DNA of 64,000 nucleotides from an uncultured Candidatus Saccharibacteria bacterium (GTDB lineage Bacteria; Patescibacteriota; Minisyncoccia; Phycocordibacterales; PALSA-1337). The position numbers and the translations under genes were made by a program. The first letter of the stretch is position 1, and the number at the start of each line of letters is the position of its first letter. Positions 1 through 64,000 of this stretch are shown here, in pieces. The stretch is taken from contig CAYXPQ010000001.1 in assembly GCA_964467225.1 (NCBI GenBank), forward strand, positions 6,812-70,811, written 5' to 3'. The notes below the pieces were generated by a model. The model did no database searches. It worked only from the letters and a program-made list of their open reading frames with translations, and was not told the origin of the DNA.

Positions 1-648
1 TTACCAGGAATAGTACAAACACAGACAAATGATAAAGGTTATACATTTTTAGACGGATTGAGATCGGCCCTTAGACAAGATCCAGATATAATAATGGTCG
101 GTGAGATCCGAGACAGTGAGACAGCTGCTATTGCTATTAATTCATCACTCACTGGGCACTTGGTTTTCTCTACATTACACACAAATAGCGCAGCTGGTGC
201 TTTCCCCCGCCTTATAGACCTAGGCATAAATTCCAAAATCATGAGTTCTGCAATAAATATTGTATTGGCTCAAAGATTGGTTAGAAAATTATGTGAACAC
301 TGCAAAAAACCTTTGGCTATTGAAGGAAATGTAAAAACAGAAATAGATTCAGTACTTGCGACTATCTTTGATAAAAACGAAATACCTCCAATGCCAGCAA
401 ATGTTTTTGAAGCAAATGGTTGTGAGAAATGCAATCAAACAGGATACAAAGGCAGAATTGGAATTTATGAAGGAATAAAAATGAGCCCTGAGGTAAATAA
501 TGTTATTGAAATGAATCCAAGTGAAGATGAGGTAGATAAAGCTTCTGCAAATCAAGGAATACTGACAATGAAACAAGATGGTATAATAAAAATATTGAAA
601 GGAATAACATCTATAGATGAATTAGAGAGAGTTATAACAGTAGAATAA
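1..648 (+). CDS. Type II secretion/type IV pilus assembly ATPase (GspE/PilB family), C-terminal fragment; gene starts upstream of window
   Basis: Frame 1 is open from base 1. Conserved GspE C-terminus ([24 protein letters not shown]). Tetracysteine zinc motif CEHC...CEKC is present. Paralogous to 50358..52106. Confidence 0.85.
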
Positions 649-950
649 AGTTAGGAAGCACAAAAAATCATGTGTCAATTGAAAATTTATTAAATGGGAG
701 TAAGATTAATAGAAGAAAGAGATGAAAAGTGAGAAGAGAATCAGGTGCATGAATCTCTAAACAATACTTTCAATGCGATCACCAAAAGTTAAACGTAGTC
801 TCAAGGATAATCCCAGTGCTACACACTGGGTGAAGACCAGAATGTCCTCAAAACTACATCAGATAGGCTGATTAAACAGTCTATATTGTTTAGAGATTTA
901 TGAATCTGATACCGTTGGAACTAATGGAAGCTTAGCATACATTAATAATT

Positions 951-1958
951 ATGTCAAGTGATACAAATAACTCAAATCAAGACCCAGTTAAAGAGACTGG
1001 GTATCTAGACCAAACACTACGCCCTTCTAAGTGGAGAGATTATATTGGTCAAAAATCCATCAAAGACAATCTCCATATACTTTTGACCGCTGCACAAGAA
1101 AGAAAACACCCTCCTGAACACATTTTGTTCTATGGACCACCAGGACTAGGTAAGACTACCCTCGCCCATTTGATTGCAAAAGAGACAGGAGCTCAAATGA
1201 AAGTTACTTCTGGCCCCGCAATACTTAAAGTTGGAGATCTTGCATCTATTCTTACAAATCTTTCACATGGAGATATTCTTTTTGTTGACGAAATTCATCG
1301 ACTCAACAAATCAATTGAAGAAATACTCTATCCTGCTATGGAAAGCGGCACTTTGGATATTATTATAGGCAAAGGTCCTTCTGCTAGAACTATTCAACTC
1401 GAACTTCCATCATTTACACTTATAGCTGCAACAACAAGAATAGCTATGATATCCTCCCCACTCAGATCTAGATTCTCTGGTGGTGTATTTAAGCTTGAAT
1501 TCTATACTGAAGATGAAATAGGTGAAATAATAATAAGATCATCTAAAATATTGGATATAGATATTCATGATGATGCTACTAGAGCAATTGCGGAGAGAAG
1601 TAGATTTACCCCTAGAACAGCAAATTATTTTTTAAAAAGATGCCGTGATTATGCTCAAATAGAAAAAACTCAATTAACAAAGGAGATCGTTCACAAAGCA
1701 CTGGAAATGTTGGGCGTTGATGACTTAGGCCTTAATTCAGCTGACAGAGATATTTTAAAAACAATAATTGATAAATTCAATGGTGGGCCCGTAGGTCTTA
1801 ACACTATTTCTGCTGCCCTATCCGAAGAACAAGCAACAATAGAAGAGGTCTATGAACCCTATCTCATCCAACTAGGTTTGCTTGAAAGAACACCAAAAGG
1901 TAGAATAGCGACTGAAAAAGCATTTAATCACCTAAAGATTAAATCAAATAAATTATAA
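951..1958 (+). CDS. ruvB: Holliday junction branch migration helicase RuvB
   Basis: Walker A GPPGLGKTTLA and RuvB N/C domain signature; 335 aa. Confidence 0.95.
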   Translation: MSSDTNNSNQDPVKETGYLDQTLRPSKWRDYIGQKSIKDNLHILLTAAQERKHPPEHILFYGPPGLGKTTLAHLIAKETGAQMKVTSGPAILKVGDLASILTNLSHGDILFVDEIHRLNKSIEEILYPAMESGTLDIIIGKGPSARTIQLELPSFTLIAATTRIAMISSPLRSRFSGGVFKLEFYTEDEIGEIIIRSSKILDIDIHDDATRAIAERSRFTPRTANYFLKRCRDYAQIEKTQLTKEIVHKALEMLGVDDLGLNSADRDILKTIIDKFNGGPVGLNTISAALSEEQATIEEVYEPYLIQLGLLERTPKGRIATEKAFNHLKIKSNKL

Positions 1959-1974
1959 TAATATAATCAAAATT

Positions 1975-2505
1975 ATGGCTGGACATAATAAATTTTCAAA
2001 AATTAAGCACCAAAAAGCAGCAAATGATGCAAAAAAGAGTAAGGTTTTTGGTAAATTAGTAAGATTCATTACAGTAGAAGCAAAAAAGGCTGGTGGAAAC
2101 TTGAGATCTCCTGGCCTTTCACTTGCTATTGAAAAAGCAAAGAAAGAAAATATGCCAAACGACACAATCGAAAGAGCTATCAAAAAAGCTACTACAGATA
2201 ATTCTGCTGCCATGGAGAACATTACTTATGAATCTTATGGTCCAGGAGGTGTAGCAATATTAGTAGAAACACTTACCGATAACAGAAATAAAGCAGCTCA
2301 AGAAGTTAAAGCTATACTTGCACGACACGGATCAGAATTAGCATCTCCTGGTAGTGCATCTTGGGCATTTACAAAAGGTTCAGAAGGTATGGTTGCTTCT
2401 ACTACTATCCCCCTCGAAGATGCAGATATAGAGAAACTTCAACTATTAGTCGAAGAACTTGAAGAGAATGATGAGGTTCAAGAAGTTTTTACTAATGCTG
2501 AGTAA
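1975..2505 (+). CDS. yebC: YebC/PmpR family transcriptional regulator, short form with internal deletion
   Basis: N-terminus MAGHNKFSKIKHQKAA... and C-terminus ...DEVQEVFTNAE match YebC. Only 176 aa versus ~240 typical. Confidence 0.85.
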   Translation: MAGHNKFSKIKHQKAANDAKKSKVFGKLVRFITVEAKKAGGNLRSPGLSLAIEKAKKENMPNDTIERAIKKATTDNSAAMENITYESYGPGGVAILVETLTDNRNKAAQEVKAILARHGSELASPGSASWAFTKGSEGMVASTTIPLEDADIEKLQLLVEELEENDEVQEVFTNAE

Positions 2506-2507
2506 AA

Positions 2508-2978
2508 ATGATAATACTTGGAATTGATCCGGGTTATGATCGAGTTGGGATAGCCGTGATAGAAAACAGATCACTATTATATTCAGAGTGTCTTTTAACA
2601 TCACAAAAAGATGATTTTTATACTAGACTTAAAAACATTGGTTTGAGAATAAGGGAAATAATCGAGCAATATTCCCCACAAATTCTAGCCATTGAATCTC
2701 TGTTTATAACCAAAAATCACAAAACGGCTATGAAAGTTGCAGAGGCCAGAGGTGTAATATCTTATGAGGCCAGAATTGCAGGAATGAATATCTATGAATT
2801 CAGTCCACCACAAATAAAGGTTGCAGTTACTGGACATGGGAGTAGCGATAAATCACAAATAATAAAAATGATTCCCTTGTTAATAAAAATGAAACACAAA
2901 AAGGCTTTAGATGATGAGTATGATGCTATAGCTGTAGCTATCACCTGCCAAGCCTATTTGGCATCAAAATTGAGATAA
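2508..2978 (+). CDS. ruvC: Crossover junction endodeoxyribonuclease RuvC
   Basis: MIILGIDPGYDRVGIAVIE RNase H-like fold motif. Sits in ruvB-yebC-ruvC context. Confidence 0.93.
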   Translation: MIILGIDPGYDRVGIAVIENRSLLYSECLLTSQKDDFYTRLKNIGLRIREIIEQYSPQILAIESLFITKNHKTAMKVAEARGVISYEARIAGMNIYEFSPPQIKVAVTGHGSSDKSQIIKMIPLLIKMKHKKALDDEYDAIAVAITCQAYLASKLR

Positions 2979-2980
2979 CT

Positions 2981-2989
2981 TTATCCACA
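2981..2989 (+). promoter_or_regulatory. Perfect DnaA box TTATCCACA
   Basis: Exact 9-mer match immediately after the ruvC stop, upstream of the small acidic ORF. Confidence 0.5.
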
Positions 2990-3072
2990 ATACAATTGAT
3001 TTGCAAAATTTTTGTACTTTTGTTACAAATATTAAATCTAAAAATAATTATTCACGAAATTTAGATAAAAAT

Positions 3073-3276
3073 ATGCCAAAAGAAAAAAAAATTGATACAA
3101 AAGCTAAAAAAGGTTCAGTGAATGAAGTTGAAGAAAAAGAAATAATGCTTGATGATGAGGAAAAAGTCATAGACACAGATTCCTCTATTCCTGAAGATGT
3201 GTTCGAGGACGAAGAGGATGATGGTTTATTAGATGAAGATGAAGTGGATCCATTTAAAGATAAGTGGGAAGAGTAA
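3073..3276 (+). CDS. Small highly acidic hypothetical protein
   Basis: ORF with internal start MPKEKK. C-terminal D/E-rich tail. Followed by a terminator hairpin. Confidence 0.5.
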   Translation: MPKEKKIDTKAKKGSVNEVEEKEIMLDDEEKVIDTDSSIPEDVFEDEEDDGLLDEDEVDPFKDKWEE

Positions 3277-3292
3277 ATTGTGTAGCAATTAG

Positions 3293-3316
3293 CCTCAGCG
3301 CAGTCATGCGCTGAGC
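3293..3316. terminator. Bidirectional rho-independent terminator hairpin (ctcagcgc-agtcat-gcgctgag) with T-rich tail
   Basis: 8-bp GC stem followed by ttttaat repeats. Lies between the convergent acidic ORF and tyrS. Confidence 0.6.
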
Positions 3317-3323
3317 TTTGCTT

Positions 3324-4541
3324 TTAATTTTTAATTTTAATTTTAGCAAACCTCTTTTTACCTATTCTTAGAACACAATCTGTCTCTGCTTTAATATTGA
3401 AATCCTTAATCACTTCATCAGTTCCTGCATAAGTTATTGCATTACTTTCGATTAATCTTCTCCAGTCTGAATTAGAAACAACAATTCCCGTCTCAACCAA
3501 TGAATCTCTTATACTTGAACCTTTTGATAATTCAATTTCCATTATATCTTTTGGCACTTCCCCTTTTGAAAAAGCTGTGTCGAAATTATCTTGAGCTTTA
3601 TTAGCCTCTTCTTCTGAGAAATAAATTTTTACTAGGTTGTATGCTAATTTCATCTTTATATTTTTTGGATTTTCTCCATTTTCAAGTAAATTCTTGTATT
3701 CATTAATAGTGTCTACAGGAACACGAGTAACTAAATTAAAATATTTAATAATAAGGCTATCATGTAGCGACATAACCTTGCCATAAATATCGTTGGCGTT
3801 ATCTAATAAATTTATTGTATTTCCCCAACTTGAACTCATTTTTCTTCCATCCAAGCCCTCGATAAGTGGATTTGTAATAATATCTTGTGGAGGCTGATTG
3901 TAGTGTCTTTGCATTTCCCTACCAGCAAGAAGATTAAATTTTTGATCTGTTCCTCCTATTTCTATATCAGACTTTATAGCAACAGAATCATAGCCTTGCA
4001 TTAGAGGATAGATTAATTCTCGAAGAGAAACTCTCTTGCCGCTATCTAAACGTTTTTTGATATTTTCTCTAGAAATAAAATCACTTAATGAAAATATATT
4101 GGCCTGTTCACTAACTTCATTATAACTAAGCTTACTTAGCCATTTGCTATTGTAATGAATTTCAGCCTTTTCTATATCAATAACCTTTGATGCTTGTTTT
4201 ACATAATTTTTTAGATTTTCCTTAACCTGATCTTCAGTAAGCATTGGTCTTTCGCTATCTTTGTCAGAGGTGTCTCCAATAACAGCTGTATAATCACCAA
4301 TAATTAAAATAATTTTGTGTCCAAGATCTTGAAAATCTTTTAATTTAAGTAGTGGTATTGATCTACCTAAATGTATATTAGGGCTTGTGGGGTCAATACC
4401 TAATTTTATTCTTAATTGTTTGCCACTTTTTAATTTTTCTTCAAGGCTTTTTCTCTCAATTATCTCTTCTACACCTCTTGAAAGAACTTCTTCTATATCT
4501 TTTTCTTCAGTATTGATTTTTATTTTATTTGTTCCAAACAT
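3324..4541 (-). CDS. tyrS: Tyrosyl-tRNA synthetase
   Basis: Class I motifs: HLGRSIP (HIGH-like) and KMSSS (KMSKS). C-terminal S4-like domain. Start taken at MFGTNK. Confidence 0.9.
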   Translation of the reverse strand: MFGTNKIKINTEEKDIEEVLSRGVEEIIERKSLEEKLKSGKQLRIKLGIDPTSPNIHLGRSIPLLKLKDFQDLGHKIILIIGDYTAVIGDTSDKDSERPMLTEDQVKENLKNYVKQASKVIDIEKAEIHYNSKWLSKLSYNEVSEQANIFSLSDFISRENIKKRLDSGKRVSLRELIYPLMQGYDSVAIKSDIEIGGTDQKFNLLAGREMQRHYNQPPQDIITNPLIEGLDGRKMSSSWGNTINLLDNANDIYGKVMSLHDSLIIKYFNLVTRVPVDTINEYKNLLENGENPKNIKMKLAYNLVKIYFSEEEANKAQDNFDTAFSKGEVPKDIMEIELSKGSSIRDSLVETGIVVSNSDWRRLIESNAITYAGTDEVIKDFNIKAETDCVLRIGKKRFAKIKIKN

Positions 4542-4585
4542 AATATGTACTATGTAATGTACCATATTTATGATAAAATTTCGAA

Positions 4586-7126
4586 ATGTCTAGAAAAAAG
4601 CGATTTTTTAACACGTTTGCGTGGAAATTGCTCAAACCTCTAATTACCCTGACAATTTCTGTGAGTCTAATAGCAACAAGTGTTGCTATCTTGTGGTTTT
4701 CAACATTACAAATACCTGATTTGAGTGCATTTGAAGCCAGAAAGGTTAGTCAGTCTACAAAAATATTTGATCGAACTGGAGAAATACTCCTATATGATAT
4801 ACATAATGACTCAAAAAGAACTGTAGTGGCTTTTGAGGATATTTCAAAGAATATTAAAAATGCTACTGTCGCTATCGAAGATGTAGAGTTCTATCAACAT
4901 ATTGGAATAAAACCAACAGCTATTATTAGAGCTGTTGTAGCCAACCTAACTCCCGGATCAGGATTAACTCAAGGAGGGTCAACAATTACTCAACAAGTTA
5001 TTAAAAATGCAGTCCTAACCAAAGACAAAACCATAACCAGAAAACTAAAAGAATGGATTTTGGCCATAAAAATAGAAAAGGTTTTGAGTAAAGATCAAAT
5101 TTTGAATACATACTTAAATGAGAGTCCATATGGTGGAAGTATTTATGGTGTAGAAGAGGCAAGTAAAACTTTTTTTGGTAAATCTTCAAAAGATGTAACT
5201 TTAGCAGAAGCTGCTTATCTTGGAGCAATACCACAAGCCCCTACCTTCTATTCTCCATATGGTCCAAACAAAGAAAGACTTGATGCCCGACAAAAATTAG
5301 TTCTTTCAAAAATGAAAGAGAATAATTTTATTACGGCCGATGAGTATAATGAGGCATTAAAAGAAAAAGTTAAATTCTTAGAAAAAAGCACAACTGGAAT
5401 ACGAGCTCCCCATTTTTCATTATTTGTAAAAGAACAATTAATAAACAAATACGGTGAAAGTGCTGTAGAAGAAGGTGGTTTGAAAGTTATCACAACATTG
5501 AACTATGATTATCAAGAAAAGGCAGAGAAAGTAATAAGTAACTTCGCCCCTACTCTTGCTTCATCATACAATGCAAGCAATACAGCAATGGTAGCTATTG
5601 ATCCCAAGACAGGAGATATTCTTGCCTTAGTTGGTTCAAGAAATTATTTTGATAAAGAAATTCAAGGAAATTTCAATATTGTCACCGCACATAGACAACC
5701 CGGATCAACTTTCAAACCTTTCGTATATGCTACTGCTTTTATGAAAGGTTATACACCTGAAACCGTTCTTTTTGATGTAAAAACTGAATTCTCTACACAA
5801 TGTACTGTTGAAGGAAAATTAAAAGATGAGAATGATAAGGTAAACAAATGTTATTCTCCAGAAAATTATGACATGCTATATGAAGGTCCCATAACAATAA
5901 GAAAGGCTTTAGCTAGATCTAGAAACATCCCAGCTGTTAAAGCTTTATACTTGTCAGGGGTGAAAGATTCTATAGAAACTGCTGAGGCTATGGGAATAAC
6001 TAGTCTCAAAGATCCCAATAGATATGGATTAACATTAGTACTTGGAGGTGGTGAAGTTTCCCTTCTCGAACTGACAAGTGCTTATGGAGTATTTGCAAAT
6101 GACGGAATTAGAAATCCATATAGATCAATACTAAGGATTGAAGATTCGAAAGGAAATGTTGTGGAAGATTTTAAAACTAATCCAGTTCAAGCAATACCAT
6201 CACAACCAGCAAGACAAATAAATGATATTCTTTCAGATCCCAAAGTCATGACTGATAGCTTAAAACCTATTGTAAGCAATCTTAATAGACAAGTGGCGGT
6301 AAAAACAGGAACAACCAATGACTATCGAGATGTATGGATTGAAGGATATACTCCAAATATTGTAGTTGGGGCTTGGGCAGGCAAAAATGATAATACACCA
6401 ATGGACAGAAAAGTCGCAGGACTTATCATTACTCCTGTTTGGGGAGCTTTCATGACAGAAATAAACAAATCATTAGAAAAAGAAACATTTAAAAACCCTG
6501 AGCCAGATACACAAGATATTAAACCTATATTAAGAGGAATATGGAAAGGTGGTGTCACTTATAAAATAGATGGTATTTCAAAAAAACTTGCAACTGATCT
6601 GACACCGCAAGAGTTACAACAAGAGATTATTTTACCTAGTGTACATAGTATTTTACACTGGGTAGACAAATCAAATCCAAACGGTGAAATTCCAAAGGAT
6701 CCAAAACAAGATTCACAATATGAATATTGGGAATATGGTGTGCGAAAATGGTTTGATGAATGGGTAATTAACAATCCTGGCTTTACAGAAACCACAAATA
6801 TAGGAATTCCAACAGAAACAGATGATGTACATACATTGGAAAATTCACCAAAAATAGTTATAACTTCTCCAAAAAACGGAGATGTGGTGTCCTCAAGATC
6901 AAAAGTGAATGTCCAAATAAGTTATAGTGGCAAATACCCAATCAAAAAATCTGAGTTATATATAAACAATAAATACATTTCAACCAGCGAAAGAATTCCT
7001 AATCTATTAACTTTCATACCTCAAGATATTGGTATCACGCAAGACAAAATTATAATAAAAGTTGTTACTTTTGATGCTGTATTGAATAGAGTTGAAGCAA
7101 CAATAGATATAAACGTGTCTAATTAA
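4586..7126 (+). CDS. Penicillin-binding protein 1A family (bifunctional glycosyltransferase/transpeptidase)
   Basis: N-terminal TM. GT51 motifs (EDxxFYxHxG, TITQQV). Transpeptidase STFKP and KTGTT motifs. Long C-terminal extension. Confidence 0.9.
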   Translation: MSRKKRFFNTFAWKLLKPLITLTISVSLIATSVAILWFSTLQIPDLSAFEARKVSQSTKIFDRTGEILLYDIHNDSKRTVVAFEDISKNIKNATVAIEDVEFYQHIGIKPTAIIRAVVANLTPGSGLTQGGSTITQQVIKNAVLTKDKTITRKLKEWILAIKIEKVLSKDQILNTYLNESPYGGSIYGVEEASKTFFGKSSKDVTLAEAAYLGAIPQAPTFYSPYGPNKERLDARQKLVLSKMKENNFITADEYNEALKEKVKFLEKSTTGIRAPHFSLFVKEQLINKYGESAVEEGGLKVITTLNYDYQEKAEKVISNFAPTLASSYNASNTAMVAIDPKTGDILALVGSRNYFDKEIQGNFNIVTAHRQPGSTFKPFVYATAFMKGYTPETVLFDVKTEFSTQCTVEGKLKDENDKVNKCYSPENYDMLYEGPITIRKALARSRNIPAVKALYLSGVKDSIETAEAMGITSLKDPNRYGLTLVLGGGEVSLLELTSAYGVFANDGIRNPYRSILRIEDSKGNVVEDFKTNPVQAIPSQPARQINDILSDPKVMTDSLKPIVSNLNRQVAVKTGTTNDYRDVWIEGYTPNIVVGAWAGKNDNTPMDRKVAGLIITPVWGAFMTEINKSLEKETFKNPEPDTQDIKPILRGIWKGGVTYKIDGISKKLATDLTPQELQQEIILPSVHSILHWVDKSNPNGEIPKDPKQDSQYEYWEYGVRKWFDEWVINNPGFTETTNIGIPTETDDVHTLENSPKIVITSPKNGDVVSSRSKVNVQISYSGKYPIKKSELYINNKYISTSERIPNLLTFIPQDIGITQDKIIIKVVTFDAVLNRVEATIDINVSN

Positions 7127-7376
7127 TATCCTTAATAATTAAATTAGGTATTTTATTTATTATAAACTTAATTATTTTTTGTTTATTAATATAAATCTGG
7201 TTTTTTTCTACCGAATTTAATTTCAGTTTAATACCATTCGAGCTAAAGGAAATACTCTCAACTGGAACCATTACTCCTGCTTCCCTCTTTATTATTTCGG
7301 ATATAATTGTTCTTTTTTGTATTTCTTTTAATGCAGTATTATTAAATTTATCAAAAAATGTTTTAACTAACTTCAT
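7119..7376 (-). CDS. Small conserved hypothetical protein downstream of dnaN (possible S4-like/DUF721-type)
   Basis: 85-aa ORF tightly packed after dnaN on the same strand. No recognisable motif. Confidence 0.4.
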   Translation of the reverse strand: MKLVKTFFDKFNNTALKEIQKRTIISEIIKREAGVMVPVESISFSSNGIKLKLNSVEKNQIYINKQKIIKFIINKIPNLIIKDIN

Positions 7377-7377
7377 A

Positions 7378-8484
7378 TTATCTATTCATTGGCATAACAA
7401 GATATCTAAATGATATATCAGAAACAGGAGTTATTATCATTGGTCTATTTAAGCCATTAAAATGTAAAGTTACACTGTCAGAATCAATAGATTGGAAACA
7501 GTCGATAATATATTTATAGTTAAAATTGATTTCTACTGATTCTCCATTTATTACACAATCCAAAATAGACAAATTCTCTCCTACATCGTTATTTTTGGTT
7601 CTAATTTCACATTTCTTGGAACTTATATCGACTTTAAAGTTAACTTGATTAAACTTATCAGAGAAGATATTTGATAATTTAAGGCTATTAACTAGATCCT
7701 GTTTAAGTATTATTACTTCAGTAGTATTTGATTTTGGAATAATCTGCTTATAATCAGGAAATACACCATCAATGACTCTAGAAATTAAATACACCCCATT
7801 ATAACTAAACGATATTTGATTTTTATCCAAATTAACTTCAATATCATCATTTATTTCTTCTAGCACCCTAATTATTTCTGAAATATTTTTGAATGGGATC
7901 AAAATCTGGCCAAATTCTTTGCTCTTTTTGATCTTTATTCTCTTCTCGGCTAGTCTAAATGAATCTGTGGCAACAAAAACCACAAAATCACCGTCACAAA
8001 AAACACAAACACTAGATAATTCTGGCTTAATACTAGATACAGAAGAGCTATACCAAACTGATTTTAATCCTTTTGCAAAATCTGAGCCATTAATTAAAAA
8101 AGAATTACTAGAATCTATTCTCGGAATAGTTGGGAAATCCTCTGAAGGTATAGTCTTTATTATTCCAGAACTGCGCAAGGTGATGACTTTTATATTGTTT
8201 TGATCAGTTACTAGCTTAACACCCTTTTCATCTTCTATAAGACCAGAAATAAAAGAATTTAATATTTGAGCTGGAACCGCGAAGACACCTTCTTCTTCTA
8301 TCTTTGCAGGAATACTAACTTCAATACCTAAATCTATATTTGTAGATTTGAGAGTTAGAATATTCTTCTGAGTTGCATCTAATAGTAAACAAGATAGTAC
8401 AGGTAAGGTCATATGCTTACCTGCAATTTTTTCTGTTATACCCACTGCTCTCTTTAATTTGTCTTGTGAACATTCTATCTTCAT
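7378..8484 (-). CDS. dnaN: DNA polymerase III beta sliding clamp
   Basis: 368 aa with three-domain beta-clamp pattern. Immediately downstream of dnaA. Confidence 0.93.
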   Translation of the reverse strand: MKIECSQDKLKRAVGITEKIAGKHMTLPVLSCLLLDATQKNILTLKSTNIDLGIEVSIPAKIEEEGVFAVPAQILNSFISGLIEDEKGVKLVTDQNNIKVITLRSSGIIKTIPSEDFPTIPRIDSSNSFLINGSDFAKGLKSVWYSSSVSSIKPELSSVCVFCDGDFVVFVATDSFRLAEKRIKIKKSKEFGQILIPFKNISEIIRVLEEINDDIEVNLDKNQISFSYNGVYLISRVIDGVFPDYKQIIPKSNTTEVIILKQDLVNSLKLSNIFSDKFNQVNFKVDISSKKCEIRTKNNDVGENLSILDCVINGESVEINFNYKYIIDCFQSIDSDSVTLHFNGLNRPMIITPVSDISFRYLVMPMNR

Positions 8485-8712
8485 ATTTGTTTTTATTTAT
8501 ATTTAAATACTTATTGTTATTATTAGGGCTGTGAGTATGGTGATAACTCAATTATATCATTATTTTTAGCCATATTATTCTTCTATAACTGTGTATTACT
8601 TTCTAATAATTTCTAACAACTAATTTTTATATACATACTTATCCTAACTTTTTCAAATTAATCCACATTCATTGATATCTTGTTAACAGACTTATACACA
8701 ATCTTATCCACA
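8485..8712. promoter_or_regulatory. Candidate oriC: AT-rich dnaA-dnaN spacer with clustered DnaA boxes
   Basis: Perfect TTATCCACA at 8704-8712. Near-matches TAATCCACA (~8663), TTATACACA (~8690) and TTATCCTAA (~8639). Long AT-rich tract at 8485-8630 could serve as a DNA unwinding element. Confidence 0.65.
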
Positions 8713-10059
8713 TCACATCATGGCTCGGATTTGTGATATTTCACTCATAAGTAAAGAGTTTGTTTTTAAATCCTCTTTAATCTTCTCACATGAGTGAATT
8801 ACGGTGGTATGGTCTCGACCTCCCATTTTCTCCCCTATTGAAGGGAAGGAAATATTGAAATCTTCACGAAGAATGTACATAATAACTTGTCTTGGTTTAA
8901 CAACCTCCTTCTTTCTAGTTTTTTCGAATATTATATCTTCACTAACATTATAAAAATCAGTAATTAATTTGATAACATCCTTAACTGAAATGTTCTTTTT
9001 GGGTTTTGTACTATTTTTTACTAAATTTTTAATTTCATTTAATGAAAGAGGGCGGTTTTTGAGTTGAGTCTGGCAAACCACTGCATTTATAGTTCCTTCC
9101 AATTCTCTAACATTACTTTCAATACTTGCAGCAAGAAAATCTAATACATCTGGACTTAGTTCTATATTGTTAGCCAAGCTCTTAGCTCTCAATATGGCGG
9201 TTCTGGATTCATGATCTGGGGCTGGTATATCAATTATCATTCCAGCACCGAATCTAGACTTTAGTCTGTCTTCTAGTCCAGGTATGTAATTGGGGTGTTT
9301 ATCAGAGGAAAATACTAATTGTCTGTTGGTGTTATAGAACGTTTCGAATAAATGGAATAATTCTTCCTGGAACTTCTCTTTGCTTGCGAAGAATTGAATA
9401 TCGTCCATAATAATAACATCATATTTTCTATACTTCTCTTTGAATTTTTGAGTAGTGTTGTTTTGTAAAGATGAGAAATATTCAGATCCGAATCTTTCTG
9501 ATGTAAGGTAAAACACCTTTTTTTGAGGAAAGTCCTTTTTTATATGATTCCCTATTGCTTGGATAAGGTGTGTTTTTCCGTGTCCAGTATTTCCGTATAT
9601 AAAAAGTGGATTATATGTAGATCCAGGACTTTTTATTACAGCTTTGGAGGCAGCATGCGCCAACTCATTGAATGGCCCAACAACAAATGAGTCAAAAACA
9701 TATCTAGGGTTAAGATTGTCTTCTTTGTTTATATAGAAATCCTGTAAAGGCATGGAAATTGTGGGGCTAAATTGTTGAGGTTTCTTCTCTGCAAGTTTTC
9801 TTTTATCAGATTCTTTGATAATTACATATTCTAATGCTCTAATACTTTCATTTAATTGTCTCAAAACCTTAAGTATTGTGTTGTGGAATTTCTTATACAA
9901 CCATTGTTGTATAAAAGGATTTGGAACACCAAGATAGACTATTCCCTCCTCACTCTTTACTATACAAGTGTCATTGAACCAGGTAGAAAAGTTGGCTTGT
10001 GATACAGCCTGCTCAATATCTATTAATGCGCGATTCCATAATTCAACATGATCCTTCAT
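8713..10059 (-). CDS. dnaA: Chromosomal replication initiator DnaA
   Basis: Walker A GNTGHGKTHL, AAA+ domain and C-terminal DNA-binding domain. Start chosen at MKDHVELW. Confidence 0.95.
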   Translation of the reverse strand: MKDHVELWNRALIDIEQAVSQANFSTWFNDTCIVKSEEGIVYLGVPNPFIQQWLYKKFHNTILKVLRQLNESIRALEYVIIKESDKRKLAEKKPQQFSPTISMPLQDFYINKEDNLNPRYVFDSFVVGPFNELAHAASKAVIKSPGSTYNPLFIYGNTGHGKTHLIQAIGNHIKKDFPQKKVFYLTSERFGSEYFSSLQNNTTQKFKEKYRKYDVIIMDDIQFFASKEKFQEELFHLFETFYNTNRQLVFSSDKHPNYIPGLEDRLKSRFGAGMIIDIPAPDHESRTAILRAKSLANNIELSPDVLDFLAASIESNVRELEGTINAVVCQTQLKNRPLSLNEIKNLVKNSTKPKKNISVKDVIKLITDFYNVSEDIIFEKTRKKEVVKPRQVIMYILREDFNISFPSIGEKMGGRDHTTVIHSCEKIKEDLKTNSLLMSEISQIRAMM

Positions 10060-10193
10060 GACAATAAGTATATACCTGTTTATAAAATATAAAACTTGTG
10101 GAATAGATAAAATTATGTTGATAAGTTGTGGAGAACACAAAATTTTATTCCAATCTTGAAATTTTAAATTATGTAATGTATAGTAGAATAACT

Positions 10194-10328
10194 ATGTCAT
10201 TTACATATCAACCAAAAAAGAGAAAGAGAGCAAAGACTCATGGATTCTTGGTAAGGTCAAAGACTTCAACAGGAAGAAATGTTCTTAAGAGAAGACGAAC
10301 AAAAGGTCGCAAAAAAATAGCTGTTTAA
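10194..10328 (+). CDS. rpmH: 50S ribosomal protein L34
   Basis: [21 protein letters not shown]... is the classic L34 sequence. Start reset from the longer ORF. Confidence 0.92.
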
Positions 10329-10329
10329 T

Positions 10330-10665
10330 ATGCTACCTCGTTTATTGAGGCTAAATATAGGCTTATTTAAGGAAATAATAGAAAAAGGAAGATTTTCCCA
10401 CGGAAAGTACTTCCTTTTTCGCTATGTTAAAAACGAAGGTATACCCCGTTTTGCTGTATCAGTATCTAAGAAAGTATCAAAAAGCGCAGTAGATAGAAAT
10501 AAAATCAGAAGAAGAGTTTATTGTTCAGTTAGAAAATTAATCAACGAAACCCAAGATGGTTACAAAATAATTATTTTTGTTAAATCAGGTATAGAAAAGT
10601 TAAATATAGAAGAAATTTCAAAAGAAATTGAATCAGACTTTGTTAAAAACGGTTTTTTAAAGTAA
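10330..10665 (+). CDS. rnpA: Ribonuclease P protein component
   Basis: Basic 111-aa protein after rpmH. Contains FAVSVSKKV...RNKIRRR motif. Confidence 0.88.
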   Translation: MLPRLLRLNIGLFKEIIEKGRFSHGKYFLFRYVKNEGIPRFAVSVSKKVSKSAVDRNKIRRRVYCSVRKLINETQDGYKIIIFVKSGIEKLNIEEISKEIESDFVKNGFLK

Positions 10666-10675
10666 AATTACCTTC

Positions 10676-11401
10676 ATGATTTCATATATATACAATAATT
10701 TAATTTTTAACCCACTTTATAACGGCCTTATTTATTTAATAGATGTAATTCCAGGAATTGATGCAGGAATTGCTGTTATTATATTTACAATTATTGTTAG
10801 GTTAATTCTCTTCCCTATTTCAAAAAAAGCTGTGGTTACCCAAGTTAAAATGAAAGAAATAGAGCCTGAATTAAATAGAATAAAGAAAGAAATACCGGAT
10901 AGACAACAACAAGCTCTGGCTGTTATGGATTTATACAAGAGAAAGGGAGTAAATCCTTTTGCAAGCTTTCTTTTTTTGTTTCTTCAACTACCTATTATCT
11001 GGGCATTATATAAAATCTTCATGTCATCAGGTTTGCCTGCCGTGAAAGAATCTCTACTATATGGTTTTGTTAAAGCCCCTGTTATTGATATGAATTTTCT
11101 TGGAATAGTTGATATAGGTTCTAAGAGTATTACTTTGGCTGTTATTGCGGCAATTGCACAATATCTACAGCTACACTTCTCTCTTTCTGCTTCTGGTCAA
11201 CCTAACAAATCTGGCGATCCAGCTATGGATATGGCACAAAACATGATGAAGAATATGAAATATATTTTTCCAGTTATGGTCTTCTTTATTTCATACAAAA
11301 TTGCAGCGGTAGTAGCCTTGTATTGGACTGTAAGTAGTTTATTTACACTCGGTCAAGAAATAGTAGTTAGAAAGCATTTAAAGAATCATCAACCTCTTTA
11401 A
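10676..11401 (+). CDS. yidC: Membrane protein insertase YidC/Oxa1 family (short form)
   Basis: Conserved PISKKAVxxQxKMKEIxPEL and MDLYKRKGVNPF motifs. rpmH-rnpA-yidC synteny. Confidence 0.9.
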   Translation: MISYIYNNLIFNPLYNGLIYLIDVIPGIDAGIAVIIFTIIVRLILFPISKKAVVTQVKMKEIEPELNRIKKEIPDRQQQALAVMDLYKRKGVNPFASFLFLFLQLPIIWALYKIFMSSGLPAVKESLLYGFVKAPVIDMNFLGIVDIGSKSITLAVIAAIAQYLQLHFSLSASGQPNKSGDPAMDMAQNMMKNMKYIFPVMVFFISYKIAAVVALYWTVSSLFTLGQEIVVRKHLKNHQPL

Positions 11402-11402
11402 T

Positions 11403-12698
11403 TTATTGATTTAGATCTAACATCCAAAGACTTAAATCTCTTTTGTTTATGAAGTACAAGTAATTTTCTTTCGGATCTAGTGTAAGATCTGTAATATCTA
11501 TCAAAGATTTTGAGAGATTTATAGGATTAGCTAGAAGGTGGACTTCCCCATTTAATACATTTAGTACCCAAATTTGATCTGTAAAAGATACTAAGCCTTT
11601 ATACCAATCTTCAGGATATGATGCTTCTGGAATTTCGGTCGGAACAGCACAATATACTTCATTTTTTCTTAGTTTACTCCAAACACATTTGTCGGCAAGA
11701 GTCTTGAATATGACTTCAGTGCTTGTTCCGTTAGAAATATTTAGTATTTGAGTTTCAATGCCGTTTGTTCCTCTTGAATATAAGAGATATTTACTATCGT
11801 TACTCATCTTTGAGGACAGACCTCTTACAGGCCCTAAGATTTTTTTCATTTCTGCGGTTTTGGTATTTATAGAATATGTATATCCATTTATGGTTGAATT
11901 ACCTTTGGTTGTTAGGGTAACGGTAGATAATTCTGGCCAATCAATATTAACTTGAGTAAGTGGAGTGTCCACAATTTTGGTTCTTGTTTTCTCATCAAAA
12001 GTTGAAATGTTACCTACTCCCCTTCCACTCTCAATCGTCCAAGTAAAAATCTGTTCCCCAGAAGGAGAAACAGAAACACTATCAAAGTTAGACAAATATT
12101 TACCTTTTATTTCAAATGGGGTTGTTGAAGTCGCCATTGATGCAGGAACCTTTCTAACTTCAGCATAAAAATTAGTAATGGTCTCAGTACCATCTTTTAA
12201 ATATCTTAGTACACTAGCAGTCAGGTTTTTGTTCCAGTATGCTTCATATATTTTTGGCAGTGTTGTATTGGATATTTTCTCAATATCTGTAGTTATGTTG
12301 TTTGCTTGATAGACATGACCAGTTCCCCTATCAATATACCTTAACAAAGTAACTTCTATGGATGTTGTGGAAGTTGGAGAGGTTTTGATTTTTGTTGTAC
12401 TAGCAAACATCCCTGCTACAGGCTCTGAGCTAATTAATCTTAATTTAGGCATGGACACTGCTGGATTTGTGTAATCAACTACAATATTTGTGGTGGTTGT
12501 AGAAATATCTATATTATTGTTATTATTTTTTGGGATGTTGTCTGTATTAAGGGGTGTAAAGCCAGATTTGGTATCAGTGTTGTTGGGTGTGTTATTAGTT
12601 ACCACACTGGTATCCTTAAAAAATAACCAATAATATACTCCACCGGCAATTATGGCTATGAAGATTAGAATAATAATTATTAATGTTGATTTTTTCAT
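11403..12698 (-). CDS. Hypothetical membrane-anchored/secreted protein (Thr/Asn-rich linker, beta-rich C-terminal domain)
   Basis: N-terminal TM helix, low-complexity region, 431 aa. Last gene of the T4SS-like operon. Confidence 0.6.
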   Translation of the reverse strand: MKKSTLIIIILIFIAIIAGGVYYWLFFKDTSVVTNNTPNNTDTKSGFTPLNTDNIPKNNNNNIDISTTTTNIVVDYTNPAVSMPKLRLISSEPVAGMFASTTKIKTSPTSTTSIEVTLLRYIDRGTGHVYQANNITTDIEKISNTTLPKIYEAYWNKNLTASVLRYLKDGTETITNFYAEVRKVPASMATSTTPFEIKGKYLSNFDSVSVSPSGEQIFTWTIESGRGVGNISTFDEKTRTKIVDTPLTQVNIDWPELSTVTLTTKGNSTINGYTYSINTKTAEMKKILGPVRGLSSKMSNDSKYLLYSRGTNGIETQILNISNGTSTEVIFKTLADKCVWSKLRKNEVYCAVPTEIPEASYPEDWYKGLVSFTDQIWVLNVLNGEVHLLANPINLSKSLIDITDLTLDPKENYLYFINKRDLSLWMLDLNQ

Positions 12699-12699
12699 G

Positions 12700-13818
12700 C
12701 TACTTTATAATTTTAGATGACTTTTCTAGATAGTCTCGAAGATAAGCAATTCTGAGTTCGAGTATATTTTTATATTGTTCTTCAAGTCTTGGATCGGTTG
12801 AATATGAGGCATATTCTTTCTCGTATGATACTAGTCTTTTTGATACCGCATCCCTACTTTTTGCTGTTTGATCTTGATATGATTTATCAACTTCTTTGAT
12901 CATTTCTCCCTCTTCTCTTAATTGATCAACATAAAAGACTCTATCTGTTCTTAATATTGAAACACCCTCGGTATTATTACTTTTCAACATTTCTTCTATG
13001 TATTTATCATAAAACTTGTTTACTTCTTCAATTTTTTTATCAACTAATGACCAATCGGGATTTGTGGCTCCATACCAATTTGTTTCAGGACTCACTCTCA
13101 AATCAATAGCTAGATTCTTAATACTATTTCTGCCTAGGGTTCCTGTTATTTCTCTAGAAATTTCAATATTCTTTTTTCTAATGGTTTCTTGCTCAATAGC
13201 CTTCTGTATTTGATATTCCTCCTCATCTATTTCTCCGCTTTTTAGTTTGTTCTCGGCAACAGCTAACTTCTCTTGGGCTGCTGACTTTTGAGCGTTTGCA
13301 TCATTAACTTTTTTTATTGCATCTGCATTTACTTTTGCTAGATTTTCTGTGGCACTTAATTTAGCGAAATCTTCAGCGACATTTTTGCCAAAATTTAGTG
13401 TTTCTGTGTCTGCTTTAAAATTCACTGGAGGGATCTCTGTATAAATTTGAACTAATCGCGGATCTATAATCCTAAGAATTAAATATGATGAAAATACTAG
13501 TAACAGACCCGTAATCGCACTTCTTATTCTTTTTTTAGCATCAAGTTTGGTTGGCAAAGCTTCGGCCAACATATATTCAAATCCTGCGTATATAATTACA
13601 ACAATAGCTAGAAAAACAGCTAATGCAATTGAAAATTTAAATACATATCCTACATAATCCTGAAAACTTATTTCTGTCTGCAAGGTACCTTCTGTACAAT
13701 TCCCTACTCCACTTACGCATGGCAGTGGCTCAAGCAAGGTATATTTGTCTACCGCCAAGACAGTTTGGGCTTGGATGGAAAATGCTAATATAAATATTAT
13801 AAATAATAGTTTTTTCAT
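12700..13818 (-). CDS. Membrane protein: signal peptide, two hydrophobic helices (VirB2/TrbC-like topology), long coiled-coil C-terminus
   Basis: Start taken at MKKLLFIIF. An alternative upstream start at 13842 would overlap the previous gene by 23 nt. Confidence 0.55.
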   Translation of the reverse strand: MKKLLFIIFILAFSIQAQTVLAVDKYTLLEPLPCVSGVGNCTEGTLQTEISFQDYVGYVFKFSIALAVFLAIVVIIYAGFEYMLAEALPTKLDAKKRIRSAITGLLLVFSSYLILRIIDPRLVQIYTEIPPVNFKADTETLNFGKNVAEDFAKLSATENLAKVNADAIKKVNDANAQKSAAQEKLAVAENKLKSGEIDEEEYQIQKAIEQETIRKKNIEISREITGTLGRNSIKNLAIDLRVSPETNWYGATNPDWSLVDKKIEEVNKFYDKYIEEMLKSNNTEGVSILRTDRVFYVDQLREEGEMIKEVDKSYQDQTAKSRDAVSKRLVSYEKEYASYSTDPRLEEQYKNILELRIAYLRDYLEKSSKIIK

Positions 13819-13819
13819 T

Positions 13820-14839
13820 TTAGAAAGTTGTGTTCTGTTCATTGTCTTCTTTCTTTTTGAAGTTAATCATTATTGATGATTGAGCTCTTTCAAGTATATC
13901 ATTTTCATGTCTGACTTCTATGTTTATATTTGAACTTCCATCTATATCCCCTTTTGGTCTCAAAATTATGCTTTGATTTTTTGTTAATTCAGGTTGTTCT
14001 ATATTATTTATTGACCAAAGATAGCTTATTTTGTTGTTTTTTGTATTGAAATTAAAACCAAACGGTGCCGCCATTATATTTAATTCTGCATTATTCATTG
14101 TATGAATATTTACAAGGGATTTGTTTAGTAATATTCCGTATAGAGGACTAATTTCATAAAATCCTATACTTGGTTCAACGGGCTCAATTCTTACAAATGA
14201 ATTCGCTTCTTCTCTCTGGTCTCTTGTATAAACGTCAACTGATATATCAAGAGGTTTTGGTATTTCGCTAGCTTTGATCTCTATACTTTGAACACCGTAA
14301 CCTGTACCATTTTCTATGTCCTTACCACCCATTTTCCATCTATATACTAGATTCTTGGGATCAACTTCTTTGATACCATCTGATGATAGATGAGGAATTG
14401 CTATTAGTTTTATCCAATTCTCATAAACAAAAGGATTTTTACCTTTATAAAAAGGTGGAGTATATGATCTACTTGCTTCCCATACAATATCAACTGATCC
14501 AGATTTTAAAGTGATTGATTTTCTAACTTCCTTTCCATTATTGGCACTGATTATGGCTAAGACTGTAGTTCTTTTGCCAATATTGGGTGATTTTGTTGTT
14601 ATTTTTTTGATACCTACTCCTCTTGCTACTTCTTTGCCATCAACTAACCATATTACTGATGAAGAATTTAAATCAATTAAATAACTTTCTATAGTTATAG
14701 TAACAATTTCGTTCGGTGCAGGTTTCTCAGGAGTGCTAGAGATTATCACCCCATCAATTGGTGCTTGATATTGAGCCTTTGCAATTCCAAATGTTACAAA
14801 AAATAGTGATACAAAAAATAACAAAAGAAGTTTTTTCAT
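13820..14839 (-). CDS. Secreted hypothetical protein
   Basis: Cleavable signal peptide MKKLLLLFFVSLFFVTFGIAKA. 339 aa. Confidence 0.6.
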   Translation of the reverse strand: MKKLLLLFFVSLFFVTFGIAKAQYQAPIDGVIISSTPEKPAPNEIVTITIESYLIDLNSSSVIWLVDGKEVARGVGIKKITTKSPNIGKRTTVLAIISANNGKEVRKSITLKSGSVDIVWEASRSYTPPFYKGKNPFVYENWIKLIAIPHLSSDGIKEVDPKNLVYRWKMGGKDIENGTGYGVQSIEIKASEIPKPLDISVDVYTRDQREEANSFVRIEPVEPSIGFYEISPLYGILLNKSLVNIHTMNNAELNIMAAPFGFNFNTKNNKISYLWSINNIEQPELTKNQSIILRPKGDIDGSSNINIEVRHENDILERAQSSIMINFKKKEDNEQNTTF

Positions 14840-14858
14840 TTATTATATTTTAACACAT

Positions 14859-15269
14859 TTAATTTTTATTTGGATATCTTATTCCCTGTTGCGTATTGAA
14901 CTTTGGAGGTCTTAGTCGTGGTGGTGTGGTTCCTGGTGTTTTAGTGACTGATGATAGAGATATTCCAGTCTTTTCTTCTAATCTGATCATTATAATAACC
15001 AAAATCATACCCAGAGTTACTGATGGTAACCATTGAAGTATGGGTATTAATTCTATTAAGGTAGAAATAATTCCTGAAGCGAGTCTTCTGGCATTAACAA
15101 TACCCAAACCAACATACCAAAAATAAATATTAATACAGATCCAAAATCCAGGTCCTAGAATACTTCCTAGTAAAGGAATTAATGATAATAAATCCACTAA
15201 TATAGCAACAAAAATCAAGATAAATGCAGTTATTGTGCCTATTTTATGTGCGGGTCTGTTATCTTCCAT
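14859..15269 (-). CDS. Small polytopic membrane protein
   Basis: Three to four predicted TM helices. Located between the VirB4-like ATPase and the secreted protein. Confidence 0.55.
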   Translation of the reverse strand: MEDNRPAHKIGTITAFILIFVAILVDLLSLIPLLGSILGPGFWICINIYFWYVGLGIVNARRLASGIISTLIELIPILQWLPSVTLGMILVIIMIRLEEKTGISLSSVTKTPGTTPPRLRPPKFNTQQGIRYPNKN

Positions 15270-15280
15270 TTTACTTTTGA

Positions 15281-17095
15281 TTATTGAGCAGAAGAAGCCA
15301 ACTCATCCTTTGCTCTCTTTATGGACAATACCTGTTCTGGATTTGTTGTAATTATTTGGTCTTCTGTATATGAAGCTACTACTTTGATTGCTACGTGTTT
15401 TAGTCCTACGAAGAATATTCCCTCCCCCACATCTGATTCTAATAGTAGATATTTCTCCTCATCAGTTAGGTTGAATGTTTTCTGTACATTATCTATTGAT
15501 GATGGAGATTGTTTCAATAGAATTTGTATTGATGAGTTGGTAATAATTGGCAAACCATAAGGAGATTTAAGGAAATCATCAACGTCCTGTGTAATAGTTG
15601 CTAGTCCTAAATAATACTTTCTTCCTCTCTTGGCTAAACCAAGCAAGAAAGAAGCTGTGTCTTCTGATTTCATCATCCACCATGCCTCATCTATTACCAA
15701 GAGGCGCTTTTTTAGCTGTTTTCTAATAGCATTCCATATATAGTGGGTGACTATATACATTGCGACTGGTTTCAATTCATCTTCCATGTCTCTCAAAGAG
15801 AATACTACGAACTTTTTATTTATATCAACATTTGATGGTCTATTAATAAATCCAGCCCATGTTCCCTTTGTGTATTTAGTCAATCTCTCAACTAGTGATT
15901 CTGCCCCCTCCATTCCAGCAAGTACAAGCTCGAAATCAGAAAGTAATGGTGGCTCAACATTTCTAAAATCCGATTCAGCCGTAATATCTTTCAAGGCGTA
16001 AGTCTCTGTAATTGCTCTATCAATAATAGAATCTTCCTCTTGTGATAATCCACCAAGCATTATTCTGAAAAGTCCAACAAGATTAATTATGTTAGATCTC
16101 AAGACATCTGCAGCACTTTCATCTTCTCTTGGCACCGGTAAATCAAATGGATTAATATGATGCTCCGAATTCAAAGAAATATTAAAATACTTGCCACCAG
16201 TTGCTTCTGCCATATATTCATATTCCTTTTCTGGATCAATGACGATAACTTCGGTATCAAACATCAGTGTTCTAAGTATTTCTAATTTTGTACAGTAGGA
16301 CTTACCAGATCCAGCCTTGGCAAAAGTTACTGAATTGTAGTTTTCAAGTAGGAATCTATCAAAAAGAACCAAAGAAGAGTTGTGTCTGTTGATTCCATAC
16401 AAAATACCCTTATCTGATGTCAGGTCAAATGAAACGAATGGAAATAAACTGGATAATGGTGAAGAATTAAGCTTGGAATGAACCATTAGCTCATCTGTAC
16501 CTATTGGCAACACACTCTTGTAACCACTTTCCTGCTGGAACAAGGCGGGCTTTAAATAAACAAGTTTTGATTCTAGAACTGATTTTATTTCTGATTCTAG
16601 TTTATCTAATTCATTTTCATTATCTCCAAAAATTGTTATATAAACTCCAACATCAAATAATTTCTCTTGGGCTTGCATAAGATTATCTCTCAGTGCCTCG
16701 AGGTCTTGGTAAGCAGTATCCAGCATTGGATCACGAACCAAACCCTTATCTTCTCTTGTTGATATTTGGCTTTGAACTTCAGCAACTTTCTTTTGGAAAT
16801 GTCTAAGAATTTTTGCTGTGTCTATGGGGTGTATAAAAATTGAAATATTAAATATCTTATCCAAATTTATAATCGGAGCGAACCAGCTTTCTGAAAGAAA
16901 TCGGGGGTATGATATGACAAAAAATGTCCTAGCAACTTTCTCACCCAAATTTAATTCCTTTGGACTGATTTTTAATGCGGAGGGAGCAATTATATCTTTT
17001 AATTCCAAAACTCCAGCCTCATATATCTCTTGAGGCATTAGTGAAACAACAGGTGTTTCTTCTTTTCTACCAAACATTTTTGAAAATATACCCAT
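15281..17095 (-). CDS. VirB4/TrbE/TraE-family conjugal-transfer-type ATPase (AAA_10/DUF87-like)
   Basis: Walker A AKAGSGKSY. Walker B LLVIDEAWWMM. 604 aa. Typical VirB4 C-terminal domain layout. Confidence 0.75.
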   Translation of the reverse strand: MGIFSKMFGRKEETPVVSLMPQEIYEAGVLELKDIIAPSALKISPKELNLGEKVARTFFVISYPRFLSESWFAPIINLDKIFNISIFIHPIDTAKILRHFQKKVAEVQSQISTREDKGLVRDPMLDTAYQDLEALRDNLMQAQEKLFDVGVYITIFGDNENELDKLESEIKSVLESKLVYLKPALFQQESGYKSVLPIGTDELMVHSKLNSSPLSSLFPFVSFDLTSDKGILYGINRHNSSLVLFDRFLLENYNSVTFAKAGSGKSYCTKLEILRTLMFDTEVIVIDPEKEYEYMAEATGGKYFNISLNSEHHINPFDLPVPREDESAADVLRSNIINLVGLFRIMLGGLSQEEDSIIDRAITETYALKDITAESDFRNVEPPLLSDFELVLAGMEGAESLVERLTKYTKGTWAGFINRPSNVDINKKFVVFSLRDMEDELKPVAMYIVTHYIWNAIRKQLKKRLLVIDEAWWMMKSEDTASFLLGLAKRGRKYYLGLATITQDVDDFLKSPYGLPIITNSSIQILLKQSPSSIDNVQKTFNLTDEEKYLLLESDVGEGIFFVGLKHVAIKVVASYTEDQIITTNPEQVLSIKRAKDELASSAQ

Positions 17096-17102
17096 AATTA
17101 TT

Positions 17103-17735
17103 TTAGTTTATTTGAATAGGCTTCTCTGTTTCTCCGGGATTGAATATTTTGTAATATAATTCTACCACTTCTTCTGTTCCTAATTCAGCAACACGTATTC
17201 CACATCTTACCAATCCTTGCTCAACAACACCCACTCTTTGTTCGAGTTGGCTTCGGTATTCCTCGAATTGTTCATTTGCAAGAACTTTGCTGTCTGTTCC
17301 CTTTTTCATTATTGAACTAATTGGATTTTTGCTAGCTGTTAAGACTGGAGGAGTATATGGAATTATAATAAAAAAGCTTTTGGTCATTATGCTTGAATTC
17401 TCGACAAAGGTTCTAATAAATTCTATGTATTCTCTTGTCTGTATTTTCATTAACTCTGCTACTTGTTCTTTATATCTTTCTTCAAGCAAGGCAATATATG
17501 GCCTAATATCAAGTCTTTTGGATTGTATGAATATTTGTACTGAGAAATCAAGAGAGTTTAGAAAATTTTGAAATTGGGATATTATCGCATTTTGTTCATC
17601 AGAAGATTTGAGGGCAAAGTTTAAGGAGGATGCCAATACTATAGATCTCATTGATCCATCCTTCAATACTACAATTCCGTCTCTAATCTCTTGAATTGGT
17701 ACGAAATCTTGGGTTGTTTTGGTGTTTTGAGCCAT
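17103..17735 (-). CDS. Hypothetical soluble protein of T4SS-like operon
   Basis: 210-aa ORF translationally coupled to neighbours. Confidence 0.55.
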   Translation of the reverse strand: MAQNTKTTQDFVPIQEIRDGIVVLKDGSMRSIVLASSLNFALKSSDEQNAIISQFQNFLNSLDFSVQIFIQSKRLDIRPYIALLEERYKEQVAELMKIQTREYIEFIRTFVENSSIMTKSFFIIIPYTPPVLTASKNPISSIMKKGTDSKVLANEQFEEYRSQLEQRVGVVEQGLVRCGIRVAELGTEEVVELYYKIFNPGETEKPIQIN

Positions 17736-17737
17736 GA

Positions 17738-18166
17738 TTATTTTTGATTTTTATTTGTGTACATGCTTTCTTTTATATCCAAACTCCATGTAAGATCTTT
17801 AAGCTTACTATCAGAAATCTTGGGAACCATAACAGATGCGTATTGTTTGGCTTCCTGAGCAACGTTTGTTGGAACTTTTTTGTCTACTTTTTTCCAAATA
17901 TATAATTTCGATGAAGTAAAATATTTAAATGCCCACTCGACCACATCAATAAATGGAAAACGTTTGTATAGTTTTCCAAATGATAACGCGATTGAGAAGG
18001 ACATAACTAACATTATAGGTACAATGGAAATTATTAATGATGGAATAAATCTATATATAGCAAATGAAATTCCTGCTCCTCCTGCTAGATACACGAATTG
18101 TCGTATTGTTAATTCACCAACTATTTTGTCCTCAACTTCAATAAATTGTGGAACTTGATACCTCAT
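17738..18166 (-). CDS. PrgI/VirB3-like small membrane protein
   Basis: 142 aa with a two-TM hairpin. Position immediately upstream of the VirB4-like gene mirrors Gram-positive PrgI/VirB3. Confidence 0.5.
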   Translation of the reverse strand: MRYQVPQFIEVEDKIVGELTIRQFVYLAGGAGISFAIYRFIPSLIISIVPIMLVMSFSIALSFGKLYKRFPFIDVVEWAFKYFTSSKLYIWKKVDKKVPTNVAQEAKQYASVMVPKISDSKLKDLTWSLDIKESMYTNKNQK

Positions 18167-18195
18167 GCACTTATTATAACATAGGGATTTTTATC

Positions 18196-18879
18196 TTATG
18201 CGAATGGTTCCCTATATGGGTCCACTGTGTATGGTTTTGGTGGTTGATTTTCTTTTTTATCAACAATTGTTTTTTTCTTGGGAGCAATTTCTACTACTTT
18301 TTTCTCTTCGACTTTCTGTGCATTGTTTATCGGGGTTGTTAATAGATGGTCAATCATTGTTGGATGCTGAGCATCTTCTATTTCTTTCAATATAGCTTCC
18401 CTATCTAGGTTGGTGTCATTATATTGAGGCGAACTTGAAGGTGGGGCTTTTGGTTCAATATGGAACTGCCCTTCTTGCTCAAGTTTCGTAGGACCAAAGT
18501 TTTGTTTTTGAATTTGTTGGGATGTGGGTGGTGGGGGTGGGGTGGGTACCGATAAGGGTTTATTGGAATCTGATAAGAATTGATTATCGATACTGCTTTG
18601 TTGTTTGTCCTGAATTTTGGATTGTATTGGTTTTAGTATTAATGTGTTAACATCAGCTACAATTTTGCTTGATAATTCATTATTAATTTCTAGCCTTTTA
18701 TTTATGTTGTTTTGAAAATCATTTGCATGGGTAAAACCCATTATTACATCTTGAATTTCCGCTGCTAATTCATCCTGTAAATCAAGCATTAAGTTGTATT
18801 TTCCAGCAATCAATGAAATATTTTTATATGTTTCATTTGAATATGCTATTTCTTTAATGTAATTTTTTAGTTGATCCAT
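18196..18879 (-). CDS. Hypothetical protein with Pro-rich low-complexity C-terminal half
   Basis: 227-aa ORF containing a PTPPPPPTSQQ stretch. Confidence 0.5.
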   Translation of the reverse strand: MDQLKNYIKEIAYSNETYKNISLIAGKYNLMLDLQDELAAEIQDVIMGFTHANDFQNNINKRLEINNELSSKIVADVNTLILKPIQSKIQDKQQSSIDNQFLSDSNKPLSVPTPPPPPTSQQIQKQNFGPTKLEQEGQFHIEPKAPPSSSPQYNDTNLDREAILKEIEDAQHPTMIDHLLTTPINNAQKVEEKKVVEIAPKKKTIVDKKENQPPKPYTVDPYREPFA

Positions 18880-18886
18880 AATAATT

Positions 18887-20827
18887 TTAGGTTATCCATG
18901 CATCTTTGTTATCATTAATAAATTTATTGGCCTGATGATTTTTATTGAATTTACCAGTCCAATAATATATTGAGTCTCCTATTTGTTTTCTTAATACATC
19001 ATCCATTCCATCCATATCTTTTAATTGACTAGCTCTCATGTGGGTAATCAAATCATCACTAATTGGTGTTCCTTGAGGTGTATTATTTTCAATATATCTC
19101 TGTAAGTCAGAACCTGTCATATTTTTCATAATTAATTTAATTTCATCATGATTTCCTGAACTGACTGCGTTTGATAAGGCCTTTTCTCTTGATTCAATTA
19201 TCTTTACTTTATCAGCATCTGATCTATCACTTTTATCTATTGCTGAATAAACATTGCTTGGTATAAATGGAATAACATTTTTATCCATCAGCTTATTTTT
19301 ATCTAACGAAGAAATTTCAGAATTAGATAGACCTTCAAATAATTTTTTAATTTCTGCACGATTAGATGTTTTTATAGCATTTTCAAGCTGATTAGTCTTA
19401 TCGGTATTTCTTTTTAATGTGCTAATAATCTTTGCTCTTGCTTTATCCTCATTCTCCACATCAGCTAGGCTTTGTTTTGAACCAAATTTACTATTTTCAT
19501 ATTGATTCAGCTTTCCTCTTACTGCCTGGCTTATACCAAGATTTCTCAATACTGAACTAGTTCTTCTTCCCAGTTCAGAACCTTGTGCACTTGCTGCCAT
19601 TGTGTCAAATTTTTCTCCAGCCCATCTCGCACTTCTTCCCACAGTATTTCTACCTATCACACCACTAACCATACCACTCACCCACTTCTGGGCTGTAACT
19701 CCCCATTTAGCACTATCGCCCCCAAGTTTAATGGCAGCAATTAAGGGGGCTAACATTACAAAATATGCAATAGTATATTGAAGGACCAGACCAACTGTTG
19801 CCATCATAAAATTATTTTTGCTACTAGCGGTTCTTGCAGCATCAAGTTGGCTAAAGAAACCCATACCATCTACTCCTGTTAGAAATTTTACTGATACATA
19901 CATCAACAATAGGTAAACTGGCATAAAGATCAATTGACCTATAAGCAAGCTACGCCATTTGCCTGAAATATTAGATTCGATCTGAGGGAAGATCATTCCA
20001 ACAAAATACACTGGTGAGAATCCCATTAATAATAACAAAATAACGATTCTAATTATGAAAGCAATAGCTGCTGCTAGTATACTTCCAGCGGCAAGTAATA
20101 TAAGAATACTACCTCCAACTGTGGCTATAATAATATGAAAGAAATCTGTCTCTGCAACTCCAGTTACAAATCCTTTGGGATTATTGTATAGGCTGGGAAG
20201 TTTTAAATTCTGCATGAATATATTAGACAATCCATTCTCTGCAGTTGGGGTTGCTGAACCAAGGATTGAAGAAATGCTATTTTTGTCTATTGTTGCAGAA
20301 TTTGGAACTAATGCTCTATAGAACTGTAATGATACCAAGTTTGAAGCGTCTATCAGTGTTTTGGTAAAAAATAGACTAAAGTTTATAAGGATTCCTGCCA
20401 TTATTATGTTTTTTATCAAAGTTGACGCGCTAGTTTTGGCTGCATCTAGAATGGTGAGTATAGAAGTGTAAATTAGAGCAAATATAATAAACATACTTGA
20501 AAGATTCCTTATAACTAGCCATATCTGGTCTATAGCAGGAGTAGCTTCATACAAGGCTTTTATATTGAGTGTGAGTACTATGGCAATATTCAATACCATA
20601 CCAGAAACACTCAAGAACCAGGCAGATGCTGAGAGTACTAACTCCCCCACATAAGCCACTATACCTTTGAAAACTGAACCGAAAGAAAATTCTTTAACAC
20701 ACAGACCAGGGTTAAAAAGACAAGCAATATCAACAGCACCAGCTTGTGCGGGAATAGGATGGAAGGCTACACTTACCACCGTAAGCAACAATATTATTAC
20801 TAGAATTGTGTTAAGTATTCTTCTCAT
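18887..20827 (-). CDS. Polytopic membrane protein, VirB6/TrbL-like
   Basis: Signal peptide plus at least 6 TM helices. Hydrophilic C-terminal tail. 646 aa. Confidence 0.55.
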   Translation of the reverse strand: MRRILNTILVIILLLTVVSVAFHPIPAQAGAVDIACLFNPGLCVKEFSFGSVFKGIVAYVGELVLSASAWFLSVSGMVLNIAIVLTLNIKALYEATPAIDQIWLVIRNLSSMFIIFALIYTSILTILDAAKTSASTLIKNIIMAGILINFSLFFTKTLIDASNLVSLQFYRALVPNSATIDKNSISSILGSATPTAENGLSNIFMQNLKLPSLYNNPKGFVTGVAETDFFHIIIATVGGSILILLAAGSILAAAIAFIIRIVILLLLMGFSPVYFVGMIFPQIESNISGKWRSLLIGQLIFMPVYLLLMYVSVKFLTGVDGMGFFSQLDAARTASSKNNFMMATVGLVLQYTIAYFVMLAPLIAAIKLGGDSAKWGVTAQKWVSGMVSGVIGRNTVGRSARWAGEKFDTMAASAQGSELGRRTSSVLRNLGISQAVRGKLNQYENSKFGSKQSLADVENEDKARAKIISTLKRNTDKTNQLENAIKTSNRAEIKKLFEGLSNSEISSLDKNKLMDKNVIPFIPSNVYSAIDKSDRSDADKVKIIESREKALSNAVSSGNHDEIKLIMKNMTGSDLQRYIENNTPQGTPISDDLITHMRASQLKDMDGMDDVLRKQIGDSIYYWTGKFNKNHQANKFINDNKDAWIT

Positions 20828-20829
20828 AA

Positions 20830-22404
20830 TTATTGACTATTTCTACATCTACCCAGCTGCGTCTTGGAATCGTTTATGTATGGACCTGCGGAAATTTTTG
20901 TTTGATCTAACTGTGTTCTAGCGTCCTGGATATCCTTTGCACTTGTCAGACTCATTGTTGTTGAAAGTTGAGATAATTTCTGGCTTGCAACATTTAGTTC
21001 TTCCAGAGTTCTTGCAGTATTTGCTGTACTTCTGATCTCTCTCATTGTTGTAAGTCTCTTCTCTGCTTCTTCAAATTGAGCTTTAAGTGTGTCTCGTGTT
21101 GGTGTTATTTTTAGAATCGCAGCTTTTACTTCATTTAATCTTGCGGAGAAGGCGCTTAGGTCCCAGTATGGTCGGTTAGGTGTAGTTAATAGTGTATTGA
21201 AACAGGCTACTGCGTCTTTGTAGTCAGTATCTATAGAGTTATATATTTCATAGCTCTGCTTCTTCAAGTCTACATAGTCAGTTGTTAGCTTCAGTGGATT
21301 TTCTATAGTACTCAATACTTGTGTTCTTAGAGTTTCGATTTGCGAAGACGAACCTTCACCATTATTTAGATTGTTTATATAAGAACTACTATCTCCTGGA
21401 CCACTTCCACTTACTGAGCCAAGTCCCTTTGTTAATACTTGGGTAATCAATTGTGCTACTAAAGCATTTACTATTTCATTTATTTCATCTGCAAGCTCAA
21501 GTTGTCTTAGACCAGATCCAAGTTGATTCTCAAGTGAACTAGAAATAACAGATCCTGGTGTTTGGATTTCACATGTTTGATGTTTACTAACTTCTTGTTT
21601 TGCATAGAACTCCTCTTCACTTCCCTTTTCTGCTTTATCCAAATCTTGTTTAGCGTACAATGCTTCCTCAGATCCATCATCTTTACACTTTTTCCATGAT
21701 AAGAATCCCTTGCCTTGATTAATCTCTTCTCTTTGTTGAGATCTGGCACTTGCAACTCTCCAAGATAGATCTGCTTCAGCTTGCAAATATGCACCATAGA
21801 CATTGTTCTGGGGTTCGGTAGACAGACTGACGAAAGCTGGCCAGCCTCCTTGTTTGAAATCCCCAGCTGTAAATCCATTTATTGATGCATTCTCAACTGC
21901 ATTTTTTGTATTTTTGATTATTGTATTTAGGGTACAAGTATATCTTTTCATCACGTTTGGGTGATATTTAAACCTTAGTGCAATTTGAATATCGATGCTA
22001 AACGGTGAACAAAGACTTGTGAGTGGACCTCCATATTTTGCAAGAAATGCACCTGTTACTTGATCTGCTACATCAAGGAAGAATGCTCCAGGATTCTGTA
22101 GAAATGAAGGACTTCCTTCGAAACCAGAATTAATCCAATTAACAACACTTTGAGTCATTTGCCTTACGACTTGTTTTACAAGAACATTAAGCAATCCGTC
22201 CAATACGAATTCCTTTAATTGGAGCGAGTATGTTGAAGCGCTTGAAACAACACTGCTAGCAGCTGTAATAGTGTTTTGGGCTATGTTACCAGCGTCTATG
22301 GTTGCTAGTTGAGCATTAGCTTTTTGAGGAATAAAAATCTGTGGAATAATAAAACTTATTATGAGTATTCCGGATATTAATTTTTTAATAAAAGAAAAAT
22401 TCAT
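20830..22404 (-). CDS. Secreted coiled-coil hypothetical protein
   Basis: Signal peptide. Internal duplicated (L/F)YAKQ(D/E)..K motif. Confidence 0.55.
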   Translation of the reverse strand: MNFSFIKKLISGILIISFIIPQIFIPQKANAQLATIDAGNIAQNTITAASSVVSSASTYSLQLKEFVLDGLLNVLVKQVVRQMTQSVVNWINSGFEGSPSFLQNPGAFFLDVADQVTGAFLAKYGGPLTSLCSPFSIDIQIALRFKYHPNVMKRYTCTLNTIIKNTKNAVENASINGFTAGDFKQGGWPAFVSLSTEPQNNVYGAYLQAEADLSWRVASARSQQREEINQGKGFLSWKKCKDDGSEEALYAKQDLDKAEKGSEEEFYAKQEVSKHQTCEIQTPGSVISSSLENQLGSGLRQLELADEINEIVNALVAQLITQVLTKGLGSVSGSGPGDSSSYINNLNNGEGSSSQIETLRTQVLSTIENPLKLTTDYVDLKKQSYEIYNSIDTDYKDAVACFNTLLTTPNRPYWDLSAFSARLNEVKAAILKITPTRDTLKAQFEEAEKRLTTMREIRSTANTARTLEELNVASQKLSQLSTTMSLTSAKDIQDARTQLDQTKISAGPYINDSKTQLGRCRNSQ

Positions 22405-22410
22405 AATTGT

Positions 22411-23277
22411 CTAATTTGGAATGAAAAATGAACCGCCTTCGTTGTCGTTATATTTCAAACTTAATGAAGTTAATTTGTTTTTGATGTTTAATATTGCATC
22501 AGCAAAAATCTGAACAGTCGGAGTATATCTAGCTACAGCTTGTACTCCCGCAAGCGGGTCTACATCTGATATTCTTAATTTCTCTACAATAAATACCAGA
22601 GAACTTACAGAATTTATTAGATCTATATGCATTTTGGACATTAATTGAGGGACTTCAACATTCAATAAACCATTCAGAATATTTTTGTAACTTTTTATTA
22701 TTGGGTCAAGCTCTTTTAGAATTGCAGGATTCTCTTTGTCGAATGAGTCTTTTGCAATTACGGCTTCATTTCTTGAAGAAATTGAATATGTTTTGAAAAC
22801 ATAACCAGCGTCATTTGCATATTTTCTTATTACATCCACACTATCATTGTTAATTATTTTGAGATTGATTATTGAATACTCCTTCGGAGAAGCTAACATT
22901 ACTCCACTCTGAATGACCTGACCAACCAATTCTTCTTGGCTGGCTTTATCATTTGCATACCCCATCTGTCTGAGTTCCATGTATCTTGCAAAAAAGTCTC
23001 TGCCAAGTAGGTCGGTGGAACTAAGCTTGTCTTTCGATTTGGTCAAATCAGTTGATTTTGAAGTGCTCGCTATGTCATTGGCTTCCAAAATTTTTTGCCA
23101 ATCTACAGATGCCTTGGGATTATCTGGACTAACTATGCTTACAGGATTATTTTTGTATACAATTTCTGATCTATTATTTCTATATTCAGCAACAAAAAAA
23201 GCAACACCTACTAAGCCTATCGCTACTAGGATCATTAACACATTTTTTGTGCTTCCTTTATTGTATAAATACTTCAC
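22411..23277 (-). CDS. N-terminally membrane-anchored hypothetical protein (first gene of T4SS-like operon)
   Basis: 288 aa with a single N-terminal TM helix. Confidence 0.55.
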   Translation of the reverse strand: MKYLYNKGSTKNVLMILVAIGLVGVAFFVAEYRNNRSEIVYKNNPVSIVSPDNPKASVDWQKILEANDIASTSKSTDLTKSKDKLSSTDLLGRDFFARYMELRQMGYANDKASQEELVGQVIQSGVMLASPKEYSIINLKIINNDSVDVIRKYANDAGYVFKTYSISSRNEAVIAKDSFDKENPAILKELDPIIKSYKNILNGLLNVEVPQLMSKMHIDLINSVSSLVFIVEKLRISDVDPLAGVQAVARYTPTVQIFADAILNIKNKLTSLSLKYNDNEGGSFFIPN

Positions 23278-23329
23278 TGGGCAGTATTTGAAATATAATC
23301 AAAATACTTGATAAATTATATCAATTTTA

Positions 23330-24121
23330 CTAGTTATTTCCTACGATTTTTTTCCACATTTCAGGGGATAAGTTCTCTGCTCTTATGTCTTTTGGCAAAT
23401 TTTGTCTTTCCCAAATTTTATCAAGAGTAATTCTAGGTATTTTATCTTCCAAATTATTAATTAGAAACTTTCTTTTGTGAGCAAAACCAGCTTTAAGTAT
23501 TTCAAAAAATACTTTCTCATCAATTTCAGGATTTTCGAAGAAATTTTTTGAAATTTTATCAATAATTAACACTGCAGAATCGACGTTTGGTATTGGTCTA
23601 AAGAATTTCCGTGGCACAGTGACTAAATATCTAGGATTTCCATAGACTTTTACTGAAATTGATAGAATACTTTGTTTCTCATCCACTATTCTCTTGGCAA
23701 GTTCCCTTTGTAGCATAACTACGATTCTGTTAGGAGAATTATCAATTTCCAGGAATTTCCTTAGAAATTCACCACTGATGTAATATGGAATATTGGCTAT
23801 AATTGTGTAATTGTCCTTAGAAAAGAGCTTAAAATCAAGGTTAAAATCTAAAATATCGTGATGAATAAGCTTTAGTTGTCCGGATTTAATATTTTCTGAG
23901 AATTTATCTTGTAGAAATGGTATTGCTCTATTGTCTTTTTCTATTGCTACAACTTTCGCCCCTGTCTTTAGCAGGGCTTCAGTAAGCGCTCCTTTGCCTG
24001 GCCCAACTTCTAAAACCAAGGATTTGTCAGATACTTCTCCAGCATGAACCATTGCCGATATAACATTCGGTGCGTGTAAGAAATTTTGGCCTAATGACTT
24101 TTTTGCGGTGAAGTTTTCCAT
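23330..24121 (-). CDS. rsmA: 16S rRNA (adenine1518/1519-N6)-dimethyltransferase
   Basis: QNFL...VLEVGPGKGALT SAM-binding motif. Confidence 0.92.
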   Translation of the reverse strand: MENFTAKKSLGQNFLHAPNVISAMVHAGEVSDKSLVLEVGPGKGALTEALLKTGAKVVAIEKDNRAIPFLQDKFSENIKSGQLKLIHHDILDFNLDFKLFSKDNYTIIANIPYYISGEFLRKFLEIDNSPNRIVVMLQRELAKRIVDEKQSILSISVKVYGNPRYLVTVPRKFFRPIPNVDSAVLIIDKISKNFFENPEIDEKVFFEILKAGFAHKRKFLINNLEDKIPRITLDKIWERQNLPKDIRAENLSPEMWKKIVGNN

Positions 24122-26076
24122 TAAAAATCTATAAAAATTGCTTTTAATCCTGATGGTTGTTCTGAATCTCCTGTTGAAGTTATGTGTTCATCACCAATAT
24201 CAGAAATAAAGCTAGATGGAGTATTAACTTTTTGTGACCCATATATGGTTCTAAGTTGAGAATAGCTTAAAAATACTTTTTTTCTTGCTCGTGTTAATGC
24301 CACATAGAATAATCTTCTCTCTTCTTCAGTTTGACTTTGACTTACCTTCTCATCATTCATTCTTTGGTGAGGAAACAGATCTTCTTCAAGTCCCACAATA
24401 AAGACATAATCAAATTCCAGACCCTTTGATGCATGTACTGTCATTAGCCTAACAGCATTATTTGTATTTTCCAATTCATCTTGATCGGTAGATAATGCAG
24501 AGTTTTCTAAAAATTTCTCAACACCTTCTGGTGCGGGTAAATAATCATATTGAGAAGCAAAAGTTACTAATTCGCGCAAATTTTCTAATTTATCTTGTTC
24601 TTCTAAAGTTCCATTTTTATATGAATTTTCTATTCCTGTTTCTTTTATAATAAATTTAATTAATTGGGATGGGGTTTGTGTATTAGCGATGCTTTTGATT
24701 TGTTCCAAAAGATTAAGAAATACTGAAACTTTATTTCGTAGAGCTGGTCCCAATGTGTTTTCTTGTTCCGTCACAACTTTTAAAATAGTTGCCTTCCCTA
24801 TTCCTCGTGGGGGAACATTTACAATTCTTACAAGATCGCTAGTACTCTCTCTGTTTAAACCGGCTTTTATAAAAGAGATTACGTCTTTTATTTCCTTTCT
24901 TTCAAAGAATTTTGTGCCCAGGATTTGATAAGGGATATTTTTGTTTAAGAATGCTTCTTCAATAACTCTAGATTGAAAATTAGCTCTATAAAGAATTGCA
25001 ATTTCCTTAGGATCTGAGCCATTTTCTATTAATTCCCTTGCTTTGTCAGCCACAACCCTAGCCTCTTCTTGTTCTGTATATGAAATAAATAATTCTATTT
25101 TTTCTCCCTCAATATTTTTTGTAAAAAGGTTCTTTTCTTTTCTTAATAAATTTTTCTTTATAACGTTGTTGGCTGCTGTGAGGATGGTTTGTGTTGAACG
25201 ATAATTCTCTTCAAGCAATATAACTTTAGCTTCTGGGTATTCTTTTTCAAAATTTAATAAATTGGCAATGTCTGCGCCTCTCCAGCTATAAATATTTTGA
25301 TCAACATCCCCAACTACACAAATATTTCTATGTTCTTGAGCTAATAATGTGGCTATTTCATATTGAACTTTGTTTGTATCCTGATACTCATCAATGTGAA
25401 TATAATTCCAAACAGAACTATAATGCTTTCTAACTTCGAGATTGTTTCTCAATAGAATCGCAGTTTTTAGTAGCAAGTCATCAAAGTCTAATGATTTTTC
25501 TTTTGAAATTACACTTTCATATCTCTCCCATACTTGAGCTACTAATTTTTGAAAAAAATCCTTAAAATTATTTTTGTATGAATTTAGAGTTATACCATCT
25601 CCCTTTTGTCTTGATATCGCTCCCAGAATAGTTCCAGGTTCATACTGTTTGGTGTCGTAGCCAAGCTCTTCCAGTGCATTCTTAACAATCCTCTTGGAAT
25701 CTCCTCTATCTAAAATAGTAAAATGTCTTGGAATACCCAATAAACTACTATTTTCTTTAATAATATGCACCCCTAAAGAGTGAAATGTACTTATAAAAGG
25801 CTTTTCGTTAAAAGATATAGGAATATTTAAGGTTTTGTCACTTTCAATAAGCTGAAACACCCTCTCTCGCATCTCTTTTGCAGCTTTGTTTGTGAAGGTT
25901 ATTGCTAAAATCCTTGAAGGTTCAATTCCGGATTTGATAAGATTCAGTATTCTGTGAGTTATGGTTTTTGTTTTACCTGCTCCAGCACCCGCTACTATAA
26001 GTAGTGGCCCATTGAGAGTCTCCACTGCCTCCTTCTGTCTTAAATTTAGAGATGATTCAGATTTACTTGATGACAT
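24121..26076 (-). CDS. pcrA: ATP-dependent DNA helicase PcrA/UvrD family
   Basis: GAGAGKT Walker A and UvrD helicase motifs. 651 aa. Confidence 0.92.
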   Translation of the reverse strand: MSSSKSESSLNLRQKEAVETLNGPLLIVAGAGAGKTKTITHRILNLIKSGIEPSRILAITFTNKAAKEMRERVFQLIESDKTLNIPISFNEKPFISTFHSLGVHIIKENSSLLGIPRHFTILDRGDSKRIVKNALEELGYDTKQYEPGTILGAISRQKGDGITLNSYKNNFKDFFQKLVAQVWERYESVISKEKSLDFDDLLLKTAILLRNNLEVRKHYSSVWNYIHIDEYQDTNKVQYEIATLLAQEHRNICVVGDVDQNIYSWRGADIANLLNFEKEYPEAKVILLEENYRSTQTILTAANNVIKKNLLRKEKNLFTKNIEGEKIELFISYTEQEEARVVADKARELIENGSDPKEIAILYRANFQSRVIEEAFLNKNIPYQILGTKFFERKEIKDVISFIKAGLNRESTSDLVRIVNVPPRGIGKATILKVVTEQENTLGPALRNKVSVFLNLLEQIKSIANTQTPSQLIKFIIKETGIENSYKNGTLEEQDKLENLRELVTFASQYDYLPAPEGVEKFLENSALSTDQDELENTNNAVRLMTVHASKGLEFDYVFIVGLEEDLFPHQRMNDEKVSQSQTEEERRLFYVALTRARKKVFLSYSQLRTIYGSQKVNTPSSFISDIGDEHITSTGDSEQPSGLKAIFIDF

Positions 26077-26346
26077 ATCATCACTATATCATGTTGAATT
26101 GCTTTCAATAATAAATTTAATATATTACACAATATCTCCATAACTCTTTCAATGCCATCTTTGACATTTTGGCTATTTAATTATATTAAAATTCAATAGT
26201 AAAAGAGCTATTGACTTTCTTTTAATGGTCGCGTAACCTACTTAGATACCCGACAAATTTAGGTATAAAAATGGCTAATTTAAGCCATTTTCCGAATTAC
26301 TGACACCAATTAAATTGTCTTAAATGACAAATTCCGATATTGCCGA

Positions 26347-27447
26347 ATGACAATTTATGTTATGCAATATTTTACTAAAATAGATAAAAATAATTCTCAA
26401 TTTTCAATGCTTCCAATTGGAGAAGTGTTAATTGTTTTTTTATTAAGTTTAGCTGTTCTAATATATCCGAGCACTGCAAATGCTGGGATATTTTCAATTT
26501 TTACTGATGCAACTAGTGAGGTGGCGGATGCTAAAACTTTAGAATTGGTTGATAATAGAAATTCTCAGAACATTCTTGTTCTTCATGCCGCTGTTAACTC
26601 AGATCCTAATCCAAACAAAAAGATCAGTGATGCTCCCCTAGTGTCGGGAAATGTGTTGGTTGCAGAGATTGGACCTTCAGGAACTGTCTCAGATATTGAG
26701 AAAGAGATCTCGAATAATCAAATAAGCCTATATATTGTTAGAGAGGGAGATACATTGCTCGAAATAGCTAATATGTTCGATGTTACTCCAAATACTATTA
26801 TCTGGGCCAATGATATAGACAGAAATTCAGTGTTAAAGGAAGGTCAAAAGCTAGTTATATTACCTATTTCAGGTATTAAATACACTGTGAAGAAGGGTGA
26901 TACTATAAGAGGTATAGTTTCCAAGCATAAGACAGATCTAAATGAAGTACTAAAGTATAATGATCTAACATTGGCTTCAACTATTTCTCCAGGAGATATT
27001 ATTATCATTCCAGATGCTGAACCAGCAATAGATAGTTCTAAGACTAGCATATTCAAAAAGAATACATCATTATCAACAAAAGACTCACGATTACCATATT
27101 ATCCAGGATATTATATTAGACCTATAGAAGGAGGTTACAGATCACAGGGATTACATGGAACAAATGGAGTTGATCTAGCGGTTTCTCTTGGTACACCAAT
27201 ACGTGCATCAGCTGCTGGTACAATTATAGTTAGCAAGACTGGTGGATGGCATGGAGGGTATGGAAATTACGTTATTATCTCTCATACAAATGGTACTCAA
27301 ACACTATATGCACATACTCAGAAGAACTTTGTAAATGTTGGAGATTATGTTGAACAAGGTCAATTAATTGCTAGAGTTGGAAGTACCGGAAATTCAACAG
27401 GACCACATGTTCACTTTGAAATAAGAGGTGCCAAGAATCCTTTCTAA
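26347..27447 (+). CDS. Cell-wall hydrolase: signal/TM anchor, two LysM domains, C-terminal M23 peptidase
   Basis: LysM motifs YIVREGDTLLEIA and YTVKKGDTIRGIV. M23 motifs HTNG...HxH (GPHVHFE). Confidence 0.88.
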   Translation: MTIYVMQYFTKIDKNNSQFSMLPIGEVLIVFLLSLAVLIYPSTANAGIFSIFTDATSEVADAKTLELVDNRNSQNILVLHAAVNSDPNPNKKISDAPLVSGNVLVAEIGPSGTVSDIEKEISNNQISLYIVREGDTLLEIANMFDVTPNTIIWANDIDRNSVLKEGQKLVILPISGIKYTVKKGDTIRGIVSKHKTDLNEVLKYNDLTLASTISPGDIIIIPDAEPAIDSSKTSIFKKNTSLSTKDSRLPYYPGYYIRPIEGGYRSQGLHGTNGVDLAVSLGTPIRASAAGTIIVSKTGGWHGGYGNYVIISHTNGTQTLYAHTQKNFVNVGDYVEQGQLIARVGSTGNSTGPHVHFEIRGAKNPF

Positions 27448-28968
27448 TTAAATACTCTTCTGCCTGTACTGTATTGCTTCTAGTACATGTTCCCTTTTAA
27501 TATTTGGTGAGCTATCTAGATCAGCTATTGTTTGAGAAAGTTTTATTATTCTGTGATAGGATCTGGCGGACAAGTTGAGTCTTTCAGAAGATTCTTTCAA
27601 TAAAACACTTGCTTCACTATCAATTTCTATAAGATTCTCTATATCTGATAATGACATCTCACTATTGTATTTTTTATTTATACTTCTATTATCAAATCTT
27701 GTTGATTGGATATTTCTAGCTTTCTCTACTCTTTTTTTAATTAAATTAGAACTCTCATTTGCCTCTGATCTAGTTAATAGCTTGTCATAATCAACTTTTG
27801 AAACAGGAATCCACATATCAATTCTATCTACTATTGGTCCTGATATTCTTTTGCTATAGTCATTTATATCTCTATCATTGCAGGTACAGCGTTTTGTATT
27901 TCTAAAACCACATGGACACGGATTCATGGAAGCTATTAGAATACATTTTGCGGGAAATGTTAATGAGCCTTTGGCTCTAGAAATAGTTATTTTATGGTCT
28001 TCTAATGGTTGTCTCAATGATTCTATTACTTTACGATCAAATTCCGGAAATTCATCCAGAAACAGAACCCCTCTATGTGCAAGCGATATTTCTCCAGGTT
28101 GAGGATATGGTCCTCCACCAACCAAAGATACATAAGAAGCAGTATGATGAGGAGATCTAAAAGGTGGTCTCAATATTGGCTCTCTTAGAATTTTTGATAT
28201 TGAATACAGGCTAGTTACTTCTAGTATTTCACCTTCAGTGAGATTAGGTAAAATTGTTTGAAATGCTCTAGCTAGCATGGTTTTGCCTGTTCCTGGAGGT
28301 CCGTACATAACAATATTATGTCCCCCACTAGCAGCAATTTCTAATGCTCTCTTTGCTATTTCTTGACCTCGTATCATATTAAAATCTAACTCAATGATCT
28401 CTGGTTTATGAATGATTTCACTCTTCTCTAATTTTTTAATTTTGAAATTATCTTTTGTTAAATGATTTATAACTTCATTCAATGTTTTGCATGGATATAT
28501 ATCTATTCCATTCACCAACCCAGCTTCGATAGAATTCTCAATCGGTATATAAACTTCTCTATAGCCTAATTCTTTAACACCCTTAATTAGGGGTAATACT
28601 CCACTCACTCTTCTAATTTCTCCATTTAATGATAATTCACCAAGAAATATCTTATCATTTGGATTAAAACAAATATCTGTACTAGCCATAAGATAAGCTA
28701 ATGCCATTCCGAGATCAAAAGATGGACCTTCTTTCCTAATATCTGCTGGAGCAAGCGATATAACAACTTTCTGGTTTTTTTGTTTTGGGGAAATGTAGCC
28801 ACTATTCTTTATAGCTGCGGAGATTCTGTCTTTTGATTCATCAATGGCTTTGTCTCCTAATCCAACTATTGAAAATGAATGTAAACCATTTGATAAATCC
28901 ACCTCAATACTAATAATATGTGCACTTAATCCATATAATTGAGCACTAAAAATTTTTGATATATTCAT
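27448..28968 (-). CDS. comM: YifB/ComM family Mg-chelatase-like AAA+ ATPase (competence protein ComM)
   Basis: N-terminal Lon-like domain. Walker A GPPGTGKT. C-terminal ChlI domain. Confidence 0.9.
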   Translation of the reverse strand: MNISKIFSAQLYGLSAHIISIEVDLSNGLHSFSIVGLGDKAIDESKDRISAAIKNSGYISPKQKNQKVVISLAPADIRKEGPSFDLGMALAYLMASTDICFNPNDKIFLGELSLNGEIRRVSGVLPLIKGVKELGYREVYIPIENSIEAGLVNGIDIYPCKTLNEVINHLTKDNFKIKKLEKSEIIHKPEIIELDFNMIRGQEIAKRALEIAASGGHNIVMYGPPGTGKTMLARAFQTILPNLTEGEILEVTSLYSISKILREPILRPPFRSPHHTASYVSLVGGGPYPQPGEISLAHRGVLFLDEFPEFDRKVIESLRQPLEDHKITISRAKGSLTFPAKCILIASMNPCPCGFRNTKRCTCNDRDINDYSKRISGPIVDRIDMWIPVSKVDYDKLLTRSEANESSNLIKKRVEKARNIQSTRFDNRSINKKYNSEMSLSDIENLIEIDSEASVLLKESSERLNLSARSYHRIIKLSQTIADLDSSPNIKREHVLEAIQYRQKSI

Positions 28969-29054
28969 ATATATCAATATACATAATTAGGTATTAAGAA
29001 AAGCTTAAGAAAAGTGTCAAAAATTACCATTTCACAATAAAAAAGTGAAAATGG

Positions 29055-29420
29055 CTATTTTTTCATACTACCGATAGATGTTCTAGCAGAAGGATTGGCC
29101 TCCAATCTCTCTTTTTCAATAGGTTTACCAGAAATTTCACAAATACCATAAGTACCATCATCTATTCGCTGAAGTGCAGCTTTTACTTCATTAAGTTGAG
29201 GCTCTAGTTGGTTTAAAATAGACTTATTATCCTCAAGCTCCTCCATTTTGTCTGCAACTTCATTTTCGTCAGCGGAATCAACCTCCATATCTGAAGCTGT
29301 TGCTTCCCAATCGCTTGGATTATCTGGATTTATCCTGCTTATAGTTGAAAGTTCTTCCTCCAGTAATATCTTCTCCTTTTCTAGTTTATCCTTGAAATAT
29401 TTTATGTCTTGTTTATCCAT
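29055..29420 (-). CDS. DksA/TraR family protein
   Basis: Coiled-coil N-terminus with acidic tip (DSADENE). C-terminal zinc-finger-like region with a single Cys. Confidence 0.65.
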   Translation of the reverse strand: MDKQDIKYFKDKLEKEKILLEEELSTISRINPDNPSDWEATASDMEVDSADENEVADKMEELEDNKSILNQLEPQLNEVKAALQRIDDGTYGICEISGKPIEKERLEANPSARTSIGSMKK

Positions 29421-29432
29421 GATGCTTATATT

Positions 29433-30467
29433 TTACCTTAAATAACTCTGCTTTTCAATCTTTTCTATAATTTTCATAAGTGCTTCTTCATTTGTTGTAA
29501 TAATTAATGTATTTTTGTCTACAAAAGAGTAAAGTATTAGTATTTCTCCGTTCTCACTTATAAACTCTCTTACATCTCTATTAAGTATTGTTCTATCTTG
29601 AAATCTACCTCTTATTGTAAAGAATGAACTAAGAGTTGTTGTGCTATTCTCTTGCCTAGCCCTATTCTCATAATTAAAGGCAATTGCCATTTCGTCAGCC
29701 ATGTTATTCTCCCATTTCAACATTCCAGCAAAAGTATTTTGGAAAAAGTCCGTTGTAAGTATAATAAATGGAACTTTGCCTGAATCTTCATTTAATGTTC
29801 CTAACATCCACTTTTTTGTCAGTGATCTATTGAAGCTTTCAGGTACACTAGTATCTAGCATTTGGAAGAATTGAGCAGCTTCAATTTTAGAAGTTGTAGA
29901 CCCAGTATTATTCGTAAGAATATATTCATTAACCTTATTAATATCTATCTTATCGTTAAATAAAACCTCTTTTATTTTGAATGGAAAATCAGAGCTCTTA
30001 ATTGTACCTAATTCAATAATTTGTTGATTATCAGCTTTTATTATTCCAGGAATTATATTATTCTGTCTGGTCTGAGGAGTTGGTAATGCTAGGGGACTTT
30101 GTAAATATAGATAATAACCACCTCCAATTCCTCCAGCAATTAAAATAATACTTAAAAGTAGCATAATAAATTTTTTAAAGCTTCCAGATGAAGGTTTTGT
30201 TTTGTTACTAATTGTCGCTGATTGAGTGTCACCCTCCTTTTTATTTTCTTCAATAGCTATGTTTAATACTGAAGTTTTTTTGCTCGCGATTGCCTCTGCT
30301 ATGTCGCTTTCATAAGTCCTAATAGGTTTTTGTAATACAATTTTAGGCTTATTCCCTGGATCGACTTGATCGTGTAGTATTTGCAAAGGATGTTCATTCA
30401 AATTAGGAATTTCTTTTTTAACAAGAGACTCAACCTCGTCTTGAAGTGTTTTCTTCTCTTCATTCAT
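29433..30467 (-). CDS. Single-pass membrane hypothetical protein
   Basis: 344 aa. TM helix around MLLLSIILIAGGIGGGYYLYL. Confidence 0.55.
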   Translation of the reverse strand: MNEEKKTLQDEVESLVKKEIPNLNEHPLQILHDQVDPGNKPKIVLQKPIRTYESDIAEAIASKKTSVLNIAIEENKKEGDTQSATISNKTKPSSGSFKKFIMLLLSIILIAGGIGGGYYLYLQSPLALPTPQTRQNNIIPGIIKADNQQIIELGTIKSSDFPFKIKEVLFNDKIDINKVNEYILTNNTGSTTSKIEAAQFFQMLDTSVPESFNRSLTKKWMLGTLNEDSGKVPFIILTTDFFQNTFAGMLKWENNMADEMAIAFNYENRARQENSTTTLSSFFTIRGRFQDRTILNRDVREFISENGEILILYSFVDKNTLIITTNEEALMKIIEKIEKQSYLR

Positions 30468-30486
30468 ATTGATTGATTATATCACC

Positions 30487-32583
30487 TTACTTTTTCTTTA
30501 TGAAATTTGGATCAAGTTGTTTGATTGAAAGATTGATCCTTTTCTTATCATCTACCTCCTTTATAATAACTGGGACAATCATTCCCTCTTTTATATAATC
30601 AGTAATCTTCTCAATTCTAAATGATGCAATCTCTGATACATGCACCAGGCCTTCAGTATTACCTGCAATTTTTACAAATACTCCAAAATCCATAACTTTT
30701 GTAACTTCACCTTCGAATTTCTCGCCAACCTTGTATTCTCTGGTCATATTGAATATCACATCTCTAGCTTTTTTGGCTGTGCCATTTTTGCCTGTAATAA
30801 ATACAGTTCCATCATCTTCAATAGTTATGTCTTCTACAGCAGTTTTTTCTTTTATTTCTTTGATTGTCTTGCCTCCAGTGCCAATTATTAAGCCAATCTG
30901 ATCTTGCTTTATAGTTAAGGTAAGTATTTCAGGTGCATTTGGAGAAATATCAGCTCTTGGTTTTGATATTTCCTTTTCAATTAAATCTAATATCTGCATT
31001 CTGGCATTCTTTGCTTTTTCAAATGCTTCTTCTAAGATTTTTAATGGAATTCCATTTACTTTTACGTCCATTTGTATAGCGGTTATACCCTGTCTTGTAC
31101 CTGCTACCTTGAAATCCATATCTCCATGATGATCTTCAGGACCCTGAATATCTGTTAGAACTTTGTATTGTTTCTCGTTTCTCATCATTAAGCCAGAAGC
31201 AATACCTGCTACTGGAGATTTAATAGGTACTCCTGCATCCATAAGGGCTAGAGTTGATCCACATACTGAACCCATAGAAGTAGATCCATTAGATGAGAAA
31301 GCTTCCGATACTATTCTTATTGTGTAAGGGAATATTTCTTTTGCAGGGATTATTGGTAACAAAGCTTTCTCAGCAAGTGCTCCATGACCTATCATTCTTC
31401 TATTTGTTCCTCCAACTTTACCCGTTTCTCCTGTTGAGAATGGTGGGAAATTATAATGATGCATAAATCTTTTATTTTCTGATTGTTCCATACCGTCTAA
31501 TACTTGTGCATCTCCAGGGCCACCTAGTGTCAAAGCAGAGAGAACATGAGTTGCTCCCCTATAGAATATTCCAGTTCCATGTATCATAGGTGAGATTCCT
31601 CCTGCCTTAACAAAAAGCTCTCTTATTTCATCCATTCCCCTTCCATCTGCTCTTCGGTTATTATTTATTGCTTCGTTGTGAAGTATTTCGTTTATTGTTT
31701 CATCCAATAATTCTATTGCCAAACTTTTATTACCATCAGGAATTTCTTTTGAAAATTTATCCATCCAAATTTCCGCTATCTCAGATAATTTCTCTTTATT
31801 TGAATTATTAAAAATATAATCAGGTAGAATTGGAAGTATTTCCTTATCAAATAATTCCTTTGTACCAGGAGTAATTGTGGGTTTATCAACTTTTCTTTTC
31901 TCTTTACCTATTTCTTTTATAATATTCTTTTGCCAGTTTTGTATTTTTTCTATTTCTTCACTTGCTTTTAATAATGCTTGGTTAATTACACTCTCACTTA
32001 CTTCATTTCCTCCAACTTCAATCATATTTATTAATCTATCTTTACCACAAGCTACTAGGTCAAATGAAATACCAACCTCATCTCTTGTTTTGTAATTGGG
32101 ATTTACATGGAAATTCTCATTTTTTGCAATTCTCACCGCAGATACTGGACCATTCCATGGAATATCTGAGGTACCTAATGCCAATGACGCAGCAATTACA
32201 GAAATAACATCAGGATCATCTTCATCTATAGAAAGAACGGTTAGAATAACTTGAATTTCATTCCTAATATGATGATCAAATAGAGGTCGTATTGTTCTAT
32301 CCACTATTCTTCCAGAAAGAATCGCTTCATCGCTCGGTCTGCCCTCTCTTCTGATGAATCTACTACCTAGAATTTTGCCTGATGCATAGAATCTCTCCTC
32401 ATATTCAACTGTTAAAGGGAAAAAGTCTATGTCTTTCTGTGTTTTACCCATCACTGCTGTTGCTAGTACAACTGTATTGCCGTACCTGACCATTACTGAA
32501 CCGTGTGCTTGTTCTGCCAAATCATTAAATTCTGCTGTCAGAGTCTTACCGCCGACTTCAAGGGTAAATTGTTTTGATTTCAT
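30487..32583 (-). CDS. pnp: Polyribonucleotide nucleotidyltransferase (PNPase)
   Basis: Two RNase PH domains followed by KH and S1 domains. 698 aa. Confidence 0.95.
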   Translation of the reverse strand: MKSKQFTLEVGGKTLTAEFNDLAEQAHGSVMVRYGNTVVLATAVMGKTQKDIDFFPLTVEYEERFYASGKILGSRFIRREGRPSDEAILSGRIVDRTIRPLFDHHIRNEIQVILTVLSIDEDDPDVISVIAASLALGTSDIPWNGPVSAVRIAKNENFHVNPNYKTRDEVGISFDLVACGKDRLINMIEVGGNEVSESVINQALLKASEEIEKIQNWQKNIIKEIGKEKRKVDKPTITPGTKELFDKEILPILPDYIFNNSNKEKLSEIAEIWMDKFSKEIPDGNKSLAIELLDETINEILHNEAINNNRRADGRGMDEIRELFVKAGGISPMIHGTGIFYRGATHVLSALTLGGPGDAQVLDGMEQSENKRFMHHYNFPPFSTGETGKVGGTNRRMIGHGALAEKALLPIIPAKEIFPYTIRIVSEAFSSNGSTSMGSVCGSTLALMDAGVPIKSPVAGIASGLMMRNEKQYKVLTDIQGPEDHHGDMDFKVAGTRQGITAIQMDVKVNGIPLKILEEAFEKAKNARMQILDLIEKEISKPRADISPNAPEILTLTIKQDQIGLIIGTGGKTIKEIKEKTAVEDITIEDDGTVFITGKNGTAKKARDVIFNMTREYKVGEKFEGEVTKVMDFGVFVKIAGNTEGLVHVSEIASFRIEKITDYIKEGMIVPVIIKEVDDKKRINLSIKQLDPNFIKKK

Positions 32584-32681
32584 AGTGGAAATAATAACAT
32601 TTTGATTTGAGGTTTACTATTTGTTGACAAAAAGGATATAAAAGGCAATATAGAATAAGACTTTGCCAGAATTAACTGGTA

Positions 32682-33131
32682 ATGCAAAACAAAGGATTGT
32701 TTGTGAAAATTAAGGTGAATATCTTTGGTTGTGATGATCACTTCAATAATTTGAGTGAGCGGAATCGTCACATATTTCGCACGGCAATTGTTGATAAATT
32801 TGTAGAACAGGCAAGGCAACGTAATCTTAAAATACCTGAGTATGATTCGGATCATGATTTGGCTGTGTATCAACTCGGTTTACCAATTTTTCGTCTTTAT
32901 TTTGCAGATGTTATTCTGCGTATTGAGGATGGAGAACAGGTGCCAGATATAGAAAATCTTTATTCTCTATCAACTGCGATTGGTGAACTTTGGGATGAAT
33001 TTGTCAGATCCTTCATTGATACTGGAGGATTTGTGGGGCTCAGATTGATATGTAAGGACAGACAATTTCGTTGGAGCTTTGAGGGGAGAGTCGTACCAGA
33101 AGAAAAGCATACCCACACTATCAATCCTTAA
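32682..33131 (+). CDS. Hypothetical protein (no recognisable domain), slightly GC-elevated
   Basis: 149-aa ORF followed 19 nt downstream by a strong terminator. Confidence 0.5.
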   Translation: MQNKGLFVKIKVNIFGCDDHFNNLSERNRHIFRTAIVDKFVEQARQRNLKIPEYDSDHDLAVYQLGLPIFRLYFADVILRIEDGEQVPDIENLYSLSTAIGELWDEFVRSFIDTGGFVGLRLICKDRQFRWSFEGRVVPEEKHTHTINP

Positions 33132-33148
33132 TGATGTGTGTGAGGTCA

Positions 33149-33181
33149 CAAAAGCCAGCGGTTCGTATACTCGCTGGCTTT
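33149..33181. terminator. Rho-independent terminator (aaaagccagcg-loop-cgctggctttt)
   Basis: 7-bp GC stem flanked by A- and T-tracts. A TTGACA / TGATAAT promoter-like pair follows at ~33215-33247. Confidence 0.7.
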
Positions 33182-33253
33182 TCTCTATTGTATATCTATG
33201 GATAATACTGTTGATAATTGACAGTAAACTATCAACTATGATAATATTACCCC

Positions 33254-34231
33254 ATGGTAACCAGCACATATCATGATATTTATGAATACATTAATAAAAA
33301 TGGACAAGCTTCAATTGTTGAGCTTTTTAATCATTTTAAAATATCTAGGCAGGCAATTTTTAGGCATATTAATAGACTACAAAAGGAGGATCTAATTTAT
33401 AAAATTGGTAAATCACCAAGGGTGTTTTATTTACCTAAAAAACAATCAAAAATAGCAAATACAGGCATTATATCAGAGGATAAGAAAGAAATTATCAATG
33501 AAAATTACCTTATTATTACTCCAGACGGGAGAAGACTAGAAGGAGTTGAAGGGTTCGAATATTGGTGTGATAAACATAATTTACCTATAGAAAAGACTGC
33601 AAATGAATATGTTGATACATTAAAAAAGTATAATAAATATAAAAATGAAGGACTAATTAATGCCACCTCAAAAATTAAAGATAGTTTTGAAGAAATTGGT
33701 CTAGATGCCTTGTATTATAAGGATTTCTATAGCATTGAGAGATTTGGAAAGACCAAACTTGGACTGATTCTCCTCTATGCTAAGCAAAGCCAAGATAGAA
33801 ATCTAATAAAAGAGATTGAGAACATTATAAGACCTTCCATTGTTGATATTATTAATAATAATGATATTGATGCTATTGGGTTCATTCCTCCAACAGTAAA
33901 ACGCGAAGTACAACTTATGAGGGAACTTGAAAGATCACTTAGTATATCTTTACCGATAATAAATTTGGTAAAAATTAAAGGCGATATAGCTATTCCACAA
34001 AAGACCTTGAATAAAATTGAAGATAGAATAGAAAATGCTAGAAAATCTATTATTCTTGATGATAAGAAAGTATATAATAATATTCTTTTGATTGATGATG
34101 CTGTAGGTTCTGGTGCCACTCTAAATGAAACTGCAATTCAAATCAAGAATAGACAACTCTGCAAAGGTAAAATAATTGGATTAGCTATTACAGGTAGCTT
34201 TAAAGGATTTGATGTGATAAGTGAGGTGTAA
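33254..34231 (+). CDS. Winged-helix DNA-binding domain fused to type I phosphoribosyltransferase domain (PurR/ComF-like)
   Basis: N-terminal HTH (IVELFNHFKISRQAIFRHINRL). C-terminal PRPP-binding motif ILLIDDAVGSGATLNE. Confidence 0.65.
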   Translation: MVTSTYHDIYEYINKNGQASIVELFNHFKISRQAIFRHINRLQKEDLIYKIGKSPRVFYLPKKQSKIANTGIISEDKKEIINENYLIITPDGRRLEGVEGFEYWCDKHNLPIEKTANEYVDTLKKYNKYKNEGLINATSKIKDSFEEIGLDALYYKDFYSIERFGKTKLGLILLYAKQSQDRNLIKEIENIIRPSIVDIINNNDIDAIGFIPPTVKREVQLMRELERSLSISLPIINLVKIKGDIAIPQKTLNKIEDRIENARKSIILDDKKVYNNILLIDDAVGSGATLNETAIQIKNRQLCKGKIIGLAITGSFKGFDVISEV

Positions 34232-34232
34232 T

Positions 34233-34850
34233 CTATTCTTGTCCCGATAAATCTGCGATCTCATCTGCTACAGTTCCCAAAGTAGCATCTTTCGGTCCCC
34301 TTTTCTTAAAACTTGCTCTGAAATTTGATTTACCTTTAGCATGGCCTCCAATTAAATATTTCTTAACATCCTCATCAAGATCAAAGAAATCATCAACAGC
34401 CTCACGTAATTTAACTGAAGTAGACTTACCAAATGAAACAACTTCTACTTGGCAACCCTCATTTGTTTGTAAATATTCTACCAACGGTACAAAGTCTCCA
34501 TCCCCTGTTACAAGAATAACAGCATCAAGCTTGGGTGCCATTTTGACCGCATCAATAGCCATTCCAACATCCCAATCTGCCTTTTTAGCACCACTTCCGA
34601 ATATTTGAAGATCTTTTGTTTTTGTTTCTATTCCCATTTTTGTCAAAGCTTCAAAAAATGCCTTCTCATCTCCCGCTTCAGTGGTTATAACATAAGCTAT
34701 GGCTCTAATAAGCGATCTATCGCCTACTACATCTTTTACTATTTGGCCAAAATTAACTTTTGAATGGTATAGATTCTTAGCACTATGGTAGATGTTTTGA
34801 GTATCTATAAAAACTCCAACTCTCTGTTCTCTGTGTTTTATTACTGACAT
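34233..34850 (-). CDS. NYN domain (LabA/DUF88-like) protein
   Basis: VGVFIDTQNIY...ILVTGDGDFVPLV PIN-like acidic residues. Confidence 0.75.
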   Translation of the reverse strand: MSVIKHREQRVGVFIDTQNIYHSAKNLYHSKVNFGQIVKDVVGDRSLIRAIAYVITTEAGDEKAFFEALTKMGIETKTKDLQIFGSGAKKADWDVGMAIDAVKMAPKLDAVILVTGDGDFVPLVEYLQTNEGCQVEVVSFGKSTSVKLREAVDDFFDLDEDVKKYLIGGHAKGKSNFRASFKKRGPKDATLGTVADEIADLSGQE

Positions 34851-34935
34851 ATAAAAATATTAAAATTATAAAAACTTATAAAATGCAATTTGCTTATTAA
34901 AATCAATACAGATAGATTATATCATTAAAATCACA

Positions 34936-34953
34936 AACCGCCTTTTGGCGGTT
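34936..34953. terminator. Terminator hairpin aaccgcc-tttt-ggcggtt downstream of rpsO
   Basis: 7-bp stem located 10 nt after the rpsO stop. Confidence 0.55.
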
Positions 34954-34962
34954 CATAATGTC

Positions 34963-35232
34963 TTATTTTGCCTTAAGGTCTAGCTTCTTAGCGATACTTG
35001 CATGTCGCTTAGGGTGCTTTTTCTTTAGATAGTTCATGTGAGACTGTCTATCAGCAACCATAGCTAGCAAACCTCGTCTTGAGTGATTATCTTTCTTGTG
35101 TTTCTTCAAATGACTAGCTAATTCTTCGATTCTCTTCGTTAATATTGAAATTTGAACCTCTGGAGAACCAGTGTCCTTGTCGTGAATTGCTGATGATTTA
35201 ATGATATTTGTCTTCTGTCGTGTTGTTAACAT
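34963..35232 (-). CDS. rpsO: 30S ribosomal protein S15
   Basis: 89-aa typical S15 sequence. Confidence 0.93.
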   Translation of the reverse strand: MLTTRQKTNIIKSSAIHDKDTGSPEVQISILTKRIEELASHLKKHKKDNHSRRGLLAMVADRQSHMNYLKKKHPKRHASIAKKLDLKAK

Positions 35233-35261
35233 TGCTTGATTATCGTAGCATAAATAACTTT

Positions 35262-35700
35262 AAAGCGCAAGGGGTTGTTGACTAGAAAGAAGAAAACCCC
35301 AGACAATACATCACGTCTGGGGTTATACTGCGACCCACCTTCGTCTTGTGACTTGGTGGCGCCGAGGTCGTTCAGTTTTGGCTAGTGTTCTTGTTTTCGA
35401 AATGCTTCGGCGGGCTGTTCATGGGTGCCTTTCCCTTTTGGATTCACGGAATTGCATTCTTTTTTGGTCTCTCAAGGGATTGCGCTTACCCACACTACGT
35501 GGGGTGCATCTTCTTCACGATGACTCCTTTCTTTGTCGATTTCCCTTCTCTGGCGTGAGGCCGGGGCCGGGTGATCAGGAATTATTTTTTCCGACGCTGA
35601 CACCGACAGGGGGCGGTCCGTTGTTCATGGCTCCTTTTGTTGAGCTTTTAGCTCAGGCGATTATCATGCGTAGGAAGTGATCTACTGTGTTATTCACCTT
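35262..35700 (-). ncRNA. Candidate structured RNA gene in GC-rich island (tmRNA/ssrA-like 3' end); identity unresolved
   Basis: About 50% GC in a ~32% GC context. No credible ORF (the 110-aa plus-strand ORF is Arg/Trp-rich noise). Minus strand reads ...GGCGCCACCA at 35354-35363. An 8-bp hairpin (35296-35323) plus U-tract follows. Adjacent to the tyrosine recombinase gene. Confidence 0.4.
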
Positions 35701-35802
35701 GGTGAGTCACAGTCCATCAAACCTACATCTGCACATGAGTATAGCATATACAGATTTTTTGTCAAGTACTTTAAATTTTACATAAAAGCTATACTTTATA
35801 GC

Positions 35803-36741
35803 ATGTCGCACAATCTCAAAGATTTAAAAACTGATTTCCTACAATATACCGAGATAGAAAAGGGTCGAAGTCTCAATACTGTTCGTAATTATGATCAGTA
35901 TTTAAGCCGTTTTTTAGACTATACGAAGATAAAAGATCCTAAGGATATTACTGATAATAAAGTCCGAGATTTCCGTATTTGGCTCAATAGACAAGAGGCA
36001 AAAAAGGAGAAAGGAATGGCTCCTACAACACTCAAAAAGCGAACTCAAAATTACTATTTGATTGCACTTAGAGCTTTCCTCAAATATCTGGCTAGACAAG
36101 GCATAAATTCCCTCGCACCGGATAGGATTGAGCTCGCAAAGGTTCCAGAAAGGTCGCTGGACTTGATTACTATTGAAGAATTGGAGCGATTATTGAAAGC
36201 TCCTGATACTACAACCCTACGAGGATTGAGAGATAAGGCGATTTTGGAGTTACTTTTCTCTACTGGCCTTCGTATTTCCGAATTATGCTCTCTTCCTCGT
36301 GATATAAATTTAAAATTAGATGAAATGTCGGTCAGAGGTAAAGGAGAAAAAGTCAGAGTTGTATTTATTTCTGATGATGCTAAAACAGCTGTTAAAAATT
36401 ATTTAGACAAGAGAGATGATATGGACGATGCCCTATTTGTTCAAATACTAGGCAAAGGTAATGAAAAACTGGCTCAAAAGAGAGATTCATTAAGAATAAC
36501 TCCTCGTTCGGTAGAGAGAATAATCAAACAATACGCCATAAAATGCGGAATATCAAAAAAAGTTACCCCTCATGTGATAAGACACAGTTTTGCAACTGAT
36601 TTATTGAGAAATGGTGCTGATCTTCGCTCGGTTCAGATGTTGCTAGGTCATGCAAATATCAATACCACCCAGATATATACACATGTTACTGACAGTGAAT
36701 TAAAGAAAATCCATAAGAAATTTCATAGGAAAAGTGAATAA
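35803..36741 (+). CDS. Tyrosine site-specific recombinase, XerC/XerD family
   Basis: C-terminal catalytic RHSFATDLL...LLGHANINTTQIYTHV (R-H-R-Y). Start reset to MSHNLKDLK. Confidence 0.85.
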   Translation: MSHNLKDLKTDFLQYTEIEKGRSLNTVRNYDQYLSRFLDYTKIKDPKDITDNKVRDFRIWLNRQEAKKEKGMAPTTLKKRTQNYYLIALRAFLKYLARQGINSLAPDRIELAKVPERSLDLITIEELERLLKAPDTTTLRGLRDKAILELLFSTGLRISELCSLPRDINLKLDEMSVRGKGEKVRVVFISDDAKTAVKNYLDKRDDMDDALFVQILGKGNEKLAQKRDSLRITPRSVERIIKQYAIKCGISKKVTPHVIRHSFATDLLRNGADLRSVQMLLGHANINTTQIYTHVTDSELKKIHKKFHRKSE

Positions 36742-36768
36742 TTCCATATCATCTGATAATATTAGTGC

Positions 36769-37557
36769 ATGAGAATAATTTGTTGGAATGTAAATGGTAT
36801 TCGTGCAAATATCAAAAAAGGCGGTTTTGATTGGATTTTACAACAATCTCCGGATTTTTTCTGTTTACAGGAGACCAAGGCACATCCTGAACAATTAGAC
36901 GACGGAACTAGAAATCCACTAGGATATTACTCATATTTTGACCATTCTAAGCTAAAAAAGGGTTATAGTGGGGTTGCAATTTATACAAAGATTAAGCCAA
37001 CCAAGGTAGATTACGCACTTGGAGTGAAGGAATTGGATCAAGAAGGTAGATTTCTAGCCCTATTTTATGCTGATGAAAGCATTGTGGGTAGTAAATTTGT
37101 ATTAATTACATGTTACTTCCCTAATGGGGGCGGAGGACCAGCACGATTGGCGTATAAATTAGAATTTTATGAAGAATTTTTGAAATATATTAATAAACAA
37201 AAAAAAGCAGGATATGAAATAATATTTTGTGGTGACATTAATACAGCTCACAATGAGATAGATTTGGCACGTCCAAAAGAAAATGAAAAGAACACTGGTT
37301 TCCTTCCAGAAGAAAGATCGTGGATAGATAAAGTTATTAACAATGGTTATTTAGATATTTATAGAAAAATTAATCCTGATAAAAAGGATCAATACACATG
37401 GTGGGATATGAAAACTTTTGCACGAGAAAGAAACGTCGGATGGAGAATTGATTATTTCTTCATAAGTCCAAATTTGGAAAGCAAGATCAAAAAAGCTAAT
37501 ATTCTCAACACTGTTTATGGTTCTGACCACTGTCCTATAGAATTAATTTTAAAATAA
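36769..37557 (+). CDS. xth: Exodeoxyribonuclease III
   Basis: MRIICWNVNGIRA...LQETK endonuclease/exonuclease/phosphatase (EEP) motif. Confidence 0.92.
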   Translation: MRIICWNVNGIRANIKKGGFDWILQQSPDFFCLQETKAHPEQLDDGTRNPLGYYSYFDHSKLKKGYSGVAIYTKIKPTKVDYALGVKELDQEGRFLALFYADESIVGSKFVLITCYFPNGGGGPARLAYKLEFYEEFLKYINKQKKAGYEIIFCGDINTAHNEIDLARPKENEKNTGFLPEERSWIDKVINNGYLDIYRKINPDKKDQYTWWDMKTFARERNVGWRIDYFFISPNLESKIKKANILNTVYGSDHCPIELILK

Positions 37558-38074
37558 ATTATATTGTCTTTTATAAAAGAAAAGTTATCCACAGATTTTA
37601 TTTGCAATGTCCTTTACATGTCTTTTATGGTTGCTATAATAATGCACAGATAAGTTGAGTTATTAACCAAGGATTAACTTGACAATGTTCTTTCAAAAGT
37701 AAGGGGTAGTATTGTTATCATTTTGAAATTCTTTTCAGAGAGATGGCGACCCTTCTTAGGTTTAGCTGAGGCATTGCATTTTTTCGCATTTTTTTAAGTT
37801 CCTCGTTGGAACACTCATTTGTAGGAAAATTTATGCAACCCCTCCCTATTACTTGGGTTGATGGTCAGTTGTCGCGGATCTTTGATCCCTTCTGGATCAT
37901 GTTGGTCCCTCTGTATAAGCCAAGAATTTCCACAACCGCAGACTTTGTTCGGTTCTCTCATTTTCTAACCTGAGACCCGTCCATTTGGATGCGGTTGATT
38001 TGTATTTAAATATTAATATGGCTCAATAGAGCCATATAATATATGTTTCATGTGAAATAATGACACAATGTTAA

Positions 38075-39553
38075 TCATGAAACATGGTATTTCTTGTGTA
38101 TATGTTCTATATTCTTGTTTTCTACCTCGTCTTTCTTGTTTCTACCAATTTCTGCAAGTTTTGCCAAATCATCAAAAGTCATTTTAGACATCTCTAAGGC
38201 TCTATTTTCTAGGTGCTCAGGTGTGTTTAGAGCAGGATTATCAAGCACTTCTTCCATTAGAGCATTAAGAATATTACCAATTACTGGTCCAGGTGTTACA
38301 TGTGTAACATCCATAATTCTTTTACCGTCAATCTTAAGCATGGCAACAGATATAGGGTCTCTAAGAGCCTCTTCAATCATTGACTGATACTTTCTGAGTC
38401 TGTACGGATTTTCCTTAGGTCTTCCAGTACCAACTCTATCGCATATTCTTATATTCATTAGGTCCCATATATTGTCTCTGCCTACATTATTTATCATCCT
38501 TCTTACAGCAGAAAGGGTAATAGTTGCAGTATCAGAGAAAAACATATGCCATCTTACCATTTTAACTACTTTTTCAATTGTTTTTGTGGGAAACTTTAGT
38601 CTTTCAAGTATTTTTTGCGTTACACGTGAACCAACAACTTCATGGCCGTAGAATGTAAATTGATTGGTTTCATGTGAAATTCTTCTTGTTTCTGGCTTTG
38701 AAATGTCGTGAAATAGGGCAGAAAGTCTTATTTCTAGGGACCAATTCTTATCTGCGGAATGCTGAAGCGTTCTAAGAAGGTGTTCCCAAACATCATAAGC
38801 ATGTGCCTGATTTTGCTCTACATTCTTGGTTTTGATCAATTCTGGTACAACATATTCTAAAACACCAAGTCTATCCATAAGTTCAATGCCAAATTTGGGA
38901 TTATTAGACATTATTATTCTTACAAATTCATCCCTAATCCTCTCAATAGAAATCCTTTTTAGTAGAACAGAGTGGCTAACTATAGCCTTCTCTGTATCAA
39001 TGTTAATCATGAAACCTAATTCTGTCGACAATCTTATTGCTCTCAGTATTCTTAAAGCATCTTCTTTGAATCTATCATCTGCATTTCCAACAGCCCTAAT
39101 GGTTTTGTCCTTTATGTCTTTTAAACCATCAAAATTATCAACTATGTCTTTTATTGAACCATTCGATAAGCTTATTGCAATTGAGTTAATCGTGAAATCT
39201 CGTCTTTTAAGATCGTCATTGATGCTTTTGCTGAATTTAACTTGATCAGGGTGTCTATGGTCAGTATATGAGCTTTCAAGGCGATATGGAGTGACTTCAA
39301 CTATTTTTAATTTGTCATCACTAGTGTTTTCATTTACAACTCCAACTGTGCCGTAATCATTCTCGTAGAAAGTTTTGGGGAAGAGGGGAATTATTTGTTC
39401 CGGGGTAGCATTTGTGGTTATATCCCAATCTTTAGGGGTTTTACCAAGTAATATGTCCCTTGTACAGCCACCAACAAGAAAAGCTTCAAAACCAGCTTTT
39501 TCAAGGGTTTCGATTATTTCAGTAATTTCTTCGGGTATTACTTGATTTTTCAT
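38075..39553 (-). CDS. cca: CCA-adding enzyme / poly(A) polymerase family with HD domain
   Basis: GGCTRDILLG nucleotidyltransferase motif. C-terminal HD domain. Confidence 0.88.
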   Translation of the reverse strand: MKNQVIPEEITEIIETLEKAGFEAFLVGGCTRDILLGKTPKDWDITTNATPEQIIPLFPKTFYENDYGTVGVVNENTSDDKLKIVEVTPYRLESSYTDHRHPDQVKFSKSINDDLKRRDFTINSIAISLSNGSIKDIVDNFDGLKDIKDKTIRAVGNADDRFKEDALRILRAIRLSTELGFMINIDTEKAIVSHSVLLKRISIERIRDEFVRIIMSNNPKFGIELMDRLGVLEYVVPELIKTKNVEQNQAHAYDVWEHLLRTLQHSADKNWSLEIRLSALFHDISKPETRRISHETNQFTFYGHEVVGSRVTQKILERLKFPTKTIEKVVKMVRWHMFFSDTATITLSAVRRMINNVGRDNIWDLMNIRICDRVGTGRPKENPYRLRKYQSMIEEALRDPISVAMLKIDGKRIMDVTHVTPGPVIGNILNALMEEVLDNPALNTPEHLENRALEMSKMTFDDLAKLAEIGRNKKDEVENKNIEHIHKKYHVS

Positions 39554-39637
39554 GATATGATTGTAGCAATAATGCTATGTTTTTCATAGTATTTGTTAAA
39601 TATAACAAAAAGGGTATATTAAGCAGTGTTTGAATAT

Positions 39638-39709
39638 GCGCCCGTGGTGAAATGGATATCATACCGGTCTTCGGAACCGTTGTTGGGGGTTCGAGTCCCT
39701 CCGGGCGCA
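39638..39709 (+). tRNA. tRNA-Arg (anticodon TCG)
   Basis: Cloverleaf with 7-bp acceptor gcgcccg/cgggcgc. Anticodon loop cttcgga. T-loop ttcgagt. CCA not encoded. Confidence 0.8.
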
Positions 39710-39768
39710 CAAAATTAGGGTGTTTTGATTTGGTAAAAAATTAAAACTAATATATAATGACTCAAATT

Positions 39769-39839
39769 GCGGGTATGGTTTAGTGGTAGAATGCGTCCTT
39801 GCCAAGGACGAGGCGGGAGTTCGATTCTCCCTACCCGCA
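39769..39839 (+). tRNA. tRNA-Gly (anticodon GCC)
   Basis: Acceptor gcgggta/tacccgc. Anticodon stem cgtcc/ggacg with loop ttgccaa. T-loop ttcgatt. Confidence 0.85.
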
Positions 39840-39909
39840 CAGAAATCTTAAAGTACAGTCTTTTTATAAGAGTCATTTGTCCACTATTATTCACAAATAC
39901 CCTTAAAAC

Positions 39910-39930
39910 TGTGGATAACTCTGTGGATTA
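39910..39930. promoter_or_regulatory. Tandem DnaA boxes TGTGGATAA / TGTGGATTA upstream of yraN
   Basis: Perfect box at 39910-39918 and a one-mismatch copy at 39922-39930. Confidence 0.45.
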
Positions 39931-40010
39931 TGTTTATTAGACATAAATAATATGGCTTATAATCGTGTCTTTTGTCTTTTTTAATAGTGTTAATTAATTT
40001 ATGAATAATC

Positions 40011-40379
40011 ATGAATAATAGGGAAAAAGGTGATATAGGTGAAGGTATTGCATGTAACTATTTAAAAAATAGGGGATATCTGATACAAAATAGAAATTAT
40101 CGAGAGAAATATGGTGAAATTGATATTATCGCTGTAAAAGATAATATTCTTCATTTTATTGAGGTAAAATCAGTCTATATAGACAAGAGTCATGATAAAT
40201 ATAGGCCAGAGGAGAATGTTCACGATCTCAAACAGAGAAAATTAAGAAGGATTATTCAAGTATATATTAATAGGAACAATCTATCCAATTCAGAATTTAG
40301 ATTTCATGTTATAACAGTAAAAATAGATAATTTTAACAACAAATGTTATATCAAAATGTTAGAAAACATTATTCTGTAG
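40011..40379 (+). CDS. yraN: YraN family (UPF0102) endonuclease
   Basis: GDIGEGIACNYL...GEIDIIA...IHFIEVKS matches the YraN consensus. Confidence 0.85.
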   Translation: MNNREKGDIGEGIACNYLKNRGYLIQNRNYREKYGEIDIIAVKDNILHFIEVKSVYIDKSHDKYRPEENVHDLKQRKLRRIIQVYINRNNLSNSEFRFHVITVKIDNFNNKCYIKMLENIIL

Positions 40380-40415
40380 AGTTTTTTTATATGCTGTGTT
40401 AGTATGATGGAATAT

Positions 40416-40488
40416 CGGAGCGTGGTGTAACGGCTAACATGCTTCTTTTGGGAAGAAGTGACTCCGGGTTCGAATCCCGGCGCTCCGA
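40416..40488 (+). tRNA. tRNA-Pro (anticodon TGG)
   Basis: Acceptor cggagcg/cgctccg. Anticodon stem cttct/agaag with loop tttggga. T-arm ccggg-ttcgaat-cccgg. Confidence 0.85.
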
Positions 40489-40493
40489 CAAGT

Positions 40494-40916
40494 ATGAAGA
40501 AAATATTAAATTTTTTCGACAAATTTGAAGATCGTGTAAGAGGTAATCTAAGTAGGTATCCTATTTTATATACAATAATTGGAAGTATAGCTATAGTTTT
40601 GTTTTGGAGAGGGGTGTGGCATACAGCTGATATGTTACAAGAACAGGGTGGAATCTTAGGATTTATATTCTATGAGCCAGTAAACATGATTTTGGTTGTT
40701 ATTGTGCTTCTGTCTACTGGTCTTTTTGTATCATATTTTATTGGAGATACAATTCTTATTTCAGGTCTTAAACAACAAAAGAAGACAACAGAGAAAACAG
40801 AGAAGGAGATAAAGGATGAAGAGGGAAGACTAGATGAAATAAGGGATTCTATTAAAGAATTGAAGAGTGAAGTTGAAGAAATAATAGAAGTAATAGAAAA
40901 AGTGGAAAAAAAATAG
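40494..40916 (+). CDS. Two-TM membrane protein with charged coiled-coil tail
   Basis: Start reset to MKKILNFF after the tRNA-Pro. 140 aa. Confidence 0.55.
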   Translation: MKKILNFFDKFEDRVRGNLSRYPILYTIIGSIAIVLFWRGVWHTADMLQEQGGILGFIFYEPVNMILVVIVLLSTGLFVSYFIGDTILISGLKQQKKTTEKTEKEIKDEEGRLDEIRDSIKELKSEVEEIIEVIEKVEKK

Positions 40917-40950
40917 AATTCTTGCTAGTATAGATTTTGTTGAAATATAT

Positions 40951-41021
40951 GCGGGATTAGTTTAGTGGTAAAACTACAGTTTTCCAAACTGTTGTCGGGA
41001 GTTCGATTCCCCCATCCCGCA
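40951..41021 (+). tRNA. tRNA-Gly (anticodon TCC)
   Basis: Acceptor gcgggat/atcccgc. Anticodon stem acagt/actgt with loop tttccaa. T-loop ttcgatt. Confidence 0.85.
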
Positions 41022-41026
41022 CAAAA

Positions 41027-41584
41027 ATGCAAATTGAATTTAACAAAGTGACTTGGTATTCAAAATTAGGCGCTTTAATACTATTTATTTTTGTAATTCC
41101 ATCACTAACATTCTATATTGGAAGGAAATATGAAGAAGTACAAAATTTAAGTATTTATACTGAAATTCCAGATTCAAAAATAATAAAATCTTTAAATTCT
41201 GACTATTTAAATTCAACTTATAATATTGATGGTGAGACTATAATCTTGAAAAATGGTAAGGCAGATAATGTAACTATATTTGGCAAGCCAGTAATGGCAG
41301 ATCTTAATGGTGACAATAAAGAAGATGCAGTATTCTTTTTAGTTCAAGATACAAGTGGAACTGGAGTATTTACTTATGTTGTTACATCAATCAGCAAAGA
41401 TGCAGTTTTTATTGGTGATAGGATATCACCTCAGAATATAAATGTGGATAATAAAGGTTTAATTAAGGTTAATTATGTTACTAGGAAAGAAAATGAACCT
41501 TTCAGTGCAGAACCATCTGTTGGTGTAACAAAATACTTTAAAGTCATTAATAGAGAGTTGGTGGAAATAAAAGCTGATCATTAA
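41027..41584 (+). CDS. N-terminally anchored hypothetical protein
   Basis: 185 aa with a TM anchor. Confidence 0.55.
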   Translation: MQIEFNKVTWYSKLGALILFIFVIPSLTFYIGRKYEEVQNLSIYTEIPDSKIIKSLNSDYLNSTYNIDGETIILKNGKADNVTIFGKPVMADLNGDNKEDAVFFLVQDTSGTGVFTYVVTSISKDAVFIGDRISPQNINVDNKGLIKVNYVTRKENEPFSAEPSVGVTKYFKVINRELVEIKADH

Positions 41585-41603
41585 TTTTCGTTACCAGTTG
41601 TTG

Positions 41604-42425
41604 TTAAAAGAAGTCCTTACCTAACTTTATTTTTAATTTCTCCGACTTTATTTTGTTTCTTGATATTTTAATTTTGCTCTTTATTTTTCTTTCAAGAAAT
41701 TTTTTCAATGATTTTATAGTCTCTTCATTAAATGATGTAGTCTTAATATAAAAATTATCAATTTCGTCTGAAATTTTTTTGTCTAAATAAACTTCTGTAA
41801 TATAATCACCAATTACTGTTACATAATAGTTGTTACCCTCAAATACTTTTCTATAATTATATTGAATATGTTGATCATTCAAATCTTTTTTTATTTGTTT
41901 GTCTAAAAAAGTTGTTCCTCCAACATTCATTAAAAAATTCCTCCCACTACCAACAATCTCTTGCAGAAGGTCCTTCTCAGATTTGTTTCGTGCTAAATAC
42001 AACCAGTAATGTGGATCATAGCAGTATATAGATTCATTTTTTGGAGAATTATGCAAAAAAATAGTTTGAGAATGACCCCAAAAGATGTCTAAATTATTAA
42101 GATTTCTAAAAGAGTAGCTTAAATACTCACCATCTTCTAGATTTAGTGCATCAAAAGAATTTTGATTTAAAAGATATTTTTCGTCGGCAAGCTCAAATAT
42201 TCTTTTAAGCTTCTTAATCCATGCTGTATTCAATGAAACTATACCTCTATATACAAGTACTATCTCACTTTTTTTGAGTTTACGAATAATTGCATAGAAT
42301 CCTTGCTTAGTTGTGTTTTTTCTAACTAATTTTACTTCTTCGAGTAGAGTGGTAGATCGTTGCTCGCCTTTTATTAATTTTGAAATAATTATATCTTCAA
42401 TTTTCTTTGGTGTTATTAAATCCAT
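41604..42425 (-). CDS. Hypothetical protein with possible N-terminal winged-helix domain
   Basis: 273-aa ORF with no catalytic motif recognised. Confidence 0.5.
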   Translation of the reverse strand: MDLITPKKIEDIIISKLIKGEQRSTTLLEEVKLVRKNTTKQGFYAIIRKLKKSEIVLVYRGIVSLNTAWIKKLKRIFELADEKYLLNQNSFDALNLEDGEYLSYSFRNLNNLDIFWGHSQTIFLHNSPKNESIYCYDPHYWLYLARNKSEKDLLQEIVGSGRNFLMNVGGTTFLDKQIKKDLNDQHIQYNYRKVFEGNNYYVTVIGDYITEVYLDKKISDEIDNFYIKTTSFNEETIKSLKKFLERKIKSKIKISRNKIKSEKLKIKLGKDFF

Positions 42426-42522
42426 GTAATTAATTATATATAAAAGTAAACAAAATGTTTACTATTTTAGTATAAAACCACATTTATTTGATAATGTACA
42501 GTGGGTATATTATTATAAAAAT

Positions 42523-43323
42523 ATGAAAAATAAAAGATTAATTATAATTTCAGGTGTAACAGGGGCAATAGGTAGCGCTTTATTTGCAGAATATGGTCAA
42601 TATAAGAATAATATTGTTTACGGTATAAGTAGAAAGGCAAGACCAATTAATTCTTTTTTGAAGAATGGCAAATTGCCGTTTAATACGCTAATATGCTCGT
42701 TAGATTCATCAAATGACTACGCAAAACTATTTAGATCAATTGATTATTCATTAATTAGTGAAGTTGTCTATATTCACGCACTGGGTCTTTATCCATTTGA
42801 AGTTGATAATAATGGTCAGATTAAGATAGAGAATGATAATGATGAAGACGGTATTAATGATGAAGTAATGAAATTAACACTAGAATTATTCTCTAAGGTA
42901 ACTGAGAGTTTGCAAGATAATTGGAAGGGAGTAACAAAATGTGTGATTTTCGGTGGAATCGCAGACAAATATACTCCAACAATTCATCAATCATGGTGGA
43001 AAGTGATGGGAATGACCAAAAATTATATGTTGAATCAGGTTAAATTCAAGTCAAAATTATCAATGATACTAATAAATATATCTTCTGTACTATGTCCACA
43101 TGAGGTAATCACAAGGCCATTTGTCTTTACTAATACAGATGCCCAAAAGGAATACTGGTTGCACCCATATAAATTAGCTAAATTTGTGCTAAGTATAGTT
43201 AAAATGGCTTTACCAGGCTATCATGAAGTTGAAAAGTATAAAATTAAGCCGAACTTTCAGATAAATGATTACTATAGGGATGATAATTTCACCCCAAGGA
43301 AAGTAAGAGAGTTATACAAATAA
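42523..43323 (+). CDS. Rossmann-fold NAD(P)-binding protein (atypical SDR/epimerase-like)
   Basis: N-terminal IISGVTGAIGSAL glycine-rich dinucleotide-binding motif. Confidence 0.6.
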   Translation: MKNKRLIIISGVTGAIGSALFAEYGQYKNNIVYGISRKARPINSFLKNGKLPFNTLICSLDSSNDYAKLFRSIDYSLISEVVYIHALGLYPFEVDNNGQIKIENDNDEDGINDEVMKLTLELFSKVTESLQDNWKGVTKCVIFGGIADKYTPTIHQSWWKVMGMTKNYMLNQVKFKSKLSMILINISSVLCPHEVITRPFVFTNTDAQKEYWLHPYKLAKFVLSIVKMALPGYHEVEKYKIKPNFQINDYYRDDNFTPRKVRELYK

Positions 43324-43340
43324 AATACACCAAAAATCAA

Positions 43341-43366
43341 AAAACCACCTGTTATGGCGGTTTTTT
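43341..43366. terminator. Bidirectional rho-independent terminator (aaaaccacc-tgttat-ggcggtttttt)
   Basis: Hairpin with flanking A- and T-runs between convergent genes. Confidence 0.7.
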
Positions 43367-43397
43367 GATTAATAATGGCTCGAGCGAGCTATTATTG

Positions 43398-43670
43398 CTA
43401 TTTTACTGCGTCCTTCAATGCCTTTGCAGCTCGGAACTTTGGAACTTTCATAGATGGAACCTTGATAGATTCACCAGTTCTTGGGTTTCTAGCTTCTCTT
43501 GCTGCTCTTTGCTTTACTGAGAAGATACCAAGTCCTGCAATAGATACTTCCTCACCTTTCTTTAGAGAATCGATAATTGAGTTCAAAACTGTTTCTACTG
43601 CTTGTTCTGCTTGAACCTTTGTTCCTCCAAGCACTGCATGCACTGCATCTACAATTCCTGCTTTATTCAT
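43398..43670 (-). CDS. hup: DNA-binding protein HU
   Basis: 90 aa. GFGxF-like arm ...RNPRTGESIKVP. Confidence 0.92.
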   Translation of the reverse strand: MNKAGIVDAVHAVLGGTKVQAEQAVETVLNSIIDSLKKGEEVSIAGLGIFSVKQRAAREARNPRTGESIKVPSMKVPKFRAAKALKDAVK

Positions 43671-43767
43671 AATTAATTTAATTAATAAGTACTAATAATG
43701 TTTCTAACCTCCATACAATTATATAATAAGCCATTTTTTGCGCAATAGAAGTTTTATTACCCAATTT

Positions 43768-45300
43768 TTATCTTGCAAAGTCAATTATTCGTGTTTCTCG
43801 AATAATCGTAACTTTAATTTCTCCTGGATATTTAAGTTCTTTTTCAATTTTTAGTGCAATATCTCTTGCCATATTCTTTGCCTCTATATCAGTAATTTTC
43901 TCTGGGGTGACAAATATTCTTATTTCACGTCCAGCCTGAAGAGCGTATGACTTCTCGACACCATTAAATGAATTAGCTATAGCTTCTAAATCCCCTAATC
44001 TTCTAAGATAATTTTCAATACTGTCATTTCTGGCCCCAGGTCTAGCTCCTGATATTGCATCTGCTGTCTGAACAATTCTGGATTCTATTGTTTCATAAGG
44101 ATACTCTTCATGATGAGCTTGCATTGCTTTGATGATGTCTTCGTTAGCGCCAAATTTCTGAAGAATTCTTCGTCCAATCTCTACATGCGTACCTGCCACT
44201 TCATGATCTAATGCTTTGCCTAAATCATGTAATAGTGCTCCAGCCTTAGCTACTGCTATATTTGCTCCAATCTCTGTAGCTATCATGCCTGCAATATGTG
44301 ACATTTCTATTGAGTGCTGAAGTACATTCTGACCATAACTTGTTCTGAAGTATAGTCTACCTAGAACTAGTAATATTCTTGGATCAAGACCAATCACTCC
44401 ACATTCATATGCTGCTTGTTCGCCTTTTTCTTTAATTATTTTATTTATATTATTGTGAGCTGATTCAACCGCCTTCTCGATCTTTACAGGTTGTATTCTT
44501 CCATCCTTTATTAATTCTTCTAAGGCGACCTTGGCAATATGTCTCCTTACTGGATCAAATGATGAAATAATTATTGTACCTGGAGTGTCATCTACTATTA
44601 CTTCTACACCAGTCATCCTTTCAAAAGTCTTGATATTTCTACCTTCCTTACCTATTATTTTACCTTTAAGTTCATCATTTGGAATACTTACTGTTGTAGA
44701 CATAATATCTGAAGCAACTGAGTTAGCTAGACGTTGAATAGATGAAGCTAGAATATCCTGAGCTTTTCTCTCAAGTAATTCCTCCCCATTTTGTTCAAAT
44801 TTTTGAATTCTAACTAAGAGGTCTTCTTCAGAATTTTTTTCTATTGATTTTAATAAAGTTTGTTTTGCTTCATCGGTAGTCATCTTGGCTACTTTTTCAA
44901 GAGCTTGAACCTTCTCAGATTCTAGCTTTTCCGCCCTGTCCTTGAGAGATTTTATTTCGGCCATTTTTTCTTTGATTGATTCAATCTCTCTATCTACGTC
45001 TACTTGTCTCTTATCTAATATGTCTTCTTTTTTTATTAATCTTGATTCATATTGCTTAATTTTGTCTTCCTTCTCCTTTATTTCGAAACGAGCTTCTTCT
45101 GTTATCTTTCCTGCCTTTGATTCAGCCTCACTTGTAATTTTCTTTGCTTCTTCCTTTGCTGTTAGAAGCATTTCTTTGATCTCTAGTTCCATTGACCCCT
45201 TTTTACCCAAAGAGATAATAAGTCGAAGGTAATAACCTATGGCTATTCCAGCTATACCCGCAATACTCAAGAGTGCTGCAACTGTTTTTAATGATGTCAT
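43768..45300 (-). CDS. rny: Ribonuclease Y
   Basis: N-terminal TM. Coiled coil. KH domain (GKIIGKEGRNIK). HD domain (HDLGK). Confidence 0.92.
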   Translation of the reverse strand: MTSLKTVAALLSIAGIAGIAIGYYLRLIISLGKKGSMELEIKEMLLTAKEEAKKITSEAESKAGKITEEARFEIKEKEDKIKQYESRLIKKEDILDKRQVDVDREIESIKEKMAEIKSLKDRAEKLESEKVQALEKVAKMTTDEAKQTLLKSIEKNSEEDLLVRIQKFEQNGEELLERKAQDILASSIQRLANSVASDIMSTTVSIPNDELKGKIIGKEGRNIKTFERMTGVEVIVDDTPGTIIISSFDPVRRHIAKVALEELIKDGRIQPVKIEKAVESAHNNINKIIKEKGEQAAYECGVIGLDPRILLVLGRLYFRTSYGQNVLQHSIEMSHIAGMIATEIGANIAVAKAGALLHDLGKALDHEVAGTHVEIGRRILQKFGANEDIIKAMQAHHEEYPYETIESRIVQTADAISGARPGARNDSIENYLRRLGDLEAIANSFNGVEKSYALQAGREIRIFVTPEKITDIEAKNMARDIALKIEKELKYPGEIKVTIIRETRIIDFAR

Positions 45301-45436
45301 ATGCGAATATCAATCCGCTTTTTCGTGACTATAAATCTTAAATGTAATTATTCTAATCATGGTATAATCGGCAATCTAAAAGTCTCTAAAAGTGAAATGA
45401 AAAAATTAAATTTATAACGCCACAACTATATCACGC

Positions 45437-46006
45437 TTAAATTATCTTGTCGATTATACCGTACTTCTTGGCTTCCTCTGCATCCATGAAGAAATTTCTG
45501 TCTACATCCTTTTCAATTTTAGTCAAACTTTGACCTGTATTCTTCGCTAGCATTTTATTTAATGTTTCTCTTGTTCTAAGTATATGTTTAGCACTGATTT
45601 CGATATCTGAAGCTTGGCCTTCAGCACCTCCAAGTGGCTGATGAATCATCACTTCTGAATTAGGTAGGGCAGAGCGCTTTCCCTTTTTCCCTGAAGAAAG
45701 TATTAATGCTCCCATAGATGCTGCTACTCCTACACATACTGTAGAGACATCATTCTTAATGTTATTCATTGTGTCTATTATTGCTAGACCTGCAGTTACA
45801 ACTCCACCAGGGGAATTTATATACATTGTGATATCCTTCTTTGAATCTTCTGCTTGTAAGAATAGTAATTGAGCGATCACAATATTTGCAACATGATCAT
45901 CAATTGGTCCTCCTAGGAAAATAATATTCTCTTTTAATAATCTTGAATATATATCATAAGCTCTTTCGCCCAAATTGGTTTTTTCTATTACGGTTGGTAT
46001 TAACAT
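45437..46006 (-). CDS. clpP: ATP-dependent Clp protease proteolytic subunit
   Basis: Ser-His-Asp triad context: GVAASMGA (catalytic Ser) and ...MIHQP (His). Start reset to MLIPTV. Confidence 0.92.
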
Positions 46007-46093
46007 AATTTTAAAATTTAATATAAGTAATAATTTCATATTACCTTATGTTTCATATTTGGCAAATTTAATTTTTGGTTATACACTTGCAGT

Positions 46094-46786
46094 ATGAAAC
46101 TACATAGATTTTTTGTTCAAGATAAGTTGAAGAATAAACAAAGTATAACTATTGCCCGTGAGGATCTTCTCAACCAATTAAAGAATGTTTTTCGGTTTAT
46201 TAAAGGTGATCAAGTTATATTATTTGATAATTCTGGTGATGATTTTATATTTGCAATTGATGGATATGTTTCAGATGGGGTTTCATTCAGTTTGATTGAG
46301 GTGCGTAGAAATATTGTTATACCTGTTAGAGAAACATATCTTTTTTCTTCAATTGTTAAAAAAGATAATTTTGAATGGATTACTCAGAAAGCTACTGAAC
46401 TTGGTGTTTCACATATAATTCCCATAGCATCTGATCGTAGTGAAAAGAAGGATTTAAATATGGATAGGATAAATAAAATAATTGTGGAAGCTGCTGAACA
46501 ATCTGGTCGTGGAACATTGCCAATATTATATGAAGTAACTGATTTAAAGTCTGCTCTATCAAATTATGGTCATGTGAAATCCATTGCTTGGGATCCTTCA
46601 GCAACAAAATTTTCTTCAGAGGATATGATTGATTGCATTGGAGCTTATATCGGTCCAGAAGGGGGTTGGTCTCAACAAGAGTTAGAATTGTTCAAGGAGC
46701 GTGGAATGAAAGTTAAATCTTTAGGTCCACAAACCTTGCGCTCTGAGACTGCTGTTATAGCAGTTGTTTCACAACTAGTCTTTTAG
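46094..46786 (+). CDS. rsmE: 16S rRNA (uracil1498-N3)-methyltransferase RsmE
   Basis: MKLHRFFV start and SPOUT-fold C-terminus. 230 aa. Confidence 0.8.
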   Translation: MKLHRFFVQDKLKNKQSITIAREDLLNQLKNVFRFIKGDQVILFDNSGDDFIFAIDGYVSDGVSFSLIEVRRNIVIPVRETYLFSSIVKKDNFEWITQKATELGVSHIIPIASDRSEKKDLNMDRINKIIVEAAEQSGRGTLPILYEVTDLKSALSNYGHVKSIAWDPSATKFSSEDMIDCIGAYIGPEGGWSQQELELFKERGMKVKSLGPQTLRSETAVIAVVSQLVF

Positions 46787-47773
46787 ACTTTCAAGAAACT
46801 GATAGACTTTCTCGTTTGTTAGAACTGTTTCAGCATATGTATATGCGAGCTCATTGTCTGCATCTTTATAATGTGCTAAAATGTGTCTAACTTCTTCCTC
46901 AATTTCTTTTTGATCAACAACAATCTTTTCTAGTTTAACAATGTTGTTGAGGATAAGTTGGAGCTTAGCTTTTTTATCCGCGTGTGGACGCCAGTCTTGT
47001 CTCAAATCTTCAATTGTTTTCTTGGCGTGCTTAAGATAATCCTCTAGGGTTACTCCCATGCGCTTAACATCATCTGAAAACTGAGCTTCGATTCTTCGAA
47101 CTTCGCTGTCAATAAGTAGTTCAGGAATCTCTGTAGATGATGCTTCTAGGATTGCGTCTGAAAGAGCAATTCGCCTTTTCTCCTGCACTTGAAATTTTTT
47201 GTCTTGCACAAGAGCCTCCTTGACTCTTTTTTTAAAGTCATCTGATTCATGATCATGACCAGTATGATCTTCATGTGATGAGACAATTTTTTTGATTGCT
47301 TCTTCTACTTCTGCTTCAGTAACTTCAATTTTTTCTTCTGGCTTTTTTGACTCTTTCTTGGCTATTGATTTGTAGTCAGCCATTTTGATTTCAGGAATGA
47401 CAGCAGTTTTTATCTTAAATTCAAGAGGAATATTTGCAGCAATTTTGGTGATGCTAATTTCTGGTCTACCGATAGCTTCAATATTCTCTTTAATTATTAT
47501 TTCAGGGTAAGCTCGTGATAAAGCAAGTTCTGCCATTTCTTCAAGTATCGCCATTTCACCCACTTTTGAGATTAAGATATTCTCAGGTACCTTGCCTTTA
47601 CGAAATCCATCAACTGTAATTTCATTATTAATATTTTCTAGAGCTTTATTTCTAAATGAAGAGAAAGCTTCAACCTTAATTGACCCCGTGATTTCTACCA
47701 TAGATTTTGGTAGTTTGTTTATTTTTATATTTTCTACTGTTTCAATATTTTTGTTGTTTTTCATGATTTTCAC
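46775..47773 (-). CDS. tig: Trigger factor (short form)
   Basis: GFRKGKVP ribosome-binding signature. 332 aa versus ~430 typical. Confidence 0.85.
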   Translation of the reverse strand: MKIMKNNKNIETVENIKINKLPKSMVEITGSIKVEAFSSFRNKALENINNEITVDGFRKGKVPENILISKVGEMAILEEMAELALSRAYPEIIIKENIEAIGRPEISITKIAANIPLEFKIKTAVIPEIKMADYKSIAKKESKKPEEKIEVTEAEVEEAIKKIVSSHEDHTGHDHESDDFKKRVKEALVQDKKFQVQEKRRIALSDAILEASSTEIPELLIDSEVRRIEAQFSDDVKRMGVTLEDYLKHAKKTIEDLRQDWRPHADKKAKLQLILNNIVKLEKIVVDQKEIEEEVRHILAHYKDADNELAYTYAETVLTNEKVYQFLESLKD

Positions 47774-47868
47774 AGTCTACCTCAAATATCATTTTTAGCA
47801 AGTTGTCAAAACAAAAATCCCATCATTCAAACATGATGAGATTTTTGAAATTAACTCAGCTAATTTTA

Positions 47869-48177
47869 TTAGAAGCTTGCATCTATATCTTTTAATTGAT
47901 TATCTAATTCAGCATCTAGATTGGCTTCATCTGCTTTGATTGTATCTGTATTATTAATATCAACACTATCATTTCTAGGTGGTAATGAAGTAGTGTTGTC
48001 TGTATTTGGAATTAGTTGATTATTATCTAATCTCTTTCCGAAGAAATATAATGCAGCAATTATTATTAATATAACAATGATTAATGTGCCAATTATTGGA
48101 CCGATCTTCTTCTCTTCATTGATTGTTGGTGGCATACCATTCATCATGCCACTTGAATTTTGTGTATTAATATCCAT
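47869..48177 (-). CDS. Small single-TM hypothetical protein
   Basis: 102 aa with a central TM helix. Confidence 0.5.
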   Translation of the reverse strand: MDINTQNSSGMMNGMPPTINEEKKIGPIIGTLIIVILIIIAALYFFGKRLDNNQLIPNTDNTTSLPPRNDSVDINNTDTIKADEANLDAELDNQLKDIDASF

Positions 48178-48192
48178 GTTTTTATTATTTAA

Positions 48193-48921
48193 TTATCTAG
48201 TAGTTGTTGCTTGAGTGTTGGTCGAATTTACTGGTGGTGTACTTGTTGAAGTTACAGGGCTGACATTAGCTATTGTCTTTAATACCACTTTAAGCGAATC
48301 CCTAGCTTCTTTTACCGCCTTTATAGCGTCATCTCCAGTCTTTCTAGGTTTCTCTAAATTTACTTCTGTACTTGTTGAATTTGTGCTTGGAGCTATAGTT
48401 GGTGTAGGAAGATTCGTGAAAACTTCTATTGCAAGCTTAGCTTTAGCGATTTTATCATTTGCAATAGTTAGATCTGCTCTAGCCTTGGTCATATCTCTAC
48501 CTTTACCTTCCAAAAATACAATTCTTTCAAGAATATTTCCGCTAATTTTTGTGAGATTATTTAGACTGGCATTAAGTTCCTTTAACAATGCTTGCTTTCT
48601 CATCTCATAAGAATTCAACTGGATTTTCTTTAGTATTTCACCTCTCTCGTTCTTTAAAATCCTGAATGTAGCGGTAGTTGAGGCTCTAATGTCCTTTCTC
48701 TCATCCTTCAATTCTTTTAATCTCTCGGTAGTCGAAGCTCTTAATTCCTTCCTCTCTTCAATTTTAATGTTTCTAATATCCTTATTCTTTTCGAATTTAG
48801 TTTCAATTTTTTCTTTTACTTGAACAATTCTTTCTCTATCTTCTGCTTTTGCAACATTTAGAGCCACAATTAGACTCAAAATAGCAAAAAATGATGCTAT
48901 ATTTACAGTTTTTAATTTCAT
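48193..48921 (-). CDS. Secreted repeat-containing hypothetical protein
   Basis: Signal peptide. Repeated ERK..RASTT..LKxER units. Thr/Ser-rich C-terminus. Confidence 0.55.
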   Translation of the reverse strand: MKLKTVNIASFFAILSLIVALNVAKAEDRERIVQVKEKIETKFEKNKDIRNIKIEERKELRASTTERLKELKDERKDIRASTTATFRILKNERGEILKKIQLNSYEMRKQALLKELNASLNNLTKISGNILERIVFLEGKGRDMTKARADLTIANDKIAKAKLAIEVFTNLPTPTIAPSTNSTSTEVNLEKPRKTGDDAIKAVKEARDSLKVVLKTIANVSPVTSTSTPPVNSTNTQATTTR

Positions 48922-48990
48922 TTTATTATTTTAATAATTTATTAGCCAATAAATAGTTACAAGCCAGTAACTTTGTTTCTATTATATAAC

Positions 48991-49025
48991 AAAAGAACTA
49001 CTAGCAATAGTAGTTCTTTTTTTTA
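48991..49025. terminator. Rho-independent terminator after nusA (agaactact-agcaa-tagtagttct plus T8)
   Basis: 9-bp perfect stem. A-run upstream and T-run downstream. Confidence 0.7.
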
Positions 49026-49046
49026 ACAATTAATTTTGTTTAATAA

Positions 49047-50186
49047 TTATTCGGCAAACTCTTCTTTAGGAGTAGTCGGGTTTGTTGATTTTATATCTAT
49101 TTTCCACCCAGTTAGTTTAGCAGCTAGTCTTACATTTTGACCACCTTTACCAATAGCTAGAGATTGTTGATCTTCAGAAACATGAACTGTAGCTTTCTTT
49201 TCATTTTCTTCTATATCAATCTTCAGTACTTTGGCTGGAGAAAGTGATTCCTCGATAAATTGAGAAAGATTATCATTCCATTGTATAATATCTATCTTTT
49301 CACCTCCCAATTCACTCATTACTGTAGATACTCTAACTCCTCTTTGGCCAACTAAAGAACCAATTGGGTCAATGTGAGAGTCTTTTGAAACTACAGCGAT
49401 CTTTGATCTTGCACCAGCTTCTCTTGCAATTGCCTTTATTTCAACTATTCCTTGAGCAATTTCTGGCGTTTCAACTTCAAAGAGCTTTGAAATGAAATTT
49501 GGATGTGATCTTGAAAGCTTTAATATTATGCCTTTCGGAGATTCTTCTACAGCATATAGATATGCTCTAATTCTTTCTCCCTGTTTGTAATGTTCCCCTG
49601 GAATTTGATCTTCATAGGAAATAATACCCATAGCTCTTCCCATATCAACAAATATTGATCCTCTCTCTATTCTTTGTACTGTTCCAGAGACTATTTCTCC
49701 ATCCTTCTGACCATATTCATTTAATACAGAGACTTTCTCAGCTTCGCGAATCTTCTGTATAATAACTTGTTTTGCTGTTTGTGCTGCAATACGTCCATAG
49801 TTATCCTTTTGTTCAAGAGGGAAGATTATTTCATCATCTACCTTTGCATCCCTCTTAATCTTCTTGGCGTCAGCCAAAAGGATATGATGCTCAGGGTTAA
49901 ATCTTACTCGAATGCTTTCCTCAGCCATATTTTTGATATCTTGTTCATCTTCTTCGTGATCCATAATTACCTTTGTTTCATCTACAACTATTTTAATTTG
50001 ATAAAATTCAACTTTACCTGACTCGTTATCAAAAATAGCTCTAACAATCTGGCCTTTTTTACCGTATTCTTTCTTATAAGCTGTAGCAAGAGCTAATTCT
50101 ATTGCCTCAAGCATTTTATCCTTAGGAATCCCTCTTTCGTTTTCCATTTGTTGGAGAACTGAGTGTATTACTTTTAAATCGAACAT
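49047..50186 (-). CDS. nusA: Transcription termination/antitermination factor NusA
   Basis: NusA N-terminal domain, S1 domain and KH domains. 379 aa. Confidence 0.92.
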   Translation of the reverse strand: MFDLKVIHSVLQQMENERGIPKDKMLEAIELALATAYKKEYGKKGQIVRAIFDNESGKVEFYQIKIVVDETKVIMDHEEDEQDIKNMAEESIRVRFNPEHHILLADAKKIKRDAKVDDEIIFPLEQKDNYGRIAAQTAKQVIIQKIREAEKVSVLNEYGQKDGEIVSGTVQRIERGSIFVDMGRAMGIISYEDQIPGEHYKQGERIRAYLYAVEESPKGIILKLSRSHPNFISKLFEVETPEIAQGIVEIKAIAREAGARSKIAVVSKDSHIDPIGSLVGQRGVRVSTVMSELGGEKIDIIQWNDNLSQFIEESLSPAKVLKIDIEENEKKATVHVSEDQQSLAIGKGGQNVRLAAKLTGWKIDIKSTNPTTPKEEFAE

Positions 50187-50357
50187 GATTTTGTTATTAT
50201 TTAAGATTTTTATAAAAAATAGCTCGCCTTGAAGCGAACTTAAACATTTATATATTACTATTTTTTATTTTAAAAGTCAAATAGGTATATTATCCCCATA
50301 TTTTTGTCCATATTTTCATAGAATTCTCTGATATAATATAAGGTGAATAGATAACAT

Positions 50358-52106
50358 ATGCACATAGAAGATTCACAACTAGATAAGTTTATTTTAGATT
50401 CTAATCTAATATCCAAATCTGATTTAGACGAAGCTGAGAAGCAAGCTAGGGAAGAGAATAGACGCTTGGGTGATATTCTTGTAAGTAGTGGCAAAATTAC
50501 TGAAGACAATTTGCGAAGGATGCAAGCTTATGTGCTGGGCATACCTTTCGTGGATCTTAAAAATAGGAAGATACCTTTTGAGACCCTATCAATGATTCCT
50601 GAGCCTGTGGCTAGAAATCATAGTATTGTCGCGTTTAAAAAAGATGATGGAATGTTGGAGGTGGCAATGCTTGATGTAGAAGATCTTTCTGCAATTGATT
50701 TTGTAAAAAAGAAGGTAAATTTAAAGATTCTACCTAGACTTACTGATTCTGAATCAATAAAAAACGTAATAATTCAATACCAAAAGAGTCTTAAAGCAGA
50801 ATTCGGTGATATTATACAGAAAGAATCAGAAACACTAAAAACTATAACAGAAGAAGCGGGGGAATCGTTCTCTGAAGCAGACTTAAAAAAGATTGCAGAG
50901 GATTTGCCTGTGGTAAGAATCGTAGATACATTGCTTAAGCATGCAATATTACAGAACGCATCGGATATTCACATTGAGCCAATGGATGATCAATTATTAG
51001 TTAGATATAGAATTGATGGAATGCTTCATGATGCCATGGTTCTTCCTAAGAGTGCAGAGCCATCTATAACTGCTCGTATAAAGGTGCTATCTAATTTGAA
51101 ATTGGACGAGAAGAGGTTGCCTCAAGATGGTCGTTTTAAGATCGATATGAATAATGAGAAAGTTTCTTTCCGTGTTTCTCTACTCCCAACTTATTATGGA
51201 GAGAAGACAGTAATGCGTCTTCTACGAGAAAGCGTATCTGGTTTTACATTGGAATATCTCGGTTTCCATGGAGAGGGACTAGAAAGGATTCATCATGCTA
51301 CTACTCTTACAACTGGTATGATACTTACAACAGGACCTACTGGATCAGGTAAAACGACAACTTTGTATACTATTTTGGATATTCTTAATCAGCCAGATGT
51401 AAATATTTCAACAATTGAAGATCCTATTGAATATCAAATGAAAAGAATAAATCAAACTCAGGTTAAGCCTGAAATTGGTTTTACTTTCTCAGTGGGATTG
51501 AGGACTTTAGTTAGACAAGACCCTGATGTTATTATGGTGGGTGAGATTCGAGATAATGAAACGGCCTCATTGGCGGTTAATGCTGCTTTAACAGGTCACT
51601 TGGTTCTATCAACACTTCACACTAATAGTGCTGCTGGTGCAATTCCTAGATTGATGGATATGAAAATCGAACCATTTTTACTTGTTTCAACAATAGATAT
51701 AATTATTGCACAGAGACTTGTAAGGAAGCTTTCAGAACATAAAGAAAAATATTTCTTAAGCAAGACTGAAATAGCAACATTATCAAAAACAGTTGATCTG
51801 GATAGGGTGTTGCAAGCATTAAAGGATGAGAAGGTGATTAAGAGTGCGGATTCTTGGGAGAAAATTCCTTTCTGGAAGCCTATTGCATCAAAGGACGATG
51901 ATGGTTATAAGGGAAGATTAGGTATACACGAAGTTCTGAAAGTTACACAAAGTATCAAAGATTTGATTATAAAGGGGGCAACTACTACTGAAATTGAAGA
52001 ACAAGCAAAGAAAGAGGGGATGTTAACAATGATTGAAGACGGAATATTTAATGCAGTAAAAGGTATTACAACAATTGAGGAGGTATTAAGAGTTATTTCA
52101 GAATAA
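50358..52106 (+). CDS. pilB: Type IV pilus assembly ATPase PilB/GspE family
   Basis: N-terminal GSPII_E_N domain. Walker A GPTGSGKTTT. Asp box, Walker B and His box present. Lacks the C-terminal tetracysteine. Confidence 0.9.
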   Translation: MHIEDSQLDKFILDSNLISKSDLDEAEKQAREENRRLGDILVSSGKITEDNLRRMQAYVLGIPFVDLKNRKIPFETLSMIPEPVARNHSIVAFKKDDGMLEVAMLDVEDLSAIDFVKKKVNLKILPRLTDSESIKNVIIQYQKSLKAEFGDIIQKESETLKTITEEAGESFSEADLKKIAEDLPVVRIVDTLLKHAILQNASDIHIEPMDDQLLVRYRIDGMLHDAMVLPKSAEPSITARIKVLSNLKLDEKRLPQDGRFKIDMNNEKVSFRVSLLPTYYGEKTVMRLLRESVSGFTLEYLGFHGEGLERIHHATTLTTGMILTTGPTGSGKTTTLYTILDILNQPDVNISTIEDPIEYQMKRINQTQVKPEIGFTFSVGLRTLVRQDPDVIMVGEIRDNETASLAVNAALTGHLVLSTLHTNSAAGAIPRLMDMKIEPFLLVSTIDIIIAQRLVRKLSEHKEKYFLSKTEIATLSKTVDLDRVLQALKDEKVIKSADSWEKIPFWKPIASKDDDGYKGRLGIHEVLKVTQSIKDLIIKGATTTEIEEQAKKEGMLTMIEDGIFNAVKGITTIEEVLRVISE

Positions 52107-52110
52107 GCAA

Positions 52111-53337
52111 ATGTCACATTTTATTTATAAAGCTAAAAAATCTACTGGAGAAATATATAAAGGTGAAAAAGACGCTAATGATCGTTATGAACTTTATAAA
52201 ATATTAAAAGAATCTGGTGACGAGGTTATTGATGTAAAAGAGAAATTTGGTAGTAGAATATCAATAAAAAGTAGTTTTAATTTCTCATTCTCACTCTTTG
52301 GTAAAGTTAAAGCTCAAGAAAAAATAAATTTTGCAAGAAATCTAAGCTCTATGATTACTGCAGGACTTTCTATGTCTAGAGCATTGTCAGTTATTGAAAG
52401 ACAATCAAAAAATAAATTTTTTCAAAAAATAATTTCTTCATTACAGACAGAAATAACAAAAGGTAAGACCTTAAGTGATGCTATGTCTATGTATAAAAAT
52501 GTTTTCTCTCCACTTTTTATATCTATGGTCTCAGCAGGAGAGAAGAGTGGTACCTTAAATGATTCGCTAAAAATAGTTGCTGACCAATTGGATAAGAATT
52601 ATGTTTTACAGAGAAAAGTGAAAGGGGCAATGATGTATCCAGCGATAATACTTTTTGCAATGGTACTTATCGCTATTTTGATGTTGACATATATAGTGCC
52701 GACCCTAATGAAGACATTTACTGAGTTGAAACTAGATTTGCCTATGTCGACCAAGCTTATACTTTTTACAAGTAAACTATTAATCAATAACGGATTATTT
52801 GTCTTAATTGTAGTTGTTATTCTTATTTCTTTATTTGTTTTGTGGTCAAAAAAAGAAGGAGGTAAGAAAGTAATTCATCTTTTTATATTAAAAATTCCCA
52901 TAGTTGGTAATATTATCAAAGAGGTTAACTCTGCAAGAACCGCAAGGACACTTTCTTCATTGTTAAGTTCAGGAGTAGATGTTGTTGAATCGGTCAAAAT
53001 AACAAAAGATGTTATTCAGAATATTTATTACAAAAAAATCCTGGATAAAGTAGGATTAGCAATAGAAAAAGGAGAACCGATATCAAAGATTTTTACTGAA
53101 AACTCAAATCTATATCCAATTTTCCTTGGAGAAATGATAAATGTAGGTGAAGAAACTGGTAAGATTGGAGAAATGCTTCATGGTGTAGCTATATTTTATG
53201 AAGATGATGTAGAACAGAAGACAAAGGATATGTCTACTATTATAGAACCATTCTTGATGATTATAATTGCTGCTGTGGTGGGATTTTTTGCTGTTGCGAT
53301 GATTTCACCTATGTATTCACTTGTAAATGTTATATAA
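52111..53337 (+). CDS. pilC: Type IV pilus inner-membrane platform protein PilC/GspF family
   Basis: Two T2SS-F repeats and 3 TM helices. 408 aa. Confidence 0.88.
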   Translation: MSHFIYKAKKSTGEIYKGEKDANDRYELYKILKESGDEVIDVKEKFGSRISIKSSFNFSFSLFGKVKAQEKINFARNLSSMITAGLSMSRALSVIERQSKNKFFQKIISSLQTEITKGKTLSDAMSMYKNVFSPLFISMVSAGEKSGTLNDSLKIVADQLDKNYVLQRKVKGAMMYPAIILFAMVLIAILMLTYIVPTLMKTFTELKLDLPMSTKLILFTSKLLINNGLFVLIVVVILISLFVLWSKKEGGKKVIHLFILKIPIVGNIIKEVNSARTARTLSSLLSSGVDVVESVKITKDVIQNIYYKKILDKVGLAIEKGEPISKIFTENSNLYPIFLGEMINVGEETGKIGEMLHGVAIFYEDDVEQKTKDMSTIIEPFLMIIIAAVVGFFAVAMISPMYSLVNVI

Positions 53338-55099
53338 AATCTTACAAAGAAATAAAGGATTTACTTTAATTGAAACCTTAGTTGGTGTGGCAGTATTTCT
53401 AGTTATTTCTACAGCAGTCTATCAAGCCTATGTAAGTCTTTTTAATCTTATTAGCTTAAATCAATATAAGATTGTGGCACTTAATTTAGCAAATGAGCAG
53501 TTCGAGATTGTAAGGAATCTATCTTATGCAAATGTTGGTATTCCTGGAAGTATTCCGAGTGGAAATATTCCACAAGTTCAAAATATTAATAGATCAGGGA
53601 TAGATTTTGTGGTAAGAACAACAATAAGAAATATCGATCAACCTTTTGATGGTACTATAGGTGGAATACCAAACGATACTTCTCCTGCAGATAATAAAAT
53701 GGTTGCTGTAGAAGTTAGTTGTCCTACTTGCGTAAATTTCTTTCCTTTAACATTGACAACAATAATAGCCCCCAAAAATCTTGAAACTGCTTCAGTTAAT
53801 GGAGCTTTATTGATTAAGGTCTTTGATGCAAATGGAGTTCCTGTTTCTGGTGCAAATGTATCAATAAGAAATTATCAAGCAACCACGACCATTGCTATTG
53901 ATGATATGACAAATTCAAATGGAGTCCTACAAATTGTAGACGTACCACCTGGAATAGAAGCATATGAAATATCTGTATCAAAAGCAGGGTATTCTAGTGA
54001 TAGAACTTATCCAAATGGAGCAATTGGCAACCCTACTCCTAGTAAACCACATGCAACTGTAATTGTTCAACAACTAACCCAAGTCAGTTTTTCGATTGAT
54101 AAATTGAGTAGTATTGAATTTAATAGTGTTACCAGTGATTGTATTGCTATACCAAATATTGACTTTGCTTTGAAAGGTGCAAAGCAGATTGGAACAAGTG
54201 TTTATAAATTTAATAAAAACTTATCAACCAATGGGACGGGTGTTTATTCAAGTAGTACTATTGAATGGGACTATTATACTGTTACTGGTATAGACTCAGC
54301 ATATGATATTGCAGGAATCAACCCATTAAATCCAATTAGTCTAAATCCAAATGTTAGTCAAAATGTTCTACTAATTGTTGCTCCTAAAGATCCTAAAGCA
54401 TTGCTGGTTACTGTTAAAGATAATTCTACATTATTACCACTTACTGATGCAACTGTGAGATTGAGGAAAGGTGTAGCTTTTGATGAGACTCAAATTACTG
54501 GTAGAGGATCAATCAATCAAACTGATTGGTCTGGTGGCGCATACTCATTTAATGATGGAAATATTGAAGTGGCAGATCCGATTGGAGATCTGAATTTATT
54601 AAAAGTTTTTGGACTATATAATTTAGGTGGTACGATAGAATCTACTACAATTGATACAGGATCACCAAGTAATTTTTATAATTTAAGCTGGTTACCGATA
54701 GATCAACCTGTAGGAGCAGGAACAGATAGTGTTCGTTTTCAATTTGCTACCAATGCTATTATTACAGGTACAACAACATGGGATTATAAGGGTCCAGATG
54801 GAACTTCAGCAAGTTATTATACGGTCTCAAATTCACCAATATCTTTAGCACATAACGGTGATAGATATGCTAGATATAAAATTTTCTTAAATACACTTAG
54901 TGCAACAAACACGCCTAATATATCCGATGTTTCATTTACTGTTACATCATCTTGTACACCCCCGGGACAAGTTATTTTCTCAGATTTAGATAGCGGTACA
55001 TATATTTTGGATGTAACAAAAACAGGATATAACCCATTTAGTCAAAATGTGGATTTAAATAGTGATTGGCTTGAACAAGAAGTAATTTTGAGTCAATAA
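53327..55099 (+). CDS. Large prepilin-type N-terminal cleavage/methylation domain protein (590 aa)
   Basis: Class III signal: ...KGFTLIETLVGVAVFLVI. Confidence 0.75.
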   Translation: MLYKILQRNKGFTLIETLVGVAVFLVISTAVYQAYVSLFNLISLNQYKIVALNLANEQFEIVRNLSYANVGIPGSIPSGNIPQVQNINRSGIDFVVRTTIRNIDQPFDGTIGGIPNDTSPADNKMVAVEVSCPTCVNFFPLTLTTIIAPKNLETASVNGALLIKVFDANGVPVSGANVSIRNYQATTTIAIDDMTNSNGVLQIVDVPPGIEAYEISVSKAGYSSDRTYPNGAIGNPTPSKPHATVIVQQLTQVSFSIDKLSSIEFNSVTSDCIAIPNIDFALKGAKQIGTSVYKFNKNLSTNGTGVYSSSTIEWDYYTVTGIDSAYDIAGINPLNPISLNPNVSQNVLLIVAPKDPKALLVTVKDNSTLLPLTDATVRLRKGVAFDETQITGRGSINQTDWSGGAYSFNDGNIEVADPIGDLNLLKVFGLYNLGGTIESTTIDTGSPSNFYNLSWLPIDQPVGAGTDSVRFQFATNAIITGTTTWDYKGPDGTSASYYTVSNSPISLAHNGDRYARYKIFLNTLSATNTPNISDVSFTVTSSCTPPGQVIFSDLDSGTYILDVTKTGYNPFSQNVDLNSDWLEQEVILSQ

Positions 55100-55103
55100 T
55101 ATT

Positions 55104-55724
55104 ATGAAAAACACCAAAGATAATAAAACACTAGGATTCACACTACTAGAATTGGTAGTAGTTATAGGAATTATTTCTGCGATTATTATTTCCCTTGGCA
55201 ATTTTCAGACAGATATATTCAAAAATAACAAATTCTCATTTGACTCATTAAATACTGTTCAAGATGCAAAATCTATTATCTCTACAATGGTAAAAGAATT
55301 AAGAACTGCTTCACCTGGCAGTAATGGATCATTTACAATTGTACAAGCGGCGACAAATACCCTGACTTTCTATAGTGATATTGATGGTGATCTCTTAAAA
55401 GAACAAGTTAGATATTACTTAGCCACCACAACTTTGAAAAAAGGAATTATCAAACCTACTGGTAATCCTCTAACTTATAATAATGCTAATGAAACATTTT
55501 CATATTTAGCATATAATATTAGAAATTCATCGACATCACCTTTATTTCAATATTTTGATTCAAATTATATGGGAACATCATCACCACTTACACAACCAGT
55601 TACTACCACAGATGTAAGATTGGTGAAGATAAATTTAATTATTGATATTGATCAAAATAAATCCCCAGTAATTAGGACTTATACTTCGCAGGTCAGTATT
55701 AGAAATCTAAAAGATAATTTATGA
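55104..55724 (+). CDS. Type IV pilin/pseudopilin
   Basis: LGFTLLELVVVIGIISAI prepilin motif. Confidence 0.75.
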   Translation: MKNTKDNKTLGFTLLELVVVIGIISAIIISLGNFQTDIFKNNKFSFDSLNTVQDAKSIISTMVKELRTASPGSNGSFTIVQAATNTLTFYSDIDGDLLKEQVRYYLATTTLKKGIIKPTGNPLTYNNANETFSYLAYNIRNSSTSPLFQYFDSNYMGTSSPLTQPVTTTDVRLVKINLIIDIDQNKSPVIRTYTSQVSIRNLKDNL

Positions 55725-57133
55725 AAAAAGGTTTTATTTTAGTAAATGTTCTTGTTTTCTCAGTTATTGCAATTATCGTAACGACCTCTTTAACAAATTG
55801 GGCAGCAGTAATGCTAAAAGATACTAAAAGATTAACTTATAGAGAACAAGCTTTTCAAATTGCTGAAGCCGGTATTGATTATTATAGGTGGCACTTGGCT
55901 CATGCACCTAATGATTTCAAAGATGGTCATGCTACTACAACAAATGGCCCATTCATTCATGATTTTAGAGATAAAGATAATAATGTTATCGGAAGATTCG
56001 AATTAATTATTACTCCACCACCAGTGGGTTCTACTTTGATTAGAATTAAATCAAAAGGAATTGTGGATGCTGATCCTAATTATCCCAGGACAATTCAGGC
56101 AACTTTAGCTATTCCATCTTTTGCAAAATATGCAGTGGTGGCTGGAGATATTATGAGATTTGGAGTCGGTACTGAAGTTTTTGGACCCATACATTCAAAT
56201 AATGGTATTCGTTTCGATGGATTGGCACATAATCTCATCACTAGTTCAAAGGATAAATATGTGGATCCAGATAATGGTACTGCAAATAGATTTGGGGTTT
56301 ATACAACTGTAGGTACTGTGGATCCCAATCCTCCTGCTGTAGTTCCTAGTAGACCTGATGTATTTATGGCAGGAAGACAATTTCCTGTGGCTGCAGTGGA
56401 TTTCGCTGGAATTACAACTGAACTAGCTACTATGAAGGCTGACGCTATATCTGGTGGTAGATATTTCGCAGCTTCAGGTGCACAGGGATATAATATAGTA
56501 TTAAAGACTAACGATACATTTGATCTATATAGAGTTACTTCAGTAAGAAATTCTCCTGGAGGTTGTAGTAATACACAAGGTCAAACTGGTTGGGCAACTT
56601 GGAGTATCAATAATAGGACTTTTTTGCAAAATTATACTTTACCAGCAAATGGAATAATCTTTGTAGAAGATAATGTGTGGGTAAATGGTCAGATTAATTC
56701 TGCAAGAGTAACTATAGCTGCTGGAAGATTTCCAGATTCATCATCAACTAGAAAGGATATTATTATAAATAATGATTTGTTGTATACTAATTATGATGGA
56801 CAAGATACTATAGCTTTGATAGCACAAGGTAATATAACAACAGGATTGTATAGCGATGATAGTCTTAGAATTGATGCTGCATTAATTGCACAGAATGGTA
56901 GAGTTGGTAGATTCTATTATTCTAGTTCTTGTGGTGTAAATAGTTCTAGATCCGATATAACATTGTATGGAATGCTTGGTACTAAATTAAGATATGGTTT
57001 TGCTTATACTGATGGTACTGGATATAATATTAGAAATATAATATATGATAGTAATTTGCTATACGCTCCTCCTCCAAGTTTCCCTTTGACTTCTAGTCAA
57101 TACTCAATACTGTCTTGGGAGGAAATAAAATAG
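55721..57133 (+). CDS. Pilin-like protein lacking Glu5 (minor pilin/GspK-like)
   Basis: KKGFILVNVLVFSVIAII hydrophobic N-terminus without the conserved glutamate. Confidence 0.6.
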   Translation: MKKGFILVNVLVFSVIAIIVTTSLTNWAAVMLKDTKRLTYREQAFQIAEAGIDYYRWHLAHAPNDFKDGHATTTNGPFIHDFRDKDNNVIGRFELIITPPPVGSTLIRIKSKGIVDADPNYPRTIQATLAIPSFAKYAVVAGDIMRFGVGTEVFGPIHSNNGIRFDGLAHNLITSSKDKYVDPDNGTANRFGVYTTVGTVDPNPPAVVPSRPDVFMAGRQFPVAAVDFAGITTELATMKADAISGGRYFAASGAQGYNIVLKTNDTFDLYRVTSVRNSPGGCSNTQGQTGWATWSINNRTFLQNYTLPANGIIFVEDNVWVNGQINSARVTIAAGRFPDSSSTRKDIIINNDLLYTNYDGQDTIALIAQGNITTGLYSDDSLRIDAALIAQNGRVGRFYYSSSCGVNSSRSDITLYGMLGTKLRYGFAYTDGTGYNIRNIIYDSNLLYAPPPSFPLTSSQYSILSWEEIK

Positions 57134-57151
57134 TTGTGATATACTCTTGTT

Positions 57152-57910
57152 ATGAAAAAAATTGTAATAGGTAATTGGAAGATGAATCCAACTTCATACT
57201 CTGAAGCTTTAAAAATTTTCAACTCAATAAAAAGATTTTCTTATAAATTGAATAAAATTGATGTAGTTATATGTCCTCCTTCTGTTTACGTTCATTCATT
57301 TATCAAAAAGAATAAAGATAAAATAATTGCAATTGGCTCACAGAATGTCTTCTATGAAGAGCAGGGATCATATACAGGTGAGTTGAGTGTCAAAATGTTG
57401 AGGGATATTGGTGTTACTCATATAATTGTTGGTCACTCAGAGAGAAGATCAAATGGTGAAACTGATGATGATATATCTAAAAAGATACAAATCACTTTAG
57501 CGAATGATATTCGCCCTATTCTATGTATTGGTGAAAAAGAAAGAGATTCAAGTGGCAATTATTTGAATTTTATAAAAGATCAGATCAAAAATTCTCTTTC
57601 AAAAACTAACAAAAAATTCATTAACAAATTAATTATTGCTTATGAACCAATATGGGCTATTGGTGCAAAGGAAGCTATGAGTCCGAGTGATATACTAGAA
57701 ATGAGTTTATTTATTAAAAAAGTGATTTCAGATATTTATGGCCAAGGAGAGATAGATAATATACCAATATTGTATGGTGGTTCTGTTAATTTTAAAAATG
57801 CATCGGATATTATTATACAAGGACAGGTCAATGGTTTATTAGTTGGAAGAGAGAGTGTTAATTCGATTGGTTTTATAGAATTATTAAAAGCAATAGATAC
57901 AATACAATAA
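57152..57910 (+). CDS. tpiA: Triosephosphate isomerase
   Basis: IGNWKMN and VGHSERR motifs. Confidence 0.93.
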   Translation: MKKIVIGNWKMNPTSYSEALKIFNSIKRFSYKLNKIDVVICPPSVYVHSFIKKNKDKIIAIGSQNVFYEEQGSYTGELSVKMLRDIGVTHIIVGHSERRSNGETDDDISKKIQITLANDIRPILCIGEKERDSSGNYLNFIKDQIKNSLSKTNKKFINKLIIAYEPIWAIGAKEAMSPSDILEMSLFIKKVISDIYGQGEIDNIPILYGGSVNFKNASDIIIQGQVNGLLVGRESVNSIGFIELLKAIDTIQ

Positions 57911-57911
57911 T

Positions 57912-58982
57912 ATGAAAAGCATAAAAGATATAAAGAAGCTTGATGGGGTAAGAGTTCTTGTCAGGCTAGATTTAAATGTACCTATTCAAAATAATGTTAT
58001 TGTAGATGATTTTAGAATTAAAAAAGCTTTACCATTAATTCAGTATCTTTCGGATAACGGTGCAAATCTTATCCTAATTAGTCATATTGAAACAGTTGAT
58101 AATCCCACTTTAAAGCCAGTTGCTGAATATCTAATTAAATTAGGTATTGATTGTGCCTTTGAGAAAAATTATAGAAATGTTTTAAATAATAAAAGTAAGA
58201 TTATTCTTCTTGAAAATTTAAGAGAGTATGAAGGGGAAAAGAAAAATGATAAGAAATTTGCTAAAGAACTAGCTTCTCTCGCTGATATTTATGTAAATGA
58301 AGCATTTTCTGTATCTCATAGAGATCATGCTTCCGTCTCAGCTATTACGGAATTTATACCAAGTTATGCTGGATACCAATTTGAAGAAGAAATAAAGCAT
58401 TTAAGTACTGCTTTTAACCCTGAACATCCTTTTCTATTTATTCTTGGAGGTGCAAAATTTGAGACAAAATTTCCATTATTAGAGAAATTTATTGATTCGG
58501 CGGATAAAATATTTGTAGGAGGTGCACTTGCAAATAATTTCTTCAAAGAAATGGGACAGGATATAGGTGATTCTCTTGTTTCTCCAGAAAATTATGACTT
58601 ACAAAGATTTATTAATACAAAAAAGATTGTTCTACCCATAGATAGTCTAATAAAAGACAAAAAAATAATGGATGCAAGTACTAAGACTGTTGAATTATTG
58701 AAACAAGAGATAGATAAAGCAAAATATATTTTGTGGAATGGTCCACTTGGTGCATATGAATCTGGATATAGAGCTTCTACACTTCAACTTGCAGAAATTT
58801 TAGCAGATGCAACGGCTAGAGGCGTAAAGACTATAGTTGGTGGTGGTGATACTCTAGCTACTATAGCAGAATTAAAATTAGTAAATGGTTTTACTTTCGT
58901 TTCAACTGGCGGAGGGGCAATGTTAGATTATCTTGCAAAAGGTACATTACCTGGAATTGAGGCATTAGAAAAGGGGCTATAA
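57912..58982 (+). CDS. pgk: Phosphoglycerate kinase (short form)
   Basis: RxDLNVP N-terminal motif and C-terminal GGGA/ATP-binding region. 356 aa. Confidence 0.9.
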   Translation: MKSIKDIKKLDGVRVLVRLDLNVPIQNNVIVDDFRIKKALPLIQYLSDNGANLILISHIETVDNPTLKPVAEYLIKLGIDCAFEKNYRNVLNNKSKIILLENLREYEGEKKNDKKFAKELASLADIYVNEAFSVSHRDHASVSAITEFIPSYAGYQFEEEIKHLSTAFNPEHPFLFILGGAKFETKFPLLEKFIDSADKIFVGGALANNFFKEMGQDIGDSLVSPENYDLQRFINTKKIVLPIDSLIKDKKIMDASTKTVELLKQEIDKAKYILWNGPLGAYESGYRASTLQLAEILADATARGVKTIVGGGDTLATIAELKLVNGFTFVSTGGGAMLDYLAKGTLPGIEALEKGL

Positions 58983-59336
58983 CATTGAGACAATTTTGTC
59001 TCTATTAGTTTTGAAATCTTTGGGATCTCCGGTGGTTCCTGGCTTTGGGAATATCCATATATGTGCATGTGGTACTTCTTCTCCTATGACCTTGCTCCAT
59101 ATTTCTTCTGTACCAAATGCTTTACGCTGTGCTAATGCTATCTTTCTAGCCACTTCGAAATATTCGCCGCAATTTGGTACATCCCATACCCATCTATGAT
59201 GATTCTTTGGAACTATTAGACTATGTCCTGGTGAGCGAGGATCTATACTTAGAAATACTATAAAATCTTTATCTTCATGCACAATATCCGCTGGCACTTC
59301 CTTTTTAATTATTTTACAAAATATGCAGTTGTTCAT
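58977..59336 (-). CDS. HIT family hydrolase
   Basis: CIFCKII start and histidine triad region HxHxH-like (NHHRWVW). Confidence 0.85.
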   Translation of the reverse strand: MNNCIFCKIIKKEVPADIVHEDKDFIVFLSIDPRSPGHSLIVPKNHHRWVWDVPNCGEYFEVARKIALAQRKAFGTEEIWSKVIGEEVPHAHIWIFPKPGTTGDPKDFKTNRDKIVSML

Positions 59337-59374
59337 GGGTTTATTATAACAAATGATATACTATCTATCACCCC

Positions 59375-61057
59375 ATGCCCAAATATCAGATCAGAGAATT
59401 AAGAGACGGTGACTTTATTGATAATCTACTTTTTCACCGTGGAATCAAAACCGCAGAAGATAAAGAAAGATTTTTGAATTTAAATTATAATGAGCAAACA
59501 CATGACCCTTTTCTTCTAAAAGATGCCGAAAAAGCAGCAAAGAGAATAATTAAAGCAATAGAAAATAATGAAAAGATAGTTATCTATAGTGATTATGATG
59601 CAGATGGAATCCCAGCAGGGGTTATTTATCACGATTTATTTAAGAAAATAGGATTTAAGAATTTTATAAATTATATACCTCATAGACATGATGAGGGATT
59701 CGGACTAAATATTGATGCTGTAAATCAGTTCATAGAAGATAGGGTAAACCTAATTATTACTTTGGATTGTGGTATTTCTGATAATGAGGCAGTAAAATTG
59801 GCTCAAGATAATGGAATAGATGTCATAATAACCGATCATCATGAGCCACATGAAGAATTACCAAAAGCTTATGCAATAGTTGATCATAAACAAAAAGATT
59901 GCAATTATCCAGAAAAGATACTTTGTGGTTCTGGTGTAGGATATAAGCTAATACAGGCAATTTTAAAAATTAATAGATTTAATTTGAAAGAAGGTCAAGA
60001 GAAATGGTTCTTGGATATGGTTGGAATCGCTACATTGTCAGATATGGTACCTTTGGTGGGGGAGAATCGTGTTTTTGCTAGTTATGGACTAACTGTTCTA
60101 CGCAGAAGTCCAAGAAAGGGCTTAGTTAGACTATTGAATCATTTAAAAATCAATCAAAGATATTTGAATGAAGATGATATTGGGTTCATGATTACTCCGA
60201 GAATCAATGCAGCATCTAGAATGGGAGTGCCGATGGACGCCTTTCATCTACTTTCTACTGAAAGCGATGATGATGCTAATAAATTCACAGAACATTTGGA
60301 TAGAATTAATAATGAAAGAAAAGGCACAGTCGCTTCTCTTGTAAAAGAAGTTAAAAAGATAATAAATGAAAGACATAGGGAAAATCCAAGAAATGTAATT
60401 GTTGTTGGAAATCCAGAATGGAAGCCGTCGCTACTGGGGCTTGTTGCAAATATTTGTGCCGAGGAATTCAGCAAGCCTGCATTCATATGGGGTAGGGATG
60501 GAGATAATATCATCAAGGGTTCATGTAGATCAGGCGATACCGTAAGTGTAGTGGAGATAATGAAGAACGTACCAGATGGAGTGATGATTCAATACGGTGG
60601 TCACTTCGCTTCCGGAGGCTTCGTCGTAAGTAATGAGGCAATACATCACTTTGAGGATCATCTAAATTCTGCTTTTGACAAATTAATTAAAGAGAATAAT
60701 GATATTGAGCCAGATTATATTGATTATGAATTAGATTTGGATCAAGTGAATTGGGAGATCTATTCTCAAATTGAGAAATTGGCACCATTTGGTATCGGTA
60801 ATGAAAAGCCATTATTTATTTTTAAAGATATAAAAATTGTAGGAATAAAGCATTTTGGCAAAGAACAAAATCATTTGGAATTAAATTTTAAAAGCAAAAA
60901 GGGAAATAAAATTAATGCTATGGGATTTTTTATGAATTCAGGCAGTTTTGCAAAAGAATTAAAAGTTGGAATGAATATAGATCTTGTTGCTACACTTGAA
61001 AAATCTATGTTTAGAGGTCGAGCAGAGCTAAGATTGAGAATTGTTGATATACTATAG
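59375..61057 (+). CDS. recJ: Single-stranded-DNA-specific exonuclease RecJ
   Basis: DHH motifs (DYDADG, ITDHH) and DHHA1 domain. 560 aa. Confidence 0.9.
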   Translation: MPKYQIRELRDGDFIDNLLFHRGIKTAEDKERFLNLNYNEQTHDPFLLKDAEKAAKRIIKAIENNEKIVIYSDYDADGIPAGVIYHDLFKKIGFKNFINYIPHRHDEGFGLNIDAVNQFIEDRVNLIITLDCGISDNEAVKLAQDNGIDVIITDHHEPHEELPKAYAIVDHKQKDCNYPEKILCGSGVGYKLIQAILKINRFNLKEGQEKWFLDMVGIATLSDMVPLVGENRVFASYGLTVLRRSPRKGLVRLLNHLKINQRYLNEDDIGFMITPRINAASRMGVPMDAFHLLSTESDDDANKFTEHLDRINNERKGTVASLVKEVKKIINERHRENPRNVIVVGNPEWKPSLLGLVANICAEEFSKPAFIWGRDGDNIIKGSCRSGDTVSVVEIMKNVPDGVMIQYGGHFASGGFVVSNEAIHHFEDHLNSAFDKLIKENNDIEPDYIDYELDLDQVNWEIYSQIEKLAPFGIGNEKPLFIFKDIKIVGIKHFGKEQNHLELNFKSKKGNKINAMGFFMNSGSFAKELKVGMNIDLVATLEKSMFRGRAELRLRIVDIL

Positions 61058-61060
61058 AGC

Positions 61061-61540
61061 ATGAAAATTTCAATTTTTACTGATGGATCTTCAAGAGGTA
61101 ATCCAGGTCCTGGAGGATGGGGAGCTATTATATTGGATAATAATAATATCAGGGAAATCGGAGGGAGAGAAGATGTGACTACAAATAACAGAATGGAATT
61201 GATGGCTTGTATTAAATCTTTAGAGAGTATTTCGCCCACTTCAGCAATAGTTCTGTATTCAGATTCTCAATATGTAATAAAGGGTATGACAGAATGGATA
61301 GAAGGCTGGCAAAGGAAGAATTGGAAAAATTCTCAGAAGAAAGACGTGTTGAACAGAGATCTATGGGAGAAAATGCTTGAAGTTTCAAATGGTAAGAATA
61401 TTGAATGGAAATATGTTAAAGGTCATGCCGAAAATCCAGGAAATAATCGTTGTGATGAAATCGCCACAAGTTTTGCGGATAACGAGCCAACAAAATTGTA
61501 CGATGGACCTATTGACTCATACAGTATAAGAATTGTGTAA
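61061..61540 (+). CDS. rnhA: Ribonuclease HI
   Basis: FTDGSSRGNPGPGGWGAI motif. Confidence 0.92.
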   Translation: MKISIFTDGSSRGNPGPGGWGAIILDNNNIREIGGREDVTTNNRMELMACIKSLESISPTSAIVLYSDSQYVIKGMTEWIEGWQRKNWKNSQKKDVLNRDLWEKMLEVSNGKNIEWKYVKGHAENPGNNRCDEIATSFADNEPTKLYDGPIDSYSIRIV

Positions 61541-61555
61541 CTCAAATCTTCATTA

Positions 61556-61582
61556 AATCTTAATAACTTCTTAAGATTTTCT
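61556..61582 (+). terminator. Terminator hairpin aaatcttaa-taacttc-ttaagattt after rnhA
   Basis: 9-bp AT-rich stem followed by a T-rich tail. Confidence 0.5.
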
Positions 61583-61609
61583 TAATACTGCTTTTGCTAT
61601 TGTTGGTAG

Positions 61610-62944
61610 ATGAACAAAAAAATAAATATAGTTATCATTTTGATTTTAATAGCAATTCTCATTTTTCGATTCTACTTTGCATTTAATATTGATAATACAG
61701 ACTTGATAAAAAAATATTCAGGTCAAAATATTGAAATAAAAGGGATAATAATAAATGAACCACAAATAAAAGATTTCAATCAAGCGTTTAACGTTAAGAC
61801 TGACAAATTTATCACCAAGGTTACAACAGATAGGTATATAGAATATAATTACGGTGATAGGATTAGTTTAAATGGTAAAATTAGCACTCCAAGAAATTTC
61901 CAAAGTAACGGTGGAAGAACATTTGATTATATTAATTTTCTATTAAAAGATGGAATTGTTTTTGAAATGAAAAAACCATCAATTAAATTTGAGGGTAGAA
62001 ACGAGGGAAAATTTATTTCAAAAAATCTTTTTAAATTTAAACAGGCTTTCCTCTATAATCTCAAAAAGGTTTTGGGTGAACCTCATGCTGCTCTGGCAGG
62101 TGGACTTGTGGTAGGGGAGAAAGGAGCTCTGGGTAAAGAATTAATAGATGATTTCAGGAAATCTGGACTGATACATATCGTAGTTCTGTCTGGTTACAAT
62201 ATTACAATTGTGGCGGATTCGATAAGAAGAATACTTTCATTTCTACCTAGGGTAATTGGGATTATTCTCGGAGGATTAGGAATATTGTTTTTCGGAATTT
62301 TGGTAGGTGGTGGCGCTACTGTTATTAGATCATGCATCATGGCGATCATTGCACTGTTCGGTTCGTTGATTAGGCGAGACTATAATGTTGGCAAGGCTTT
62401 ATTTGTGGCAGGAGTTTTGATGTTGATTCAAAATCCATTAATTTTGCTTTATGATCCTTCTTTTCAATTATCTTTTCTAGCAACTCTCGGTCTTATATTT
62501 CTTTCTTCTCCAATTGAGAATAAATTAAATTTTGTTACTGATACTTTCGGTATTAGAGGACTCATTGCCTCTACACTCGCAACTCAAATATTCGTATCGC
62601 CATATATACTCTATATGATGGGACAATTATCAATAATTGGAACTATTGTAAATATTCTTGTATTACCAATAATCCCTATAACTATGTTTTTTGTTGCTGT
62701 GACTGGGTTAATCGGTTTTATAAGTGAAGGTATTTCTCAGATTTCTGCTTGGGTTTCACATCTGCTACTTTCATATGAATTATTTATTGTGAAATTCTCT
62801 GCATCACTTTCATTCTCATCAATTCAATTACCGAAATTTCCTTTCTCAATAGTTGTTGGATTTTATTTAATCTATTTTGTAATGCTTGTAAAATTGCCTT
62901 CAACCCTCTGCCAATTTAAGTTTTGGAAGAAATCTTCAACGTAA
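61610..62944 (+). CDS. comEC: ComEC/Rec2 family DNA internalisation channel protein (membrane domains only)
   Basis: N-terminal OB/DUF4131-like region and polytopic competence domain with HIVVLSGYNI motif. No MBL domain in this ORF. Confidence 0.8.
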   Translation: MNKKINIVIILILIAILIFRFYFAFNIDNTDLIKKYSGQNIEIKGIIINEPQIKDFNQAFNVKTDKFITKVTTDRYIEYNYGDRISLNGKISTPRNFQSNGGRTFDYINFLLKDGIVFEMKKPSIKFEGRNEGKFISKNLFKFKQAFLYNLKKVLGEPHAALAGGLVVGEKGALGKELIDDFRKSGLIHIVVLSGYNITIVADSIRRILSFLPRVIGIILGGLGILFFGILVGGGATVIRSCIMAIIALFGSLIRRDYNVGKALFVAGVLMLIQNPLILLYDPSFQLSFLATLGLIFLSSPIENKLNFVTDTFGIRGLIASTLATQIFVSPYILYMMGQLSIIGTIVNILVLPIIPITMFFVAVTGLIGFISEGISQISAWVSHLLLSYELFIVKFSASLSFSSIQLPKFPFSIVVGFYLIYFVMLVKLPSTLCQFKFWKKSST

Positions 62945-63423
62945 TTTTTCTTTCCGGATGGTTGATAGTCTGCAACATAAGAATGTTCCCACATATCAAG
63001 AGCGAGTATTAGTGCACAATCCTGGAGCTGACTTATGTGTTGTTCTTCAACCCAAATATTAATTAATAAATTTTCTTTTTTATCATAATAAAGCATTGCC
63101 CAACCAATACCTCTTGTTAATGCTAATGATTTGAAGGAAGCTAACCAAGCATCGTATGAACCAAAATCTTTCTCTATTTGTTTTTTTAAGGGACTATTGT
63201 CTGATAGGGGATTGGGAGTTCCTTCAAGTGATGAGAAATACACTTCATGATTTCTCATTCCATTGTATTCAAATCCTAAGCGTCTTATGTCTTGCTTGCC
63301 ATCTAGAGTTTCATTTAAGTTTTTTACATATCCGGCATATAACTTCAAATGCTCTTCGATTGTCTTGCTTGAAATTCCTTTTAAATTAGCAATATTAAAT
63401 TTTTTTTCGGTGAATTTATTCAT
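62872..63423 (-). CDS. sodA: Fe/Mn superoxide dismutase
   Basis: Fe/Mn SOD metal-ligand motif D..WEHSY. 183 aa. 3' end overlaps the comEC 3' end antisense by 73 nt. Confidence 0.88.
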   Translation of the reverse strand: MNKFTEKKFNIANLKGISSKTIEEHLKLYAGYVKNLNETLDGKQDIRRLGFEYNGMRNHEVYFSSLEGTPNPLSDNSPLKKQIEKDFGSYDAWLASFKSLALTRGIGWAMLYYDKKENLLINIWVEEQHISQLQDCALILALDMWEHSYVADYQPSGKKNYVEDFFQNLNWQRVEGNFTSITK

Positions 63424-63437
63424 ATAACAATTTTATC

Positions 63438-64000
63438 ATGAAAAATAAAAAGCTATACATAATAATATTTATTTTAATTATCTCAGGCTATCTCTCATTT
63501 TATTTATATAAATGGGAATTTCGCGAGCGAGTATTTGGAATTTATTTTTTTAGTTTGAATAGAGGTCGATCAATTTTCATGAGAACAGCAGAAAATAAAA
63601 CAATACTTGTAGGTGGAGGACAGAATGCAGAGGTTATTAGAGAAATCACAAAGGTCACTCCTTTCTATAGAAGACGAATTAATAAATTAATAATTCCAAG
63701 CGCAAATGCGAATCAGATCGGCGGGCTAATAGAGATAGTTAGCAGATATGAAATTGATGAAATAATAATTCCAAAAATAATGTCAACAAGTACAGTCCTT
63801 TCAGAATTAAAAAAAGTTATAAATAGAAATAAAATTCATGTTATTGAGGTTGTAGAAGAAGATGAAATTGAAATAGAAAAAGGCTTAGAAATTAGAATTC
63901 TTTTCCCTAATGAAAATTTTAAATATAATAAAACAAGTTTGCCGGAATTAGGATTGAGAATCGATTATAAAAATACTTCTTTATATTTGATTGGAAATTT
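63438..64000 (+). CDS. Metallo-beta-lactamase-like domain protein (ComEC C-terminal domain homolog), 5' partial; degenerate metal-binding motif
   Basis: Open frame from ATG at 63438 to the window end. TM helix then TILVGGGQ...LIIPSANANQIGGL resembles the ComEC MBL domain, with HxHxDH replaced. Confidence 0.55.
   Translation, partial: MKNKKLYIIIFILIISGYLSFYLYKWEFRERVFGIYFFSLNRGRSIFMRTAENKTILVGGGQNAEVIREITKVTPFYRRRINKLIIPSANANQIGGLIEIVSRYEIDEIIIPKIMSTSTVLSELKKVINRNKIHVIEVVEEDEIEIEKGLEIRILFPNENFKYNKTSLPELGLRIDYKNTSLYLIGN

Follow-up and report, generated by a model that had tools for sequence, protein, structure and literature searches.

The closest described counterparts of the locus examined here are T4SSs encoded on the chromosomes of Patescibacteria. 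Quinonero-Coronel et al. (2025, Microb Genom; PMC12102498) reported T4SSs in Paceibacteria that are missing a relaxase and lie beside dnaA, dnaN, rnpA, ksgA and rpmH. These Patescibacteria-clade systems combine an MPF-FATA-derived VirB4 with adjacent genes for TrsD-like, PrgI/VirB3 and VirB6-like proteins and a VirB2-like pilin, with no relaxase or coupling protein (T4CP) nearby, and we find no difference of substance between them and our cluster, which has matching parts, a candidate VirB6-like protein among them, and the same chromosomal neighbours. In another class, the Saccharimonadia, Wang et al. (2023, Cell; PMC10633639) described the T4SS of Southlakia epibionticum ML1 (SEML1_0006-0019); this Saccharibacteria counterpart is essential for epibiotic growth according to Tn-seq, and deletion of comEC leaves the cells viable (PMC10633639, PMC12857230). 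The Southlakia system shares with our Paceibacteria cluster its core order (VirB6-like, then PrgI, TrsD-like and VirB4), an origin-proximal position (locus tags 0006-0019), VirB2-like pilins and the absence of a recognized relaxase or coupling protein. It differs in its six small pilins, encoded as a divergent array, in the lysozyme gene that follows virB4, in an NTF2-like (VirB8-like) protein and in the much larger size of its VirB6-like and PrgI proteins. Our cluster has instead one long pilin-domain protein, and neither a hydrolase nor an NTF2-like protein was identified inside it.

Plasmid-borne conjugation systems offer more distant comparisons. The MPF-FATA prototype, the Prg/Pcf system of Enterococcus faecalis pCF10, resembles our locus in its PrgJ/VirB4 (g7 here) and PrgI/VirB3 (g5 here) and in a monoderm architecture that lacks an outer-membrane core complex; apart from g5 and g7, no protein of the window matched one of pCF10. 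It differs in having a T4CP (PcfC), a relaxase (PcfG), a hydrolase (PrgK), a VirB8-like protein (PrgL) and the adhesins PrgB and PrgC, in carrying VirB4 as a single polypeptide and in having no pilin. By description, the Staphylococcus pGO1/pSK41 Trs system, like our locus, encodes a small separate TrsD, a homologue of the VirB4 N terminus, beside its VirB4 gene, but it serves conjugation, is carried on plasmids and includes both a relaxase and a T4CP.

Here we analyse a gene cluster at positions 11403-23277 of a 64-kb stretch of DNA (hereafter the window, meaning the whole stretch). The cluster is very probably a chromosomal Patescibacteria-clade T4SS that derives from Gram-positive MPF-FATA conjugation machinery and has become fixed in the core genome next to dnaA in a Paceibacteria-class organism. 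Systems of this kind were described in the literature of 2023-2025, and the cluster is a typical copy; the initial annotation was correct in noting reports of similar clusters from CPR bacteria, and its remark holds more fully than it implied (PMC12102498). To this literature we add fold-level support for the VirB6-like protein, a long-tailed pilin, the positional conservation of six partner proteins outside the assigned core and the finding that VirB4 is more conserved than DnaA.

Gene order, neighbourhood and conservation

The cluster and its neighbours comprise the following genes (positions in the window):

7378-8484, minus strand: dnaN (Pfam)
8713-10140, minus strand: dnaA (Pfam)
10194-10328, plus strand: rpmH (read from the ORF translation)
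10330-10665, plus strand: rnpA (Pfam)
10676-11401, plus strand: yidC, flanking the cluster (Pfam)
11403-12698, minus strand: g11, N-terminally anchored extracytoplasmic protein, 431 aa (one TM segment)
12700-13842, minus strand: g10, VirB2-like T4SS pilin domain with a coiled-coil tail, 380 aa (PF18895)
13820-14839, minus strand: g9, secreted protein, 339 aa (signal peptide)
14859-15269, minus strand: g8, small polytopic membrane protein, 136 aa (at least two TM segments)
15281-17095, minus strand: g7, VirB4 ATPase of the CD1110/MPF-FATA type without its N-terminal domain, 604 aa (NF045971)
17103-17735, minus strand: g6, soluble TrsD-like protein equivalent to the VirB4 N-terminal domain, 210 aa (NCBIfam, below cutoff)
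17738-18166, minus strand: g5, small membrane protein of the PrgI/VirB3 family, 142 aa (PF12666)
18196-18879, minus strand: g4, protein lacking both TM segment and signal peptide, 227 aa
18887-20827, minus strand: g3, polytopic membrane protein of VirB6/DotA-like fold, extended by a long hydrophilic C-terminal domain ('extended VirB6'), 646 aa
20830-22404, minus strand: g2, secreted protein, 524 aa (signal peptide)
22411-23277, minus strand: g1, bitopic protein with a GTG start, 288 aa (ORF, TM scan)
23330-24121, minus strand: ksgA, housekeeping (RrnaAD, 171 bits)
24121-26076, minus strand: uvrD/pcrA-type helicase, housekeeping (UvrD-helicase, 282 bits)
26347-27447, plus strand: LysM and M23 peptidase (Peptidase_M23, 105 bits; LysM, 69 bits)

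Eleven co-directional ORFs fill the cluster, with the lengths given in the initial annotation, and the gaps between them from g1 to g11 are 6, 2, 7, 29, 2, 7, 11, 19, -23 and 1 nt. They had also been called translationally coupled: the packing is indeed tight, but only one gene pair overlaps, so coupling is something we infer. The co-directional run really extends to 13 genes, headed by uvrD and ksgA, which overlap by 1 nt; 52 nt separate ksgA from g1. The position of the cluster in a core region, wedged between yidC and ksgA, is confirmed, with rnpA, rpmH, dnaA and dnaN lying beyond yidC and three DnaA-box-like sites in the dnaN-dnaA spacer (8659-8712).

For synteny we compared 39 related Paceibacteria species loci with full 10-kb flanks; a wider set of 80 loci was selected by VirB4 similarity. 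The order and strand uvrD-ksgA-[cluster]-yidC-rnpA-dnaA-dnaN recur in 37 of the 39 species loci, and synteny with the cluster extends to ksgA in 37 and to uvrD in 31. Median identity across the 39 species is 83.5% for VirB4 (g7), a figure somewhat inflated because loci were selected by VirB4 similarity, compared with 60.7% for DnaA, 66% for g6 and 52.6% for g5; the exposed partners reach only about 27-34%. VirB4 is thus more conserved than DnaA in this lineage. The identities of the components, their synteny and this pattern of conservation are direct observations on these loci.

Nothing at the borders suggests mobility: they carry no integrase, tRNA, repeat or shift in composition (GC content 0.341 in the cluster and 0.329 in the rest of the window). 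The earlier statement that no integrase or tRNA flanks the cluster holds for the flanks themselves, although the window does contain one recombinase, a Xer-like tyrosine recombinase (35677-36741) that lies 12 kb off and is not flanking; tRNAs are found at 39.6-41.0 kb. When every ORF of 110 aa or more in the 64-kb window was scanned with Pfam, neither a T4CP/VirD4 nor a relaxase came up, as initially annotated; T4CP homologues occur elsewhere in many Patescibacteria genomes (PMC12102498). Of the traits of conjugative MPF-FATA systems (pCF10/CTn2), the relaxase and the VirD4/TcpA-type T4CP are thus absent from these 64 kb, and the locus is not carried on a plasmid or integrative element. In all 39 species loci the cluster is found at the same place in the chromosome, in 37 of them at the ksgA-yidC site, and its borders bear no mobile-element signature, which supports the original reading of a conserved chromosomal system rather than a conjugative element.

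Core components and partner proteins

The motor protein g7 passes the curated NCBIfam model NF045971 ('VirB4-like, CD1110 family'; 373 bits, cutoff 325), so its first assignment as a VirB4/TrbE-type ATPase stands. It also matches the Pfam families P-loop_TraG (94 bits) and AAA_10 (44 bits), with a Walker A motif, GSGKS, at residue 262 (16298-16312) and a Walker B motif, LLVIDEAWW, at residue 465 (15677-15703). Residues 215-772 of pCF10 PrgJ align to g7 at 26% identity (E = 3e-42), and its best plasmid homologues are Gram-positive VirB4s (28-36% identity). Among the close homologues listed (78-100% identity), all named sources or titles are Patescibacteria/CPR or unclassified-bacterium MAGs; judging by these best matches, g7 appears to belong to the Patescibacteria clade of VirB4.

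The NF045971 model is covered by g7 at positions 179-733 of 752, and the N-terminal positions missing from g7, in CD1110 and related models, are covered by g6. The NCBIfam matches of g6 all fall below cutoff: VirB4_plasma at positions 100-233 (43 bits), CD1110 at positions 1-119 (25 bits) and TrsD (33 bits, cutoff 200). Of the 80 loci, 79 encode it as an ORF of its own, about 210 aa long. A separate gene for a TrsD-like VirB4 N-terminal domain, a feature of the Patescibacteria-clade T4SS, thus adjoins virB4 here. This division of VirB4 between two genes had been overlooked in the initial annotation.

The PrgI/VirB3 identity proposed for the 142-aa protein is upheld, with g5 passing the PrgI cutoff (PF12666; 37.3 bits, cutoff 27) and aligning with pCF10 PrgI in hhalign (E = 0.0017), but its supposed position directly upstream of the ATPase is wrong, as g6 intervenes. 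g5 was found in 39/39 loci and is expected to act as the membrane anchor for VirB4. The 646-aa g3, initially described as VirB6/TrbL-like, is polytopic, with seven hydrophobic segments within residues 4-366 followed by a hydrophilic tail of about 280 aa. When its model was compared with 48,164 chains, DotA and TrwI/VirB6 took ranks 1 and 3, giving the assignment support at the level of fold; however, no sequence family model recognized g3 as VirB6, and Foldseek returned no match at an E value of 1e-3 or better. Sequence identity of g3 to R388 TrwI/VirB6 and Legionella Dot/Icm DotA is 7-9%; those systems are diderm and have an outer-membrane core complex, and their subunits lack the additional helical domain, about 280 aa long, at the C terminus of g3. 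This extended VirB6-like protein is kept in all loci.

The pilin domain of g10 consists of a signal peptide and two TM helices (about residues 35-130) and is followed by a coiled-coil tail that varies and is about 250 aa long; translation probably begins at the second methionine (MKKLLF). Although the window protein scores below cutoff against PF18895 (T4SS_pilin; 19.2 bits, cutoff 26.6), 25 of 27 g10 orthologues match the family (best E = 2.3e-9), and all 39 loci have an ORF of 140-500 aa with a signal peptide and two TM segments in this slot. Its orthologues thus identify g10 as the VirB2-like pilin (PF18895) expected near virB4. The pilin, too, had escaped the initial annotation.

The remaining products had been described as secreted or membrane-anchored, which fits g1, g2, g8, g9 and g11 but not g4 and g6, in which we found no hydrophobic segment. 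g1 crosses the membrane once, near its N terminus, and about 250 aa of it form an extracytoplasmic domain; it matched nothing in Pfam or NCBIfam, nor did its profile match PDB sequences. Its identity to orthologues is about 28%, and a one-TM ORF of about 255-354 aa fills its slot in nearly all related loci. g2 combines a conserved Cys-containing domain (about residues 60-330) with a C-terminal helical bundle. The fast-evolving g4 has a helical N terminus and a proline-rich middle; tblastn found it in 17/39 loci, and its slot always holds one or two soluble ORFs. g8 matched no Pfam or NCBIfam family, and an ORF with two to four TM segments occupies its slot in about 33/39 loci. The window copy of g9 had no family match, but scattered weak Ig-like matches among its orthologues (BiPBP_C, Ig_3, TIG, Big_2 and PKD_3; at most about 10/40) hint that the protein probably consists of Ig-like beta-sandwich repeats. 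For g11, Pfam searches with 41 orthologues were empty and a faint similarity to TolB was not significant (E = 0.35), making a beta-propeller fold only a guess. Both g9 and g11 were found in 39/39 loci.

Aligning every operon profile with PrgL and PrgK in hhalign, and comparing the g1 profile with PDB sequences, revealed no VirB8-like or VirB1-like subunit inside the cluster. The LysM-M23 peptidase encoded 3 kb upstream might serve the system as a cell-wall hydrolase of VirB1 type; its gene was seen in only 7/39 loci, although it falls at the very edge of the flanks that were compared. VirB1-like matches with M23/LysM domains have been reported (PMC12102498).

Proposed assembly and possible functions

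Assembly, substrate and direction of transport we infer by analogy with known T4SS structures. The two-polypeptide VirB4 ATPase (g6 as N-terminal domain, g7 as motor) would dock on the membrane through PrgI/VirB3 (g5) and sit on g3, the VirB6-like polytopic channel subunit. The motor would then drive the VirB2-like pilin (g10) to assemble as a fibre or conduit at the cell surface, and the secreted or anchored g1, g2, g8, g9 and g11 would make up a rapidly evolving outer part in contact with the host cell; g4, which has no membrane segment, is given no place in this scheme. Because the 64-kb window contains no relaxase or coupling protein, the assembly is probably not a conjugation machine. Its job is most likely contact-dependent transfer of macromolecules between epibiont and host cell, and this could take the form of protein (effector) export, to which we give slightly less than an even chance. 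The role of the T4SS has been called 'completely unknown' (PMC11665869).

The main alternative, which we consider unlikely, is a DNA or nucleotide import machine like Helicobacter ComB or archaeal Ced, bringing host nucleic acid into a nucleotide-auxotrophic organism. DNA export would need a relaxase and T4CP, neither of which is in the window, whereas ComEC, RecJ and type IV pilus genes are. The set of VirB2-like pilin, VirB4 and VirB6-like protein, which we take to resemble the Ced/Ted parts list, also counts for import. Since comEC is dispensable, the T4SS has been proposed as a candidate route of nucleotide acquisition (PMC11665869). However, the scores against Ced models are so far below cutoff (CedB, 34.8 bits against 700; CedD, 16 bits against 600) that they reflect P-loop similarity only and identify no CedB/CedD-type ATPase, and the VirB4 belongs to the type found in Gram-positive conjugation. 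Moreover, the window already encodes a type IV pilus and ComEC, the standard route of uptake.

Quite unlikely, in our estimate, is an essential feeding conduit rather than an exporter, in which a VirB2-type fibre, built by the split VirB4 motor, pierces the envelope of the host, and nucleic acid or other host macromolecules are drawn into the epibiont through the VirB6-like channel. In such a conduit the conserved upstream UvrD/PcrA-type helicase might help to process incoming DNA, and the fast-evolving exposed proteins (g1, g2, g9, the g10 tail and g11) would set host range.

A VirB2-type fibre whose sole role is attachment to the host, the ATPase and channel serving to assemble it and no substrate being transferred, would agree with the constant presence of a pilin-like gene in the g10 slot, with the fast evolution of the exposed partners, as expected of host-contact proteins, and with the noted potential to elaborate conjugative pili (PMC12857230). 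We nevertheless regard pure adhesion as highly unlikely, given that a tail of about 250 aa is unusual in a polymerising pilin, that the window also has a complete set of type IV pilus genes that could serve adhesion and that all loci retain the extended VirB6-like channel subunit. Scarcely credible is an integrative conjugative element, whether active or decayed, with its relaxase and coupling protein outside the window: the nearest non-Patescibacteria VirB4 relatives are on conjugative plasmids and integrative elements, T4CP genes can be far from virB4 (PMC12102498) and a Xer-like recombinase lies 12 kb off, but the ksgA-yidC site kept in 37 of 39 species loci, the composition equal to that of the surroundings, the clean borders, a VirB4 more conserved than DnaA and the finding of relaxases in only 103 of 3,035 genomes (PMC12102498 dataset) all speak against it.

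Much of bacterial diversity belongs to the Patescibacteria, which seem to live on other cells, and among their envelope machines the T4SS ranks with the most conserved. The locus described here is no new kind of system; it offers a compact and well-ordered example from Paceibacteria in which the gene boundaries are clear, and its six co-located partner genes (g1, g2, g4, g8, g9 and g11) could guide co-folding, the interpretation of cryo-ET and the hunt for substrates.

Organization of the gene run and its borders

The cluster at 11403–23277 consists of eleven minus-strand ORFs, numbered g1 to g11 in transcription order, which encode proteins of 288, 524, 646, 227, 142, 210, 604, 136, 339, 380 and 431 aa and are separated by gaps of 6, 2, 7, 29, 2, 7, 11, 19, −23 and 1 nt. 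The sole overlap in the run probably vanishes if g10 begins at its second Met. The eleven co-directional genes of the initial annotation stand with small corrections; the same-strand run begins further upstream, at uvrD and ksgA. These two genes overlap by 1 nt, and the end of ksgA lies 52 nt from g1.

Genes flanking the cluster
26347–27447, plus strand: LysM and M23 peptidase, divergent, upstream of uvrD
24121–26076, minus strand: uvrD
23330–24121, minus strand: ksgA
Far side of the cluster from ksgA, plus strand: yidC, rnpA and rpmH
Beyond yidC, rnpA and rpmH, minus strand: dnaA and dnaN

The LysM and M23 peptidase is a possible candidate for the VirB1-type hydrolase missing inside the cluster. 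In some related species (L016, L076, L078, L079 and other loci), ksgA and g1 are separated by an extra transporter-like gene of 535–550 aa with 12–13 TM segments, which shows that insertions are tolerated at the upstream edge. A scan for consensus promoters and terminators gave counts at or below the shuffled expectation, and operon boundaries therefore cannot be set in this way.

A split VirB4 motor and its partner proteins

The g7 product matches the NCBIfam model NF045971 (‘VirB4-like conjugal transfer ATPase, CD1110 family’) with 373 bits against a cutoff of 325, which bears out the earlier call of a VirB4-type ATPase; Walker A GSGKS lies at residue 262 and Walker B LLVIDEAWW at residue 465. 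Further matches are to P-loop_TraG, AAA_10 and DUF87, and residues 215–772 of pCF10 PrgJ align with 26% identity (E 3e-42). The match to NF045971 covers only model positions 179–733 of 752. On profile evidence, the N-terminal VirB4 part that g7 is missing is g6, which matches positions 1–119 of the CD1110 model, positions 100–233 of the mycoplasma VirB4 model (43 bits) and the TrsD model (33 bits), in each case below the whole-protein cutoff. No significant match was obtained when g6 was compared by BLASTP with the N-terminus of PrgJ, so the TrsD/VirB4-N call comes from the NCBIfam profiles. In 79 of the best 80 related loci, g6 stands as an ORF of its own of about 210 aa; the split VirB4 is thus the normal state rather than the product of a frameshift. 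The adjoining g5 is a PrgI/VirB3 protein (PF12666, 37.3 bits; cutoff 27). When ten operon-protein profiles were compared by hhalign with 14 pCF10 Prg/Pcf proteins, g5–PrgI was the sole match (E 0.0017), and PrgH, PrgL, PrgK and PrgF were unmatched.

Features of the remaining, unassigned partner proteins, besides the polytopic, putatively VirB6/DotA-like g3 and the pilin-like g10
g1: single-TM protein with an extracytoplasmic domain
g2: signal peptide, weak DUF4141 match, conserved Cys-containing domain and C-terminal helical bundle
g4: soluble
g8: small polytopic membrane protein
g9: secreted; weak, scattered Ig-like matches, adding up to no more than about 10 of 40 orthologues
g11: N-terminal anchor

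Profile searches against PDB sequences returned nothing significant for g1, g2, g9 and g11, and Pfam scans of the g3, g11 and g1 orthologue sets gave no consistent family. A search for paralogues within the operon found none; only g2 and g3 resembled each other, in their signal peptides.

The g10 product has a signal peptide, an ‘LLxPLP’ stretch and two TM helices, features typical of the T4SS pilin family PF18895, and is a VirB2-like pilin. The window protein itself scores 19.2 bits, under the cutoff, and the family is matched by 25 of 27 g10 orthologues (best E 2.3e-9). Unusually, the pilin domain is followed by some 250 aa of variable coiled-coil tail. Among loci L001–L061, weak CHAP matches occur in two g10 orthologues (best E 0.0024) and an NlpC/P60 match in one (E 2.5e-5), which suggests that in some species the pilin-like protein carries a fused cell-wall hydrolase. 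In other loci the slot is occupied by a short pilin of about 140 aa or by a pair of pilin-like genes.

Chromosomal setting and conservation

We scanned one genome per GTDB species and kept the best 80 loci, chosen by g7 similarity; the records are titled as Paceibacterota, Taylor-, Zambryski-, Wolfe- or Nomurabacteria, or bear unspecific Patescibacteria or Saccharibacteria MAG labels. Synteny was compared in the 39 loci whose flanks extend the full 10 kb. All 39 contain g2, g3, g5, g6, g7, g9, g11, yidC and dnaA, with dnaN in 38 and ksgA in 37, and order and strand are like those of the window in 37. For g1, g8 and g10, which evolve fast, it is the position that is conserved: between g9 and g11, 39/39 loci have a pilin-like ORF of 140–500 aa with a signal peptide and two TM segments, an ORF with 2–4 TM segments follows VirB4 in about 33 of 39, and a one-TM ORF of about 255–354 aa precedes g2 in nearly all. 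Two Logan assemblies (L082, SRR13355620; L083, SRR13355622) have contigs that encode a g3 identical to that of the window, and the genes upstream agree with those of the window in length and Pfam family, so the same or a near-identical organism was sampled in both runs.

Measured against the window, the orthologues in the 39 related species have a median identity of 83.5% for g7, 66% for g6, 53% for g5 and 27–34% for g1, g2, g3, g4, g9, g10 and g11. VirB4 is more conserved than DnaA (60.7%) and DnaN (54.4%), a large gap that is partly selection bias from picking the loci by g7. This pattern of sequence identity fits a machine in which the cytoplasmic motor is strongly constrained and the exposed parts change fast.

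An integrative conjugative element was rejected on synteny and composition, the GC content of the cluster being 0.341 and that of the remaining window 0.329. All ORFs of 110 aa or longer within the 64-kb window were scanned with Pfam, and neither a coupling protein nor a relaxase turned up, in line with the initial annotation, which had noted the absence of VirD4 and relaxase. The only recombinase in the window (35677–36741, plus strand, 354 aa) lies 12 kb from the cluster and is an Xer-like tyrosine type with Phage_integrase and SAM_1 domains; a 110-aa ORF overlaps its start, the pair spanning 35348–36741. An Rfam scan of the window returned nothing beyond four tRNAs at 39.6–41.0 kb.

DnaA boxes in the window number 33 (22.6 ± 5.3 expected), weakly above chance, and their scan gave no confident location for oriC. 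A small cluster lies in the dnaN–dnaA spacer (8659–8712), and its density is equalled at 39887–39930, between tRNA-Gly and a UPF0102 gene, by three DnaA-box-like 9-mers, one of them perfect. The cumulative GC skew has its minimum near 50200, 40 kb from dnaA, where gene orientation flips from NusA on the minus to PilB on the plus strand; the skew tracks the coding strand and is thus uninformative about the origin at window scale.

DNA-uptake and pilus genes elsewhere in the window
58–648, plus strand: truncated T2SSE ATPase at the window start
50358–57133, plus strand: type IV pilus cluster with a PilB-type ATPase (T2SSE and MshEN), PilC (T2SSF), a 590-aa N_methyl pseudopilin with a CarboxypepD_reg domain and two ORFs without assignment
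59375–62944, plus strand: RecJ (59375–61057), RNase H (61061–61540) and ComEC (61610–62944)

The grouped RecJ, RNase H and ComEC genes, 40 kb from the T4SS, thus encode a channel for competence DNA uptake.

Relation to known systems and proposed role

This type of system has already been described. A survey of 3,035 Patescibacteria genomes (Quinonero-Coronel et al. 2025; PMC12102498) found VirB4 in 2,417, forming a clade nested in MPF-FATA, and relaxases in just 103. TrsD was the most abundant accessory component, usually adjoining VirB4; PrgI/VirB3, VirB6 and VirB2-like pilins were found near virB4, which in Paceibacteria is adjoined by dnaA, dnaN, rnpA, ksgA and rpmH. The window locus matches these findings in its VirB4 type, TrsD-like gene, PrgI/VirB3, VirB2-like pilin, lack of a relaxase within the window and origin-region neighbours, and probably also in its VirB6-like protein and in membership of the clade. 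The plasmid-borne VirB4s closest to g7 are from Gram-positive bacteria, with 28–36% identity. In Southlakia, the T4SS genes SEML1_0006–0019 are essential by Tn-seq (Wang et al. 2023; PMC10633639), and that locus is likewise origin-proximal, by locus tag, and without a recognized relaxase or coupling protein. According to a review (PMC12857230), comEC deletion is viable, so the essential role of the T4SS is independent of ComEC. In a 2024 perspective (PMC11665869) the T4SS role is called ‘completely unknown’, the ideas put forward being effector delivery or the uptake of nucleotides or DNA.

The observed parts list, split VirB4, fixed chromosomal position and conservation gradient can be read against established T4SS structures. 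By that analogy, g6 and g7 would form the ATPase, which g5 would dock onto the g3 channel; the motor would build g10 into a surface fibre or conduit, and the remaining exposed proteins would make up the host-facing part. Overall, our analysis supports the interpretation first proposed, a conserved chromosomal system and no conjugative element. With neither a relaxase nor a coupling protein in the 64-kb window, the function of the cluster is judged not to be conjugation; its role is most likely contact-dependent macromolecule transfer with the host, and we weight protein export above import. The locus matters mainly for this function and for its six conserved partner genes without assignment.

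Follow-up and report, generated by a model that had tools for sequence, protein, structure and literature searches.

Evidence for a lineage-typical rpsO-NYN-pnp operon with a gene-tolerant NYN-pnp junction in Paceibacteria

Introduction

In operons of the E. coli type, the gene for ribosomal protein S15 is followed by a terminator hairpin, the pnp leader and the gene for PNPase. In the contig of an uncultured Candidatus Saccharibacteria bacterium analysed here (a stretch of 64,000 nucleotides, called the window below), rpsO and pnp also share a strand (minus, with rpsO upstream), and they lie 2379 bp apart. How did the two genes come to be separated? A sequence-only reading of the window had counted three genes in the roughly 2.4 kb between them and had taken these for an accessory module inserted into a housekeeping operon. 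The distance, the three gene calls and their coordinates are all real; the history proposed for them had to be revised.

Results

Layout of the rpsO-pnp region

The features of the locus are listed below, with positions in the window.

30487-32583, minus strand: pnp, polynucleotide phosphorylase, 698 aa (Pfam RNase_PH twice, RNase_PH_C, KH_1 and S1)
32584-32702, no strand: intergenic region from which pnp and the small ORF diverge (by sequence; 97-98% identical to strain L088)
32703-33131, plus strand: small protein ORF142 (149 aa from the mechanical ATG start at 32682), from the ORF call and homologue starts
33150-33182, both strands: bidirectional intrinsic terminator hairpin AAAAGCCAGCG...CGCTGGCTTTT (plus-strand fold -20.7 kcal/mol, z -5.3; minus-strand fold -19.8 kcal/mol, z -5.5)
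33184-33189, plus strand: TCTATT, left copy of a 6-bp direct repeat, at the indel boundary
33190-34231, plus strand: presence/absence block of 1042 bp holding operator, promoter and wHTH-PRTase gene (exact breakpoints against strains L088, L089 and L090)
33210-33236, plus strand: palindromic candidate operator GTTGATAAT-TGACAGTAA-ACTATCAAC, whose spacer includes a third half-site; overlaps the -35 element TTGACA (33218-33223)
33240-33245, plus strand: -10 element GATAAT of the wHTH-PRTase promoter
33254-34231, plus strand: wHTH plus ComF-like phosphoribosyltransferase (wHTH-PRTase), 325 aa (HTH_24 at aa 8-48, weak Pribosyltran at aa 219-308)
34232-34237, plus strand: TCTATT, right copy of the repeat, overlapping the NYN stop codon
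34233-34850, minus strand: NYN/LabA-like (COG1432-type) predicted endoribonuclease, 205 aa (NYN PF01936, 7e-36; PDB 2qip, 8.6e-26)
34930-34959, minus strand: stem-loop directly after rpsO, a terminator or attenuator (-17.3 kcal/mol, z = -6.3, then UUUUAA)
34963-35232, minus strand: rpsO, ribosomal protein S15, 89 aa (Ribosomal_S15 PF00312, 1e-28)

Direct adjacency of rpsO and pnp is precluded by the NYN gene, two opposite-strand genes and the bidirectional terminator in the gap. The NYN gene shares its strand with rpsO and pnp, and the plus strand carries the small ORF and the wHTH-PRTase gene; the earlier reading had recognized the opposite orientation of the wHTH-PRTase, which the small ORF shares. 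Its domain assignments, a wHTH-PRTase fusion and a putative NYN/LabA-like nuclease, are borne out, as are a strong terminator of the small ORF, which proves to be bidirectional, and the hairpin after rpsO, which it had placed as a terminator at 34936-34953. The two hairpins, the one after rpsO and the one at 33150-33182, were found by direct folding, the promoter/terminator scan having missed both, and the second is called bidirectional because its fold is equally stable on the other strand. A comparable hairpin (≤ -10 kcal/mol) follows rpsO in 22 of 68 relatives. Rfam returned nothing relevant in the whole window at gathering thresholds or in positions 32400-35900 at E ≤ 1, neither a riboswitch nor an S15 leader. 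Since the NYN gene is parted from pnp by a bidirectional terminator and by two genes on the opposite strand, transcriptional read-through from rpsO into pnp is unlikely in the source genome. With the insert present, pnp would be transcribed from its own promoter, located either in the intergenic region at 32584-32702 or inside the 5' end of the small ORF.

The NYN gene as a native member of the operon

We examined the linkage of rpsO, NYN and pnp in the 80 closest pnp loci, of which 76 were informative. The pnp product is 48-75% identical to its 80 Paceibacteria homologues, and over this range of divergence 71 of the 76 informative Paceibacteria (CPR) relatives carry rpsO, NYN and pnp in this order on one strand. 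The protein matches the NYN profile over its whole length (positions 1-145 of 145), scoring 124.4 bits where the cut-off is 24.2, and residues D16, N19, D92, D94, D100, D117 and D119, which correspond to a PIN-like acidic active site, are each kept in at least 95% of 66 orthologues. The NYN stop codon lies within 30 nt of the pnp start, or overlaps it, in nine relatives of the gap list (one artefactual value set aside), with start/stop overlaps between the two genes in several genomes. The composition of the gene is native as well, its GC and codon z-scores falling about one standard deviation or less from the window mean. The conservation of position on the same strand in 71 of 76 relatives, the native composition and the start/stop overlaps with pnp therefore identify NYN, as judged from comparative sequence data, as a native member of an rpsO-NYN-pnp operon and not as an insertion. 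The combination that would speak against a foreign module, the same genes in place across the lineage with native composition, is thus found for NYN, and the wHTH-PRTase and the small ORF are not lineage-wide.

MARF1 and DNE1, eukaryotic relatives of the NYN proteins, are endoribonucleases of mRNA decay. By sequence, the NYN protein of this operon may likewise be an endoribonuclease that cooperates with PNPase in RNA decay or processing. Our literature search for NYN proteins with PNPase or rpsO in CPR bacteria retrieved no earlier description, and a conserved placement of a NYN gene inside rpsO-pnp was not mentioned in the papers it covered.

A 1042-bp block that comes and goes between close strains

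The other two genes behave differently. In the three closest strains (L088, L089 and L090), exactly positions 33190-34231 are missing, and the flanks are 94-99% identical at the protein level; without the wHTH-PRTase gene, the terminator hairpin abuts the NYN stop codon directly. No wHTH-PRTase gene was found near pnp in any of 80 GTDB relatives, and the small ORF was found only in the closest relatives. Absence from close relatives at the same site, as an inserted element would show, is consequently true of the wHTH-PRTase block, partly true of the small ORF and false for NYN.

A set of relatives at the genus level does carry the wHTH-PRTase gene in this position, with a divergence that matches the flanks. 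The gene meets NYN tail to tail, 1-18 bp apart, in L174/L175 (85% identity), L081 (78%), and L082 and L084 (74%), and the full identity series (85, 78, 74, 65 and 56-59%) parallels that of the flanking genes. In the more distant relatives L085, L086, L095 and L111 the gene is located between xth and cca, and in the closer ones between NYN and pnp; the xth-cca site of the source window (37558-38074) holds no PRTase pseudogene or operator remnant. Because the identity to homologues tracks the flanking genes, the pattern points to vertical inheritance, combined with one local relocation and repeated loss, and the wHTH-PRTase gene behaves as a native but dispensable gene, apparently long resident in this chromosomal neighbourhood.

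The competing history, in which the 1042-bp cassette was recently inserted or re-inserted at a TCTATT target in the source lineage and was never deleted from the sister strains, is possible but seems to us doubtful. The 6-bp direct repeat flanks the block exactly, as a target-site duplication would, the block is missing in all three nearest strains, and the cassette is self-contained and belongs to a family seen in many different genomic contexts. However, the same PRTase-NYN junction recurs in the five relatives named above with the divergence of its flanks, no recombinase is associated with the block, and a 6-bp repeat is also expected from a microhomology-mediated deletion. On the favoured reading of inheritance and loss, a deletion between the two copies of TCTATT would have removed the cassette from the sister strains. 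Folding of the junction between the wHTH-PRTase and NYN genes gave no hairpin (z about 0), and the two transcripts would converge with no terminator between them.

A candidate private operator at the wHTH-PRTase promoter

The candidate operator lies in the stretch GTTGATAATTGACAGTAAACTATCAAC, with half-sites GTTGATAAT-N9-ACTATCAAC. Across the family it follows the pattern GTTnnnAGT-N9-ACTnnnAAC, a 9-N9-9 palindrome within about 40 nt of the start codon. The palindrome is perfect (9/9) in 57 of 86 wHTH-PRTase loci and matches at 8/9 in 25 more, and only 5 of 1720 shuffles reach 9/9. Searched with the motif, 700 kb of gene-bearing loci gave 88 sites (about one per locus) and 1.16 Mb of controls a single one; the 64-kb window contains no second good site.

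Between homologues the central triplets of the operator vary symmetrically, in step with residues 32, 33 and 36 of the recognition helix. Ranked by mutual information with operator class, the top three alignment columns are aa 36, 32 and 33, all on helix 32-44; this co-variation is confounded by phylogeny, as the classes may be clades. For operator class CCT, R36 and R33 are present in 22 of 22 sequences; classes GAC and GAT instead have Q33 and F36, the latter replaced by Y in 2 of 17 GAC sequences. Because the triplets co-vary with residues 32, 33 and 36, the data imply that the wHTH-PRTase autoregulates at its own promoter. The protein would be a dimeric autorepressor with an architecture like that of PurR, and either its DNA binding or an enzymatic activity may respond to PRPP or a nucleotide.

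The wHTH-PRTase family and its relation to ComFC

The family is widespread in CPR bacteria: 4102 homologues align along the entire protein at 55-60% identity. A winged helix forms the N-terminus, C105 is the sole invariant cysteine, and a middle region of about 140 residues is conserved. The PRPP loop, ILLIDDAVGSGATLNE, is invariant, as is ILLIDDAVGSGAT, and the loop belongs to a type I PRTase fold. Across the family the wHTH is less conserved than the PRTase domain, and an enzyme therefore fits better than a pure ligand sensor. The AF2 model (pLDDT 85) predicts similarity to ComFC (7p0h), PurR (7rmw), PyrR and ShosT, with H. pylori ComFC as the best match (Foldseek E 8e-5, 192 columns, rmsd 3.6 A). 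In PADLOC, the C-terminus of PsyrT matched aa 105-313 (4.5e-14, 207 of 689 profile positions), followed by retron PRTase_III-A (5e-5) and ShosT (1.4e-4), and homologues come close to the Pfam PRTase-CE threshold (26.9 bits against a cut-off of 27). PsyrT as the best PADLOC match and the near-threshold PRTase-CE score point to the PRTases of conflict systems; a literature search for PRTase-CE gave no paper. In a profile-to-PDB search of the winged helix, Z-alpha domains came first (E 4e-4); a Z-DNA-binding wHTH was rejected, and the match was treated as generic winged-helix similarity, because the aligned positions that we take to be the Z-DNA-contacting Asn and Tyr of Z-alpha are not conserved in the family.

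The structural match to 7p0h raises the possibility that the wHTH-PRTase is the ComFC of this lineage, a competence protein for incoming single-stranded DNA in which a winged helix has replaced the zinc finger. A weak match to TIGR00201 (comF) agrees with this, one source names a homologue ComFC, and the family alignment holds PQKTL..L.DR.ENA followed by ILLIDDAVGSGAT, motifs that we read as ComF-like. We nevertheless consider the identification unlikely. The TIGR00201 match scores 18.7 bits against a cut-off of 233.55, the N-terminal four-Cys zinc finger is lacking, and neither comFA nor comEC nor dprA is a neighbour in 84 loci. The gene is, moreover, dispensable between near-identical strains, and the predicted operator, co-varying with the recognition helix, indicates binding of double-stranded DNA at the gene's own promoter.

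A small, fast-evolving gene with its own terminator

The small ORF probably starts at GTG 32703, which gives 142 aa, because an AAAGGA Shine-Dalgarno-like motif lies upstream and the position agrees with the starts of homologues. No match to it was found in Pfam, NCBIfam, PADLOC or PHROGs. Word-indexed searching retrieved only three homologues, and 11 cluster representatives were obtained among 1.84e9 proteins; the family shares the motifs ITLYGC, PIxRLYFADV and LWDEFVRSFIDSGGFVGxRL. The gene evolves very fast and in a mosaic pattern, its middle part (32709-32998) being 40-60% identical to that of L088 and its ends 97-100%. One homologue stands in an unrelated genomic context. An AF2 model from a three-sequence alignment was unusable (pLDDT 44). 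As the earlier reading had noted, the GC content is slightly elevated (0.383 against a window mean of 0.334, z +1.3), with GC3 at z +1.5 and codon fit at z -1.5.

Could the small ORF and the wHTH-PRTase form a two-gene cassette like PsyrTA or ShosTA, working in toxin-antitoxin fashion or against phages, with the PRTase as toxin and the small protein as antidote, placed in a variable hotspot? The PADLOC matches put the PRTase in the toxin clade, the homologues approach PRTase-CE, and ShosT is among the fold matches. Presence and absence are polymorphic between strains, the small ORF diverges fast as a mosaic, and the operators have diverged in specificity in the manner of self-contained selfish modules. 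Against this, each of the two genes is found alone, and between them lie a strong terminator and the wHTH-PRTase gene's own promoter and operator. Clustering of 256 flanking ORFs from 84 PRTase loci gave no conserved neighbour and hence no recurrent antitoxin family. Only the C-terminal PRTase part of the conflict proteins is matched, the PsyrT helicase and ShosT pyrophosphatase domains being absent; no homologue was found on viral contigs; the wHTH-PRTase looks vertically inherited; and a small-ORF homologue occurs in an unrelated context. We regard a cassette of this type as improbable.

Independence of the two plus-strand genes and plasticity of the NYN-pnp junction

The two plus-strand genes vary separately among close strains. 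L084 has the wHTH-PRTase gene and no small ORF, L089 and L090 have the small ORF and no wHTH-PRTase gene, and in L088, which also lacks the wHTH-PRTase gene, the small ORF is tandemly duplicated. Each of the two has promoter and terminator signals of its own, and on this comparative evidence they are independent transcription units and part of neither a two-gene nor a three-gene module. The NYN-pnp junction is variable in other relatives too: gaps of more than 500 bp filled with unrelated genes occur in 20 of 65, and it is to this junction that the variation is confined.

Foreign composition, for which the earlier reading had proposed a check, was not borne out: GC, GC3 and codon fit remain within |z| ≤ 1.5 for all three genes, NYN and the wHTH-PRTase gene within about one standard deviation of the mean, and the locus lacks the atypical composition of a genomic island. 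The insert is free of integrase and transposase genes and of long terminal repeats; it has only the 6-bp direct repeat, and the neighbouring xerC is syntenic in nearly all relatives. A single horizontally acquired module of three genes inserted into the rpsO-pnp operon, which the 2.4-kb separation, the mild GC elevation of the small ORF and the absence of two of the genes from most relatives had suggested, is hardly credible given the fixed position of NYN, the ordinary composition, the independent variation of the genes and the lack of mobility functions. What stands of the earlier proposal is that accessory genes, namely the small ORF and the wHTH-PRTase, interrupt rpsO...pnp.

Discussion

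We conclude with reasonable confidence that this locus is an operon for RNA metabolism typical of its lineage, rpsO-NYN-pnp, whose NYN-pnp junction tolerates gene gain and loss and, in this genome, holds two independent plus-strand units. The "split" rpsO-pnp is the normal state in a large uncultured lineage because a predicted nuclease joined the operon, and bacterial LabA-like NYN proteins gain a concrete, testable link to PNPase-dependent RNA decay. Even the tiny CPR genomes keep a plastic junction within a core operon, with gene gain and loss at the strain level.

A broader reading, which we offer only tentatively, is that rpsO-NYN-pnp would be the signature of an endonuclease that partners PNPase specifically in this lineage, together a minimal RNA-decay unit of CPR bacteria, and that at the same time the wHTH-PRTase would stand for a CPR-wide class, not described before, of self-regulating elements made up of a single gene. 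Its protein might then be a PRPP-using enzyme acting on a nucleotide or nucleic-acid substrate, with a private operator that insulates its expression and diversifies in specificity like those of selfish or defence modules, a reading that we hold just as loosely. The large unstudied wHTH-PRTase family (about 4100 clusters), with its clean operator code, lends itself readily to gel-shift and ligand assays, and its protein/operator pairs are a possible source of orthogonal repressor/operator pairs.

Comparison with known systems brings out what is shared and what is new. The NYN protein resembles LabA-like NYN proteins such as 2qip (VPA0982) in its full-length domain match and conserved acidic active-site residues. 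Bacterial COG1432/LabA-like members are listed as of unknown function, and the neighbourhoods described for them consist of tRNA/rRNA maturation genes (PMC5499597); unlike these, the NYN gene of the source lineage is placed inside rpsO-pnp.

The wHTH-PRTase shares with the ComFC/ComF-like PRTases, including PsyrT/RqlH, ShosT and the retron III-A effectors, its best fold match (7p0h), its best profile match (PsyrT) and, by our reading of the alignment, the motifs flanking the PRPP loop. It differs from ComF-like and conflict-system PRTases in having a wHTH and a dedicated operator in place of a zinc finger, helicase, pyrophosphatase or partner gene. Bacillus subtilis PurR combines a winged helix with a PRTase-fold effector domain and binds PRPP and ppGpp. 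The wHTH-PRTase likewise has an N-terminal winged helix and a C-terminal PRTase fold, 7rmw aligns across both domains (320 columns), the PRPP loop is intact, and the candidate operator at the gene's own promoter suggests that the protein acts as a repressor. In contrast to PurR, it has no PuR_N or PurR match in Pfam, NCBIfam or the PDB sequence search, its PRTase domain comes from the ComF/PsyrT clade, it carries the extra middle region of about 140 residues, and its operator is unrelated, with a specificity that varies among homologues.

Finally, the locus agrees with the E. coli rpsO-pnp operon in gene order, strand, the S15 and PNPase products and a strong stem-loop immediately 3' of rpsO. 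According to PMC5029454, an opposite-strand element, the sRNA SraG, lies between rpsO and pnp of E. coli, and the source locus too has opposite-strand elements between the two genes. The Paceibacteria lineage differs from E. coli in having a third co-directional gene, that of the NYN nuclease, between rpsO and pnp, and the source locus differs further in carrying two plus-strand protein-coding genes and a bidirectional terminator between NYN and pnp.

The rpsO-pnp interval

With a GC content of 0.33 the window is AT-rich; its closest kin are metagenome-assembled genomes of Paceibacteria/Parcubacteria (CPR). The separation of rpsO from pnp by three genes, described in a sequence-only reading, is a genuine structural feature: the two genes stand 2379 bp apart, with three ORFs between them.

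30487-32583, - strand: pnp
32682-33131, + strand: small ORF
33254-34231, + strand: wHTH-PRTase gene (N-terminal winged helix, wHTH; weak phosphoribosyltransferase, PRTase, match)
34233-34850, - strand: NYN gene (full-length NYN domain, 7e-36)
34963-35232, - strand: rpsO

That reading placed only the wHTH-PRTase gene on the opposite strand; the small ORF is opposed as well, and NYN is co-directional with rpsO and pnp. Both terminators it named are confirmed, the rpsO 3' hairpin at 34930-34959 (-17.3 kcal/mol, z -6.3) and that of the small ORF at 33150-33182 (-20.7 kcal/mol), whose opposite strand folds equally well. The slight GC elevation of the small ORF was also reproduced (GC z +1.3, GC3 z +1.5, codon fit z -1.5). 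Composition spoke against an accessory insertion, being native for all three genes: z-scores stay below 1 for NYN, GC z is -1.1 for wHTH-PRTase, and the small ORF is only mildly high.

NYN belongs to a conserved operon

Window proteins were mapped onto the 80 closest pnp loci, one genome per species. Of the 76 loci with sufficient upstream DNA, 71 have NYN as the gene immediately preceding pnp, in the same orientation (exceptions L015, L017, L033, L045 and L074), an arrangement that persists to 48% pnp identity, and rpsO is directly upstream of NYN in all 68 loci whose contig extends to its position. The broader order xth-xerC / rpsO-NYN-pnp-orf344-dksA is conserved too. In nine relatives, counted from the gap list leaving out one artefactual value (an 883-aa extended ORF), the NYN stop is at most 30 nt from the pnp start or overlaps it. 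Paceibacteria conserve the rpsO-NYN-pnp operon, and the earlier view of NYN as an inserted gene was wrong. Homologues of the window's small ORF and wHTH-PRTase occur in 0 of the 80 loci, and for these two, which are mutually unrelated, the idea of accessory genes in a housekeeping operon holds only loosely.

NYN residues D16, N19, D92, D94, D100, D117 and D119 are each shared by at least 95% of 66 sequences, and the closest solved structure is 2qip, an uncharacterised LabA-like protein. The eukaryotic MARF1 and DNE1, of the same Pfam family, are mRNA-decay endonucleases. According to reviews (PMC5499597), bacterial COG1432 NYN proteins have no assigned function, and the only neighbourhoods mentioned for them are those of tRNA/rRNA maturation; our literature search turned up no account of an rpsO-NYN-pnp operon. 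Most economically, NYN would be a predicted endoribonuclease that may cooperate with PNPase.

Beyond rpsO, the - strand carries a GC-rich non-coding block (35295-35735; 0.47-0.52 vs 0.33), with a strong promoter-like site (35765..35738) and a terminator hairpin (35324..35295). Its fold z-score is only -1.4, and Rfam and tmRNA searches of it returned nothing. In the near-identical L088 and L090 its ends are conserved and the middle ~320-430 nt is swapped for different, partly shared modules; in the more distant L008 and L005 the same interval spans only 9-60 bp. A + strand ORF within it (35348-35680, GC3 z = +5) is spurious. The mechanical xerC call (35677-36741) starts at GTG 35677, inside the block; the gene more likely begins at the ATG near 35803, since relatives align only from around residue 42.

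The NYN-pnp junction is the variable spot

The NYN-to-pnp distance exceeds 500 bp in 20 of 65 relatives, and the genes in those gaps, judged by eye from their translations, are unrelated and include HAD hydrolase-like, SppA-like, FabH-like, PRPP synthetase-like and Bro/KilA-like genes, membrane proteins and orphans. In L008, the closest species-representative genome, NYN abuts pnp. The variable spot is the NYN-pnp junction. The duplication of the small ORF along with 97 bp of the NYN 3' end in L088 (7485-8146) and an additional stretch in L011 (7189-7299) that matches NYN residues 132-168 suggest repeated illegitimate recombination there. L081 (4577-6000) has PRTase, NYN and rpsO, and no pnp between orf344/dksA and PRTase; a 430-aa ORF takes its place among flanking genes 78-91% identical to the window's, and pnp was apparently lost or moved in that genome.

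Near relatives, retrieved through exact-protein look-ups, represent every gene combination.

Gene content of the interval in the window and related loci
Window, L091-L093: pnp, small ORF, PRTase, NYN
L089, L090: pnp, small ORF (95-96% identical), NYN; no PRTase
L088: two diverged tandem small ORF copies, 97-bp NYN 3' end duplicate; no PRTase
L084: pnp, PRTase, NYN; no small ORF
L082: PRTase beside a 161-aa ORF, TrmB-like and Bro-N genes
L174, L175: window's layout; PRTase 85% identical; 146-aa ORF 35% identical to the window's

The small ORF and wHTH-PRTase are thus independent and unrelated. The former most likely starts at GTG 32703, giving 142 aa. It has zero matches in Pfam, NCBIfam, PADLOC and PHROGs, a poor structure prediction (pLDDT 44), and a tiny family (11 representatives among 1.84 billion clusters) with conserved N-terminal, central and C-terminal motifs; one distant homologue sits in an unrelated context. 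Between the window and L088 its ends are 97-100% identical and its middle 290 nt 40-60%, a mosaic that points to either allelic replacement or diversifying selection.

The PRTase and its flanking genes diverge from the window in parallel, PRTase identity going from 85% (L174/L175) through 78% (L081), 74% (L082, L084) and 65% (L085) to 56-59% (L086, L095, L111). In the more distant relatives (L085, L086, L095, L111) the gene occupies the xth-cca interval, ~3 kb away and still within the same syntenic block. This position and the tracking of flanks would fit a gene long inherited vertically, relocated locally once and lost many times. The window's own xth-cca gap (37558-38074) is 517 bp of non-coding DNA, conserved in part among relatives (71% identical to L081 over 37519-37794), in which searches for a PRTase remnant, an operator or an Rfam family were negative; a tRNA cluster (Arg-TCG, Gly-GCC, Pro-TGG, Gly-TCC; 39638-41022) lies just past cca.

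DNA alignment places the absence of PRTase from L088-L090 as an exact indel of 33190-34231 (1042 bp), with TCTATT on either side of the block in the window. Most simply, it would have been deleted between the two TCTATT copies; a re-insertion with a 6-bp target duplication is the less likely alternative. In these PRTase-less strains the small ORF's bidirectional terminator sits right against the NYN stop codon and therefore serves both convergent genes. Folding found no hairpin between the PRTase and NYN stops in the window (1 bp apart), where the two transcripts probably overlap.

A winged-helix PRTase with a candidate operator

The wHTH-PRTase family (4102 matches, nearly all ~325 aa and 55-60% identical over full length) has annotated sources in Patescibacteria groups. 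Its last 240 residues, including the PRPP loop ILLIDDAVGSGATLNE, are extremely conserved. The AlphaFold model (pLDDT 85) best matches H. pylori ComFC, followed by B. subtilis PurR (both domains), PyrR, HPRTs and ShosT; residues 105-313 align with the PRTase end of PsyrT (PADLOC, 4.5e-14), and homologues score just below the Pfam PRTase-CE threshold. Given these fold and profile matches, the domain is a PRTase of the ComF clade, set in an architecture like that of PurR. The protein nevertheless departs from ComFC, PurR and PsyrT/ShosT alike: it lacks the ComFC zinc finger (TIGR00201 18.7 vs 233), a PuR_N match, and the helicase or pyrophosphatase domain and partner gene of PsyrT/ShosT. Across 84 loci no recurring neighbour was found, and no locus is viral.

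For the wHTH (aa 1-60, 33254-33430), the top solved-structure profile matches are Z-alpha domains of PKZ and ADAR1 (E ~4e-4), with a common wing motif (GKPPKVFY vs PPVW). The family does not conserve the positions aligned with the Asn and Tyr through which Z-alpha contacts Z-DNA.

Upstream regions in seven contexts have GTTGAYAGTTGACAGTAAACTRTCAAC in common. We scanned 86 loci for the best 9-N9-9 palindrome within 130 nt of the wHTH-PRTase start; it was perfect in 57 and 8/9 in 25, and shuffled controls gave a perfect one in only 5 of 1720. The arms are GTTnnnAGT / ACTnnnAAC, with central triplets, which name the operator classes, varying symmetrically (GAC/GTC, GAT/ATC, TAC/GTA, CCT/AGG, CAT/ATG). 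A third half-site in the spacer favours a DNA operator over an RNA hairpin. Gene-bearing loci contain 88 sites in 700 kb, about one per locus, against a single site in 1.16 Mb of controls; the window's single site (33210-33236) overlaps the predicted -35.

Residues 36, 32 and 33, in the predicted recognition helix, are the alignment columns most informative on operator class: CCT goes with R36 and R33 (22/22 sequences), GAC and GAT with F36 (Y in 2 of 17 GAC sequences) and Q33, TAC mostly with H36, and CAT with F36 and R33. Such a placement is what direct readout would predict, in a signal confounded by phylogeny. From these sequence patterns we conclude that wHTH-PRTase is a predicted repressor of its own promoter; with less confidence, we propose that PRPP or nucleotide binding may modulate this autorepression.

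L141 carries two tandem wHTH-PRTase paralogues (2745-5057), the second sharing just 42% identity with the window's protein, and an additional operator of a different class (5348); L168 has a second operator, of another class, ahead of a 96-aa ORF resembling a membrane protein (6085-6426). Both cases may point to paralogues of orthogonal specificity, or to small regulons.

Relation to known systems

The operon and the wHTH-PRTase family are worth keeping, and both offer direct experimental handles. Each is a variation on a known kind: the rpsO-NYN-pnp operon on RNA-decay operons, and the solo wHTH-ComF-like PRTases, an uncharacterised family with a candidate co-evolving operator, on PurR-like and ComF-like proteins.

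Follow-up and report, generated by a model that had tools for sequence, protein, structure and literature searches.

The 325-aa protein encoded at positions 33254-34231 of the 64-kb stretch of DNA analysed here (the window) is best explained as a PurR-style, ligand-sensing autorepressor built on a phosphoribosyltransferase (PRT) domain of the ComF clade. We give this reading as a whole a probability of about 0.6; within it, we infer the repression, the oligomeric state, the ligand and the allostery. The gene and its domains are listed below.

33254..34231, + strand: CDS of 325 aa with an ATG start, winged helix-turn-helix (wHTH), novel domain and ComF-clade PRT domain
33254..33436, + strand: winged helix-turn-helix, aa 1-61 (HTH_24, AF2/DSSP, conservation)
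33470..33697, + strand: middle domain, aa ~73-148 (AF2 model of the domain alone, pLDDT 91.9)
33698..34228, + strand: type-I PRT fold of the ComF/PsyrT/ShosT clade, aa ~149-325

Domain architecture

The N-terminal winged helix claimed in the original prediction was confirmed. Pfam HTH_24 matched aa 8-48 above its cut-off (E=3.5e-6; 26.9 bits, cut-off 21.9), and the AlphaFold2 (AF2) model of the protein (pLDDT 84.7, pTM 0.72) folds aa 4-61 as alpha1-alpha2-alpha3 followed by a beta-hairpin wing. DSSP on this model places the recognition helix at about aa 29-44 (nt 33338-33385); the wing covers aa 48-61, with G52, P55 and Y59 conserved at 90% or more. Several HTH models match both the window protein and its relatives. 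MarR_2 (23.7 bits, cut-off 27) and MarR (20.1 bits, cut-off 24.6) stay below threshold, and the dimerisation-helix architecture of MarR was not found in the AF2 model. The closest PDB sequence matches of the wHTH are the Z-alpha domains of PKZ/ADAR (E ~3e-4). A Z-DNA-binding function was rejected because the contact residues are missing: the Asn and Tyr of Z-alpha helix 3 align to Phe/His and Ser/Asn/Lys in the family, and only the Pro-Pro of the P-P-x-W wing is common to both.

A linker (aa 62-72) leads to the middle domain of ~75 aa, which AF2 builds as a helix, a beta-hairpin and then three helices and which carries the motifs P90-x-G92, G97, GFxxW(C) and K140. It had no Pfam match, and its best Foldseek hit against PDB had an E-value of 1.9. 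The middle region had been described as ~150 aa without a match; this applies to aa ~73-148, which have no recognisable relative, but aa ~149-220 belong to the PRT domain and form its N-terminal portion. The absence of a zinc ribbon, also noted at the outset, was upheld, with a single Cys (C105) in the first 150 aa and no match to PF18912. The ComF zinc ribbon is replaced here by the winged helix and the ~75-aa domain.

In the PRT domain, the PRPP loop ILLIDDAVGSGATLNE occupies aa 277-292 (nt 34082-34129), contains D281, D282 and T289, and is the sole such loop in the window. The PPi loop (nt 33884-33904) has an invariant R217, and the flexible loop is accompanied by the ComF signature Q249-x2-L252-x5-R258-x2-N261 (nt 33998-34036). 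This signature (Q..L....R..N before the PRPP strand, together with an Arg after strand 2) was described previously (PMC5512222). D281, D282, T289, R217, Q249, R258 and N261 are invariant or nearly so, the PRPP loop, the PPi-loop Arg and the ComF-signature residues being invariant among relatives at 30-55% identity, and the C-terminal tail GFDVISEV is conserved.

The comparisons agree with the C-terminal PRPP loop and PRT domain of the original prediction. The strongest profile match of all was the PADLOC PsyrT model (PDLC03928), detected in all 112 relatives (best E 4.2e-19). For the window protein (E 4.5e-14, 49.7 bits) its alignment covers aa 105-313, thus including aa 105-148 of the middle domain, and is restricted to the last ~200 positions of the profile (476-682 of 689). 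The ShosT model matched 96 of the 112. TIGR00201 (comF) was found in 108 of 112 diverse relatives (best E 2e-11), the window protein itself scoring 18.7 bits, below the curated cut-off of 233.55. Similarly, PF00156 was below its threshold on the window protein alone (19.2 vs 26.3 bits) and matched 52 of 60 close homologues (best E 2.2e-7), and PRTase-CE (PF24390) was below its gathering cut-off (12.4 vs 27 bits), with weak matches in 45 of 60 relatives (best 5.6e-6).

Comparison with GntX/ComF by hhalign (probability 87%, E 3.7e-6, aa 156-314) pairs Q249/L252/R258/N261 with Q163/L166/R171/N174 of GntX. Foldseek matched the AF2 model to PRT structures, ShosT among them, with probabilities of 0.99-1.0. 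The best TM-score (0.38; rmsd 4.2 A over 177 columns) was with Helicobacter pylori ComFC (7P0H), and the top full-length match was Bacillus subtilis PurR-ppGpp (7rmw; E 4.7e-5, rmsd 18 A). H. pylori ComFC binds PRPP and AMP through a Thr (PMC9005727); aligning the PRPP loops (DDAVGSGATL vs DDIITTGTTL) equates T289 with this residue, T165. ShosT likewise binds PRPP and requires the DD pair, and the purines tested were not bound (PMC11961720).

These results bear on whether the protein is an orthologue of the Bacillus-type PurR, acting on purine genes via PurBoxes. The order of wHTH and PRT is identical and 7rmw is the top full-length structural match, but the rmsd to PurR is 18 A and there is an extra middle domain. 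PuR_N is not among the Pfam matches of the window protein at E<=1, the 25 NCBIfam families matched by most relatives include no PurR model, and the PDB profile searches returned no PurR chain; it is with ComF and PsyrT that the PRT domain scores. Membership in the PurR family is contradicted by the profile searches and was rejected, and we regard orthology as extremely improbable. What survives of the PurR-like label of the original prediction is the design and, by analogy and with the predicted operator described below, the probable function. Sequence comparison supports an ancestry of the PRT domain in the ComF/PsyrT/ShosT clade, not in PurR.

A predicted operator at the gene's own promoter

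Upstream of the gene, whose flanking genes are an unassigned 149-aa ORF and an NYN gene, we detected three elements.

33150..33182, + strand: hairpin of 33-nt span, AAAAGCCAGCG...CGCTGGCTTTT, 3' of the preceding 149-aa ORF (repeat search)
33210..33236, no strand assigned: 27-bp operator-like palindrome GTTGATAATTGACAGTAAACTATCAAC (repeat search, PWM)
33218..33247, + strand: sigma-70-type promoter (promoter scan, 11/12 and 10/12 matches)

The hairpin has 11-nt arms of 100% complementarity with 11 nt between them in the repeat search and was missed by a stricter terminator scan; it is a probable terminator that sets the family gene apart as its own transcription unit. The -35 box TTGACA (33218-33223) lies inside the palindrome. 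For the -10 box there are two options, GATAAT (33240-33245, spacer 16 nt) or the TG-extended TAATAT (33242-33247, spacer 18 nt). The ATG follows the -10 box by 6-8 nt and lacks a Shine-Dalgarno sequence; a leaderless mRNA is therefore probable. In 63 of 81 family genes, the distance from the end of a -10-like hexamer to the start codon is 4-10 nt, compared with 158 of 413 control ORFs, and a Shine-Dalgarno-like motif was present in one of the 81.

The palindrome consists of four 7-bp repeats arranged -> -> <- <-. Its 13-nt arms (33210-33222 and 33224-33236) are 85% complementary and separated by 1 nt, the symmetry centre at nt 33223, and it spans the -35 box and the spacer of the promoter. The operator consensus of the family is GTTkAyA-GTTkAC-n-GTmAAC-TrTmAAC. 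A palindrome with at least 11 of 13 positions was found in 78 of 85 upstream regions, compared with 39 of 836 control windows (4.7%) and 11 of 425 shuffles. The window palindrome scores 33.7 bits with the PWM and, besides its own 7-nt shift, is the lone site of at least 8 bits in the window. PWM sites occur at the start of the family gene in 84/84 loci and at just four places elsewhere in 835 kb, a partly circular count, since these very sites went into the matrix; neither the palindrome test nor the metagenome scan has this circularity.

In the independent metagenome scan, 56 of 80 exact sites lay 0-200 nt upstream of a family gene, and several others adjoin truncated or decayed family copies or paralogue pairs. 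About 16 of the 80 are next to unrelated genes (TrpRS, Wzy_C, SRPBCC and small HTH proteins) with no common theme, so the protein may regulate a few other genes, or these sites may be relics. With one site in the window and four non-self sites in 835 kb, the search revealed no coherent wider regulon. The original prediction had suggested looking for a PurBox upstream of purine genes; instead, the 64 kb hold a single operator-like site, the heptad palindrome that lies at the promoter of the gene itself, which argues further against a PurR orthologue.

Operator classes pair with variants of the recognition helix, the GTTCCTA class always occurring with xRA[IV]RKQL helices. Operator distance correlated with recognition-helix distance at r=0.51, as against 0.05 for the rest of the protein and 0.07 for the wing, and none of 2000 permutations in a partial Mantel test, in which phylogeny was controlled for only roughly, reached the observed value. 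That the duplex operator is specific and varies together with the recognition helix indicates that the wHTH is no generic DNA binder. On these computational grounds it can be shown to be a sequence-specific DNA-binding domain, with the 27-bp palindrome as its predicted cognate site.

The palindrome might alternatively belong to another factor or form an RNA hairpin, the protein then being a MarR/ArsR-type regulator with a degenerate PRT remnant. Such an explanation would fit the source annotations that label relatives MarR or HTH, and the palindrome would be part of the mRNA 5' end at 18 of 81 loci. Across loci, however, its position is either over the -35 box and spacer or in the gap from the -10 box to the start codon, and in most it is upstream of the probable transcription start, and the RNA-element reading was rejected as Rfam gave no match. 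Both the co-variation of the operator with the protein's own recognition helix rather than with its remainder and the invariance of the PRT loop and signature residues count against this explanation, which we hold to be very unlikely.

Conservation and genomic context

The homologue search returned 4102 matches, which included 263 clusters at 50% identity with E<=1e-30; the layout is identical in all of the top 150. The family is present in at least 546 species genomes, mostly of Patescibacteria, where its source labels are inconsistent (MarR, HTH, HGPRT or, in one case by NCBI, ComFC). One carrier is the cultivable, host-dependent candidate phyla radiation (CPR) bacterium Ca. Microsyncoccus archaeolyticus. 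When the same two genomes are compared, the identity of the family protein is at least as high as that of PNPase, the CCA enzyme, an aaRS and PilB; in one close relative it was 57% by BLAST, compared with 58-59% for the neighbours. No neighbour is common to more than 7 of 80 loci. Judged by these alignments and neighbourhoods, the family gene is a stand-alone, vertically inherited, slow-evolving core-type gene of Patescibacteria.

Likeness to PRTase-CE, ShosT and PsyrT, and the occurrence of AbiE, Fic, type I R-M and HicAB, among others, near the gene at some loci, prompted us to consider a defence gene or toxin. This was not adopted since the gene evolves like its housekeeping neighbours or more slowly, is single-copy and has no partner gene; no recurrent DprA-like partner is linked to it.

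As the original prediction stated, competence genes are encoded in the window:

27448-28977: ComM
50358-55099: PilB/PilC/pilin
59375-61057: RecJ
61610-62944: ComEC

The protein could therefore be a CPR-specific equivalent of ComFC in DNA uptake, in which the wHTH and middle domain stand in for the zinc ribbon and which would pass incoming ssDNA to DprA/RecA or to nucleotide salvage. The ComF-type PRT domain with its signature and the Arg after strand 2 (PMC5512222), the relative labelled ComFC, the ComM, type IV pilus, RecJ and ComEC genes and the dependence of CPR on imported nucleotides (PMC10633639) are consistent with this. However, these genes lie 4-28 kb from the family gene, none of them adjacent, and linkage to com, pil or dprA genes was not conserved across 80 genomes, so that a competence link by neighbourhood is not supported. 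The specificity of the wHTH for a duplex operator, and the co-variation of that operator with the recognition helix, also argue against such a role, as do the lack of a membrane-association signal and the presence of a canonical zinc-ribbon ComF in CPR, namely SEML1_0021 of the Saccharibacteria S. epibionticum (PMC10633639 supplement). No second PRT or canonical ComF gene was found in the window, in 855 kb of related loci or in 545 kb of metagenome loci, a sample too small to carry weight, and tblastn of the PRT half against plasmids gave no match. We consider a function as ComFC equivalent quite unlikely: the ComF-like part of the original prediction stands for the ancestry of the PRT domain, but a competence factor is not supported by the context and the zinc ribbon is absent.

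Proposed mechanism

Under the autorepressor reading, the wHTH would bind the predicted 27-bp heptad palindrome over or just downstream of its own promoter. Binding, presumably as a dimer or dimer of dimers, would, from the position of the site, occlude RNA polymerase, and the protein would thereby repress its own synthesis. By homology to the solved ComFC and ShosT, and because all three PRPP-binding loops are kept, the PRT domain would bind PRPP or a 5'-phosphoribosyl nucleotide. Hypothetically, ligand occupancy would alter affinity for the operator, in the way that PRPP affects B. subtilis PurR, so that the protein level would follow PRPP/nucleotide status in a cell with no de novo nucleotide synthesis.

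In view of the lack of a coherent wider regulon, a further job, for example catalysis or nucleic-acid handling, may fall to the conserved PRT and middle domains. The most developed form of this idea is a bifunctional enzyme-repressor like BirA or PyrR, with the PRT domain as a PRPP-dependent transferase and the middle domain as its hood; as this PRTase clade can be genotoxic, the wHTH would only keep the dose low and constant. Conservation is higher in the PRT and middle domains than in the wHTH, which is unusual for a pure sensor and hints at another function, and the invariant C-terminal tail and an operator essentially limited to the gene's own promoter point the same way. So does the fact that the nearest profiles are those of the toxin PRTases PsyrT (112/112) and ShosT (96/112), the toxicity of ShosT depending on the PRPP-binding DD pair (PMC11961720; PMC12961424). 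However, PRTase activity has been reported for no member of the clade, ShosT bound none of the purines tested, and a linked DprA-like partner gene is missing. An enzyme would fit autoregulation too and differs from the sensor solely in the role of the PRT domain; we see it as rather unlikely.

More tentatively, and with considerable doubt on our part, the ComF-clade PRT domain in general may be a PRPP/nucleotide-gated switch for nucleic-acid binding. If so, the CPR-wide family would be its simplest self-contained form, with one protein, one operator and one ligand, and would offer a direct assay of what the PRT domain binds and does in ComFC, ShosT and PsyrT. Bacteria that scavenge all their nucleotides would also have in this family a conserved sensor for the status of their nucleotide precursors, and its pairs of operator and recognition helix would make up a natural code of winged-helix specificity. 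Hardly any transcription factor-operator pairs have so far been defined in Patescibacteria. What is new here is such a pair, predicted down to the single base in hundreds of species and with specificity variants that occur in nature, and a DNA-binding read-out tied to a PRT domain of the ComF/ShosT/PsyrT type, so that an operator assay could test the ligand question (PMC9005727, PMC11961720, PMC12961424). Across CPR classes, moreover, the protein is no less conserved than housekeeping enzymes, and yet it includes a domain that lacks a recognisable relative.

Comparison with known systems

PurR of B. subtilis (1P4A, 7RMW) shares with the family an N-terminal winged helix followed by a type-I PRT fold with a PRPP-type pocket. 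The shared logic would be PRPP/nucleotide-gated DNA binding, which is a prediction on the family side. B. subtilis PurR is autoregulated. The PurR winged helix is of the PuR_N type, whereas that of the family is of the HTH_24/MarR type; the PRT domain is of another lineage, and the family has the additional ~75-aa domain between the two. PurR acts on paired PurBoxes at pur genes, whereas the family has a 27-bp heptad palindrome at its own promoter and no visible regulon.

ComFC/ComF (TIGR00201; 7P0H; GntX/YhgH in Escherichia coli) has the signature Q-x2-L-x4/5-R-x2-N and the Arg after strand 2 in common with the family, the hhalign alignment spans the whole PRT domain, and the nucleotide-binding Thr of ComFC is kept. 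ComF has a zinc ribbon, in place of which the family has a sequence-specific wHTH and its own operator; the family also lacks a conserved link to com genes and scores far below the TIGR00201 cut-off.

With PsyrT/RqlH the family shares the C-terminal PRTase module but not the RecQ-like helicase, and with ShosT the PRT likeness but not the pyrophosphatase domain. The toxins of the PsyrTA/RqlHI and ShosTA defence systems have an adjacent DprA-like antitoxin, which is not found beside the family gene, and defence genes are patchy in distribution, in contrast to this slow-evolving, vertically inherited core gene. Finally, autorepressors of the MarR/ArsR type place a winged helix on a palindrome that overlaps their own promoter, as predicted here, but the effector module of the family is a PRT domain and the MarR dimerisation helices are missing.

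Domain architecture of the family protein

The protein combines an N-terminal winged helix, a middle domain and a C-terminal phosphoribosyltransferase (PRT) domain, and is encoded by the following gene.

33254-34231, + strand, family gene, ATG start, 325 aa

The winged helix of the original prediction was recovered at aa 8-48 by Pfam HTH_24 (E 3.5e-6, 26.9 bits against a cut-off of 21.9). A profile of this region (aa 3-60, 33254-33436) found its best PDB sequence matches in the Z-alpha domains of PKZ, PKR-like kinases and ADAR1 (E ~3e-4), with which it has a Pro-Pro wing in common. Binding of Z-DNA was rejected, as the Asn/Tyr contact residues of Z-alpha domains are not kept.

The PRPP loop ILLIDDAVGSGATLNE (aa 277-292) is the sole PRT-type loop within the 64-kb window. 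The PRT assignment was to be given up if profile searches did not support the motif; since PF00156 is sub-threshold for the window protein alone (19.2 bits against 26.3), this test was run at family level, where 52 of 60 close homologues matched PF00156 and the motif was supported. The AlphaFold2 model of the window protein (pLDDT 84.7, pTM 0.72) matched PRT structures in Foldseek with a probability of 0.99-1.0. Its best full-length structural match was PurR-ppGpp (7rmw; E 4.7e-5, but rmsd 18 Å) and its best superposition H. pylori ComFC (7p0h; TM 0.38, rmsd 4.2 Å, 177 columns).

On profile evidence, the PRT domain belongs to the ComF clade. Among 112 diverse relatives, 108 matched TIGR00201 comF and 50 matched GntX, and no PurR model was present among the top 25 families matched. 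Comparison with the GntX alignment using hhalign spanned the whole PRT domain (probability 87%, E 3.7e-6) and aligned the ComF signature Q..L....R..N with Q249, L252, R258 and N261. No single profile matched the window protein more strongly than that of PsyrT/RqlH, a defence toxin, through its C-terminal PRTase module (E 4.5e-14, 49.7 bits, aa 105-313); the module was matched by 112/112 relatives and ShosT by 96/112. Residues K177, R217, Q249, R258, N261, D281, D282 and G285-S286-G287 are invariant or nearly so across relatives of 30-55% identity. T289 is invariant among 60 closer homologues and is the counterpart of T165 in H. pylori ComFC, where mutating that residue abolishes nucleotide binding (PMC9005727). 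PRPP is bound by both ComFC (PMC9005727) and ShosT (PMC11961720, PMC12961424), neither of which has a known acceptor.

The middle of the protein had been described as about 150 aa without recognisable match. This holds for aa ~73-148, which had no Pfam, PDB sequence or Foldseek match (best Foldseek E 1.9), while the remainder is a low-confidence linker (aa 62-72) and the N-terminal part of the PRT fold. Modelled alone, aa ~73-148 reached a pLDDT of 91.9 and formed a helix, a beta-hairpin and three helices, the last of which lie within the PsyrT match. At the other end, the C-terminal eight residues (GFDVISEV or GFEVISEV; aa 318-325, 34205-34228) are kept to the very end across the family, have very low confidence in the model (pLDDT 29) and could dock into a partner subunit or protein.

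Promoter and predicted operator

The family gene forms a transcription unit of its own, flanked as follows.

3' of the upstream 149-aa ORF, + strand, hairpin preceding the family gene
33210-33236, predicted operator GTTGATAATTGACAGTAAACTATCAAC, covering the -35 hexamer
34233-34850, - strand, NYN-domain gene converging on the 3' end of the family gene

The near-consensus promoter (TTGACA-16 nt-GATAAT) ends 8 nt upstream of the ATG, and a Shine-Dalgarno (SD) sequence is absent. Its -10 box (33240-33256 region) ends 6-8 nt ahead of the window ATG; a -10 box is similarly close to the start codon in 63 of 81 family genes, and an SD-like motif is present in one of the 81. Given this spacing and the lack of an SD sequence, the mRNA is probably leaderless; SD-like motifs were found in just 29 of 413 control ORFs, whose starts were crudely set.

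Reading the 100 nt upstream of the family gene in all loci revealed a common element, a palindrome of ~27 bp built of 7-bp repeats in the order -> -> <- <- (for example GTTTACAGTTTACTGTAAACTGTAAAC and GTTGACAGTTGACAGTCAACTGTCAAC). In a motif-blind test, a palindrome matching at least 11 of 13 positions was detected in 78 of 85 upstream regions, compared with 39 of 836 random windows of the same loci and 11 of 425 shuffles. A matrix built from 36 distinct sites placed a site at the family-gene start in 84/84 loci, a count that is partly circular, and merely four elsewhere in 835 kb; the 64 kb of this genome scanned hold one site. The reverse test used independent data, namely 80 metagenome loci that match a degenerate operator pattern exactly. 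Here 56 sites lay 0-200 nt upstream of a family gene, one was cut by a contig end, three lay by decayed copies, three just downstream of tandem paralogue pairs, and about 16 adjoined unrelated genes with no common theme. The outer heptads fit the locus consensus in 83/83 cases and the inner ones in 56-61/83, and about a fifth of the loci have extra repeats. The repeats at 33210-33236 and in related operators include promoter-like hexamers (forward TTGACA or TTTACA; reverse TAAACT), so that repressor and polymerase sites are largely one sequence.

Four of the compared loci (L065 at 5971-8600, L096, L132 and L166) encode tandem family paralogues with differing operators (GTTCATA type; CAGGTTAATATTAACCTG). 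The pair is followed by a third, perfect orphan operator of GTTTACA/GTTGACA type and then a terminator, with no gene; it may have been left over from gene turnover or mark a tiny transcript. Decayed family copies that kept the operator were seen in L100 (2776-2998; 57 aa, with the first 14 residues joined in frame to the last ~43), L094 (9514-9560; ATA in place of ATG, no gene behind) and L110 (133-200; a truncated N-terminus adjoining a tRNA gene).

Covariation of operator and recognition helix

The heptad varies by lineage (TTTACA, TTGACA, TTGATA, TTCCTA, TTCATA, TGTACA and others), both arms varying jointly, and each operator class comes with a particular recognition helix (helix 3, about aa 29-44). 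All GTTCCTA operators pair with xRA[IV]RKQL, the GTTGACA class with ISRQALFKHL and GTTCATA with IS[EQP]RA[VI]F[KS]QL. Across 81 non-redundant loci, operator distance correlated with recognition-helix distance (r=0.51), with no correlation for the remainder of the protein (0.05) or for the wing (0.07); none of 2000 permutations attained the partial Mantel statistic. Such covariation is what one expects if helix 3 of the protein itself reads the operator directly.

Distribution, inheritance and gene neighbourhood

A search of 5.8 billion proteins returned 4102 matches. The best 120 of these are all 309-330 aa long (nearly all 320-330), with query coverage of at least 95% and 55-100% identity; they are mostly from Patescibacteria and carry source names such as MarR, 'HTH domain', 'ComFC' and 'HGPRT/biotin operon repressor'. 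When 1.84 billion cluster representatives were searched with a profile of aa 72-325, 263 clusters matched at E<=1e-30 (1005 at E<=1e-3), and the best 150 all had the same layout. At least 546 species genomes encode the family, including Parcubacteria/Paceibacteria lineages, Roizmanbacteria, Gracilibacteria, Peregrinibacteria/Peribacteria, Doudnabacteria, Magasanikbacteria, Moranbacteria and Ca. Microsyncoccus archaeolyticus; the organism labels were taken from the database records, and some are clearly unreliable. The family also occurs in four MAGs titled 'Candidatus Melainabacteria' (L044, L047, L064, L070; in one of them on a 482-kb contig), all with GTTCCTA-class operators and the helix SDRAIRKQLKKL, which would mean either that the family extends beyond Patescibacteria or that these MAGs were mis-binned. 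Several TPA records titled Gammaproteobacteria, Bdellovibrionales or Methanosarcinales that likewise encode it are probably mislabelled. No such fusion was found among the structure-based annotations tabulated for the Saccharibacterium S. epibionticum, which carries a canonical zinc-ribbon ComF instead (PMC10633639), and our literature search found no paper describing such a protein in the candidate phyla radiation (CPR).

Within the same genome pairs, identity of the family protein was 85% against 83% for PNPase and 79% for ComM, 58% against 39% for PilB, 57% against 47% for aaRS, and 56% against 44% for the CCA enzyme. As it tracks or exceeds its housekeeping neighbours, the gene behaves as vertically inherited and strongly constrained; the behaviour of a defence gene was rejected on the same comparison.

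The competence genes noticed nearby in the original prediction are present in the window (ComM, type IV pilus genes, RecJ and ComEC), but 4-28 kb from the family gene; DprA is not found near it, and no neighbour recurs in more than seven loci across 80 genomes. Variable regions often adjoin the family gene, and AbiE and Fic genes are near it in 4-5 loci. One locus (L006, 905-9370) has it inside a type I restriction-modification cluster, in the order HsdM, AAA, HsdS, a 186-aa ORF without Pfam match, family gene, HsdR. In another (L037, 142-1926), an IS30-like transposase and a HicAB-like pair lie between a second operator copy and the family gene. In the window, the family gene and the NYN-domain gene end 1 nt apart (34231-34233) with no terminator between, and their transcripts would overlap or collide. 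The upstream 149-aa ORF (32682-33131) lacks a Pfam or NCBIfam match and is 37% identical to its counterpart in locus L008, against 73-86% for flanking genes; either this ORF evolves quickly or it is not a genuine gene.

Other features of the window

On the - strand (11403-23277), a P-loop ATPase is surrounded by a series of large ORFs, most of which lack a Pfam match.

15281-17095, in the - strand cluster, TraG-like ORF (TraG/VirB4-type P-loop ATPase)

This ATPase is 85% identical to an ORF of locus L056, while the family proteins of L056 and the window are just 53% identical, which suggests a conjugative or type-IV-secretion-like mobile element common to distant CPR genomes. The replication origin region probably lies within the window, as dnaN and dnaA are adjacent on the - strand (7378-10140), ~23 kb away from the family gene. 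Between rpsO and a xerC-like gene there is an ORF-poor gap (35333-35700; ~50% G+C in a 33% G+C genome) that matched nothing in Rfam and has no similar sequence in the syntenic loci L009 and L010. Its + strand fold z-score is -2.3. The gap could represent an insertion or a structured RNA not yet recognised.

Proposed regulation and comparison with known systems

Architecture, PRT clade, retained PRPP-binding loops, and the operator with its covariation and position were all computed in this analysis. In most loci, the window among them, the -35 box and spacer are overlapped by the operator, while in 18 of 81 it lies between the -10 box and start codon; the family protein bound at these positions would repress its own gene sterically. 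By homology, the PRT domain would bind PRPP or a 5'-phosphoribosyl nucleotide, and we hypothesise that this ligand adjusts how tightly the operator is bound, as happens with PurR. Hardly any other gene shares the operator, and conservation is higher in the PRT and middle domains than in the winged helix. For these reasons the protein, like its relatives ComFC, ShosT and PsyrT, may have a second job, catalytic or nucleic-acid related, with the winged helix merely setting its dose; we consider this unlikely.

In its probable mode of action the family protein resembles PurR, but it is not a member of that family. Of the two options originally proposed, PurR-like and ComF-like, each survives in part: the design is PurR-style and the PRT domain of the ComF clade, while PurR membership is rejected. 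Its PRT domain is related to those of ComF and PsyrT, but the protein lacks the defining zinc ribbon of ComF and the defining helicase of PsyrT, and stays below the curated cut-offs. It is best classed as a PurR-style design on a ComF-clade PRT, with a domain without recognisable relative and a predicted operator code.
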